Source: Balanoglossus misakiensis
Taxonomy: Eukaryota; Animalia; Hemichordata
Reading direction: 5' to 3'
DNA length: 64,000 nucleotides
Assembly (NCBI GenBank): GCA_040954595.2
Contig: CM082577.2
Span: 15,011,903 to 15,075,902 of the forward strand
Shown: positions 1 through 64,000 of the stretch, one piece after another
How positions within the stretch are numbered: position 1 is the stretch's first letter
Layout: the number at the start of each line of letters is the position of its first letter
The notes under the pieces: generated by a model
What the model saw: the letters and a program-made list of their open reading frames with translations, nothing else
Told to the model about the DNA's origin: nothing
Databases searched by the model: none
Made by a program: the position numbers and the translations under genes

Positions 1-557
1 AAAGCTTGGATTGGTTGAACCAGTGAACGGATCGCGTCCAATGATCAACGACGTAAACCCGTCGCTCGCCAGATTTCCATTTCCGCCATCTTGTCGGTCC
101 AAAGTACTCCAATGGATACCATTCACATAAACTATGACATTCACGGTGTCCCACGTGAAGGTTATATGCCGCCAGTCGTAGGCACTGGGCGCTTTGGCGC
201 GAAACGACCATTCCCCGTCGTCTGCCGACAAAAGTGTGAATTCAACAAAAACGCCGTCATACTCGAACCGGAAACCTCTTGACGTGGACGGGTTATCGTA
301 ATTAGATATGATCACACAATCAGTCTTTGAATGTCGCTGGAACCAAAACGACAGTGTAAAGCCCGTCGGACAGCGTAGGGTGCTTCCGATACAAGCCGTG
401 TTGTCGAAGTCTGCGGAGAGCCACGCCCCAGTTGCATCCAGAAGTGCCCCTTGCGATTTGCGAGCTGCAGCCAGCTGAACATATCCATGCATCTCCATTG
501 CAGCGTCACCAACCATGTAGCCGCCAGAAGTCTCATCCATTGGCAAATGGAGACGTT
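1..557 (-). CDS. Internal exon encoding a LamG/pentraxin (ConA-like) domain, resembling the N-terminus of ADGRD1/GPR133-type adhesion GPCRs; runs off the window
   Basis: Acceptor ttttcatttcag at 558-569 (minus), phase 1. Stop-free frame (E)RLHLPMDETSGG...ACIGSTLRCPTGFTLSFWFQ...DWRHITFTWDTVNVIVYVNG...SLIIGRDP carries LamG-like motifs (C-x5-C..GFTLSFW, W.H..FTW, VYVNG, L.IG). Missed by the ORF track because it is open-ended. Confidence 0.85.
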
Positions 558-1767
558 CTGAAATGAAAATTATACAGGTATATATGAGCATCTAATCGAC
601 GCCCCATTGTGGCTGCATGTTGCAATTTGAACAAGTGTTATATTAAACGGGTACCCAACCGATAAACTGATGCAAACACAGGTAGATCAATGGGGATGAT
701 TGTGAAAGACAAGGAGCCGTTTAATCAGCTTTCATAGCAAGAGTACAAAACTATCATTGTATGTGTCGCCAAGAGATGGCAAACTGATGTAAACACAGAT
801 AATATGGCTCAATGGGGATGATTGTGAAAGATGCGGAGACGATTTATGTGTTTTATTGTGGAAAAAAACGCATGTGAAATTCAGCAGCTCATGGGGATTT
901 CATTCATGACAAACGAGAAAAGACGCTAGACTGTAAATTAACCACGACAACATATTTGAGGTCTGGAAGTCTTTAGAAAGTTATTTGCGAAAACTTGCCA
1001 GAATTTCTTTTCACGCCTCGCCATTCTTGAATCTATACAGGGCGGTCAATACACAAAATGGAAATAACTCACTCGTTCGTACACTTGTATGACCATAAAT
1101 TTATGTTAGTAAAGGAGTGTAAATAATGCGAAAAGTGGCAGCGCGTGGGACTAGTAACACTGCTGTGAATGTATTCCATAACATACACTGTATCTATGGC
1201 ATGTGTGCGTGTGAGGCATTTGTCAGTATAGGGCGCATCTCAAGAGATTGTGACATGTCTTTGAGGTAATATGTACAAGCAAGCTGCACATTCCCGTACA
1301 GCTCTTGTAGCTTTGTGGATACAATTCGAAACAGCATACTTAATTCGTATGAATGCCACGTCAAGTACAAAAGAACAACATTCCAAGCGATCGAAACACA
1401 AGGTATCCTCTGCCCGTATGCTGGTATACGCAGCAAAGAAGGGTGAACAGAAAAGGACGTTTATCATTGAAAAGTTAGGATGCATAAAACGGATTGCACA
1501 CAAGAGTAACTCATTGACTTCATAGCTTCACACCATGGTTTGTCGTTGCAGAAGTGGTTTGGAAAGAGAGCAGTGGTCAATCAGGGATGTTTGTCATTGT
1601 TTGAACACCATACAGTACAATGCAACTTTGACTTTCAAACTATTTACCCGATTACCGGCATTGCATAATGTACCCAAGGTTAGGCTACAGTGAGAAGCGC
1701 CATCAACATTGTTTTCTGAGTTACCGCTGTCATTCGTTTTGTATTGACCATAAATTATACAGCCAAA

Positions 1768-2518
1768 GGGACCGTTCAGTTCTTACGGCCAGGGGGAGGG
1801 GGGGGGCGGCAAAATCCAGGAGGGGTTACTTAAATTTTGAAGTCCAAAGGGGCGGGGTCATCTGTTTTTTTTAAACGTTTAGGGGGGGGGTCACATACTT
1901 TTGCCACCGAACTTTTGCTTTTCAGTCCACAAAATTGCAGTTTCGCGCCCTTTATTTTACAAAATTTTCTATTGTGGGATGGGGACACCCCCTCCCACAC
2001 CCACCCCTTCATTCTCCGCCACATTTCATTTTTTGGCAAAAAGTAAAATTGGTCCTCCCAAACATTGAGAAAATTTGCTTTCGAGTTATTAAAAATGCAA
2101 CTTTGAGCTACATATTTTACAAAAATTTCTTATGTGGGAGGGGACACCCCCTCCCACGCCCATCCCCGCCACTTTTCTTGTTTTACCAGTTCTAGCAACT
2201 ATTGTATTGACTTGTCATTTTATTTTGTTCGTAGATTTCTTTATTGCAATGATGATATATATACCGGTACTTCAATTACTTTAAGAAATTTATAATTGAG
2301 GTGTGAGCATCATTCCCTTTATTGCATACGGTGTACATAGGATCAGGACGGCGAATGTTTTCAGCGGGGGGGGGGGTCATCATATTTTTGGGTCTGTCAA
2401 AGGGGTGTCGTCATTTTTTGGTGCTGGGTGAAAGGGGGGGGGGGTCGGCCTGATTTTGAAAACCGATGACACAAACTTGCCGCCCCCCCCCCCTCAGCCG
2501 TAAAAACTGAACGGTCCC
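1768..2518. mobile_element. PIF/Harbinger-like MITE
   Basis: ~45-bp TIRs GGGACCGTTCAGTT(C/T)TTACGGC...GGCGGCAA; flanks AAA/TAA (degenerate TAA TSD); internal GGGGACACCCCCTCCC repeats. Confidence 0.8.
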
Positions 2519-2917
2519 TAATACAAATATTATGGAAACTTGTCCTGGGTGACATTCAAAATATTTACCGGAATGCTATAGCCTAATCTATGGTTCGGGT
2601 TGATGCTATTATTTTTTATTTTTTAATCAAAAATCGATTTTGTTGTATATCATTGTCATTATCAAAACTAAAAAGTGTCAGAAATAAAAGTTCCGTATTG
2701 ATGATCGAAAGTCACGCCGATGAATGTTAACACGAGTGCACAGTGACAAGACAAATATCGTGCATTGCAGTGAATACAGTTCCCATTGGGTAGTTAAAAA
2801 ATAAAACATCCGTAAATTCGTGATGACCTGTATTTTTATTAATTATTTATTTGGTATAAGCTCCGTATGCAAGTTAAGAGGCCGGTTTTAGCTCTATTGA
2901 GTATTTAGCTTCGCTGT

Positions 2918-2947
2918 ATTGGACTCTCGTCCAATCAGAATGGCGGA
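2918..2947 (+). promoter_or_regulatory. Candidate promoter of the + strand exon array (inverted CCAAT pair plus YY1-like AATGGCGG)
   Basis: ATTGGACtctcGTCCAATcagAATGGCGG in a CpG-rich stretch ~450 bp upstream of the first recognisable exon. Confidence 0.3.
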
Positions 2948-3402
2948 TGGTAGCATGAGCCAATATTTCGAGTATATGGCTGTAGTGTGTATTACAATAG
3001 GCCTATCTTAGATAGGTCGGAATGGAGAGGTCATTCCTTTTATTTTAGGACGCATCAGCTGCTTGTCTTTTCTATTATATTGGACAAATTCGGATTGTTT
3101 TATCACTTCAAAAATTGAAGACGCCGAACTATAGTTTCCCTGTGCCTATTTGGATTTGCCCTACGCTTCTGTAGTCTAATGCAATAACAAGATAACCGTA
3201 CTTACAAAATCACGCTTCCAAAAAAAACACCGTGAGAGAATTCATCACCTGCATTTCAGTTTGTCTGCATTCATTGACCTGAGACTCTTTCTCTCTGCAT
3301 GCACACAGACGTTGCACTGCATTCTTTGACTAATTAGTGTGACGTAATGCTAAAAGCAAGATTCTGATTGGGTAGTAACTGATATGCATATTTCACTCAC
3401 AG

Positions 3403-3516
3403 ATGGTGCCTCGTTCTCGTACCGGAACCGTTGCTTGTATTTGAAATCATTTGGACTTCGACGGTCTTCAAGCATGGAGGTCCCGGTCGCCTCCATGCTT
3501 GAATGTCGGATGTCTG
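3403..3516 (+). ncRNA. Exon H (114 nt) of putative spliced structured ncRNA; contains a hairpin
   Basis: cactcacag acceptor, G|GTAAGCA donor; perfect 14-bp inverted repeat 3467-3480 / 3490-3503. Confidence 0.65.
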
Positions 3517-4184
3517 GTAAGCATGACATTTAATTTAACTTAACTTAACTAGTACACTCTATCTAGCAAGAAGGGTAGTGGTACGGCGAGAATATCCTCC
3601 CACCATGAAAATTCTGAATGTGGAAGGCGTCACAGCAAAATGTACGTCGTTTGCGGTCTCAGTCGGCTTTGCTGTGGCGGTGGTATCGTAACACACTACG
3701 TACGGTATACGTTTTGAGGCGGGCGATTTTAAGGGAAAGCGTTAGTGAAGAAACTGACCAATTGCGACTATTTGATAGTGGATTTTATCGCATTTATCAT
3801 AATTTTTTTGCTGTTTGGAGATTTTTTGGCATCATTATAACTGTTATGAGCTACCAGTGTTAGCTAAGTCCCGATGTTGGCAGCGGCACAAAGAGAATTA
3901 GTTCGAACCATAGACGGCTCTCCCTCCGAGTTTTATGTTTGTTTGTTGTTATTGATTGGCATAATGAACAAAAAAAAATGTTTGCTTGTTTAATTATTTT
4001 TAAATATGGTCACGTTTGTTGGCATGTTAGGTATATTCAACTGTTAGGGTTGGGATTTATTCGCATCACTCCCTGTGTTCGAACTAATTGCATATCCTTC
4101 ATATTTTGACTAATTAGTGGAATGATAATTGATATGCTGAATTTGTTTTATGGTTACTAACTTCTATGCATTTTTAATTCACAG

Positions 4185-4246
4185 AATGATCCATTACAAC
4201 TCGGGATTCTCTTCCTCGTCCGGGGCAAGTTTAAGACCGCTCAATG
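4185..4246 (+). ncRNA. Exon A1 (62 nt, pyrimidine-rich arm) of putative spliced structured ncRNA
   Basis: TACTAAC branch point, aattcacag acceptor, G|GTAAGCA donor; complementary to exon B1. Confidence 0.7.
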
Positions 4247-5524
4247 GTAAGCATATTTGTTTTTATCGGGCATAACGAAATTGTTTGAACATAGGAAGCA
4301 ATGTATGCCTACAAGCTAATTTACATAATCCAGATATCAACTTCTGTTTTTTTCGTTCAAATTCTGTGTGCTCTGACCTCGATTGCCAGTAATATAATCA
4401 CGACGACATGAATTAAATAGACAAGCAAGTTCAAATCTTCACATGAAGCATAAATTCAAATTGGATGTTCATGTATTTCTTTGGCTGAAAGTGTGATTAT
4501 CCAACACCATGCTTAATCATGTTTTGTAAAGGTTAGTTGCATGAAATTAGTGTGATAGCCAGCATTCGATGTGATGGCCAACAGTAGTTCCAAATACGCT
4601 ATTCAGTGTTCACATGTGTAGATAAAATTGTCGATCACTAATACACATTTTGAGAACGTACTTTTAAGGCGAATCTTTAAGTAAAACAAGGACACTTGAA
4701 ACACCTATTTAGTCAAACAAAAAGATATTGATTTTTCTATTGACAGAACAAAGAAAATGTACATGTTAACTTTCAACAGAGACTGGCTACATCAGTTAAT
4801 CATTTGCTAGTTTCCTCCAAAATGTGACATTTGCAGTACATGAATACTTTGATTTCTATGGCTTTTAAATTTTAATTTTGAAATTTTCACTCTTATTCCT
4901 CAACATACTTTTCCGGATAAAAATAAATAAATTTGTATGTACTTCATATTTTTGTTAGTATGCAAAACAAAAAAAAGTTATTAAAATGTCAACCTACAAT
5001 GATACAAATCATGGAGAATTGTTGGTAAAATATTGTACTGTGTGTTGTTTAGAGTAAAATAAAACAATACTTTCAGGCCAGAAAGAAAAAAATCATGGCA
5101 TAAACAGGCTGCAGTTTTTGCAGAAATTTCTCTGTTTATGTCAAGGTTAGTACATGTACAGTACATGTGCATCATTTGATAGCCAGCATTCGATGTGATG
5201 GCCAACAGTTAGTTGCAAAAACCTATTCAGTGTCTGTCCAATAACGGGTGCAGCAGATTGAATGAAAATTGCATTGAAAAGATGTAGACTGATGTCAAAG
5301 TGGTTGCATTGATATTAAAGTTTGATCTGAATAGGCAGTTATATTGCAGTGAGTTCAATATGAAGTTTGTTGTGTTCAATGTAGCCTTGCTCCAAGTCTG
5401 TAGGCTTCATTATTTAAAAAAAATACATTTCAGAAAATTGTGTACTGAGTCTCTCTATGGAGCTTGTGGGGAGGATAGCGTTGGCTCATGGTAACCAAAG
5501 CCAGAAGTCCATTCCAAAAGTCCA

Positions 5525-5643
5525 TTCCAAATTCGAAACTCAGCTCAGTACCAGAAACTCGCTCAAAGCTAGCAAAATACACGAAAAGTATTAAGAATCT
5601 TTACAAAGACAAAAATCACCAAGCGACTGGTGGGCTAGTCTAT
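5525..5643 (-). mobile_element. Truncated terminal fragment of the TAGACT-ended element family found intact at 24433-25659
   Basis: Reverse complement TAGACTAGCCCACCAGTCGCTTGGTGATTTTT...GAGTTTCGAATTTG aligns to 24433 onward. Confidence 0.75.
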
Positions 5644-6156
5644 GTTCAATGTGTCTTCCCCGGTAACATCACAACCCTTCGAAATGTTTTGGTATACTGA
5701 TATTCAAAGTTGAAATGTTAAGGCTTGTTTTACTAAGATACATGTTTAATAATTCATATCAATGTCCATTGTTGTGCTAATCAGTTGTATGAGGTCAGTT
5801 GGATCAGATGCAAGTTTCATTTTCAAAATAGCTATAAAGTAATCCTTGTACAGTATTATCTTGATGTCACAGATATAGTGTCAGTTTCACTGGTCACCTG
5901 ATTGCCATGTTGGGGTATACCCATGTGGAGCATTTTTACTGCAGTACCGATGTAAATGCAGTTTCAAAATCGCTGTTTCAAAGAACGCTGAGACAGAATT
6001 CTACGATTAGTATTCTACTGTTGTGCATTATCACTGCACAGTCAGACCCTACAGTCATTATACCACATCCTGCATATTTTCACTAAGTGGTTTTGCATAA
6101 TTCTAAAGCAAGGTTATGATTGGTTACTAATTAATATGCATATATTTAATTCACAG

Positions 6157-6228
6157 TCTTAAACGCAGCATTTCAACGTATGCCGGAGGAGGGAGAGAAT
6201 ACCCTGGCCCGATCAAGACCGCTTTCCG
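6157..6228 (+). ncRNA. Exon B1 (72 nt, purine-rich arm) of putative spliced structured ncRNA
   Basis: TTACTAAT branch point, aattcacag acceptor, G|GTAAGCA donor; complementary to exon A1. Confidence 0.7.
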
Positions 6229-7392
6229 GTAAGCACAACTTGCTGTATACATGCTTCATAGCTTGTTTATAAATGCTACCTTTTCCCATCAAATAGTGAA
6301 TTCACCCTGTCTAAATTATGGGGGCGTCAATCCACAATTGGTTATCATGAACAGTTGATTACACCAATAATCTTTTGAATATTCTCCACTTGTATAACCT
6401 TTAGGTAGCACTATCCTCAACAATATCAGTTAATAAGATTCAAATTTCATATTGAAGATGTTGTATAGCAAAGCTGATCAATTATGACTATTTGATGTGG
6501 AATTTATCAAAGAATGTGTCACAAATCAACAACTGAAGAATAAACAGTCACCTAACATGTATCAAATTTTTTGTTAGAGGGAACCAGAGCAGAGTCTCAT
6601 AAACCTGCCCACTCAAGCTAACCATAACTTGACAAATGTTTCCGTCATAGCATGCAGAAAATTGTGTAGGCATGACTTGGGATGTAAATTTGATGAAAAT
6701 AGCTAGATGCATATTGTTCACAAACAGCTGACTGTACTGATAGACTAGTAGTTGTGTACTTCATTTACATATTCAATACTTGTAGTCTTACCATGTCTAC
6801 ATCTGGGGGATTTCTTGACCAAAATGTCCCTGCAGGTACAATGTCATGTAATCATGTAGTATGGTAGTACAAAAAATGTAATTGTCAGTCTGTTTATGGC
6901 ATTTTTAAATATTTGATTTTGTCTATGATTTTGATTAGGTTTTTGGTTTCAAAATCATTTTCTATACTTTTGACATTTTTGGGTGAAATGATTTTGCTTG
7001 ATAAATCTGATTTGCCTGAAATTCGGTTTACAGTATTTACACCATCTATAAATTATGAAGTATCAGAATTGCATCAGGCCCCAAGATTCTAGTCACCATT
7101 AGCAAGTGTATTTTTGGCCATTGACCTGGGTAAGCTACAAATAAAAATGCGTTGTCAAGGGTATAATGGTTTTTTGCACGAGCTGCATGTTTATAATTTG
7201 CAATAGAAATAGACACTGTTGCAAAATTTGCATTTTTATAATTTGCCATTTTTGGTCTTAAATTTTTTTCCCCCAAAAAAACTCATGTCAGATTACTTTG
7301 AAATTTGGTAGACATGTTTCTAGGGGTAAACAAAGTTCGATGTAAAACGTTTGGTGAAATTTGTATGCTTGTGAAATTTTTGCCTAAAATTG

Positions 7393-7920
7393 TTAGGGGC
7401 CAAAGAGTTTTTCTTCTTCACGGGCGCTTTTTTTTATAAAGCTAGAACTAGAAAACAGCTCCATGTATGCATCTCAAACTTGGCACAATGATGGGAGCCC
7501 ACGAGTTCTTGTGCATAGCACTCTTGCAGTCTAATTAGTCATGAGAATGTGACCAGCGGCCATATTGGATTTCCTGAAAGACGTGAAATCTCAGATCTCA
7601 GGAACTACTGGCCAGAACGTCTCCAAATTAAAAATCTTCTTCTCCAGAACCAGCAATCACCAAGTTGTGGGATTATGTGTATGTGTTTAGCTAAGTGAGA
7701 TCTACAAAAATACTGTACAGAATTATGATTGGTTTCAGCTGAAACTTTGCATGAAACATCAGGGGCAAGACTAATTTGAAGTCTATTGACAAAATTTTGA
7801 AAAGTCAACAAATGGCCGCAATGTTAGATTGTTGTTCAGCTCATTATTTCCATATCTATTTTTAGTCTAAATACTGATAGCACTGAAATTCTTTTTATGG
7901 ATATGGGTCATATGCCTAAA
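7393..7920 (+). mobile_element. Degenerate interspersed repeat (HINE/DINE-1-like), paralogous to 17266-17790
   Basis: Shared blocks with 17266-17790, e.g. aattagtc..gtgacc..gccatatt, cttctccagaa and tttttagtctaa...tgatagcac. Confidence 0.5.
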
Positions 7921-9755
7921 AGTTGTTGCAATTTTTTGGCAATTTTCTGATGACCTATGACCTAGTTTTTGAGAAACTTATTATATTTGCATATGTCTAA
8001 TACTAGCCGTTGTAAAACCACCAGTGTCACACGACTAAAATCACAGACAGGTTTTCTTTCAAATATTTCTGCAATTTTGGCAATGCTTTTTGACCTATGT
8101 TTGCTGCTTGTTGTCGTTTTTCTGCATATCTAATTATATGCTAACAAAAGGGGCTAGACGTTTGGTTTTAGATGCATGTGGAACATATGGGACTTAAATT
8201 TGATGATTAATTTCTGGACCCCCTTGATCTCTCTTGACCTCATTAAATATATACATATCTAATTTTAAGCTTGCTAGGAGAGTTGAAAGTGCAGTTTTTT
8301 TGTTGACACGCATTACTGTGGTACTAAAATGTGATGGTTAATTTATGACCCCCTTGACCAATGTTGACTTATTAAATATGTACATACACAATATCTCAGC
8401 ATCCGCACCAGATACAGCCTGGACATGTCGAGGGCTGAAACTTTAAAGGGTACACAAGCTGCAACTTTTGGGATGATTATCATATATACTTTCTTTTGTC
8501 AAACTGTACTACCATTTAGCCCATAAAGATGTATGTACTGCTGTATACAAGTGTTATTTGTGTATAGTCTGCAGTTTTTATTCAAATATGTGACTCATGA
8601 TGAAATGCCGTGCATTTGCTGACCAACAAAATATAAACATTGCATGTAGTCAGCGTTGTAATTGAGCATTATTTTGAATTCAAGTCCAGACAGCGGCCAT
8701 TATACACATACCCTGGTACAGACTATGGTAACAAGTGAAACACTTAGTATATCTGCATGGTGTTTGGAATAGAGCAAAACATAGCATTTGATACACAAAA
8801 CAAAAATGCTGGAAAAGCCATATGTTACAACTAATGTCCTTTTCTGTAAAACATGTATCCAAAACACTCAATTTGTTCATTGAATACATGTTCAATTTTC
8901 AAAATGTGCAAATTTGTGCAAAATGTGCAAATTTGTGCTATTTGTTTGAAAAGGGAAAATTCAAATTGAGATTATATCAAATGTTTCCTTCCATTAAGTA
9001 AAATTGAAAATTCTTCTGCTAATAATTATCCCCCTTTGTACCACACCCACTTTCTATATACAGGCCCTCCATCTATAGGTCAGTTGGTATTTGGAAACTG
9101 TGCTTGCTTCTCCGTACAGACCACAGGCCATTGTTGTCAAAGTTGGTCACAGTTGATATATCAAATTAATATCTTAACAGACAACAATGCTAAAATACAA
9201 TGAATTAAAAGGAAACTTATAAATAATTAATAGCTGCGCATATTCAACCTATAATACCAGATAATAATTGCGATCACAACCACTAATTATTCAATGGTCA
9301 AATACCCAGTGTTTACATGACAAAGTGGAAATTTAATAACAGAAAAATGACTCCTCAAATCCTGAGATCACAGATCAGTCATCAACTAATAATATGAACT
9401 TCTGGTGAGAGTATTATAGGAATTGTTGAAAATAACAGAGAGAGTAAAAGAAAGTTTTGTAGATGCATGGTGGCACTGAAACAAAAAATCCTTCACATCC
9501 ACAAGGACATATCACATGTCACATTAATAAACTTATTTTCATAGCCACCCCTGAAAGACTGGTGTTTTTGTGCCCTCCCTCAACATTTCTCATGTAAAAA
9601 AAAAAATTAGCCTGAGGCCCTCCCCCCCCAAATTTCTCATGTAAAAATTCGATGCCCCCCTAAAAATGCTCAACACTCCTTTTCACCTTCACCTGCATTT
9701 TGTGACATACATGTTTATGATTGCTTACTAACTACTATTCATAATTGATACACAG

Positions 9756-9839
9756 ATGGAAGCCACGATTGTCGGAATTTCAACTGGTTCGGGTTTCTCG
9801 TTCTCCTGCGCGCCGAAGTCTGTTTAAGACTACTTTCTG
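9756..9839 (+). ncRNA. Exon A2 (84 nt, pyrimidine-rich arm) of putative spliced structured ncRNA
   Basis: TACTAAC branch point, cacag acceptor, G|GTAAGCA donor; downstream intron is paralogous to that of A1; complementary to exon B2. Confidence 0.7.
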
Positions 9840-10462
9840 GTAAGCATGACTTCATTTATATTTCCTCTTATGGGGCATTATAGCAAAACCATAAAAAACA
9901 AAATGAAAATGCTCTCAGCCTACAAATAGATTTACATATTCCAGCTTTCTTTCCTTCAAATTCTGCATGCTCTCTCCTTGATTTCCTGTAATATGATCAT
10001 GATTACGTGAATAAAATGGACATAAATTCAATTTGGACTCATTTAGATTATGGCAGACTACCCTGGTAGCTATAATTGTATTTAGGCGCCTTGGATAACA
10101 TTACTTGTTTGCTGGGTGGGTGTAGGTTTCTTGAGAAAGTGTTGTGATAAAGTGTGCGAACACATTTCTGTTGTTTACATATACGGTACAGATAATGATG
10201 TCAGTTTCATTTGTCACCTGATTGCCATGTTAGCGTGTACCCATGTGAAGATTGTTTGCTGCACTACTACTGTGTTAATGGAGTTACAAAATTGCTGTTT
10301 CACAGATTTCCCTGATTATTATTCCCTTCTAGTGCATTATCACAACACAGCTTGACCCTACAATTATACCATGTTCTGTTCTGCATATTTTGAATGACAT
10401 AATGCTAAAAGTTAATTTCTGATTGGTTACTTATTAATATATATATATATATTGATTCACAG

Positions 10463-10650
10463 CTGGTGTCTTAAATGTCATCATTAGGCTGTGGAGGAGG
10501 GGGAGAAGACTTGGACCCTATGTTGAAGACCCTTGCGGCATGATTTGCTGTATACAGCGTGTATACATGCTGTATACATGCTGTATACATGCTGTCAACA
10601 TTTGCTGAAGGAAGGGGAGAAGTCCCAGGCCCCATTAAATACTTTTTCTG
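10463..10650 (+). ncRNA. Exon B2 (188 nt, two tandem purine-rich arms) of putative spliced structured ncRNA
   Basis: attcacag acceptor, G|GTAAGCA donor at 10650/10651; flanks ~10190-10815 are paralogous to ~5870-6410 around B1. Confidence 0.6.
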
Positions 10651-10865
10651 GTAAGCATGACTTGTTGTATACATGCCAAATAGCTAGTTTATGCTATCTT
10701 TTCCCATCAAATGGTTAATTCACCCTCTCAAAATTATTGGGGCAGCAATCCACCACTGGTTATCATGGCCACCACTAATAATCACTTGAATATTCTTCAC
10801 TTGGTAACCTTAATGTAGTGCCACCGTCCACGATTGATTATCACTAGTTGAATAGGGGATCTAAT

Positions 10866-11176
10866 TAAGCAATAAAACACCCGCAGCCATGGTATACCAC
10901 GAGATTTTGACCAGTTCACGACATATACGCATGAGCGATAGCGAGTGCGTATATGTCGTGAAGTTGAACTGGTCAAAATCGAGTGGTATACCATGGCTGG
11001 GGGTGTTTTATTGCTATTATATTATGCCAGTATATTGAAACTTTGCATAAAACATTTTAATAAGGCATTTTCTTTGACTTTGATATATGACTGTGGTATA
11101 TGACGAATATATCACGTGTCGTGTCTCGACCAATAAAATAGCGTGATTTACACCATCAATATACTGGTATAATATA
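10866..11176. mobile_element. Foldback non-autonomous element (Crypton-like palindromic repeat)
   Basis: ~150-bp near-perfect palindrome AGCAATAAAACACCC...GGGTGTTTTATTGCT (10866-11016), followed by a second IR pair ttatgccagtatattg / caatatactggtataa. Family assignment is by resemblance only. Confidence 0.65.
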
Positions 11177-11869
11177 ATTGTATTTATGGTATAGGGGAAG
11201 TACTTCACAACTCAAAAATGTTTGTGTATGTTGATTTCTCATTTCAACTCTTCAGAGATTTGGTCCCTTCATTTTGGAATTAAATAGCAAATACTAGTAG
11301 TATTGTTTCTAAATTTGTTTTGAAAAAACAATCAGAAAAATGTTCCACTATTGTTGAAGCTCGATCTTAAGAGGTGAGCTAAATTACTTTAAAAATTGGT
11401 CAGGTATTTTTGGTGGATCTCACATTCTATTGATTAAATCCTTAAAACGGCTTTCCCAGTTTTTGATTAGGTATTGACTGCTCAAAAATAAGAATATAGT
11501 CATTTCAGTTATATATATATTGTTTGTCAATGAATGTTAAAAAATAAATATAGAGAGAAGACAGGGTGATTCCATGCTACCTTCTCAGTTAGGAGGTAAA
11601 AATATTATGGAAAATGTTGAGTCAGCACTTTTCTCACACTGCTATTACTATAGATTTCCTATAGTGAAAATATCTGAAAACGCAATAATAAATCAAACAC
11701 GGTGACATAATGTTGTCCTTACATGCTTCTATTTTGGCACCTTTTATGAAATTTTTGAGATTATGACAATTTTGCTACTTTTTCTCAAAATTTTATATGT
11801 AAAGCTATGTGATAACCACTTACTGCAGGCAGGTAGTTATCTTACCTAAGGAGGGATAGTATACTTTAA

Positions 11870-12124
11870 CCCTAACGCTGCCAAGTCAGTTGAAACTGGT
11901 TTGATATCCAAGGTGCCTAGAATCCTGGCTCCCAAGCCCGTTAGACTGCCAAGTGCTTGTTAATCAGTAGGGCCTATAAAAGACCCTCAGACCAATACAG
12001 TGCAAACCAGTGCGATTTGATACATTTTACAGGGGGCTCACACTGCCAAGTGTGTCTAAGTACGTATGAGAGCCATGTCAAGACTTGACACTCTAAACAG
12101 ATATGACACCCAGTAGCATTAGGG
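11870..12124. mobile_element. piggyBac-type MITE
   Basis: TTAA TSD on both sides; CCC...GGG termini; TIR CCCTAA(C/T)GCT(G/A)C. Confidence 0.85.
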
Positions 12125-12534
12125 TTAATATAGAGTATGAAGCTTCCTCCAGGGTGATCTTAGTTTTGTTCAGATTGTTGCTAAGTTTGGATATTTGCAA
12201 TGTTTAGGCAATTTCTGACATTTTTTGGTAAAACATTGTTTTCTCTTAAACCGTTTGTCAGATTGCTTTGAAATTTTGAAGGAGTGACCGAAGTAAGATG
12301 TTGATACATCCTGGGGTAATTTTTCATTAAAAATCATTTCTTTGAAACCACCTTTCAGAAAACTTTGAAATGTTGTAGATATGTTCCTCCTAGCAAGGGG
12401 TATAAATCCAAGTTATCTGTAGATATAAAATTTGGTGAAATTTGAGTTCTTTGGGAAAATTTTGCAACTTGGGGTCATAAATTGTATTGTTTAAAACAAG
12501 CTTGTCAGATTGCTTTTAACTTTAGTCAAATTCT

Positions 12535-13190
12535 TTAGGTCCCATTCGGTATATGTTTATACAATGATTGAGACCTTATGAGATCAGCTGCTGTATGTCC
12601 ATCCACATAAAAAAATTGAAAATCCCTTTGTGTATCACCTTATATTTGATAAGTAGATGCAGGCTGGTCTGTAGATGGGATTTTGTTTAAAGTTGTCAAT
12701 GACAAAATATGCAAATTTTAAATTGGTCAAAACTCAGAAACTTTTTAACTACTCAGCAAATTGGTGCCAAAATTAGTATGCACGTACCTTATGGATGACT
12801 TCATACAGTCCTGAATGTTATGAGCTAATGTCGTAAATTTCATTTTAGTGCTTTTTTGGTCCTTTCCCCATTTTATGTAAAAATAATTTATGAAAGTGAT
12901 TGGCCAATTTCTTTATAATTTAGTATGAAGCTTCTTATAGGTAATCTAAGTTGGTTTTGTTTAAAGTGTTACAAAATTTGTGTACTTGTGACTTTGGGGC
13001 AATATGTGCCATTTTTGGTCAAAATCATTTTCTCTGAAACCACTTGTCAAATTTCTTTAAAATTTGATAGGAATGTTCATGGAGGTGACCTAAGTAGGAT
13101 GTTGTAAAATGTCAGTGAAATTTTCATGTTTGTGTTCTTGAGGCAATTTTTTGCAATTTACATCAAAAATTGTATTCTTTGAAAACTACT
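12535..13190 (+). mobile_element. HINE/DINE-1/pearl-like element with internal degenerate tandem core repeats
   Basis: Head TTAGGTCCCAT...GAGACCTTATG shared with 15759 and 17786; recurring cores ttctctgaaaccacttgtca...gaaatttg...ggtgacctaag. Confidence 0.55.
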
Positions 13191-15040
13191 TCACCAGTGA
13201 TTAAGATAATAGCTTATAGCCGGTCAAAACACTTGGTTGTACTCAGCTGGCTATAAAAGTGTCGTTTTACATTGACAATCTATTGAGAAAATAAAAACTG
13301 ATTCCAAAGGATTCTTATCTTAAATTGCTTTGGCTGAAACTATTTTCATCAAAACTGCAGAAAGTTTCTAAACATAATAATCTCCCCTTCCTTCTCCTAT
13401 GGTAGTCACCCATATTGTGCCTATCACATATTTCTATGACCCCTCAATTATTTTGTTGAATGACCCATATGACCGATTGACTGTTTTGGAGAAACCAGGC
13501 CAGGCGCCCTTTGTTAACTTTAAATATTAAAATTTATATGTGACTGATGTTGGAGAAAGCTCACTTTATAAATAGCGCATCAGTTGAATACCAACACATC
13601 CCTGTTTTTCATAATGTCTATGAATGAAGTTAGCAATAAAAGATAGGCAGATAGCCAGTCATGTGTTTAAAGTACATTGAGCTGAAGGCCACAAGTTTAA
13701 GGAGTCTCACGGGGGATAGCTGTTGACCCTCTGACAGTGAACGAAAATAAGACAACACCATTGGTACACGTAAGAAGTAATGGATATTCCCCTTAATTTC
13801 AAGTTCACTAAACTGTGATAAAGCAGTAATAAAACTGGTTTCAATGTAGGAGGGTAATGTTTGAGCAAGGCACATAGAGAAGCAATACTGACAATAATGA
13901 AATGGATCCCATCCATGCATTCATCAAGGGCGATTTCTAAAGTGCTTTTTGAACAACTTGGCCTAAGGAGAGTACCCTATGGTTTCTCAATACACAAAAC
14001 AAAACAAATCAAATTTCACCCTAAAGAGTGGTAGAGATTTACTACTTTCATATTAGGAGCTGAATCTGAATCCAAAATTAGATGTGAGCCTAGGTTGTGA
14101 GTGCATAGTTACCCAGGAAATTTGATAAAATGCCTCCCATAGGTATTGGTTTTGAACTCGCTTCAGAAATAGGTATGAACATTTTGAAATTATTTTTACT
14201 GGTACATTTCAGACTGATTTCTCATTTACAGAGAAATGAACACTGGATAGAGTATTCGTCTGTAAAAAGACATATGCAACCACAAGAAGTAGCTTGAACG
14301 TAATCAGTACATTAAAAAGAAAGTGTAGGAGCTATAAACTTAGGAAGATTAGTGATTATTGTTTGTCAGAAATTTTTCAAGCACATGGAATTTTTCAAGC
14401 ACAGCAGAATAGTAGCCTTAAGTAACGAAGTGTGATGATTTAAAATGTAAAAAAACAACACCAATGTTTAGCTTTGCTGTCATCACTGTAAAGGTTATCA
14501 GATAGGGGGGTTGTTAGTCATCTCGTGTCTGTCAACACTTGTTTTCTTTTCTTAAAACACTGGTACAATTGCTTTTGGTATGCAAGTTCCTAGGGGTAAC
14601 TTAAGTGCTTTTGGTATGCAAGTTCCTAGGGGTAACTTAAGTATGTTCAAATTGTGCTGAAATTTGCATATTTGTGGCTTGGAACAAATTTTTGCTGGTT
14701 TTGGAAGAAAAAAGCTTTTCGTATTATTTTAGGTATGCATCTTCCTACAGGTGACCAGGTAATGTTTCTTCAAAATGTGGTGAAATTTGCATATTTTGGG
14801 GAAATTTTTTTCCAAACCCACATATCCTATTTCTCTCAAATTTTGTATGCATCTCTGTGAGCTTTGTGACAAATCTGCAATTTTGTATTTTTGGACAGAT
14901 GCCTTTTTATATAATCAAATCTTATCTGAATCTGTATGTCAGGTTGCCATGTCCACAGGGGTGATCTAATTTTGTTTACAATATGACCGAATCTGTAGTG
15001 TTCGAGATGATCTTCAGAATAGGTGTGTCTAATTGTTTTG

Positions 15041-15598
15041 AACTTTGGCGTAAAGGTCCCTGGGTGATCTTAGTCAACATTGTTGAAATTGTGGTGAATA
15101 TCGCATTATTATTTTTTGCCCGAGTCTGCTTGTCTGATTACTCTGAAATTTGGTGTGAAGGTTTTTAAGAGTGACCTTAGTGAAGTGTTAAATAGTATTT
15201 GTACATAGAAGTAAAATTTGTATCATTGAGGATATTTGTGGCGTTTTTGAAATTCAAGATGGCCGCCAATCTCTCTGTTAACTCTATGGAAAAATGGTAA
15301 TATAGATAATTTTATAAAAAACTTTGGCGTAAAGGTCCCTGGGTGATCTTAGTCAACATTGTTGAAATTGTGGTGAATATCGCATTATTATTTTTTGCCC
15401 GAGTCTGCTTGTCTGATTACTCTGAAATTTGGTGTGAAGGTTTTTAAGAGTGACCTTAGTGAAGTGTTAAATAGTATTTGTACATAGAAGTAAAATTTGT
15501 ATCATTGAGGATATTTGTGGCGTTTTTGAAATTCAAGATGGCCGCCAATCTCTCTGTTAATTCTATGGAAAAATGGTAATATAGATAATTTTATAAAA
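15041..15598 (+). repeat. Recent direct tandem duplication, 2 x 279 bp
   Basis: 15041-15319 and 15320-15598 are nearly identical (one substitution seen); followed by an A-run. Confidence 0.9.
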
Positions 15599-15758
15599 AA
15601 AAAAAAAAGAGACTCCCAAACTTTCATATACCAAATACAGTAATTGGAAGATTTAGATAGCTATCTTTTTTCTCAAATCTTAACTTGTAGGATTCTTTTT
15701 CAATCTCAGTCATCTGTAAAGATCATTAAGAACTGCAAACTCTATACATTAAGTCTAA

Positions 15759-16800
15759 TTAGGTCCCATTGGTATGTACCATGGGACCTTATGGGATCGG
15801 TTGCGTCTGTATGTATGTATGTATGGATGGCTGGATGTATGGATGTATGTCTGTATGTCCGTCCACACAAAAACTTGAAAACCGCTGCGCGTATGACCTC
15901 GATATTTGGTGTGTAGATGAAGGCAGGGCTGTAGATGGGAGTTTGTTCAAATGAAGTTGTCATTGCCAAAATATGCAAATTAGCTAGGAAAATGTTAAAT
16001 TGGTCAAAGCTCAAAAACTCAACAACCACTGGTCATATTGATTTGAAAATTGGTATGTATGTACCTTATGTCAACCTCATACAGTCCTGTATGTTTTGAG
16101 CTAATATTATTGATTTCCTATTTTTTATGCATTGTTTTGTATTTTTCCATGTTATTGGTAAAAAGTCTTCATTTCTGAAAGTGATGGGTTTACTTCTTTG
16201 ATATTTAATATGAAGCTTCCTAATGGTTGTCTAAGTAACCATAGTTTTGTTCAAATTATTGCAAAATTTGCATATTTATAATTTATATTTGCCATTTTTG
16301 GTCAAAATTTAGTTTTCTTTAATACCGCATGCCAGATTGCTTTGCAATTTGGTAGGCATGTTCGTAGGGGTAACCTAAGTAATATGTTGTAAAAAAATGT
16401 GATATTTTCATAAATGTGTTATCGAGGAATCTTTTGCAATTTTTGTCAAAAATAGTTTTCTCTGAAACCGCTTGTCATATTGCATTGTACTTTGGTAGCA
16501 TGTTCCTTGTAGTGATTGAAGTAAGATATTGTACAATTTTGGTGACATTTGCATATTTGTGTTTTTGCCACTTTTGAACAAATATTTTTTTGTGAAACTG
16601 CTTGTTGGATTGCTTTGAAATTTGTTTTTTTGTCTGATTGCTTTGAAATTTAGGATATAATTTCATAACACATACATGTATATGTGCAACTTTTATTCAA
16701 TTCTGATATCAGAAATATTCAATATTTAGCGAGTTTTTTTTGTAAGTTTTTGTTTTTGGTTAGCAAATCTTCTCCTAAACCAATTGTCCAGTTGTTTTGA
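15759..16800 (+). mobile_element. HINE/DINE-1/pearl-like non-autonomous element (Helentron-associated architecture)
   Basis: TT start, short IR AGGTCCCAT/ATGGGACCT, (TGTA/TGGA)n microsatellite, then degenerate tandem core repeats; right boundary approximate. Confidence 0.6.
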
Positions 16801-17265
16801 AAGTTACTGTTTACAAAGAGTTGTTACCCCCAACTTAGACATGTTTACATAACGTTAATAAGCCAGCTGTTACAGAGACCACCGGCAATTAAATTTTTAA
16901 TTACCAGTGGTAGGTCAGTGTCTGTCTGTCTGTTCCAGAGCTGACTGAAAGAAGTTGCTTCTCATATGTGTTTGTACAGACAATTTTTGGTCATTTTATT
17001 TTTCTAGCACCACTTGTAAGACTGCCATGACACATGACAGTTTATTGGGCATGTTCCTTGTTAATTTTTTTTACATTCCATATTTCTATATCGTAAGATC
17101 ATATCTGCTTGCAATGTCACCTGTAATTTTTATTCTGGTGTGTCATTGTTTCCGCATAATCCTCAAATGGGACCACAGTGTCCTTGACGCTATTTTTAGT
17201 ATTTAGTATAGTATAAAAGATATGCAGAAATATGGCCATAGACATTGCTTTTCTGTGTTGATTAA

Positions 17266-17885
17266 TTAGGGACCAATGTCTATCGAGTTGTGGCCCTATT
17301 GGTATTGTTCTGTTTTTCTTCTTTTTCTCTATTTTTTGATCGGGAAAACATGGAAAATCATTAGCTACCAGGCTCAAAATTGGAACGGTGATAGATGCCA
17401 ATAAGTAGTCATGCATTAAACTCTTGAATTTCAATTAGTCGTGTGACCTGGCTGCCATATTTGATATTCTGTAAACATTATGACTTCAAGTTCGAATTTG
17501 TTGTGTCGTATGCACGTTTTCTGCCCCTCAATGTTTGACGATAAAATTATGAGCAGTCATGTGACTTTGGCTGCCATATTGGATTTTCAAATAATCCTAA
17601 TTATTTTTGTTTTAAATCCTCTTCTCCAGAAACTGCAACTTCCAAGTCACAGGATTTGGGCTATCAAAATTCTGAAGTGAATTGTGATTGGTCAAAACTT
17701 CTGGTGGCCTTATTGTTTTTTTCTAAAAACCAATACAAATTTAATTTCCTATTTTTAGTCTAATCATTGATAGCACACAAATACTTTTAGGTACCATGTG
17801 GCATGTTTATAGATACCATGGGACCTTATGGAATCAGTTGCGTCTGTATGTATATATTGATGTATGTATGTATGTCGGTCCACAT
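17266..17885 (+). mobile_element. HINE-like repeat with a further AGGT(A)CCAT-type head at 17786
   Basis: TAGGG..CCCTA IR head; paralogy to 7393-7920; second head with (TGTA)n at 17786-17885. Confidence 0.5.
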
Positions 17886-17892
17886 CAGCTGG

Positions 17893-18113
17893 GTAACATG
17901 AATCTGGGAGTCTTTAGCATAAAACATTGATTCTAATCCATGTCTTGTAATGATATCCTCAAGGGGTGTTGTTTATAAACTGAAGAGGGCAGGTGCAAGA
18001 ACAGAGCCTTGGGGAACACCACAAATACACACATGAGCTCTTGACACCACTGACTCAACACATACTCTCATTGTTCTACTCAAATACGAACTAATCCATT
18101 TAGACACAGTACC
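17893..18113 (-). mobile_element. Degenerate non-LTR retrotransposon (L2/CR1-group) reverse transcriptase fragment
   Basis: Translates as GTVSKWISSYLSRTMRVCVESVVSRAHVCICGVPQGSVLAPALFSL*TTPLEDIITRHGLESMFYAKDSQIHV: GVPQGS motif, a decayed YADD motif and an in-frame stop. Confidence 0.9.
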
Positions 18114-18465
18114 TAATAGAACTAGAATTCTGGACTTTGTTGGACATGGATCAGTTTGGGATCAAAGTGTATCGACAAAATGTTCAGTGACCACACAGTC
18201 ACTTTTGGCCTGCTTTCCTATATCTTTTTATCCACATCAGATACAGCCTTGGTATTCCCTAGTAACCATGGGAACTGCTTGGGCCCTGCCAATGCTGTTT
18301 GCAGCTTTAATTTTTAAACAATCTCTTCTTATCAAGCTTTTCTTTATCAATGATGGTGAATTGTTGATCTAATCAATTTATTAAAATATTTTTATTCTTT
18401 TTTTTTACATTAGGTTCATTGGTAACACTGCCTCCTGAGGAAGTGTGAAATTTGTGATGATGCCA

Positions 18466-18908
18466 GAATCTAATACTGTAACGGATGGATGAACTTAAAC
18501 TTGTAACGACGCCAGATGCTAATACTGTAATGGATGGATGAACTTAATACTTGTAACGACGCCGGCACCTAATACTGTAATGGATGGATGAATTTAAACT
18601 TGTAACGACGCCGACACCTAATACTGTACTGGATGGATGAATTTAAACTTGTAACGACGCCAGATCCTTATACTGTAACGGATGGTGAACTTAAACTTGT
18701 AACGACGCCGGCACCTAATACTGTAATGGATGGATGAACTTAAACTTGTAACGACGCCAGCTCCTAATACTGTAATGGATTGTTGAACTTAAACTTGTAA
18801 CGACGCCAGCTCCTTATACTGTAACGGATGGTGAACTTAAACTTGTAACGACGCCAGCTCCTAATACTGTACTGGATGGATGAACTTAAATTTGTAACGA
18901 CGCCAGAT
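18466..18908 (+). repeat. Minisatellite, ~9 x 48-50 bp
   Basis: Unit TAATACTGTAA(T/C)GGATGGATGAACTTAAACTTGTAACGACGCC(A/G)G...; partial copy at ~19035-19075. Confidence 0.95.
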
Positions 18909-19330
18909 GATGCTACTGGAACCAAAGGGATGACTGACATCGCCATGATTTGCTGTTCCGATCAATTTATTAATAGTCATTTTTTTTCTCAGTAGGTAAA
19001 ACCATCGCTGGAGGAGGCTGGAGTATAATTAATATTTGTAACGACGCCAGATGATAAAACCGTAATGATGGGATGAATTAGAAGACTGGAGGTGAAGCTA
19101 ATATGGCCAATAAAATGCTGTGCACAAGGGTACTGTAATAATTAAAACTACAAGGGTATAATATAATTGTGTCAATGCTGGGATAGTAAATAAATACTTT
19201 AAAATATGGGTAAAGCCACGTGGTTAATTAAAAACTGTACATGTACAGAGGGTAATTACCGGTATAATATGACATGGAGTAAAAGTTAATGGTGTAAAAA
19301 TAGTGTAACACAAGGTACTGGTGGTAATCT

Positions 19331-19557
19331 TGATGGTATAAACAAGAATCTAATAAGTATAGGTTTTGTCTAAATGGGGTTAATATTGCTAGAGTGTAAT
19401 CATATACTTGGTGGTATAAACAAGAGTATAATATATATGGGTTGCGTCTAAATGGGGTTAATAATGTAGAGTGTAATTATATAGTTGGTGGTATAAACAA
19501 GAGTATGATATATATGGGATGCGTCTAAATAGGGTTAATATTACAAGGGTGTAATGA
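19331..19557 (+). repeat. Three degenerate ~77-bp tandem repeats
   Basis: GGTATAAACAAGA...GTCTAAAT(G/A)GGGTTAATA repeated three times. Confidence 0.85.
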
Positions 19558-22500
19558 TTAAGTACAATAATTATTAAAAAAATTTCCATGTATCCGTGTG
19601 ATTTTCTTGTTTGTATTTCAGCGGAATCAGCTCGTCGTGCAATGGAATTTTGTTACGCGCCCGTGTGATTTGCCGGTGGAATTTTCGCAATGTTATCCGT
19701 GATTTCATTCGTCATCGCTATTTGCTCATCAACACAAATCAGCTATCTCGTGCATCCGCGATCGTGTACTTCGCTAGTGGAATTTTCGCAACGTTATCCG
19801 TGATTTCATTCATCATCGCTATTCACTCGTCAACATGTATCTCGTGCAACAACACTACATCAGCGGTAAAAATACAAAAAATGGCAAGACAATCGGGTTA
19901 GTTTGAGCCCCTACTTTTAGCATTTGCAACAGACAATGGGGGAGAGGGCAGTGTTTCCTCATTTTATGTTTGGCTCGAGGTTTTTTCACGGTCCCTCAGG
20001 CGCGTAAAGGAAGTTAGATTATCACACAGAATGTAATTATCTTGCTTGATATCAAAAAAGGAAAAATATGGGGGAGCTTCTTACGATTTGTACCCAAGAG
20101 GCTTATGGTTTTTTACCCATAGGTAATATAAGCACATAATAATAGCCTAAAAAACTAACATTTAACTAAAGGGTAAAATCCTAAAGTTTTTGTGTGCAAC
20201 ATCAATAGAAGCTATTTTGGCACATTATTTTGGTTTGAAAGACAGATGCTATTTCTGCTCAATGTTTCTGTTTGTCTACTTGGACATATTGTTTCAAATT
20301 TGTATATGACATTTTGTTTCAAATTGGGTATATGACACCTTGATTCAAATTGGTATGCAAGATATTTTACATCAGCATTAGCCACCTAGCCACACTTAAG
20401 GTACACAGTATAGGAAAAATAATGAAATTTTGCAACCAAAAAAACAGAGGTATTCTTGGGGTGTCTTTGACATGGCGGTTCGACTCCGTCGGTACCTAAG
20501 CTTGGAAAGCAAAAACTTCATTGTTTTTCATATGTACTAAATTATAATATTCCAAATTCATATTTTTGTTTTCGTACAGTTTGTTCAATACAGAAAAAAA
20601 TGCTTTGTTTCAGTTAGGGGGCCAAAGCTTTCCCACCTTGTCTTGCCAACTTTTCACACTTCTTCAAGATGCGTCATCAGCATTAGGCAGTATTTGATCA
20701 AATTGGTCAATACAATGTAAAATTAGACTTATACAGAGAGAGAGAGAAAAACAAATCTTTATGTTTATATTCAGTATGATGTTTCCGTTGCTTTACCTCG
20801 CAAATGATAGCCTTGAGGATTTTGCTTTTCACCAGCAATGCTGTACCAACCAGGGAGAGAAAATTAACTTATGTTTTGCATGATTCAAAGCCAGAACTTC
20901 TGCACCAATTCATGCAGCAAGTCCATAGTAAGGAAGTTCAGCAATTCATGTAGCAAGTCTGAAAACGAAGTACACTGTTAGGATATTTTACCTTTTTCTG
21001 CATTTACCAGTGACCGTTATAAAAGACAAATAAAGAGATGTATTGAGTGTTCATTAAAAGTTTTCCATTATACAGTCCAATATGGACTGGTTAAACATTG
21101 ACGCAAGGTTCGACCATATAGAACTCTCAAATATGGTTTGTGTTGAGTGTTAATTAAAAGTTAGTACTGTCCACTATGGACTGGTTAAACATTGACGCAA
21201 GGGTTGACCTTATAGAACTGTCAAATATGGTTTGTGTTGCCAGTTAATAAAAAGATGGGTACAGTACACTGTGACCTGGTTAAACATTGACACAACTGTT
21301 GCCCATATAGCATTTATGGACTTGAGTGCTCATTCAAAGTTTTGTATAATACTGTCCACTATGGACTGGTTAAACATTGACGCAAGGGGTTACCGTATAG
21401 AACTCTCAAATATGGGTTGTGTTAAGTGTTAATACAAAGATGGGTACTGTACACTGTGACCTGGTTAAACATTGACACAAAAGTTGCCCATATAACATGT
21501 ATGGTGCATTGAGTGTTCATGCAAAGTTTTGAATCTACTGTCCACTATGGACTGGTTAAACATTGATTGATGCAAGGGTTGACCTTATAGAACTCTCAAA
21601 TATGGTTGTGTTGAGTGTTAATAAAAATATGGGTACTGTACACTGTGACCTGGTTAAACATTGACACAACAGTTGCCCATATAGCATTTATGGACTTGAG
21701 TGCTCATTCAAAGTTTTGTATAATACTGTCCACTATGGACTGGTTAAACATTGACGCAAGGGGTTACCGTATAGAACTCTCAAATATGGGTTGTGTTAAG
21801 TGTTAATACAAAGATGGGTACTGTACACTGTGACCTGGTTAAACATTGACACAAAAGTTGCCCATATAGCATATATGGTGTACTGAGTGTTCATGCAAAG
21901 TTTTGCATAATAATGCCACTATGGAATGGTTAAACATTGATGCAAGGGTTGACCTTATAGAACTCTCAAATATGGTTTGTGTTGAGTGTTAATAAAAAGT
22001 ACATAATGACCTGGTTAAACATTGACACAACAGTTACCCATATAGCATGTACAGTGCATTGAGTGTTCATGCAAAGTTTTGAATCTACTGTCCACTATGG
22101 ACTGGTTAAACATTGATTGATGCAAGGGTTGACCTTATAGAACTCTCAAATATGGGTTGTGTTGAGTGTTAATAAAAAGTTAAGTACTGTACACTATGAC
22201 CTGGTTAAACATTGATACAACAGTTGCCCATAGAGCATGTATGGTGTATTGAGTGCTCATTCAAAGTTTTGCATAATACAGTCCACTATGGACTGGTTAA
22301 ACATTGACGCAAGGGGTGACCGTATAGAACTCTCAAATATGGGTTGTGTTAAGTGTTAATAAAAAGATGGGTACTGTACACTGTGACCTGGTTAAACATT
22401 GACACAAAAGTTGCCCATATAGCATGTACAGTGTATTGAGTGTTCATGCTAAGTTTTGCATAATACTGTTCACTATGGACGGTTAAACATTAATGACGCA

Positions 22501-24432
22501 AGGGTTGACATTATAGAACTCTCAAATATGGGTTTTTGTTGAGTGTTAATAAAAAGATGGGCACTGTACACTGTGACCTGGTTAAACATTGACACAACAG
22601 TTGCCCATATAGCATGTATGGTGTATTGAGTGCTCATTCAAAGTTTTGTATAATACTGTCCACTATGGACTGGTTAAACATTGACGCAAGGGGTGACCGT
22701 ATAGAACTCTCAAATATGGGTTGTGTTAAGTGTTAATAAAAACATGGGTACTGTACACTGTGACCTGGTTAAACATTGACACAAAAGTTGCCCATATAGC
22801 ATGTATGGTGTATTGAGTGTTCATGCAAAGTTTTGCATAATGCTGTCCACTATGGACTGGTTAAACATTGATTGATGCAAGGGTTGACCTTATAGAACTC
22901 TCAAATATGGGTTGTGTTGAGTGTTAATAAAAAGTTAAGTACTGTACACTATGACCTGGTTAAACATTGACACAACAGTTACCCATATAGCATGTACAGT
23001 GTATTGAGTGTTCATGCAAAGTTTTGCATAATGCTGTCCACTATGGACTGATTAAACATTAATGACGCAAGGGTTGACCTTATAGAACTCTCAAATATGG
23101 TTTGTGTTGAGTGTTAATAAAAAGTACATAATAACCTGGTTAAACATTGACACAACAGTTACCCATATAGCATGTACAGTGTATTGAGTGTTCATGCAAA
23201 GTTTTGCATAATACTGTCCACTATGGACTGATTAAACATAAATGACGCAAGGGTTGACCTTATAGAACTCTCAAATATGGGTTGTGTTGAGTGTTAATAA
23301 AAAGATAGGTACTGTACACTGTGACCTGGTTAAACATTGACACAACAGTTGCCCATATAGCATGTATGGTGTATTGAGTGCTCATTCAAAGTTTTGTATA
23401 ATACTGTCCACTATGGACTGGTTAAAAATTGACGCAAGGGGTGACCGTATAGAACTCTCAAATATGGGTTGTGTTGAGTGTTAATAAAAATATGGGTACT
23501 GTACACTGTGACCTGGTTAAACATTGACACAACAGTTGCCCATATAGCATTTATGGACTTGAGTGCTCATTCAAAGTTTTGTATAAAACTGTCCACTATG
23601 GACTGGTTAAACATTGACGCAAGGGTTGACCTTATAGAACTCTAAAATATGGGTTGTGTTGAGTGTTAATAAAAAGATGGGTACTGTACACTGTGACCTG
23701 GTAAAACATTGACACAAAAGTTGCCCATATAGCATGTATGGTGTAATGAGTGTTCATGCAAAGTTTTGCATAATACTGCCACTATGGACTGATTAAACAT
23801 TAATGACGCAAGGGTTGACCTTATAGAACTCTCAAATATGGGTTGTGTTGAGTGTTAATAAAAAGATGGGTACTGTACACTGTGACCTGGTTAAACATTG
23901 ACACAACAGTTGCCCATGGAGCATGTATGGTGTATTGAGTGCTCATTCGAAGTTTTGTATAATACTGTCCACTATGGACTGGTTAAACATTGACGCAAGG
24001 GTTGACCTTATAGAACTCTCAAATATGAGTTTTTGTTGAGTGTTAATAAAAAGTACATAAATGACCTGGGTAAACATTGACACAACAGTTACCCATATAG
24101 CATGTACAGTGTATTGAGTGTTCATGCAAAGTTTTGCATAATACTGTCCACTATGGACTGGTTAAACATTGACGCAAGGGGTGACCGTATAGAACTCTCA
24201 AATATGGGTTGTGTTGAGTGTTAATAAAAAGATGGGTACTGTACACTGTGACCTGGTTAAACATTGACACAACAGTTGCCCATATAGCATGTATGGTGTA
24301 TTGAGTGCTCATTCAAAGTTTTGCATAATACTGTCCACTATGGACTGGTTAAACATTGACGCAAGGGGTGACCGTATAGAACTCTCAAATATGGGTTGTG
24401 TTGAGTGTTAATAAAAAGATTGGTACTGTACA

Positions 24433-25659
24433 TAGACTAGCCCACTAGTCGCTTGGTGATTTTTAAATCTCAATACTTTTTGTGTTTTCGGTGGTTTTTT
24501 GTCTTAATAAATAATTTCAATACTTTTTGCGAGCATGCTTGCCTTTAGCGTGTTTTTGGTAGTGAGGAGAGTTTCGAATTTGCGACTGAGCTTGTGGTTT
24601 CGGGTAGCGTCGACCAAGCGACTAGTACACCTTGCAAAATCTACAAACGCTCAGGCCGTTTGTTGACATAGTCGAGAATGATTGACAGGGGCGTGGATCC
24701 CGTGCACCAATGAGAATAGAGAGATGTGATATAACGTGAACGCGTAGAACCCACGTTCGTGTAGCTGTTCAGGTACAATGCATGAGACACGGTATGATAC
24801 GATCCGCGGTCACGAGTGACCGTGCACGATCACCCAGCTGAGAACGTAATTCGCCGTGAAAAATACAACCAAACACTTCGAAGTTGACCAAATAAATGAC
24901 ATCGATCGACGCCTATAGTCCACCGACATTTAATGAGCGACTTTGGTACCTGAAAAGTCGTAGTCAAGTACGGCGCGACCTGTGAGTGTGATGTCAACGT
25001 CTGTTTGTGTGGCACGCGCACTCTGTTATTTGAGCGTATACATCGTACACCGTGTCGCTGCACTGCAACTATAGTTTCAGCCATCGGGCGACCATAAAAA
25101 TTATAACACACCATGCAGCGAACCCTCGATCGTGATTCGTCAATACGACGTCACGTGACCTTAGTCATTTCGAACTGTTGCCTAGGGCATCAGTTCGATC
25201 GGTTTGGTATGTTATAAAACACATGATGACTGACATATTCGGGCAACACTGTATTTTTAATGACCTCGGGACTGCCAGTCACACCAAAACAGTCTGTTTT
25301 CCCTCGGGCTATGCCCTCGGGAAAACAAGACTGTTTTAGTTGTGACTAGCAGCACCCTCGGTCATCAAAATACACTGTTGCCCTCATTGTCAGTCATCAT
25401 GTGTATATTGATGACCGAATTTCACATAAAATGAGTAAAAAGAAATGTACCCGTTTGCGTTTTCGCTATGAGATACCCAAATATGATTTTCGGGTACTCG
25501 AGGTAATGCGTTGAAACTCCGCCCACTATTTAAATTAACTAATGAATATTCATAAATGACGTCAACATGAATAATTCATAGCAACCGGAAAGCAGCAAGG
25601 TGAACAAGTCTATGGGCCGACACGTTCCCTACACATCCCATAGACTTGGAGCAAGTCTA
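24433..25659. mobile_element. Non-autonomous DNA transposon with TAGACT...AGTCTA ends and 9-bp TSD (AcademH-like; hAT19/MuDR not excluded)
   Basis: TSD TACTGTACA at 24424-24432 and 25660-25668, verified against the empty satellite unit; short TIR TAGACT(A/T)GC; subterminal 12-bp stem 25605-25648. Confidence 0.8.
25214..25408. mobile_element. Nested ~195-bp palindromic MITE
   Basis: ACACATGATGACTGACA...TGTCAGTCATCATGTGT arms; pairing continues inward (aaaacagtctgttttccc / gggaaaacaagactgtttt). Confidence 0.85.
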
Positions 25660-27060
25660 TACTGTACACTGTGACCTGGTTAAACATTGACACAACAGTT
25701 GCCCATATAGCATGTATGGTGTACTGAGTGTTCATGCAAAGTTTTGCATAATACTGTCCACTATGGACTGATTAAATATTAATGACGCAAGGGTTGACCT
25801 TATAGAACTCTCAAATATGGTTTGTGTTGAGTGTTAATAAAACGATGGGTACTGTACACTGTGACCTGGTTAAACATTGACACAACAGTTGCCCATATAG
25901 CATGTATGGTGTATTGAGTGCTCATTCAAAGTTTTGCATAATACTGTCCACTATGGACTGGTTAAAAATTGACGCAAGGGTGACCGTATAGAACTCTCAA
26001 ATATGGGTTGTGTTAAGTGTTAATAAAAGGATGGGTACTGTACAATGTGACCTGGTTAAACATTGACAAAACAGTTGCCCATATAGCATGTATGGTGTAT
26101 TGAGTGTTCATGCAAAGTTTTGCATAATGCTGTCCACTATGGACTGGTTAAACATTGACGCAAGGGGTGACCGTATAGAACTCTCAAATATGGGTTGTGT
26201 TGAGTGTTAATAAAAAGATGGGTACTGTACACTGTGACCTGGTTAAACATTGACACAACAGTTGCCCATATAACATGTATGGTGTATTGAGTGTTCATGC
26301 AAAGTTTTGCATAATGCTGTCCACTATGGACTGGTTAAACATTGACGCAAGGGGTGACCGTATAGAACTCTCAAATATGGGTTGTGTTGAGTGTTAATAA
26401 AAAGATGGGTACTGTACACTGTGACCTGGTTAAACATTGACACAATAGTTGCCCATATAGCATGTATGGACTTGAGTGCTCATTCAAAGTTTTGCATAAT
26501 ACTGTCCACTATGGACTGGTTAAAAATTGACGCAAGGGTGACCGTATAGAACTCTCAAATATGGGTTGTGTTAAGTGTTAATAAAAGGATGGGTACTGTA
26601 CAATGTGACCTGGTTAAACATTGACAAAACAGTTGCCCATATAGCATGTATGGTGTATTGAGTGTTCATGCAAAGTTTTGCATAATGCTGTCCACTATGG
26701 ACTGGTTAAACATTGACGCAAGGGGTGACCGTATAGAACTCTCAAATATGGGTTGTGTTGAGTGTTAATAAAAAGATGGGTACTGTACACTGTGACCTGG
26801 TTAAACATTGACACAACAGTTGCCCATATAACATGTATGGTGTATTGAGTGTTCATGCAAAGTTTTGCATAATGCTGTCCACTATGGACTGGTTAAACAT
26901 TGACGCAAGGGGTGACCGTATAGAACTCTCAAATATGGGTTGTGTTGAGTGTTAATAAAAAGATGGGTACTGTACACTGTGACCTGGTTAAACATTGACA
27001 CAATAGTTGCCCATATAGCATGTATGGACTTGAGTGCTCATTCAAAGTTTTGCATAATAC

Positions 27061-28493
27061 CCCTTACGAAAAAATAAGGCTTCTGGCGAACAGTTGTGGT
27101 AAACTTATATACCATATACCGCAACTGTTTGCGGCGCATGCGCGGCTAATGCATATTTTCGCATGCAAATGAGCTGTTGCGGCGCACAGTTGTGGTAAAC
27201 ATACCGCAACTTTGTGGCACATATGCGGCACGTATGCCAAAACAGGGGTTTGTGGCGTACATGCCGCAAATTCTGCCCTTTGCAACTTTGCGGCGCATAT
27301 ACCGCAACTGTTTGCGGCGCACGCGCGGCTAATGCATATTTTCGCATGCAAATGAGCTGTTGCGGCGAACAGTTGCGGTAAACATACCGCAACTTTGTGG
27401 GTTTGCGGCGTATATGCCGCAAATTATGACCTCTTGTTAATACATGTAATTAATCCCTACTGTGGCCCCTTCTTAGCTACCAGCCACCCGTGAAAAGAAT
27501 TGCCAATCTATCCATTCTGTTCTGAAGTTTGCATACTTCACAGTAAAATGTACATGTATCTTGGTTCAGCAAATCTTAATTCTCATGTGAATTTGGTGTG
27601 TCATATTCATACATGTACTTCCCATAAGGAGAGTTATCCGAAGTATATTCAACAGGCTTAGACAAAACATCCTTTCTTTGTTAAATTGTGACCCTCATTG
27701 TTTATTTCAACAGCAGGCATTTTATAGTTATCTCAAGTGATTCAACTACCACAGAAACCAACATAATTTAGAAAACTCACCCAGCTGTATACATGTCATT
27801 GCAATGTTCTTGTCTCAAGTGTCCTCTTACTGGTATAAATTGTCTTGGATCAACACCAGAGTTTTTCTTTTGCAGACACTTTTCCATTTAGTCTGACTTT
27901 TAGTACAAGATTATGACATCATCCTCAGGAAATTGTTCAAACTACTGACCTCTGGTAATGCACAAATATCGCTACCACAGTATTCAAGTGAAGCAGCTTC
28001 CAGCTGTATGGATTGGTGACATCAAATTCATGGTTTTTGATGGGCACAGTGACTACAGTGTAACCTTACACAATCAAAATGTCCGCCTAAATGAAACCAG
28101 CCTCATTCTCGTTTCTGCACATGTCACCAAAAAGTAATTATAACCAGCTGCATATTCAAATTCTGTTTACTTGAACGTTCTGGCATATATACCGCAACCG
28201 TGCCGCAACAGACTCCACTGATCACCAGATAATATCAAACTCCCTGTTTACTTTACTTTTGCGGCATATGCGCCGCAAAAGGCTCCACTGATCACCAGTA
28301 GTACAAGACACTCTGTGTTTACTTAAATGTTGCGGCATACGTGCCGCAAAAGTCTTGACTGATCGCCAGAAGTGTGCCGGTACTGGCGATCATCGGCGAT
28401 TAGTCGCCACAAAGTTGCGGTCAGAAATTTGCGTGCCGCACATGTGCCGCAACTTCGCCGCATGTTTGCCGCAAGAAAACAACTTCGTAAGGG
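27061..28493. mobile_element. Non-autonomous CMC/EnSpm-type transposon inserted in the satellite
   Basis: TIR CCCTTACGAA/TTCGTAAGGG; 2-bp TSD AC verified against the empty unit; dense subterminal GCCGCA/TGCGGC repeats. Confidence 0.85.
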
Positions 28494-30620
28494 ACTGTCC
28501 ACTATGGACTGGTTAAACATTGAGGCAAGGGGTGACCGTATAGAACTCTCAAATATGGGTTGTGTTGAGTGTTAATAAAAAGATGGGTACTGTACACTGT
28601 GACCTGGTTAAACATTGACACAACAGTTGCCCATATAGCATGTATGGTGTATTGAGTGCTCATTCAAAGTTTTGCATAATACTGTCCACTATGGACTGGT
28701 TAAACATTGACGCAAGGGGTGACCGTATAGAACTCTCAAATATGGGTTGTGTTGAGTGTTAATAAAAGGATGGGTACTGTACACTGTGACCAGGTTAAAC
28801 ATTGACAAAACAGTTGCCCATATAGCATGTATGGTGTATTGAGTGTTCATGCAAAGTTTTGCATAATGCTGTCCACTATGGACTGGTTAAACATTGACGC
28901 AAGGCGTGACCGTATATAACTCTCAAATATGGGTTGTGTTGAGTGTTAATAAAAAGATGGGTACTGTACACTGTGACCTGGTTAAACATTGACACAATAG
29001 TTGCCTATATAGCATGTATGGACTTGAGTGCTCATTCAAAGTTTTGCATAATACTGTCCACTATGGACTGGTTAAACATTGACGCAAGGGGTGACCGTAT
29101 AGAACTCTCAAATATGGGTTGCGTTGAGTGTTAATAAAAAGATGGGTACTGTACACTGTGACCTGGTTAAACATTGACACAACAGTTGCCCATATAGCAT
29201 GTATGGTGTATTGAGTGCTCATTCAAAGTTTTGCATAATACTGTCCACTATGGACTGGTTAAACATTGACGCAAGGGGTGACTGTATAGAACTCTCAAAT
29301 ATGGGTTGTGTTGAGTGTTACTAAAAAGATGGGTACTGTACACTGTGACCTGGTTAAACATTGACACAACAGTTGCCCATATAGCATGTATGGTGTATTG
29401 AGTGCTCATACAAAGTTTTGCATAATACTGTTCACTATGGACTGGTTAATTATTGACGCAAGGGGGGACCGTATAGAACTCTCAAATATGGGTTGTGTTG
29501 AGTGTTACTTAAAAGATGGGTACTTTACACTGTGACCTGTTTAAACATTGTCACAACAGTTGCCCATATAGCATGTATGGTATATTGAGTGTTCATGCAA
29601 AGTTGTACATGTACAGTCCACTATGGACTGGTTAAACATTGACGCAGGGGTTTACCTTATAAAACAGTTGAAAAAATGTAGGGTCCCTTATTGTGATAAT
29701 TCGCCCGCCATAATGCCAAAGTAAGCAAATTAGTCAACTTTAATCTGTCTCAGACAATTTGAGTTCACTGTTTGTGTAAGGAATTTTGTTGTTGACGACT
29801 TCAATGTTGTATTCACGTTGTTATGTACTTTACATAGTACGGGGTACAACAGAATTAATGTTCTGTGCACCAGAGAACTCGTGTTTAAATTGCAAGAGTT
29901 AATATATCAAAAATGTATCACCCTATACAAAATGATAGCATGTGATAAACAAGGGATGTTAAAAACATTGCAATCTGCCAAGCATTGCACCATTTTCACT
30001 ACATGTAATTGAGACAAACAGCAAACCGATTACAGAGTTTGTTCTATTTTACGATAATTTTGAAGTCATTGATCTAGTTCAGACATTTGTACTAATCCTA
30101 AGCACGACTCAATCGAATTTTTCGTAAACCTTCACTGAAAATACATCCAATGCCTCAAAATGCCAGCACAGAGGGCGCCCCAGTAGGAGATTACCAGTTT
30201 TTATAATAGAAAAATTGCCAAAAAGGACAATTTTTTTCTATTCCGCAATTCCATGTACGTCACCTTCGATTGTTGGTAAGAATGTTATGCCTTCCTGAAA
30301 AATAGACAAACTACACTACCTGAAACTTGTTATTAGTCGAACAGTTTCCTCCGTGCCTCGAAATTCCATAGATAATGGATGAAAGATTGAAATCTATCCG
30401 TTAGAATTATGCAAATTCTTAGATGCGCCCATTGTAAAAGCAGATAACGGGAGTATACAGAGGGCAGTGTGAAGTGTGTGTCACTGAGATAGGCCAAATG
30501 TTGTAAATTGCGTTACTATAGTATCATACTATGTTTACAAAACAATTTCAATTTCCTTCCGAGAACCGACCCGAAAATGTTCATGTATACCATTAAACGA
30601 AGCTTGTACATTTTTTGGAC

Positions 30621-30738
30621 ATTTCTTACCATTCTTAGTATAAAAACAGCTTGCCTTTAAGTGTAACAGCTTGCCTCATAGTATAAAAACAGCTTGCCTT
30701 TAAGGCAAACTGTTTTTATACTAAGAATGGAAAGAAAT
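30621..30738. repeat. Palindromic element with an internal partial duplication
   Basis: ~37-bp arms ATTTCTTACCATTCTTAGTATAAAAACAGCTTGCCTT / AAGGCAAACTGTTTTTATACTAAGAATGGAAAGAAAT. Confidence 0.8.
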
Positions 30739-33700
30739 AATATTACTACAAAGGCGAAAACGCCCTCAGTGGCAAACATTGTCCTTGTTCCTTCTATCAT
30801 TGACACTTCACTGGAAACTGCAGGCAAGGATATTGAAAGGGTAAAAGGCAGGATCTGTATGTCTATTTTAAATTGGCGATTTTCGAAATATTCAGATTCA
30901 ACTAATGTATTGTCTGACGTCGACTGCCAGGCTGGGTTTCGTTAAAGGTCACGGTACCCGATGATAAACAATGTATATACTTTGTATGCCATGATTCAAA
31001 AATACCACACGCAGGAAATCATACAGAAAGGAAATAAAACTATAGAAAGTCAATAATATTTAGAATGTGAACTTTTGTACTCATTTGTTCGTGTTATTTG
31101 TGTAACAGTTGATAAATGTACGTTTAATTCACGTTGAACCTTTACGAAGACTGACAATTATACCTTGGGTACGTTTGTATCGCCGCTGTTTATTGGCCGG
31201 AGGCCTACAGCGCATATAAGAAGACACATACTCCATAACTACGCAAGTAACGACTATAAGTAGAATGTATTATTGCAATTATCACGTCGTCGCGATTGGT
31301 CTATAATAAAGATCGGGTGTCTTCATCATTACCGCCGTGGGCATCTTCCCTCGGGCGGGCAACAAATTGTGAAATTTCCCTTCGCCATTATGTTTTATTA
31401 TTTAAATAACAAAATAAAATTTGATGAGTACGAAGTAAATCAGTTGGTTCGCTTAAACACATAACAGCCCTGTTATCCTTGTTATAGTCTGAGTCCACTT
31501 GTTATTATCTCAACGTGTCCAGGAATTCAGAATACACTAACACATCAACACGCACATTATACTCCTCCAAAAGACGGGTCGTATTTCATGCACGACAGAC
31601 TTCATGTGTTACAGCGCCCTCAATACCGCTAGCTTTTAAGGTATTCCTTCTGTAGCCTGGTGCAATTCATTGAGTGAAAACCTAAACCCATATTGATACG
31701 TCAACATGTTATTCAAAACAACGCATCGACGCAGCTGCTTGCAATTAATTCTAATTACCAAATCGATAACTAATCTTTCTTTTTTATTTTGATTAACATT
31801 CTAACATGTGAGAAGTTGCAAATCAGAAAATGCAGTTTTTTTACAAAGATTCCCTCGTCAAATGTCAAACAGTGTAGGATTGTTGAGTGTGTTTGTCTGA
31901 CACCAGCACTATTAAAGTGCAAAACCTTCCAAATAACGGAATAAATGTAATTCTAAGAGTTACGGGGTACACAAGACATGCTACATGACCGTAATTGTCA
32001 CGACCTGGGCTTTTCATGGCAGTTTTTGCTCGTTGTCAAACTGGAGTTGACGTCGACATGTTAATATCCAAGGAAATAATGTAAACATGTCTAGATGAGT
32101 TTCGAGAGGCCATATACGAAAACAATTACATAATGGTTTTTAAGAGAACATTTGTATTTTCAGTAATTCTGTCGCATTTCCGAAGCTCCGCGTATTTTCA
32201 CGGAACTGGTGACGTTATTCTGGGGACAATGTTCGTTTCGAAGCGGCGGCGCAAACAGCATAGCTAAGCTAGAAAAGTTGTAATTAAAGGTTGATAAATT
32301 GTAAAAAAAGTCCAGTATTGCTTCCACCTAGACCATGTTCTTCTTTTCAAATGGAGTTGATTGCTTCTTAAAAGTTACCATGTGCGTGTTGCAGGTATTT
32401 GTCAAAGAAAACATTGCATTTCGTCACGAAATGTACATTCCTAATGAACAGTGTAGATATTCATTTGTCGACTAACCGTGCAAATTTACTTGTGATTGCC
32501 AGACGCAGTTTGAATAAAACCGATATCGACCGAACTGCACGATCCCGACACACCTTTACAAAGTCGCAATATAATGCATCACTTTTGAGTTTTTCATTTC
32601 AGAAAATCCGGTGTTGTTTGTTTGCCAATTCGATCAATAAACCATGGCATGGCAAGTTTTTCTATTTTTTTCTCCATGTTTTAGCTTATTAAAGAACTTA
32701 ATCAGGTGACCGTATAATAAGGCAATACCTGTGTAGTGATTATGTAAGTATTCATAAATTTCACCGACAAGATTTACCAAATTGAGGTGGAAGAAAGTGC
32801 CACAGTAAAATGCACTGAAATGATGTCGACAATTTATTATTTGAATTGTGCGACACAGAATCGCAATCTCATCTCATAATTTTATACGCTTCTCGTAACT
32901 CATGGTATTATGAATGTAATGGACAAGTATCGCCGTTTAAAATAAATCCGGGGTCAGTGGATATTTGTGTTTCGGATACCCGCAATCCATGATGTAGCGA
33001 TGACAGTACAGGTACATGTACTTATGAGTTGGAATCAGAAGGCTCAATCAGACTTTTTTCGTTGACACAAAATTATCTAAGCTACATGTAATATGGTTTT
33101 GCTATATTGGAAATTCAAATATACATATACATGATATCTGTAACCCCCATCAGTAATTCAGTGGATTGAGCGGGTTGACGTCTTTAGTCAGGACCTAAAC
33201 ATACTGTCCATGAGAATTTATTACCCCTATTTTCACATTCAATAATGATGGGGAAAAACTGGCAAACTATACCATATACAATATGTACATAAATAGTAAA
33301 ACGTCGTATAAATCAAGTAAGTTCTATGAAAGTGCATTGGCATTTGAGCAAGTTGCTTGTTTTTGAGAAAAAAATCAAATAGAACGGTGAAATGTAAACT
33401 ATTTTCAGACTTTTCTTCAAGATCGTATTGTCACAATGTAGTTCCAAACATTTTCATTGCACTCTTTACAGTCAGTCATGTTCAGAGGAGCCTTGTTATC
33501 CAGCTTCATTCACTTTGTATAATACCTGTCATTATCAGGACGCCATGGTTACGCAGATAGGTCTGTAGCTGCCATACCGTATCATGCTTATCTTTTCAAA
33601 CACGGGCTATGATTTAGGTGACCAATTACAGAAATTTAAGCACACATTCCCCTTTATGGCCTATTGATTTATCAAAAGCCATTAGCATTGTTTCCAATTT

Positions 33701-34516
33701 CAACCTTTACTACCGCTAGTGCCGGTCGTAATGACAACACGTGTGTTTACTGTAACCCATGGCGACATGTGATCACGTGATAAAATGACGCGAAATTGAT
33801 GTTGAAATTTAGAGACAGTTTCATTCTAATGATTCAACCCATGGGCGTACGAAGGTAGACTATTTATTTGGCCACCGCATTACATTGTTCACCAATACAT
33901 TCTACAGCCTTTAATTTGTCCTTTTAACCCAGATTACAATTCAGGGTTAAGGTAAATAACACTATTTTGTTTCACTGTAGCGTTCTAAGGAAATCAAAAT
34001 GAGAATATCGATAGTTGGGACAAAACAAAGTATCCGACCACAGTCTGCACATCGGTGAGGAGAATTCAGATCTCAAAGAAACAAGATAAAGGGATTAGGG
34101 AAAACTTACTCCTTTAGAAAATATGTCATGTCGAGTTTTGAAATTAGCTTTGCTTTTGGCAGGTCACTCCCCTCCGCGGGTTTTCTGATATGTTAATTAA
34201 TAACGAATTCGGCGTTCATATAACACTCCTACCTGCAATTTCTTTACAGATTGTTCTTTTAATGTTATGGTAATATGTGGTACAATCTGTGATAAAAGTA
34301 AACTACCACATATTTCATTATAGTGTCCTTTAATTTAGAAACTTCCAAACGTACGCGTGTTCCAGGAATCTCAGGGTCCAATATTGGACTGTACATGAAT
34401 GATCGGGCTCTATATACTATGAGCAGTCCCAACTTTAGCTGGGCGTCTGCTGAATATCTATTTAAATGCACCTGCGCATTTTTCGGAATGCCACACATGG
34501 CTTTGAAACGGACATA

Positions 34517-34717
34517 CTGTAAAACGGGTTATTTTCGCGAACAATTCTTTTGGCGAAATACGCGAGAGTAAAAAAACGTGAAAATAAAAAGTCGCGTTAT
34601 TTTTGTCCAGAGACACCGATGCAGAGAAATACGAGAATGCGAAAATTAATCCTCGTGTAACAGTTGCCTATTTTGATCTCGTGAAAATTTCTTGTCGCGA
34701 AAATAACCCGTTTTACA
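34517..34717. mobile_element. Tc1/mariner/pogo-type MITE
   Basis: TA-flanked; ~23-bp TIR TGTAAAACGGGTTATTTTCGCGA. Confidence 0.8.
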
Positions 34718-36538
34718 TAATTTCCTCTTGTATAGAAAGTTATTTGCCTCGTATCAATTCGAAAAGTGACCTGTATTGTCTCTACCACGTTTGTCCGAAT
34801 GCTGTGGCTACGTTCTCTTCTTAGTGTGCTTAATTCTGAAATCGAATAACAAAAGCGATTTGATATTGGGAGGACATGAACTATAACGTAAAGTTGTCTT
34901 GTGGAACAGATGCGCTATTCATATCATATGTTCAACATTACCACGAAGCGCCCGATCAGATGATATACGCTTTCATGTGACCACAACATGACACGAGTAA
35001 GATCAAAGGCGCTATCTTATGAAGTAAACGAATGACAGATTGAGAGATCGACAAACGTGAAACACGTCGTTTAATGTAAAGATAAGCGATTTCAATATGA
35101 CAAATGAAAAATTGTAACAAAGGAAATTACGACATAATAGCTACAAGCGTATTCGAATGGACTGGACGGTCACGTACCCCAAAGTGCTACCGGTAAGAGA
35201 TACGCATACTTATAGCGAGGAGACGTTCAAATGGTTTATACGTAATCCAATCGTCTCCTCCTGTCGGCGATGTGATGTTGAGAGAAAGTTGAAGACAGAT
35301 TTCTAGTGTTCAACTATTCTAGGCTTTCTGATTACTCAACTTAGTACATTCAGCAGACTGTGTATTTATTCAAGAGTGGCCAAAGTATTACACTTTCGGG
35401 GAAAAGAAACGAGACGATAAAGTAATTTAGGGAAAGAAAGATATACAAATGTGTAACATCGCAAACATATTACGAGTTTTAGAATCATCAGTTAGATTAA
35501 AGTTGTCGAGAAGTATTTATCTGTAAGCTTCAAAAAGCGCCAGCAAACAGGATGGAAAAATCGATTTTGTTCGAAATTAGTATGTTTCGCACGGATCCGT
35601 TGATGGCTTAAAAGTGAAACACTCCAAGCAGTTTTGATTGCGTTTACAGAAGAAAGGTTTTGCAATGAAACTAGCAAGCCATTGTTGGCGCAAGAAGGAG
35701 TGAGGAGATTTCAACATTGGAGACCAAAGAACTGGATTGTCAATTTACAGGCAAAGCTTGGCATAATTGGGCAAATTATTGGTTAGACGGATAACGCCGC
35801 AGTCTTGGTACAACGCAAAATGGATCTGAACTAATTTAAACGTCATTTTGCCGATGTTTTGCTTGATTTCGTCTATTGAAATGATTGTTCTGAAAATGAC
35901 GACAGCGTCGTTTAAACCACTCTCCAGCTGCACGTGTGATTTTCGATTAACCTCACTTAATGAGCTGGAAAACAATTACGCAAATTACGCACGAATCGAG
36001 CATAGAAGTTCGACTCATTGAAAAACACGAAATAATAAATAATCTCTTTGTGCTTTTTGCCAAGCACTGGGACAACATTTGTATCCCTAATATACCGGTA
36101 GAGTGAACGATGGAAGCTATTCAACTTTTCTTGCAGTAATCGACAGAGTGGTTTTATTGCAGGTTCTGCGTGGTTGCCAAGCAGCACAATACGCCACCAC
36201 GTGCGGTTACAGTGTTTGGAATTAACGACACTGGCAGATAATTAAACTAAACATAAGACATTGACATTATGCTTTTACCATTGTCATAAAGACAAGTTTC
36301 TAAAGTGCACCGAACTACACTACATTCCTACACAGTTTTTTCCAAACATTTCCCTTGTCTTTCTTCATAGATGTAATTATGCCCACGTTTATCTGAGTGT
36401 AAAGGGTGTCTATGATTTTGTTGCCTGTGTCTGTGGGTCAATGTATCTGTATCACCGCCCCGTGGATCTGTTGAAGTCACTAAACATGGAGCGGTCTAAC
36501 TATATGAACATCATCAGACTGCAGAGGAGTTGTAAGAC

Positions 36539-36562
36539 TGACGTCAGCGCTGCCATGGAAAC
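36539..36562. promoter_or_regulatory. Adjacent CRE (TGACGTCA) and RFX X-box-like site (GCTGCCATGGAAAC)
   Basis: Motif match only; followed by a strong + strand donor CTG|GTGAGT at 36583/36584. Confidence 0.35.
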
Positions 36563-39500
36563 CGTCCTGACCAGTGTTTACTGGTGAGTTCGATAGCACT
36601 ATAAGTTTGTAGTGCATTTTGCGCCGCTGTGTTGTTGAAAGATGTTATATCCGCCACGCGTTTTACATTGCGTATTAATTTCCTAGTGTGGTTAGAACAC
36701 GCCGTGACAGAACTGGCAAATGTTTGTATTACTACACCGCAACTTGTGAGCATGCAGTTTGACATCAACTTTGGTCGCACTTTGATGGGCTTATAATATC
36801 GCCCGTAACTTGCACAAAGTAATTTGAACACGATCTCTGTTTCTGGCGAAAACAACGAGGCATTTGGAGTCGGGGAAACAAATCTCAAACCTCAAATTCA
36901 AAATTATTCGAAAATTGAATAGGAAATCTAATTGGAAAAAATTGAAATGTTGGTGTTCTTGAGGACGAACTAATTAAAGCCCTTAGAGCTGTAACTTTTT
37001 GCATTATTTTCATGATTTTATTTTCCAACTTAAATTGGTCCATCTAAATAAGCTTACTGATAGGTATACATGAACACCCTACCGATGCCCGATGGTAATT
37101 ACATGTTGCAATTTGAACACGCTATGTATATTAAAACGGTGCCGCACCGATCTAATCATGATCAGCCTACATACAAACAGTACGCAGCTATCGTGGTATG
37201 CGTCGCCAAGAGATGACAAACTGACGCAAATGCAAGCACTACGGTAATTGGAAGACTTTCATCAATAAATAAACCATAAATGTACTGAAAACAGACATTT
37301 GCTACGCTTTTTCAAGAATTTTGTCGAAAAAGAGTAGAAGGATCAGCATGCAGTACTCAAACAAAAAAGTTAACACAACAATGCAAAATGGAGAATTCAA
37401 ACAACATGCATCGCCGCTTCGGTTCTATACAACACCCCTTACTTCATAAAATCACAAAAAAATTATCGCAATCTTGTTTTCTGTGCGTAAAACCAAAGAT
37501 TTTAAAACGGCGCACGAGGTGGGCTCACACAATAGACCCATTAGTGCAATTACTTTTTGTCTTTGCTCGGATTGGATTTGACTCTAAATACAGTTTCTAG
37601 ACACGTTTTGCGAGTAGAGTCAATTTAGGATCCCTCTGTTGATCTCTGAAAGCCGCGTTGAGGTTTGAAGCCTGAAATTCAGATCTGATTACTTTTTTAT
37701 AAAGCACCAATGTGTGATTTAATTTGAATATTCTAATAGTTTACGAAGCCCCAGCTATGTAACCATGGATATTGCCGGTAAACTATGCAAGCATAAATAC
37801 TGTCATAAAAATTTACAGATCATGATACTGAAGATGTAAGTTCTACGATGACATTATTTCGAGGCCACCGTATACATGGTACACCACGCACCTGGTTTAG
37901 TTATGAGTATTGAGCAGGTGTAACAGTGCTTCAGAGTTCCGTGCAATATTTTAAAAGTGGGTAATTATTTGCCCCGGCAGCTGAAAACTGTGCGGTAGCG
38001 ATCCGTTATAGCTCTACACGCAATGTCATGACGTGATCATTCCGAAATGGCGTCGTTATTTACGAGGCCTCGTTTTATTCTTATGATTTTTGGGTGTGCG
38101 GGAGAGAAAATGAGGTTGTGGCATTGATGGATGTCTCATCGATAGCCACGCTGTTTTCGTTAAACAGTCGCCACTTCAGCCCGGATGATCAGTTGATAGA
38201 CGCAACAAAGGAATACAGATACGTCTGGCATGTTATCACGTTCGGGCAGTGATTAAACGGGATTGGAACTCATATATTGAAGAGGCAAGATTAAGATGTG
38301 TAATTTGCCTTACAAGATAACTCTCAATGAGAAAACGTGGTGACAAGCGATAAGCGTGTATGTAATGGACACAGGTCGCTATTTTGGAAATACATACTGT
38401 ATATAGGCTATTATTTCTACGTTAAATTTGAACAGTTTACCCGCATATTGATCATACGCTCTGATTAAAGTTATCAAAGAAATGTGACGTAATGTCTAGT
38501 ATAGTTTTGTAGATGCATTGTCCATCATTCGAACGAATGACGGTTGGACGACCGTTGTGATTACATGTAGGCTTTTGGTATTCTGAGCAATTCAGCTACA
38601 ATCACTAATAACAACGGTTTTGAGTATTAATTTGCAAATAATCGTTCCAACTAAAATCGCGACCAGCAAAAACTTGCGAGAGTATTTGTTAAACCATCAG
38701 AATAATGCGATAATCGTATTCGTGCAATAAATGTCATCTCCCGACTCAAAATACTGCTTTATGAGTGAACTGCCCATCAGATTATATTTTTTCCAAATTA
38801 AAACCTGCATGTCGGATTCAAAGATTTCGTGCCCAGAGGTTTTAGTTTTAAATCAAACAAAATAATCAAAATCGATTTCGTCAATGTTAATTTATAGTTT
38901 ACTTTTTCTCTCGTTGGTATGTCGGGAATTTTCTTGGAAAACAAACAGTATGCAAAAAGTGAGAATTAAAAACAGAGAGGAATCATTTTGTAATCTCCCA
39001 TCACTACTGTATAACCTTGATGTACTTATTTTGAAAACAACAACAACAACAACAACAAAGGTTTGTAGGACACGGCGTAATTTCGCATAATGCAATAGAG
39101 ACAACTTCAGACTACATATATTTCAAGAAATTCAAACTGTTTATGTATGTTATCCTACTCCTACACTTTGATAAACCACAATAACGTTTATTCTTTTAAT
39201 CTGTTCCGCTTCTGGCTGCACCTCCTTTGTTTTAAGCGGATCGCTCAATTTGTAATACATATACAAGATAGGCTCGTATATTTGCTTCTGTGTCTTAGAG
39301 TGCCTAGTCGAAAATCACATTCAGTCTCTGTGTGTTATTTAACTCAGGCTCGCGCGTGACACATGATGCATTATCAATCACTTCAGCTGAGGTCTGGCCA
39401 TCGAAATTGAACACCGACTGTAATGCATTTTTCACTTTCATGCAAGACAAACATTTGCAGTGGAGTAGACGCACGCTGCCGATGAACAACACCGTAGGTA

Positions 39501-40585
39501 CCGACTTTACTGCTGCATGCAAGTCGCGGGCTATGCCAATATAGAGGTTTCACACTACAAGAATATTATAGCCATTTAGCAGACTTAATATCGCTTGCTG
39601 TCACGATATCTACTTGTATAAATCACTCATGCAGACAAAAATTTTAATCGGTGACAGGCAAATTTACGACCGCAAACTAGAATGGTGAAATTGAAACCTT
39701 TTAAAAACTGACAAGTATCACGATACTGATAATCTGGTGTCTCAAATCAACAATATTGGGAGCAGTTACGTCGCTCAAATAGACACGTACGCGCAGTGGG
39801 ATATAATTCCCTCTTTTAGAATTAGGGAACTTTCAGTTATGAAACGGAAAGGGTCATATTTTTCATTCCTGGCTTTGGGGCAGGTATACATATTATACAT
39901 TTTGGACGGGCGGTATTACTTGAATGTCCACCAGTCTGGTTTTACGATAACATTAAAAGGTTCCATTATTTATTTGAAATTTGTGATCACAAAGGAAATA
40001 AGTATGTTTCCTATCAATCTATTGTGGGTCCGTTACTCTTGGAAGGGGGGTTGTTTTGTGTTCTACTTTTCGTTGAGTTAGGATGCCCTCAGCATTGTTC
40101 AATGCAAGAGGTCTACAGGCCGTACTGCACTGCCCGTACCCATTAAACTTGTATGTGACTCCACTGTGTATATGGTGTACATGCAGTGTAGATAATGTAG
40201 ATGAGGATGCTTTGTTTAAAACACACATATTTTAACTCATTATTGGACCAGTTTTTAAGAGATGATATAGGTATATGACAAAATTGTATGCTATTTTATT
40301 TCAACGTTAGACTCAAATAGACGTTTTTGTCTCAATTTGCTATTTATGTGTAATATTATTTGGTGAGGGTCGTTTAACAAGTATTAACGGCCTACTCATT
40401 TTAAAGAAAATCCCATGGGAGAAGTTCACATTCTACATTGACCGATATACCCAGAATTCCACCACTCATAATCGCTGAACGTTCCCTCAAATGGTGTCCA
40501 AACAATGGTTTCATTTATAGTTGCACCTTTTTCTTGGTCTTGAGGAGCATAAAGTTGCTCATTTTAGAGCATCCAACCTTGCACA

Positions 40586-43500
40586 CACTGCAAATTCTGC
40601 AAAAACAAGCCGGTTTGTACTCAAGCCATTCGGGTTTGCTGACAAGCCACCTCGTCATACTTGCCGAAACTTCGGTATTTCCACAAGCCGCTAAATTTTC
40701 TGGTGTGTGCCAGCAAGCCAGTCAATGTTAGAAAAATGGTTTGTAAATACGCCGCTGGACAACCTGTCTGGAATGGCTTATTATTAAGCCATTGAACAAA
40801 ATCTCTGGTTTGCTCGCAAACTTTAGTGATACTTATGTCTGGCTCGAATTTGTACCATATTTAACCTTGGCTGCATTTTAAGCCGTTGGAGTTAGTGGTC
40901 GCTTTTCAAACCATAAAAAGATGTAAGTATGGTTTGAAAACACGCCATGGAAAACTTTGCCAGGATGTGGTTCATATACACGCCACGCTGGGCACAATGT
41001 CTTGCGAAATACCCTGATTTGGCGCGCGAATGCAGGGTCAAAGGTTATTTATTACACAACTACAACGTTTTGACGCGAGAGAAGACGGTCCACGGGTGAG
41101 GAAGCCGATCGAATCACGTCGTTCCCTTTATAAAATTCGTTCAGCGATTTACAATGCACTCAACCTGTTCCTAAGGTAGAACCGAAATACCATATGCGTG
41201 GATAATTACTTTGGCACCGAGCATCGTTATGGAAGGATGACATCTGATGACTTAGCAGTTGACCGCCAGCATCTACGAGACCGTTAACATAGAACAATGG
41301 CGGTTGGGGTAAGTCCTGCTTCCATTCCATTTTGTGACAGTAACTGCATTTTTGCGAGCAGTGAAGATAATACAAAATTAACAGGCCCGAATCCTGTATA
41401 TACTGACTTGATCATGTGTTGATGATAGCTGAAAAGCATGTGAGAAGAAGTAATGTCAAAAGTTTGACAGCATAAAGGGGCCCCAAAGGAATTTCATTAT
41501 TCTTGCTATTTTCAGCCTCCAATCCATCCCCGTTCATTTTTGTTCATGCATTTTTGTGAGCGAAGACGATGCAAAGTATGTCACTATTAAAAGGCCTGAA
41601 TCCTTTATATACTGCATTGATCATGTGTGGATGGTTATAAAAAAGTCTGAGCAAATCAAAAGAATTTTTTTAATGCAGCTCCGGAGTGGGGCCCTATAGC
41701 GCCATAGCCTAGGAATTTCACCATGCTTGCTATTGGCAGCCTACATCCCCATTCATGTTTGTTTATGCACTTTTACTAGTCAAGATAATTCAAAATATGT
41801 AATAATATCTATACTGTATTGATCATTTGTAGATCGAGAGATATTTCAAATATATGAAGCTTCGAGTGGGGCTAGTGGCAGTGGAAGTCAACATGGGGGG
41901 GGGGGGGGTAACCGCAATAAAAATGTTGTTTTGTGTTCCAATACTATATCAATGGATACCCATAATATTTAAATCATTGGCTGAATAATTTTTTTTGATA
42001 AACCATGATCTCGGACCACAGGATTATTTAACCCCTGCATGCCTGCGATTTGTAACAATAATGATTCCTACTTTAATTGAACCCCAGATATTTGCATAAG
42101 AATGAAATAAATGATCTTGGTTTTGCAGGAGTGGTGATACTGGTTATGGGAAGGAGCAGTTGTTATATTATTAGGCACCACAAAAATATGAAAAAGTCAA
42201 CAAGTACCATTTATGTTGAAGCATACACGGTATGTATAATTAATTGTTATTTTTTTAATATCCATTTTTGTCATCTAGTCATCTGTTTTCTTTATAGTTT
42301 AGTTTGTAGGGACTTCATTATAAAATACCAACCATGTGGTTATAATTTCAGTATTGCATTTGGGAAGAGATTTTACTATTTATGCCTAAAAACTAATTTT
42401 AAAGGAACATGCCTATCTGTATTTATTAATATAGTCCAGCTATCATGTATGTAACATGTATTCAGTTATAGTCAAAGGAAACAATTCACTAAACTCTAGG
42501 TGCGAAATTTCATGCATTGCTCATTGAATCAATTTCATCTTGTTTGTTACATGCTGTGTATCTCATGGTTATGTTTGTGTTTCATGGTTGCTGCCTATAA
42601 CATTAGGATGGCACCATATTGTAGTGTTGTATCGGTCAGTCTCATGTTCTCATATGGTTGCTGCCTATAACAGTAGGATGGCACCATATCGTAGTGTTGT
42701 ATCGGTCAGTCTCATGTTCTCATATGGTTGCTGCCTATAACAGTAGGATGGCACCATATCGTAGTGTTGTATCGGTCAGTCTCATGTTCTCATATGGTTG
42801 CTGCCTATAACAGTAGGATGGCACCATATCGTAGTGTTGTATCGGTCAGTCTCATGTTCTCATATGGTTGCTGCCTATAACAGTAGGATGGCACCATATC
42901 GTAGTGTTGTATCGGTCAGTCTCATGTTCTCATATGGTTGCTGCCTATAACAGTAGGATGGCACCATATCGTAGTGTTGTATCGGTCAGTCTCATGTTCT
43001 CATATGGTTGCTGCCTATAACAGTAGGATGGCACCATATCGTAGTGTTGTATCGGTCAGTCTCATGTTCTTATATGGTTGCTGCCTATAACAGCAGGATG
43101 GCACCATATCGTAGTGTTTTGTGGTATGTGTGTCAGTCTCATGGTCATTCCCCATTGATAAATAGAGAGACACTATCTTCTTTTGTTGAGTATGTCTCAT
43201 ACGAGTCATTGTCATATTTTCTTGTGTACATATGTGTTATGTGTTGTTTTCATGCTGGAAATTGTTTCTAATATACACTCATGTTAATTTCTAACAAGAT
43301 TGTTTTCTCTTTTTGTTTTTCACTATTTGAGAGTGTTTCCCATTGAAAGAAGACGAAGTTTCATAGTAAGGAAGAAGATACTCAAGGCTACTGCCATGAC
43401 TCCAATACTCAAATGCATATAAAGGAGGATTTAAAAGTACTTTTCCACACTTAATGGTGACTTTGAAATCTGTATTCATGTCAGTTTTGACAAACAGTAG

Positions 43501-44798
43501 ATTAAAAAATGAGGCATTTTTGATGGATTGAAATGATTTTCCCTAACCACTTGAACGGAAAATGAGATAAAAGTGTTATTGTATATATTTTCTATCATTT
43601 ATGGGGTTAATTCATTTGATTTACATAATACCATGTATTTACCGTTGTTCCTTTTTTCTTACATTGTCATTACAATAATAATGATTGACCAAAAAAGATC
43701 TTTCTCGGTGTGCTTTTTTGACAGGTTAACATACCATTGACTGTGGAGTACTAAGATGCTGCACATTATGACACATGTTATGCTTCAAGACCAAGTTATT
43801 TAAGGGCATAGTAACTAACTTTGGGCTATTTTTTATGTATTTTTGTTCAGTGTATCGACTCCTTATTTCTGTTCTACTCCTTAAAGCATGATTAACTGCC
43901 CAGGTTCGGGATCTCAACTTTGGCCTTTGCAAATGAGTTCAGGTCTGGACTAAAATTATGTTTTTTGACAATTGCTGATTGTACAATTATGGCAGTGTAT
44001 AGAATCTAGTAAATGGCATTGCATCATGCTTTGGTGAGTTGAACAAGAAACTGCAGTCACTTGAAAGAGCAAAAATGCTAAAAATGGCCCAAATTTATAA
44101 CTATAGCTTTTAGGTAAACAGAAGCAAAACATGCAATTCAAATGTTTGGCTTGCTTACAAACTGCATTCTGTGTAAGAATGGTTTGTATACATGCCAAAG
44201 CCCAAGCAGAGTGGCTGATTTTTAAACCACTGCTCAAGCATTCTCAGTTTGTCAGCGAACCAGGAAATGCTAATTTTTGGTTTGCTGGCAAACTGAAGTG
44301 ATTCATGTTTGGTTTGCTAGCACACCAGTTTTAAGTAGAAGTTGGCTTTCAGACAAGCCAATGTAAATTTTAAGGGTTTACGTACAACCCCCTTGTATTA
44401 TTCGACGGTTTGTTGGCAAGCCATTGTTTTAGAAAGTGGCTTACATGCAAGCCATCATAATATATTCATTGGTTTATATACAAACCCCTTAGATTTGTGA
44501 TGGTTTGTTGACAAACCACTGGATAATGAATCGGTGTGTCTTCAAGCTCATTTGCTGAATAGAATGGCAGGCCAGCAAGCCATATTTCATTACTATGGTT
44601 GGCCTACACACCACTCATTACATTTGCTGTGGTCTATCAGCAAGCCGGTAAGTTATATAAAACGGCAACTCAGCAAGCTAAATTCAAGCCAAAATCAAGC
44701 CAAATTTGAAGAAACGAAAGAAGCCGATTTGCGACAAACAAGCCGGTTTGAATTTGGCTTGAATTTAGCTTGCAGGAAAGCCAGAAGAATTTGCAGTG
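40586..44798. mobile_element. 4.2-kb non-autonomous CACTA/EnSpm transposon
   Basis: 13-bp perfect TIR CACTGCAAATTCT/AGAATTTGCAGTG; 2-bp TSD CA; hundreds of bp of CAAGCC/GGTTTG subterminal repeats at both ends; no transposase seen. Confidence 0.9.
42583..43143 (+). repeat. Homogeneous minisatellite, ~8 x 70 bp, inside the CACTA element
   Basis: Unit CATATGGTTGCTGCCTATAACAGTAGGATGGCACCATATCGTAGTGTTGTATCGGTCAGTCTCATGTTCT at 42651, 42721, 42791 and onward. Confidence 0.97.
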
Positions 44799-47700
44799 CA
44801 TGTAGTTTGTTTTTATGATTGCAGTAACAATATCGAGGGATAAAGCATTCGTCTTGTTTCAAGTACTCCGGATCAGTATTGATGTCTTTGGAAAGATTAC
44901 CCTCGCGCCTATTATGAATAGAGACTCGGCAACCAGAGAATATCTTTACGCCATATAGGGGAATGTATGCGTTTACTGAAAAACAATGCGACATGGTTTG
45001 CCTAACACTGTGTAAGGTGTCATTGATTTTTAGAAACAATTTCTTACTTAATTCACGCGTACGTCTGTTGAAAATCATTCCATAAATCTGATCTCCGACA
45101 TCGCTAAGATCCACTGAGACATTTTGCGAGTAAAGAATTTATTAAATATTTAAATTAGCCAAACACTAGTGTTAGTGATCAAATAACAGGTGGTTGATGT
45201 TTCATGATAAAGCATAGAAATTTATTATTGAATTTACAGGTTAAAAGGCATAAGACTCCTATGGCTAACAGTACAGCAAAATGAAAGATGTCTGGCGAAG
45301 TTGGACCATTTTACTTTTCAGAGATCTTTATTTGTGTTTCAACGGCGGCAAGTTCAAGATCACCCGTTTCAAGTAGACTACACTGTCGCTACGACAGAAA
45401 ATTAAAGTAACTATACACTCGTGACGGCTCGTTTTATGTCCATTGTAAACACGCAAAATAATATCCCTTTAAATAGCGACGTATTCTGTCAGCATAGCAA
45501 ACGTGGTAATTTCAACTAAATTGTGAATAATTGCGGCAGCGGCGAACACGTGTCCCCGCAACTACCACGTACGGTATACCCTTGGCATGTCGCGATGTTG
45601 AACGAATACGTATAGGAAACAATTTTCTCTTCAATCTAATCATGCTCCCTGTGTTCCATGACAACGGATAATAAAGACGCCAGGTAGAAAAAGCTGATCA
45701 AAGCATTTGGTTGTCATATATAAGTATTGAAATTTATTTCGTTGTAAATCATATTTTCTTTGTATTGTTGGTAATTTTGAAAGATATTGTGTCGCTTATT
45801 TTTATTGTACTTCTTTTAATCGGTGGTCATCAACTGTATCTTCAATGACGTACAACGATTCATCTGTTGTCATGGTGCACAGGAGACACAAAGAATACGT
45901 TTTGCATATATTAACTCTGAGTCCGAATAAAGACTGAACGCCTCAGCGCAGTATTCTTGTATTTTCGGGTGATAATGATGTCTTATGTTTAATTAATCGA
46001 AATATTTCGCTTTGATTGGTCGTGACTGCGATGGACCTTAAAGAGCGACGATCGTCTTTTTCACATGGGCCACGCCAGAGACTCTGGCATATCAAATGAC
46101 TTATAGTACCCGACCGCACATTACAAATGATTGATCTTAGGCCTAAACTGACTTTTAATTGCTCGATAGTATTTGCCGATTGTTTGAAAACGCAACTGTT
46201 GTGCAGGATATTGTCTTGTGGGAAACTGAATTCATGTTTTGATTTTGTTGTCTATTCACTGACCATGTTTTGTTGTTGTTCGGGTGCTAACGTAACAACA
46301 CACAACGTTCGCTGCATACCCATGAAACAGTATACACAAGACAATTAGGCCTAATGTCTAAGTCCTTTTGATGGGGGTCACACAGGCACCATTAAGACGG
46401 TTCTGAAGCGTCTCAGATAAGAAACCGTCTTAAAAAATCATGTGTGGACGGTGTAAGTGGTCCTGTCTATGGGGCCGAGCCTCAGTGCCTATACACAAAC
46501 TGTGACGGTGTGTGTGGACGCAAGCGACTCAAAGGATTAATGCTCTGTGTTTACCGTAGGCAAATAGTGTCTCACATTTTTCCATGTCTGATGGCAACAC
46601 TGAAGACGCAATTCATTTCAACCATATGCTTACATACATCAATAACTGCTGTTCGTTTCCGTTATTATCAGTTCCTTAATTCCTTACTGAGAATTGCATT
46701 GTATCACAATAATGATGCAAATTACAGATGTAGAATCCGCTACAAAAGCATTAATACGCATTAGTTGTTCACCGTATGGTGGCATTTCAAGATCGAAGAA
46801 AAGAGAAAACGTTGAGCGTACAATGTATATCATCAACCAAGAGAATCTGCGGCGTTCAAATAACGCTTACGCTTCTAAAAACATAACACTGCATATGTCT
46901 TTAACCAAAAATTACATAAAAAGGGAAGTAGTTACAGAACAGAAATTGTACAAATGTACTGCGTATAATGTTATCTCGATGTCTGTTTTCCTAGCACTAG
47001 CTTTAAAAAATTAAATGCATACATATCCTAGTAACGGCTCGTGTCCAAAGTCTAGAATTGTCATGCAAAATACGGGGAATTAAGCTGCGTGTATGTACTT
47101 GCCTCGTATACGTTGTGTGGAGAATCAGTTCCAACATAATGTTAAAATATGTTATGTGTTGCACATATGATAATATGTTCCAATTGGCCCGTCAGTGACC
47201 CTATATATTGAATAATATCCTAAACCACTTCTGTGTAAATCAGTACCCAGTTGCCAACTTTGGAAGAATTTGCCACAAACATATCCATATACGAGTAAGT
47301 TTGCTGCACACAAAATTATGTAGCTTATACGTATGCATTGCAGACAATGGTGACAGGCTGATGTGGGGAATAGAATAAGAAACAATAAAACTACTGAAAA
47401 TATTATCAAAAATTACAGCTAAATGTCATTTTAACGATCTCCGAAGAGTTATTAGTATCTCTTTTTCTCAGCAGTTTGATATTGGTCATCAAAATTCCCA
47501 CTGTCGTGAAGTTATGACAGTTTTGTGTTACAGTCTCATAGCTGAGGTATTCTACGCGGTAACTATACAAAACCCATTTTCACGGCTATGACTTTATTAT
47601 CAAAAACATCATTCCCGTATAAACTCATATACATGTAATAATTGTCAATTTACACTGTTATTGAATGCTGTATTTACAGCCATCTAAATGACTGTTAACC

Positions 47701-48423
47701 CTCCTCAGCTTGTTCGCTATTATCTTCTACACTTATTCTAAACTACCTGGGCAACTTACATTGTATTTATACTTGACTTCAATCGGAAATTACAAAGCCG
47801 AACATGACACGAACGTACCTGTGTCTTTATACTGACACACGAACATACGCACGTTTGCACACAGACGTGATTATTCTACATATCATATCATATTGATTGG
47901 CGAAGGCCACGTGGAAGCGATCACTTTTACGACTTCGATTTCAGTGAATGCTTTATTCGCCAAACCTGTAAAATATCGAATCTAAATGTCAACACAAGTT
48001 TCGACAGTATGGCGCGTAGGTGTGTATTAGGTATTTAACCTCGGTGGCTGGCGGTTTTTTTCATTATATTCGCGGTTTTTATTTTGTTTTTGAGATGAAG
48101 TTATGCATGATGTGCTTTTGTACCTACATGTATGTGTGTCATTTTGTTTCAATACTTGTACAATAATTATTTGAATGTTGAAAGATTATGATCTTGGGTT
48201 GCCATCCATTATAAAATTAATATCGCCGCAAATATAAAAATCATACAAACATTTGGCCCTGCTTGATGCAAATCCTGCTTGATGAAAATACCACATAATC
48301 AATATGATAAACTGTCCTTCTACATTCATTCAGCTACACTGCAATTAACGTTCGAGTTGTTATGAAGCTGTCATATAGCAACAGTCTTAACTGCTGTGTG
48401 CAGTGATGAGGTCGATGTTCAAA

Positions 48424-49970
48424 TAGTCCTGTTTCAAAATGACCTACATTACACGTCCTATACACATGTATTGCATGTTCTGATTGGTTTATCCGCTTCT
48501 CTAAGGTCCACTTGCGGCACGCTGATTGGAGGGACCTTGTAGGTTAGGTCTTATTACTATGTATTATTCATTAGACCTTGTAGGTTAGGTCTTATTACTA
48601 TGCATTATTCACTTTACAGCTCCCTGATTGATTAACGTGTCAGTCTGGTCCCCCATGTGTTCACTGTCTCATTATACAGGACATTGTAGGTTAGGTCTTA
48701 TTAATATGTATTTATTCACCATACAGCTCCCTGATTGGTTAACGTGTCAGTCTGGTCCCCCATGTGTTCACTGCCTCATTATACAGGACCTTGTAGGTTA
48801 GGTCTTATTAATATGTATTTATTCACCATACAGCTCCCTGATTGGTTAACGTGTCAGTCTGGTCCCCCAGTGTTCACTGCCTCATTGTGAAATGTCCCAT
48901 GTACTTCCTGGCTAGCGTTGTGGTAACACGTTATTCGGGATGTCAGCAGATCATTCATTGATTTTCAGAGAAATTGCCTGACTGATACTATCTCCAACAT
49001 AAACCGCACCGTGGAAAGATTAAATGATTTTTAGATGGACTTTGAAAATCTGATTAACTCATCTAAGCATTTTTGCTAACAGTTGTATATTTTTTTAATC
49101 ACCCTCCTACTTCTCATCATCAATATTATTATTGTTGTTTTACTATTTTAAAGTAAATTTGTTTTGACGAAGATGTTGTGATAAGGAGCACGTTGTCCGT
49201 TTATACATTCGTATATTGTTTTCATAAAAATTGAACTATGACGGTGCCGCTTCGTGAAAGAAGTAATGCTATTCTAAACATTTCCATTGTAAGATATTTT
49301 GGTTTGCTCGAATGAATAGCACATACTTCGTATTCAGCCAGGTGTTACACGAAGTGATGCGCTGAAAGGCATTACGTAACAAAACACTAGCCCATTTCAA
49401 CAAACCGCCACTGGAAATAAAATACGAAATTTCTCCTGGCAATTTTTATTTCGAGTATCTAGTTCACAGTATCACATAAAATGCCATGAATATTGAAGGA
49501 AAAGGTGAAATCCAATCATTATACGAGTGCCTTTCTTTATACACTGGGATCGAGCTTCGACAACGCGCAGGCAGCATGGCAGACAGAATACGACAACAGT
49601 ATTCAGAAAGTACAAAAAACTTTGCATAACGAGGCAGTGAAAACTGGAGACCTACACATTAACCAATCAGCCGGGGAACTGAAAATTGAATAAATACATA
49701 TTAATAAGACCTAACCTACAAGGTCCTGCATAATGAGGCAGTGAACACTGGAGGACCAGACCTACACATTAACCAATCAGGGAGCTGTAAAGTGAATAAT
49801 ACATAGTAATAAGACCTAACCTACAAGGTCTAGTGAATAATACATAATAATAAGACCTAACACATAAGGTCCCTCCAATCAGCGTGCCGCAAGTGGACCT
49901 AAGATTACCAGATGGACCAATCACAGACGTAGGTACATATGTCATGGACCTGACTTATGAAACAGGACTA
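48424..49970. mobile_element. Foldback element with long (350-470 bp) internally repetitive inverted arms
   Basis: Termini TAGTCCTGTTTCA/TGAAACAGGACTA; arms share GACCTTGTAGGTTAGGTCTTATTA and CTGATTGG repeats in opposite orientation; no TSD found. Confidence 0.85.
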
Positions 49971-50607
49971 GTGAGACAGAACCGAATGTTTACTTAATGT
50001 TTAGAACATTAATAGGTCATTTCCGACTGACACAGTTTGCAAATACTACATTACATATATCTAGGTATAATTTACAAGCCGTTGAAATACAAATGATTTG
50101 CATATCTTCTGAAAGGAAAGCAAGCATAATACGAGTAAATGTGGGAAGTTTTAAGGGTTGCCGTTTTCTATAAAATGGTAGTTACAGTGGATTGTAGAGA
50201 AAAGTGGTCAATCTCTAACGATTGAAATGTTGAACGATAGGTTCTACTATACGCGCTGAATTATCTTGTTTACCGATATAAACTCTTAACCAAAGCGCTA
50301 CACTGCAGATGTTAAATCTGTATATAGTTTTGCAATTCTGTGCGTACAGGACGGAAATATATGTTATAGTTGCGCTGTGTACGGTTTACTTGCAAAACGG
50401 GGCTTTTCCTATTTAATTTCATGATTGGTAGAAGAGCGTACATTATATTTCAATGAAAATGGTATAAGAAACTGCCGATCGATTTTCAAACCCTATCTTG
50501 AACCAAACATGAAGTCATGTATCATGGGGGAAAATCTTGATGCGAATAAACAGTAGCTGAACAAACGGGAAGGTCGGTTCTTGAGACATTTCAGGGATGC
50601 GATTTAA

Positions 50608-51342
50608 GGTGGCACTGCATGAAACCGTCGAGACTTTTTCAGAGGCCTATTTCTCATCAAAGAATAAGTTAAAACCCCCATAAACCATATATATTCTGGA
50701 AGCTGAGATTTTGAACTTTTGTTTGAGTTGCAAATATTATTGATCCCCGGAAATGGTGGCGATTTTGGGTGAAAAAAAAACAATTTTTTGATATTATGTC
50801 ATGAAATTTAAAATAGGTAAAAAAGTTGACCATGCATCATGCATCTTAATATGTCATTCGAAACTAGAGTACACTTGCAAAAAAACGCTAATTTTGTTTT
50901 GCGTTATCTGCTTCCATTGAGGAGTAACAGCGTTTAAAAGTTAGATTTTCAGAAAATTTGATCAAATTCACGGTGAGTTGTATTGAATCAGAGTTTATTC
51001 CCGCCAGGGACACTTTATCGACAAACAAAACTAGCGTTTTGTTGGATGGGTCATACACAATTCCCTGTCAAAATTTGAGCAAATTCGGCCAACGCAGGGC
51101 GAAGCTATTTTAGTCCGAAGTTGTCAAGAGCAGCGAAAATGCAAACTGAGAAAAACGGCTATTTGCATTGTTGACACCTATTTGTTCAGCTGTGAACTCA
51201 TTCAGAAAAGTGCTATTTTGGGGTGATTATGCACCATTTCCGCCAAGACGTATTAGTCAGGTTGTGGGTCAGTATTAGGCCTACCGATTTATGTAAAAAA
51301 GTAAAATTTGGCAAAAATCACAACTTTTCATGCAATGCCACC
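50608..51342. mobile_element. Kolobok-type MITE
   Basis: TTAA TSD on both sides; GG...CC termini; TIR GGTGGCA(C/T)TGCATGAAA. Confidence 0.85.
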
Positions 51343-51668
51343 TTAAACACGTTTCTTGATGTTTAGAAAAGTTAAATTAAACAAAATCAAAATTGTCTGC
51401 TTCCACATACATACTGATATTGGTGTGGGACAACAATATGTTACAATGTACAGAAATCCATGTGCAATCAGTGAGGCTAGTTAAACGAAGTCGGTTGAAA
51501 GAGTCGTTGATTCATATCTGTCGTTCGTTAAATGCCGATAAACTATTAGACAAGTTTGGTAATTCCCTCGATGATACAGCTCTTATACCATTTCCCATTC
51601 GCCGTTTGACAGACCCGGATTAGGAAGTTGAGACACATTGCGATTCTCGGGAGATCCGAGCGTGCAGC

Positions 51669-51682
51669 GTTGCCATGGAGAC
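51669..51682. promoter_or_regulatory. RFX X-box-like site GTTGCCATGGAGAC
   Basis: Near-consensus motif match ~1.7 kb into the first intron of the LamG gene. Confidence 0.35.
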
Positions 51683-53339
51683 AGTTATCGCAAACGCTGG
51701 GCAACACTTGTACATGGCTGTCTCATGGCTAGAAACGTGCTACATGAAATGCGAATTTAATGACTGTCCTCTGTTATGACAATTGTTGAGGAATGAGGAA
51801 CGGAAAAGTCCAAAATATCTGTCTGTATTGCAAGTGTTATGACAATACGAACTGCTGAGAATAAAGGGTTTCAAAACTGCCCATGCTCGTTCTATTCATG
51901 ATTGGCTTGATCAAATAGTGATATGAACAAAATCATTCAACGTAGAATCACGCCAATCCCAAACTAATATCTAGAAACATAATGAATGTAACTGGGAGGT
52001 ATTTAAAGATTTAAACAAACCAAAACTGTCCTTTTTTCAACGGACGGTTTACATTACGAACGTCTGGACGTATTTCTGTCTTTGAATATTTTCATTCCCC
52101 ACCACCACATCGATTAATAGATGATATGAAAATGACGCATTTTGTTTTTAACTGAAATAAATTCAAAGCTATCGGTTGGTTTCATTACTGGTGGATATGC
52201 AAGAGACGAATATTAAAATTACCCTCGTCAATATTTTCAAAACCCAATTAGATGTGCTGGTGCTATGTGGCTATTAAAGTTAATGAAGAAAATAAAAATC
52301 GGAATACATCGAGTTTGTTTTATTGTTACCATATGTCGAGTGATTAAATTGAATCATACACTATTCTGTTGGAGAGTGTAATTACGTACAGTTGGCTCTA
52401 CCTCCACAGACGTCGAATCCTGTCACACATCTTTGACGCATTAGGAACAATGCTTAATGTTGAAATTATTTACACGAATTTTGGAATTTCAACGTGGGAT
52501 GACGATAAAACGTCAATGGGGGGACATCTCGTCTTTTTCGGTGGCAAAACGCCACCACTTCACCATAGGAGATGCTAACTTAAGTGTCATTATGTTAGCT
52601 TACTTTGAGCTACAAATGCGATGCAACTTCCTTCCGACGTTTGAATGCTATGTTATTCCAAATTACAGAGCAGGTATATCCTTCTTGTCGACCTTTGAAA
52701 GTCCAACCGACACAAAACGAAGCAATGTCACACTCTCTACGCAATAATTACCTTTAACGTAATCCGTTAAAGATATTGCTTTCAGTTGTGTGAAATTATG
52801 ATATTGTATTTAACGGCATCATGCGCAGTGCACGGGAACACAACTGTAATTAAGTAGAAACGCGATCGCTCATCCAAATTACTGTGCGCACTCTGAGAAT
52901 CCAGATACAGGGATGTAAGCGTCGGACACAGTTAATTAAATGTAATCTTTAAAGTCACTACGTCGTACTCTCAACGGGTAACAAACGGACGAGTGACATG
53001 TTCGCTGACTTTGTGGCATAAGTTTGGGTCATCTCAAACATGTTTCCGGCATGTCGTCTGCTGAACAGTTGTTATCTGATGAAGGTCTGTCTGTCATGGA
53101 GTAAAATGCTGATTTACATAGTTTCGGTTTATTGAAACCTATTCGGAACAAAATGGGAGATAGCTTCTGCGTTTTCCATCAGTTTCTTCTTCTCCGGTAG
53201 CAAACACGCCACATGCAAAGTATGTGTAAAGTTGCTTATAAAGGAGTTTCCGCCAGCACAATACAACTATATGAAACTTCTGTTACCAGCACTATCGTTT
53301 GATTAATTTTCTAATGATGAAGATAAAATCATCCCTTAC

Positions 53340-53424
53340 CTTTTGGACACTCCGATTTGACACTATGCATCACTGAAAACATTAAGAGCGGCAGGATAAC
53401 CGACAAGGCGAACATCGACTCCAT
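53340..53424 (-). CDS. First coding exon (signal peptide) of the LamG-domain gene
   Basis: AAAATGG start; MESMFALSVILPLLMFSVMHSVKS-ECPK has a hydrophobic core and a V-x-S cleavage-like site; strong donor AAG|GTAAGG, phase 1, matching the phase-1 acceptor at 557 (joins as ECPK-E-RLHLPMDE). Confidence 0.72.
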
Positions 53425-53582
53425 TTTTCTATTTCTTTTCTCTGATGCGATTTACACTTTCACGCTCTGCCATTCATTCTCTTGCGTCTGATCCAGATAA
53501 CAGCCGAAGTCTTGTTTTACCGATGATGAAATGTAATGTGCGACGCACTACCAATGGCAAAATGAGAATTCTAAGTAACTTT

Positions 53583-53994
53583 ACAGCGCATGCGCTGTTT
53601 TAATCATCAAGACTTTTCTCCAAATCCATGCACCGCTAAGATCTATCCGTGATTTTAAAGTCAAACGCAATGTACAAACCGATAACAATAAACGTAAGGT
53701 TTCCAATTTTTGTGAAATTTCAGCAGGACTGTATTTGAACTCCGGAAACATCAATTCACTAACGTTTGAACGGCGTTCACGGCAAAGAAATCCTTAATTT
53801 CCTCTGCGAGTCTTGCGTTTTCACTCTCATGAATATGAATGCAAATTTTCACCTTATCAAAATTTATCACTGTTTCTCAAAAATTGAAAGCTCTTTAAAA
53901 ACACGTACATCAACACGACTTCAATGAATTCAGAGACAGACGCTCGTTGCCAGGGAGACGTATAGAGTGCTCGCTGAATCGCATTATGACGTCA
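53583..53994 (-). promoter_or_regulatory. Candidate promoter of the LamG gene: NRF1-type palindrome, X-box and CRE
   Basis: ACAGCGCATGCGCTGT (53583-53598), GTTGCCAGGGAGAC (53946-53959) and TGACGTCA (53987-53994), upstream of the ATG exon. Confidence 0.45.
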
Positions 53995-55703
53995 TATCGT
54001 TTGGTATGGATGAAAACTATTCGGGAGAAAACATTTTAATTTGCGTGAAAATAGACATGTACTAAATTATCGGCGTATCACGTGATAAACATGTAGTTGT
54101 TGGTGGTAGGAGGGGTTATAACCATTATTTTTTTCTAAAGAAAGATGCATTTATTGCTTTTCGTTTTTCAACATGCGACATTTGATTCGAGCGATGTTCT
54201 TTTTGTCCCAAGCTCCTTGAGTTAAAATGGACGATTTTGAAACCATTATCGTTATCTGTGAAAAACGAGAAACCAACTTTGCTAATATTAGACTAAAGAA
54301 GTGACTGAGTCTAAACTGACAAAATTTAAAAAGGCAGCCCACTTTGGCATGTGTTGTCTCTAAACCTTGAGGTTTCAGTTAGGTTTGTGAGTTCTTGCGT
54401 TATGTCTATATTTCACATAAACAATTGCGTGTATTAATTAGTAGATATATGAAAAAAATCGTTAAACAGACACTTGAGCTTGGAGACCAATGCGATACTT
54501 ATGAAACCTCCGCGTTTTGTCTTATGCTTACCGTTTGTATGCGGAGTTTTAAATTCACGAAAGAAAGGAAAGTCAGAAGACTGTCGCACAGTCATTTAGG
54601 AAACATTAAACGCGGCACTTTTTGAAAACAAAATGATTCATTTTATACAGCATTGACATCGGCCAATATAATTGAACTTGTTAGAAACAATTGTCAATTC
54701 CATGCATCAACAAGTTACCCAATCCATTCACTCATCCAATTTGTCGTAAAATTAATCGAACAAGTATTGTTCAATATCATTTCAGCTATACCTAATAAGG
54801 TAAAAGTACAAATGACGCTCCAATTGGTGCCGTGCCCTTTAGAAGCAGGTGTCTTTGTTCTGAAAGGGAAAACGCTGTGTTCTTGTTGCTACCGTGACGT
54901 GGTGTATATTCACTGTCGCAAAGAGCAATGTCACTTGCTAGCTGACTACTTTCCGGCAGTGTTTGTTTCCTGTTAAGTTCGTGCAAGTGGTTTTATGACC
55001 GATAATCACTTTTTCGAAATTTAAGACAAGAATCCCGAAAATTACTTTAATGAAGGAAGGAAGGAATTAACGTGGCATTTTCGTCTTTTCAGGGCGTTTC
55101 ATGACGGGAAACTGAAATCCCTTTCCCTAATAACCGTGGAAAATCAATTTAGCATAGAGACAGAAACGCGGTGGTTCTTCTTTTTAAATAAAAAAAGACT
55201 AGCATGCATTGCTCCGTGATAATTATTATCCGGAATACTGTGATAGGTAATAACACGTTCTTAGCACCTTATAGCTGCTAACATTTTCATCAGCGTATAC
55301 CACACGACAGAAATGTTTGCGTTCAACTCTTAATGTATAATTTTGCGACTAATTTTCAAGTCACGAGAATCTGACCATGTTTCGCAAATGTATTTCATGA
55401 ATGTGTTAACGTCGAAGACGTCGAGATATTTCCATGGTAATTGTTAAGACTGAGTGGTCAATGTTTGTTTTGGCAGTCCGCGTGCACTGTGAGTGCAGTG
55501 ATTCAAACGTGTTTACAAACATGTTATATACGATCGTTTAATAACTTTAAATAAACAGCTCATAATTATCATGTAGTTGCGTAATTTTCACATTTATATC
55601 CGATGGTAATTCGTTGTTCAGGTCTGATTGGTAATCGGCCTTGATGGATGTACTCAGCCATAATCTTCAGTTGAGTTGACTGGTAAACCTTCGACACCCA
55701 TAC

Positions 55704-55847
55704 CTGATTTTGTTGATACCGATGTAGGTTGTCAGGATGCAGAACCAATCGCTGGTCTCCACACAGTTCATGGCGAGCTCCACAATCACAACGCCAACCA
55801 AAACAAAGATGAGAATATTTACCAGTTATGCCAGCATCTCCAAGAAC
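55704..55847 (-). pseudogene. SLC9C1: Isolated pseudo-exon of an SLC9C1/SOS1-type Na+/H+ exchanger
   Basis: AG/GT-bounded 144-nt phase 2-2 exon: (R)FLEMLA*LVNILIFVLVGVVIVELAMNCVETSDWFCILTTYIGINKIR, matching the family motif FWEM.AY.ANTLIF.L.GVVI.E; TAA at 55826-55828 replaces Tyr. Confidence 0.8.
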
Positions 55848-58800
55848 CTTTGAAATGAAAAAAAACACGTCAGTTTAAACTCGCATTCGGAAATGTGCGC
55901 TCAGTAGTCGGGAATGATCCTTGTTGATTGCCAACCCAGGGAGGACGGGAATCTCGGGAAAAGAGGAATTTTTTTTATCGTCACCGTCCGTGAAAACAAG
56001 GGGAAAGATAACTTTTTCGAAAACACTGGCCGATGGCTGCGAGAGTCTGTCGGGTAATCAAAGCTCGAGAAATTATCTCCCTCTGTTATACAGGTGGTTG
56101 ATTTTGGTCAAGTTGTCTCCCATATTTCAAAGTAGATGTCTTATTTTGTTGAAAATTCTGGAAGTTTTTTTTTATATATATATTATTTTTAAACAAGCAT
56201 TGGTGTCCGCTTTTCCCGGCCTGGGATTGGCACCGCCAGGGATGGGCATAGTTGGACGGTTGGATAATACATGCAGTAGGATGTGGCAGGGCCGGGTGCA
56301 CTATAGAGATAGTTGGTTATGGTCGACGGCCGCTCTTGATGGGTAGTCGAGTATGGTATCATGGGTTGTCGGGCATAATGGGTTTTCTTGTATATGATTG
56401 TTGCGCAGTCAATTCTATATGAGTGCATGCTGAAACTAGTTCCAGCGAACAGAAATATCAAAATATAAACCGATCAAAAGGAGTCTCGTGAAATTGATTC
56501 TAATTATGTTACCATTTTTTCTCTTGTATGGGATTTGATAGATTGTATTCAATCATTACTCGAGTCTCGATTGTGTTTCTCCTGCCGGGGAATTAATCGA
56601 AGACTGAGAAATGTCAACTAGACTCAATTATGTTTTATTTCCTCCCGAATGAAAGGCCGTTTTTGCCCTAAACCACTTTGATTTAATTTAAACTTAATCG
56701 ACCCAATTGAGCTTGAGGAAAACTACCACCGCAGCTTTCAACTTATACCAGTAGTTACTGACATGTCATAGACTGACGCGGTCAAGTAATTTCAGGTGCC
56801 AATTTTCGTCTGGAGATTCCGAAACATTGCTGTAGTTAGCAATCAAATGATCGATAAATTGACCACCCTTGTTATGAATGTGAATTGTGCACGTGTATTA
56901 CGATTAAAAACATTCAGCACATATACATGTACATGAATAGTGAACAAGACAGTCTTATACCAAAAACATCTGCAATGTATAATACTTAGACTTTTCCAAT
57001 TAAAATCGTGATATTTGTTAGGTTTTAAGACCTTTATTTTGACGAGGAATCTCGTTTCTCAGTCACATGTCGGGAAATAGTAACGTTTTGTGGTGACCAT
57101 ATTAAATAATAGGTACCGTAATATTACTTTTTGCAGTGTTGTAGCTATAAATATCAATTGCGTACACCTGCTCATTTGAGTTTTCAATTATGTTCAATTA
57201 TTAGACACGTTACTGTGAGTGAAAGAAATCACACTCAGTTTGCACGAACACACATTTTAGGTATGCGTTTACGTCTAACATAATGTTACATTCGCATGCA
57301 TGGCTTAATGTCGCAGGAGAAATAAAAAAAAACCCACATCGATATTTAATATTCACCACAGCGAAAAAATTGTCGACGAACTGTTGATTCATTTCATTGG
57401 CAATAGTTGTGCGTTTTACGGCTATCCGGTTCTTCGGTTGTTGGCGTTGAATTAATCACCACGTTAAAGTGGCCGAACATCTGGCACCATCACAGGAGAT
57501 TGGTGATGGCTGCACTGAACGACTGCATACATATATACGAATCACATTAACTGTTATTTGTCTGAGTTCGAGTCGATAAGCCCGTTTTCATAAGTCTAGC
57601 CTTCGGTCCAGCGCAAACTAGGAAAATGAAAGAAGTGATTTCGGGAGAAATGTTTCACACATTCTCAGCAAAAGTCATCCAAATATCAAATGTGCGTGTG
57701 GTTTTGATAGTCAACTCTCCCTCGTACAAATTAAGGAGTATATGACGTGGAACTTGGATGTTTCGAAGAGTAACAGTTGTCATGTTTCTGTCTGATTGGA
57801 GTAGGGGAGGGCGGTAGACGTATGCAAACGATCGTGGCGTCACGCGTACAGGGACTGCGTTCGAAATCCACAGTACTCGGGACAAGTATGTGTTTATTTT
57901 CTAGACTCTTTATCCGGATGTCTGCCATCACTTGGGTTAAAAACGCAGAAAAATGATTACCATGGAGTGTTACGGCCGAAATGTATGGATGGTCATTTTA
58001 GAGCAATTTATATGAAGGCTTCGTTCAAAGTCACCCCACTAACGCAGTTCCCCCCGCCCTTAGGTAAAGAGTTAGACAGAGTTTCATCACCGGGCAACCA
58101 ACTCTACTTACAAAGCATGTCACTTTGAGCAGATGTCAGACTGAAATTTAATATTCCTTTCCGTCAGGAATTGCTTTGGCTTATTTCGCTCGACGGACTG
58201 ACTACATCACATCCGGCATTCAATGATCAATTAATTCTGTAATGCGAGAAAACGTCAAAAAGTGGCGCACATTAAAACGGAATTATGAAGTCTACGGAAA
58301 TGTGTTTTGAGTGTTAATGATTTTAAAAATCCAAAAATAGCGTCAGGAGTTATAGAATTCGTTAATTAACCGTGAAGAAATAAATTTGTTTTGACAATTA
58401 TGAAATAACCGTCTGCGATAAAAACAGACTGTTACATTTGAACATTGTCAATCAATGAATTCTCCTGACCCAGAAAACAAGAATGCTTAAATCATCACAA
58501 AAGTAGTTCAAATTTAGTAGCATTACACACACAGTAGGAACGCATTAATGATAGAAGACTATATACACCATTGACAAATTTGACAGTCCGGACCAATTTG
58601 AACTTATGGTGATAACGGTTTGTCGTTCAATTAGTTTGTCTGAAAGTTAGATTAAAGCCCTGTGCGCTGCAACTTTATGACATTTATTTTCAAATTGTAC
58701 TAGTCATTACAAGATGTACGCACTGAATGGATATTATGGTCTAATTAACCCCAAAATACGACTGCATTCAAGTATGCGAGTTTTAACCAGATAGATTTGT

Positions 58801-59048
58801 GACAAAGCACTATAGAAGCAACAGATGGGCGTTTACAATGGGATCACACATCGAACTCTCCGTGATGTAAGTAAACCTCACTATTCGATAACTGATTATA
58901 AAGACCTTTAAATGTTACAATGTAGATATTCGCAATATTCTCTGAGAATTTGATCGAACATTTTAGCATAGTTCGTGAAATCATACAATTTTCCAGATAA
59001 ATTTCAATGCATTGCGTGTAAGATGTCTATATAGGTCCGGCTATAAAC

Positions 59049-59373
59049 CTGTCGATAATTTTGGCAAAAACGTCACGTTTTTTTGTCGGCGCTCTTTCCT
59101 TGATTCGAATTTGTCTTGTGAAAGTCTCAAAAGACGCACACGACTATCTGCTTGTCTCATTTGTTAATCTTTGTAATTGTCTAGGGCTATATTTCCACCT
59201 CTCTTGTCTTGCGTCATCACAATGCTCCCGTGTTCCTCTCGCAGCATGTCTATTTTACTGTCTATTTCTTTGGTTCTATTCTTGTGTCGTATGTCCCGTT
59301 TTGGCGTCAGCAGTCTGTGCATCACTTCGTCATCAACATCTCGAAGTGCGCATGTTCTGTACTGCAGCAAATT
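59049..59373 (-). other. Possible degenerate exon (charged, helical-looking peptide with one in-frame stop)
   Basis: Polypyrimidine/AG acceptor and CAG|GTTT donor; one frame is open for 108 codons except TAA at 59164-59166; no family recognised. Confidence 0.25.
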
Positions 59374-61085
59374 CTTTGAGGGAGAATAAAGACAAAATAC
59401 ACATTTCGGATGATGTACTCGGGGAAACAAGAACACAACACAAAATGCTCCTTCTTGAAATGCATGAACTGCGCGGCAAACGGAATTTCGCCTTTATCCC
59501 CTGCTCAGTATATAGAGATAAACGTTCGAATGAAGATATGCAGAGGTGTTCTCACTTGCAAAATCATGGTGTAATAGGCAGTGTGTGTGTATGTGGGGGG
59601 AGGGGGGGGGGGCAATTGTTGCTCGCAACTCGTCCGAAAAAAACGATAACATAGCGGTACGCATGCTACATTCCTTGAGATAGCTTTCATCACTGGATCA
59701 CTGGAGATTAAATATTCGTATACAAACACTTTGATAACAGAAATGGGTTTCCTTTTTAATGCCAAATACCTCTTGTAATACGGTGCACAATATGCTGCTA
59801 ATTTTTTTCCCGAATTTACGATGGCATAACCTTATATAATATTCCAGATAATTCAATTGAAAAAAAAATTAGGCAGCAGTGATCGGCCTATTATATGAAA
59901 TTTTCGCTTCTAGTTCAACGTTTTAGTGTTCATTTTACCTCAGGAAACTGATATATGCCAGGGCGATGATTCCCAATCATTACAGTCATATCAAGATTGC
60001 TTATTTTGGTCGATCAGATTGGGGAAAGAAAAAAAACATTCTGAAACTGTTAGTTTGAGATCACAGTGTTTATTTTAGACACCCGCAAAGGGTTAATATA
60101 GGGACAAACTAGAACATTACACATAGCATTCGCAGTCAGCCAAGCTCATTCATCACAAACTACACCGTAGTTATTATATGTATATATACCGCATAGGGAA
60201 ATATACTTTGTGTGTTTGTAATATATGCATAACGATTTCTCATATGAAATTATCCTAATGGCAGACTCATTAGCAAAGAGAATATAAGAATTTGTAGAAA
60301 CAAACATTAACGGCCACTGAGGGCGCTATACTAAAAGAGCAAATCGTGATGGGATTTTGGAGAAATTTATGAATTAATCAGCGAATGCATGTGTTGGAGA
60401 CATTGCTACGTCTAATACTAACTGAGTTGTTTAAAAATGATGAAACGTAGAAGAGCATTCACTTCTCTTTACTTCTCGACGGACCAATATCATTCATCAA
60501 TACGTTCTACAGAAGAAAACGGCACTACAAACTATAGTTGATAAGCCTTTACTTTAAGTACAAATGTAACTATATGCTAATTATTTCAGTATCTCGGCTA
60601 CAACACAAGAGACATGCGCCAAAATCAAGCAGTTTTCGGTATTGGAATGTAAACCACTTTTGCGCCAGTATGTGACGTCATCACCTGAAAGGATAAACAT
60701 TCGACCTAGATTAATGTTGACTATGCTGTCCTTGTCTATCTATTTCATTGCTTTTGCAGCTATGTGTATACTAAAATTACTGCTTAAACGAAACACATTC
60801 CCAGATTTAAGCTTATACATACTATACCTAAACAATATACATAAACACGCCACCTAGAGTAGAGTTCATGCAGAAGTCCAAAATGGTTTTCAGTCACAGC
60901 TAACAAGTGACCACTGATGCCCTCATTTGAGTGATCGTTATCCACTGAAATCGAATCCACAATTACCCCTCAGCAAGTAAGCTTATAGACTAGTGCCCCT
61001 TAATGAAGTCAGGTCATTTAACGTTGGTAAAAAAATTGTCTCACGAAGTATATCTCAGTCTCTTGCCTACCTCATGATGCTAGAC

Positions 61086-61133
61086 TTATGAAGCTAACAT
61101 TTTTGCTTTCTTGGAATAGTGGACGTATTTCAC
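61086..61133 (-). CDS. Intermediate filament/lamin-like gene, terminal coding exon (VKYVHYSKKAKMLAS*)
   Basis: Acceptor tctcttttaacag, phase 0 matching the upstream donor; TAA at 61086-61088; candidate minus-strand AATAAA at 60069-60074. Confidence 0.7.
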   Translation of the reverse strand: MKYVHYSKKAKMLAS

Positions 61134-61708
61134 CTGTTAAAAGAGAGATTATATCAAATTTAATGATGCGCCAATAAGAACAGGCTCGGGAAAATAAATG
61201 TTAAATTACTGAACGTGAAATTACTGCAGACAAATTAAAGGTATACAGTCACCTCCAATTTACATACGCCCATATATGGCTGAAATTGCGTATTTGTGCA
61301 TTCTAAAGAACATATGGCGGCGCTCTTTTATGGCGTGTGCCACCCACTGAAACTCTGCAATTGGCTAGATCTCAATTTGCCATGGTAACTACAGATAATT
61401 TTCCATAGGTGATGTTGTTGAATGACTTGCAACATTGTAGCCAGCAATAAAGTTCTCTTTGCTAGTTTATTACAAGATTTGGACCACAGTACATTGTACT
61501 GAGGCGTGAAAGTGCCCTTAGACCCAGACCAATAAACTATTTCGTGTGGCTATTTATGAAACATCGAATGATACATTAAAGCCCCATGAGATTGTGCAAG
61601 TGGTTTTTATTCAGTAATTCTATGTCATCGGCCCAACATACTTCATATTATATATAAATACAAAATACATGTACATACATGTATTCGGATATTTTTAGGA
61701 ATATCTAC

Positions 61709-61930
61709 CTGTCCCTGAATATCAAGGAGTGACGTGTCACTTTCGTCATCGCTGATGTCATCAATGTCGTCCCATTTGACGTCAGTTTCCGTTTCTTCCT
61801 CTTCTCGTTGACCTTTAGTCCAGAGGGTCACTGTAGAACCTGCTTTTAGAATCTGACCCGACCTGAAACGATAGCTAAATTCTCGCTCGCCTTTTCTGCG
61901 CTTCAATTCATAACCCTCCAGACTTTGATC
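61709..61930 (-). CDS. Intermediate filament/lamin-like gene, lamin tail domain exon
   Basis: DQSLEGYELKRRKGEREFSYRFRSGQILKAGSTVTLW...TSLLDIQGQ; canonical AG/GT, 222 nt, phase 0-0. Confidence 0.92.
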
Positions 61931-62553
61931 CTGTAAAACAAAAGTTTGAAATAAGCTTAGATAGGATGGCATAATACAAACTTTCACTATACAGTGTCTC
62001 TCATACGTCTGAACGTTAGCAAAAACAAACGACGTTCATTTAACAAATGCCCGATTTTTTGTGACAAATGTTGGTTTCAGAAGCTCTTTTGTAAATACAT
62101 GTTACGCAAAGCTGAGATCTGTCTGTAACTGCGAACACCGGGTTAAAAGGTTTTGAACACCCAGGTCAGGAGGCCTTTATCTCATAAAGATACTATAAGC
62201 TTACCTAATGTTCGCGGTAATATATTACGGTTGTTATTTTGTACGTAGGCGTTTGTTGTATTATCAACTGGCAAGATTAACCAAATATCCTTAAAATCGC
62301 ACAATTTTCTTGATTCCATGACTAACAGCAAAGTATGCATCATGATCGTAAATGTTATGATGGAAAGGGATGGATTATTTCATAAAACTTAAGAAACGCA
62401 CAGATTTACACTATTTTCTATAGCTGTACATTTGAAATGATTGAAAACAAAACCAGTAATCTTTTAACACTAAGTTTTTCTCTCCAGCAGACAAAACCTT
62501 GATCTATACGCGCAGTTCAGAGGGACTGTGATCTACGTTAGTGATTAGAGTAC

Positions 62554-62677
62554 CTCCCCGGTTGTATTTTCCAGTTTCAAGAATTTCCTTCCGGCGTCGA
62601 CTTCGATTTTAATGCTGGGAACTGGCGAATCAACCTCATCGCTCACTTCTTCACGTTGTTCCCCACCTAGGTTGAGT
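62554..62677 (-). CDS. Intermediate filament/lamin-like gene, tail linker and start of lamin tail domain
   Basis: (R)LNLGGEQREEVSDEVDSPVPSIKIEVDAGRKFLKLENTTGE; phase 2-0; canonical splice sites; not in the ORF track. Confidence 0.9.
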
Positions 62678-62902
62678 CTGTAATATGGAATGCGAAATAT
62701 GACGTCAGCGTACTAAAGGCGCCGCGAGACGTTTGATACCTACACATACATGGTCTTTGATATCATTTGTCTTTATATAAGGTTCCGGACTCTGTACGCC
62801 CGTTGGTTCGTAACCGATATTGGGACGCTATGGATAGTTTGTTGGTGTGAATTTCTCTCAATTTTCGTCATTTTACGAAATCAAATACAAATTTCGACCC
62901 AC

Positions 62903-63132
62903 CTTTCCTCTTCGATTTCCAACAGTTTCCTAAACTTGTCGATTTCTTTGTCCAGGAGAAGTCTGTCAGTTTGCGAGTCTGTCTCGACTATGTTTTCTCG
63001 CTCCCATTTCAGTTTCAGCAAACGTATTTCCTCGTCTTTCTCTTTGATAACGGCCGCCATTTGTTCCGAACTGGAACATAGTTTGGCTTTTCTCTCCTCC
63101 AATTCTTTTATCCGTTCCTCCATTAAGATTTG
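62903..63132 (-). CDS. Intermediate filament/lamin-like gene, end of rod domain (coil 2)
   Basis: ...LLLDKEIDKFRKLLEIEEER matches the IF helix-termination motif LD.EI..YRKLLEGEE.R; phase 0-2. Confidence 0.92.
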
Positions 63133-63382
63133 CTGAAACAAACAGACAAACAAACAATCAGACGATGAAAAGTAAACTACGACATCGACAGAAAAAAAAC
63201 GCTTTCAATTTAAGTAGATTAAATAATTAGAGTTTTAAAGGGCGACTAAGATTATCTGTGCATGTGATTAATGACTTGCTGAGGTTGTTTTTGTTTTGTT
63301 TTGTGTTTCAATTATATTGTCTTGTTCCCCTCCCTAAAGTATCAAGACATACCCAGTGTTCAAAGACAAATACGTGGTGTAA

Positions 63383-63457
63383 GGTGGCATTGCATGAAAA
63401 GTTGGGATTTTTGCCAAATTTTACTTTTTGTTTACATAAATCGGTAGGTCTAATACT
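63383..63457 (-). mobile_element. Solo end fragment of the Kolobok MITE at 50608-51342
   Basis: GGTGGCATTGCATGAAAAGTTG...TTTACATAAATCGGTAGG is the reverse complement of ~51270-51342. Confidence 0.8.
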
Positions 63458-63491
63458 TCCAGAATATATATGGTTTATGGGAGCCAAACAA

Positions 63492-63548
63492 GTACACTGG
63501 AAAACCCGTCGCTCGAGGGCGCCCTAGAGCGACGGTTTTCCAGTCTAC
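63492..63548. repeat. 57-bp near-perfect palindrome (minimal MITE-like)
   Basis: GTACACTGGAAAACCCGTCGCTCGAGGGC / GCCCTAGAGCGACGGTTTTCCAGTCTAC. Confidence 0.85.
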
Positions 63549-63780
63549 CAAAAAAGAAGCCACGGTTGATAAAGATGAACAAAAATGAAAATTAGCCAAA
63601 AGTTATAATTAGCGGCCAGGCCTTTAAAATAAGCAAATTTATGATGACAGTTAAATTGCGATACATGTCATATGTGTATATAAACGTCGCCGGAAATTGT
63701 ACAAAGTATTTCATGAGTTCATGTGTCGTACACCATCTTGAAAGTCTATTAAAATACATGTCGAGAATGGAAATATATAC

Positions 63781-63906
63781 CTGAGCTTTAAACTGTTTTA
63801 GCTGACCACCTAACTCGCCGGCCTTAACAACGTGGATGCGGAGTTCGTAATCCGTTTTGATCAGCAAGCCTTTATCCTCATCGAGTTCCTTCTTTAACTT
63901 CCGTAT
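63781..63906 (-). CDS. Intermediate filament/lamin-like gene, rod-domain exon (gene continues beyond the window)
   Basis: IRKLKKELDEDKGLLIKTDYELRIHVVKAGELGGQLKQFKAQ; tgttttacag acceptor, CAG|GTATAT donor; 126 nt, phase 0-0. Confidence 0.85.
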
Positions 63907-63943
63907 CTGTAAAACACAAGTACGTGAACGGTTTCAGACATTT

Positions 63944-63945
<2 letters not shown>

Positions 63946-64000
<55 letters not shown>
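63946..64000 (+). repeat. (CAT)n microsatellite
   Basis: At least 18 perfect CAT units running to the window end. Confidence 0.98.

Follow-up and report, generated by a model that had tools for sequence, protein, structure and literature searches.

An array of five tandem-duplicated exon-like units spans positions 3403-10650 on the + strand of the 64-kb window (i.e., the whole stretch of Balanoglossus misakiensis DNA analyzed), probably antisense within the first intron of a polycystin-1-like gene. The complementarity between arms in these units is genuine and beyond chance. Our leading interpretation, held tentatively and with slightly less than even confidence, is that the locus is a young, spliced, pri-miRNA/hpRNA-like cluster of hairpins. 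Splicing of the five units likely yields a non-coding RNA of 520 nt or more, with consecutive predicted hairpins as likely substrates for processing into small RNAs by RNase III enzymes (Drosha and/or Dicer). The spliced, structured + strand RNA of the original prediction, non-coding and antisense within a receptor intron, is supported by the conservation of splice cores, a G-U bias, CpG retention in B1 and A2, and the assignment of the host gene.

Genomic setting and exon-like units

Two features of the window are assigned to the host gene.

1-557, - strand: host coding exon, outside the RNA; polycystin-1-like protein, laminin-G-like domain
30698-30779, - strand: probable host first coding exon; signal-peptide-like, with a phase-1 GC donor

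The exon at 1-557 matches PF13385 and is 60% identical to residues 28-215 of the Ptychodera flava polycystin-1-like protein P0001, and the host gene has a single database match, which is from a hemichordate. Judging from phase and likeness to the P0001 N-terminus, the first coding exon is probably at 30698-30779, such that host intron 1 would be about 30 kb. This assignment is in line with the receptor gene of the original prediction. When 139 stop-free frames of 55 aa or more were scanned against Pfam (121 of the 141 starting below 32 kb and 18 of the 164 beyond; those omitted below 32 kb were 14 satellite frames and six at 31.2-32 kb), the host domain and a lamin-tail domain were the only convincing matches.

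The units and their associated signals are as follows.

2918-2965, + strand: candidate promoter; three CCAAT boxes, YY1-like ATGGCGG, CpG-rich zone
3403-3516, + strand: E0, exon-like unit, 114 nt; acceptor CACAG, donor G^GTAAGCA
4155, + strand: branch-like TACTAAC ahead of the A1 acceptor
4185-4246, + strand: A1, exon-like unit, 62 nt; pyrimidine arm 4203-4223, GTTTAAGAC 4229-4237
6125, + strand: branch-like TACTAAT ahead of the B1 acceptor
6157-6228, + strand: B1, exon-like unit, 72 nt; GTCTTAAAC 6156-6164, purine arm 6183-6204
9726, + strand: branch-like TACTAAC ahead of the A2 acceptor
9756-9839, + strand: A2, exon-like unit, 84 nt; duplicate of A1
10463-10650, + strand: B2, exon-like unit, 188 nt; made up of B2a, a slippage palindrome hairpin, and B3
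10463-10538, + strand: B2a, part of B2; own donor without GTAA
10531-10611, + strand: slippage palindrome hairpin within B2
10592-10650, + strand: B3, second, partial B copy; intact donor

CACAG and G^GTAAGCA are kept in all five units amid diverged flanks, and invariant columns outside these splice cores number 25 of 83 in the acceptor flank, 4 of 31 in the donor flank, and 3 of 25 at exon ends. This invariance has to be read with the fact that splice motifs were how the units were first noticed. On the + strand, GGTAAGCA occurs five times in the 64-kb window, every time as a unit donor. The single decayed donor is that of B2a, the one that B3 renders redundant. TACTAAC/T also occurs five times on the + strand of the window, and three of these sit 29-31 nt upstream of the A1, B1, and A2 acceptors.

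An acceptor flank of about 95 nt is common to all five units. Moreover, A2-B2 duplicates A1-B1 as a segment, intron ends included, with flanks that are 70-84% identical. Between these duplicates, exons (70-75% identical) are not better conserved than introns (70-84%), and the alignable intron parts span nearly the whole 623-nt A2 intron. Profiles of the five units, run across the window, detected no sixth copy, and neither a first nor a last exon was identified at the locus. A motif scan of metagenome contigs yielded two loci, both with 54% GC (best E 0.71 versus the window), which were dismissed as chance.

Transcription would start near the candidate promoter at 2.9-3.0 kb, whose motifs we take to be CCAAT boxes and a YY1-like site, and the units would be spliced in genomic order. 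The CpG observed/expected ratio is about 0.9-1.0 over 2-4 kb versus 0.3-0.4 over 5-10 kb. Within the array, CpGs are kept in B1 (six) and A2 (seven), levels matched by 0/79 and 0/67 intron windows, respectively; B2 has no such retention (observed/expected 0.21). A candidate first-exon donor is possibly at 3231^. A CpG-poor, G+T-skewed domain at about 4.6-30 kb is weakly compatible with a + strand gene body; this skew is confounded by repeats in the same orientation, and a second such domain is found at 40-45 kb.

Complementarity between the A and B arms

All strings quoted in the original prediction are present at the positions assigned to them. Arm 4203-4223 of A1 pairs with 6183-6204 of B1 through 20 pairs (one G-U, one G.G mismatch, and one bulge), and 9786-9814 of A2 pairs with 10487-10517 of B2 through 27 pairs, both as described. 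In the shuffling check that had been proposed, the exon-exon duplexes are stronger than per-exon di- and trinucleotide shuffles (energy z of -4.9 and -4.4 for A1/B1 and -4.5 and -5.5 for A2/B2a, respectively; 0/300 shuffles as good in either case). When GC-matched, CAG-preceded segments of the window served as the second exon, equal folding was obtained in 0/130 (A1/B1) and 0/296 (A2/B2) cases. Cognate duplexes (z of -4.9 and -4.5) are also stronger than cross pairs (-2.6 and -3.3). The short stems, i.e., both 9-bp upper stems and the 6-bp B1/A2 stem, are present in the spliced fold but borderline when taken alone, being equalled by 26/500 (A1^B1), 27/337 (A2^B2), and 20/312 (B1^A2) random segments.

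The claim that the 9-nt partner in B1 exists only after intron removal is wrong; the acceptor's own G yields GTCTTAAAC at 6156-6164 in the DNA, and GTCTTAAAT lies entirely within B2. In an unspliced 2.1-kb A1-intron-B1 model, both stems form (mean pair probabilities of 0.97 and 0.96), and in the corresponding A2-intron-B2 model, the values are 0.87 for the lower stem and 0.03 for the upper stem. Strict gating of the A/B hairpins by splicing is thus unsupported, because the lower stems pair in unspliced equilibrium models too. The architecture does recur in A2/B2, but as a segmental duplicate of A1/B1, so this recurrence is not independent evidence.

Predicted hairpins of the spliced RNA

The following hairpins are predicted.

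3452-3516, + strand: own hairpin of E0; 27 bp, z of -4.4 for 3430-3530, 0/200 shuffles as good
3446-4190, + strand: H1; arms 3446-3481 and 3489-3516 plus 4185-4190, 33 pairs, 7-nt loop
4200-6207, + strand: H2 (A1/B1); 20-bp lower stem, 5x18 internal loop, 9-bp upper stem, 8-nt junction loop
6209-9775, + strand: H3 (B1 end/A2 start); 7 + 6 pairs, 4-nt junction loop, borderline versus chance
9779-10527, + strand: H4 (A2/B2); 33 pairs along a 36-nt 5' arm, 49-nt top with a 12-bp inner stem

Joining E0 to A1 is predicted to convert a hairpin of 27-28 contiguous pairs into a Microprocessor-sized stem of 33 pairs (36-nt and 34-nt arms) with a CNNC motif. The last six pairs and the CNNC (4197-4200) are supplied by A1, and the basal pairs have a probability of 0.0 in the unspliced model, so this extension at the first junction (3516^4185) would depend on splicing. 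The original prediction had not described this stem, and it is here, rather than in the A/B hairpins, that its idea of splice-gating holds in the model. The fold energy is -52.3 for E0^A1 versus -40.8 unspliced, and random segments equal it in 3/400 and 5/414 cases. Pri-miRNA stems are expected to be 33-39 nt long and at least 82% paired (PMC5340965), and H1 conforms only in its spliced form. Its CNNC is 7 nt off the stem base, again only when spliced, and lies partly inside a predicted 5-bp helix; a UG (3442-3443) is immediately below the 33-bp stem. The apical loop is 7 nt (9 nt with the closing U-G open), compared with the enriched range of 8-16 nt. CNNC motifs are also found at +12 in H2 and +9 in H4, and motifs this short are common by chance.

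Canonical Microprocessor geometry is predicted for H1 only. H2 has no continuous stem of 33-39 nt and a paired fraction of 0.69, and in these models it looks degenerate or hpRNA-like. The lower part of H4 has 33 pairs over 36 nt below a structured apical loop of 49 nt, with the splice junction in the 7-nt loop of the inner stem; this hairpin could be cut as a long-loop precursor. For both A/B pairs, the complementarity pre-exists, and splicing would reduce the loop from 1.9 kb or 0.6 kb to 7-8 nt and thereby produce compact substrates. The spliced RNA as a whole folds at -225.7 kcal/mol versus -183.4 kcal/mol for its reverse complement, whereas five other hairpins differ by 10 or less. Among the 120 possible exon orders, the genomic order ranks third by folding, and the top four orders are rotations of it.

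Strand bias and alternative explanations

Arm mismatches on the + strand are mostly of the G-U rather than the A-C type, with ratios of 14:5, 12:1, 11:1, and 14:3 in four scorings of a strand-neutral alignment (p 0.03-0.002; two G-U pairs common to both duplicates are double-counted). By comparison, 14 other inverted repeats of the window have a ratio of 18:29 (Fisher p 0.001-0.014 versus the arms); these are 14 of the 25 listed, after 11 overlapping sub-arms of an element at 48.5-49.9 kb were dropped. Together with the invariant splice cores, this bias argues for a spliced, structured + strand RNA. The claim that pairing was maintained through divergence fares less well, as only two double-sided changes are found in 33 columns. 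Cognate pairs retain 60 of 66 columns versus 57 for cross pairs (sign-flip p 0.25, or 0.125 for Watson-Crick only), and neutral decay from a perfectly paired ancestor gives p 0.03 with the observed change counts and 0.05-0.34 with flank divergence. Pairing persists in 17-20 of 24 columns even for the non-adjacent copy B3; alignment scores had suggested B3 as a clean control for lost pairing, and a fixed-register count ruled this out.

These results bear on the strongest competitor, which we nevertheless consider unlikely, namely that a self-complementary unit was duplicated in tandem and its complementarity is a by-product in a neutral relic, with no selection on structure even if the locus is transcribed and spliced. 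The common acceptor flank, exons that diverge as fast as introns, the persistent pairing of B3, pair retention that fits neutral decay at two of three flank rates, and the abundance of long DNA hairpins in the window are all as this explanation would have it. However, the G-U bias is missing from the other inverted repeats, the splice cores are invariant, and duplication alone predicts neither the E0^A1 extension of the stem (chance level about 1%) nor the effect of exon order.

Also unlikely, and placed next, is a structured lncRNA that gives rise to no small RNAs, acting either in the pre-mRNA as a bridge from A donor to B acceptor or, once mature, as a double-stranded scaffold or editing substrate. 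In the unspliced model, pairing of 4229-4237 with 6156-6164 leaves 9 nt between donor and acceptor and covers the acceptor's G, as a bridge would, and H2 and H4 are not of canonical pri-miRNA shape. Yet the A2/B2 upper stem is absent from the unspliced model, the E0^A1 basal stem, which needs splicing to arise, cannot direct it, and the dimensions of H1 are Microprocessor-like.

That the units are rapidly evolving protein-coding mini-exons with incidental pairing is improbable. The spliced A1-B1-A2-B2 contains an ATG-started frame of 120 codons (p 0.016 versus 3000 shuffles; stop-to-stop p 0.058), and the lengths of E0, B1, and A2 are divisible by three, with phase 1 open in each. This coding reading is disfavored, as the paralogous exons show neither a kept frame nor a synonymous excess: B1 and B3 differ at 5, 6, and 6 sites in codon positions 1, 2, and 3, respectively, 12 of the 15 codons that changed are non-synonymous, the homologous arms in A1/A2 and in B1/B2a fall in different frames, and A1 (62 nt) disrupts the E0 frame. 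Moreover, the 37-aa E0 peptide has 0 matches among 1.84 billion proteins (a weak test for so short a query), and the G-U bias would be left unexplained.

Very improbable are a snoRNA-host-type gene with disposable exons and functional introns, despite intron ends conserved as well as exons and junction-spanning RNase III stems reported for snoRNA hosts in PMC12508059, and old transposon terminal inverted repeats, despite arms arranged as inverted repeats around 1.9 and 0.6 kb, given that across 2.7-11.1 kb Rfam yields no meaningful snoRNA score (best E 0.5, on the minus strand; lineage-specific snoRNAs could escape), that C/D boxes are by eye not conserved between duplicated intron ends, that the alignable parts cover nearly all of the A2 intron as expected of neutral duplicates, and that the arms lie inside units that are mutual direct repeats with no additional copy in the window. 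More generally, the Rfam search suggested with the original prediction gave no match above the gathering score, and none at E up to 1 on unjoined exons.

Comparison with known systems

Intron-split miRNAs are stated in PMC11706861 (2025) to be known only from MIR444 and one Solanales family; an unspliceable miRtop14 gene gave almost no mature miRNA. As in these genes, the arms of H2 and H4 are in different (predicted) exons with an intron in the loop. However, each of those plant genes is a single hairpin with targets and cloned small RNAs, whereas the present locus is from an animal, has four junctions bridged in series, and has small RNAs that are predicted. In addition, MIR444 is described as having a natural antisense origin, whereas the arms here overlap no host exon.

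Drosophila hpRNAs are young, fast-evolving, spliced transcripts that often have tandem copies, and their processing depends on the insect Dicer-2, according to passages of PMC12697358 and PMC10317233. The multiple imperfect hairpins and tandem copies of the present locus resemble hp-CG4068 and a multi-exonic, four-hairpin cluster of D. pseudoobscura. Unlike in these hpRNAs, the duplexes here are short (20-33 bp), and arms split at junctions are not described in those passages. No complementary target for the arms was found elsewhere in the 64-kb window.

Splicing completes a hairpin across an exon-exon junction in S. pombe snR107-snoU14 (cut by Pac1) and human SNHG25 (bound by DROSHA), and a junction-completed hairpin as a conditional RNase III site has thus already been reported in animals (PMC12508059). 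Those cases involve one short stem at one junction for snoRNA maturation, whereas the stems here are longer and repeated, with no snoRNA found. Splicing also alters the context of some animal pri-miRNAs, and the same effect is predicted for H1; in those, the hairpin is inside one exon, whereas here H1 takes its lower stem, and H2 and H4 an entire arm, from the next exon. The literature searched, which mostly did not extend to subscription papers, contained no animal miRNA whose two arms are in separate exons, which does not prove that none exists.

Origin and implications

For the hairpin cluster that we favor, a likely origin is tandem duplication of one self-complementary exon plus intron ends, followed by retention of partner arms in neighboring copies and then duplication of the A-B pair. 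Direct-orientation alignment of E0 arms with A and B, as their would-be descendants, is not significant, so this model is best regarded as provisional. If small RNAs map to the arms, the locus would illustrate how splice-dependent hairpin clusters can arise by tandem exon duplication, and its four junctions in one gene would allow the coupling of splicing to Microprocessor to be tested directly.

A more specific reading, which is possible but doubtful, is an animal small-RNA gene built of exon modules, with each splice junction completing a hairpin as the next exon provides the lower stem and CNNC or the entire 3' arm. Animal miRNA finders fold contiguous genomic DNA and would therefore miss precursors with arms in different exons. 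If the exon-module reading is true, splicing order and exon skipping would determine which small RNAs arise, and such precursors, missed by genome-based miRNA annotation, could be a hidden class in animals.

Anatomy and Duplication of the Exon-Like Units

On the plus strand, GGTAAGCA occurs five times in the window, all at 3516-10650, and every occurrence closes a GC-richer block of 62-188 nt whose start follows CACAG. The five exon-like units thus delimited are listed here.

Exon-like units (each preceded by CACAG)
3403-3516, plus strand, unit E0
4185-4246, plus strand, unit A1
6157-6228, plus strand, unit B1
9756-9839, plus strand, unit A2
10463-10650, plus strand, unit B2

An upstream flank of ~95 nt is common to all five units, and the window holds no sixth copy. 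A2-B2 and the adjoining intron ends arose as a copy of A1-B1 (70-84% identity in the flanks and 70-75% in the exons). B2 is itself the product of a partial duplication, with a donor remnant that lacks GTAA in its first half, B2a, and an intact donor in the last 59 nt, B3, which aligns gap-free with the end of B1. The former donor flank also supplied a palindromic TGTATACA unit, whose tandem slippage produced a 34-pair hairpin within B2 (10531-10611). The A1-B1 intron contains a 57-nt direct repeat (4553-4609 and 5177-5233, 93% identity) that is missing from the duplicate intron. MITE-like hairpins and elements with terminal inverted repeats are found at 10868-11015, 34510-34725, 44672-44774, 1767-2519, and 48481-49923, and the one at 10868 ends the duplicated intron sequence ~220 nt past the last donor.

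Host Gene and Genomic Setting

The original prediction placed the structure antisense within a receptor-gene intron, and this position is supported by two minus-strand features. The frame at 1-557 has 60% identity with residues 28-215 of a Ptychodera flava polycystin-1-like protein, its sole database match, which marks the window as animal DNA, likely that of an acorn worm or a near relative. The second feature was tentatively assigned as the first coding exon because its phase-1 end fits the start of the exon at 1-557.

30698-30779, minus strand, signal-peptide-like exon with a phase-1 end at a GC donor, probably where the coding region of the polycystin-1-like gene starts

Taken together, these features indicate that the five units probably sit antisense in a first intron of ~30 kb. 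The GC donor of this exon is non-canonical, and a local duplication has left an inverted copy of the exon end (30621-30779, minus strand; arms of 41 nt with 93% complementarity), such that the donor sequence is present more than once.

Other elements in the window include exons of an intermediate-filament-like gene at 61646-63933 (minus strand), with a lamin-tail domain (PF00932) and coiled-coil-like frames, and a 187-bp satellite array at 21000-29650. At ~24.4-25.7 kb the array gives way to a CpG-rich insertion, and the A1-B1 intron carries a diverged piece of that insertion (5372-5648). Tandem arrays of 49 bp and 70 bp occupy 18400-19080 and 42514-43188, respectively, and a weak reverse-transcriptase remnant (17976-18161, minus strand; E 0.0009) falls below the cut-off.

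Signs of a Possible Spliced Plus-Strand RNA

Every one of the five units has CACAG and G|GTAAGCA unchanged, and the share of invariant columns is 30% in the acceptor flank, 13% in the donor flank, and 12% at the exon end. The contrast is inflated by the units having been first noticed via these motifs, and the redundant donor of B2a is a sixth, decayed one. Three of the five plus-strand TACTAAC/T motifs in the window sit 29-31 nt upstream of the A1, B1, and A2 acceptors. CpG is retained in B1 (six) and A2 (seven), compared with four or fewer in same-size intron windows, and is not retained in B2. These indirect signs agree, suggesting a spliced plus-strand RNA. Upstream of the units, three CCAAT boxes (2918-2965), a candidate promoter, lie inside a CpG-rich zone, and CpG o/e drops to 0.2-0.5 from ~5 kb on. 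No first or last exon of the candidate RNA was identified. Just past the candidate promoter begins a domain (4600-30000) that is CpG-depleted (o/e 0.2-0.5, with CpG-rich interruptions) and G+T-skewed on the plus strand; this could reflect methylation of either a gene body or repeats. A second such domain lies at 40-45 kb.

Complementary Arms and Hairpin Geometry

All strings reported in the original prediction are present at their positions. None of 300 dinucleotide or trinucleotide shuffles equals the strength of the A1/B1 and A2/B2a duplexes (z -4.4 to -5.5), and none of 130 (A1/B1) or 296 (A2/B2a) GC-matched window segments folds as well. The short junction stems are borderline when taken alone, being equaled by 5-8% of random segments. 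The claim that one partner exists only once the intron is removed is wrong, since the acceptor ends in G and GTCTTAAAC is therefore already intact in the DNA at 6156-6164. In unspliced models, which come from long-range equilibrium folding, an unreliable method, both A1/B1 stems pair (0.97 and 0.96), as does the lower A2/B2 stem (0.87), and the upper one does not (0.03). For the A/B pairs, such modeling shows splicing shortening the loop rather than making the arms.

E0 alone forms a hairpin (z -4.4) absent from the original prediction. Joining A1 to E0 would add six basal pairs, giving a hairpin, H1, whose arms, 36 and 34 nt long, form 33 pairs; the predicted energy changes from -40.8 to -52.3 kcal/mol. 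Random segments match this gain in 3 of 400 and 5 of 414 cases, the starts of the remaining three exons do not match it, and the six pairs have a probability of 0.0 in the unspliced model. A1 also supplies a CNNC 7 nt from the H1 stem base; the intron supplies none. As modeled, spliced H1 matches the mammalian pri-miRNA rules (33-39 nt, CNNC close by; PMC5340965, PMC6004053), apart from its loop of 7 nt and a helix of 5 bp that is predicted to cover part of the CNNC. The lower part of the A2/B2 hairpin has 33 pairs below a structured 49-nt loop. The A1/B1 hairpin, formerly the chief example, does not have a canonical pri-miRNA shape.

Possible Selection and Alternative Explanations

When the arms were aligned by identity alone, transitions giving G-U outnumbered those giving A-C on the plus strand (14:5, 12:1, 11:1, and 14:3); the same count in 14 other inverted repeats is 18:29. 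DNA-level inversion predicts symmetry between the two classes. Transcription-linked mutation bias could contribute slightly to the excess, and would itself imply plus-strand transcription. The joined RNA is predicted to fold into five consecutive hairpins that bridge all four junctions, the genomic exon order ranks third among 120 orders (the top four being rotations of the genomic one), and cognate A/B pairs are stronger than cross pairs. Among 33 aligned stem columns, just two have double-sided changes with pairing kept. Cognate and cross pairing counts are 60/66 and 57/66 (p 0.25), neutral simulation of pair retention gives p 0.03-0.34, and B3 pairing persists in 17-20 of 24 columns. Selection on structure is therefore no more than possible with two A/B copies, a number too small for a decision: the G-U bias, fold, exon order, and cognate strength favor it, whereas the column counts, neutral simulation, and B3 speak against it.

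That the complementarity arose neutrally when a self-complementary exon was duplicated is a possible, though rather unlikely, explanation. A structured RNA with a role in splicing or as a scaffold is also rather unlikely. That the units are coding mini-exons is quite doubtful: the joined A1-B1-A2-B2 does contain a 120-codon frame (p 0.016), but the paralogous arms fall in different reading frames, B1/B3 differences are spread 5/6/6 over the codon positions, and a database search with the E0 peptide gave no match. A snoRNA host or transposon ends are very improbable. The exons match no Rfam family, and the introns yield no credible snoRNA.

The most likely reading, held tentatively at somewhat short of an even chance, is a young, spliced pri-miRNA/hpRNA-like cluster, whose putative transcript would be spliced, is predicted to fold, and might hypothetically be cleaved by RNase III. 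The available portions of PMC5749182, PMC7016697, and the Hofstenia preprint mention no animal hairpin whose arms are separated by an intron. Completion of an RNase III stem by splicing has been reported in fission yeast and for human SNHG25 (PMC12508059), and C. elegans pri-let-7 is remodeled by splicing (PMC4509930). By likeness, with any family membership only putative, the candidate cluster would work as plant intron-split miRNAs do (PMC11706861) and resembles the clustered, spliced hpRNAs of flies (PMC12697358, PMC10317233).
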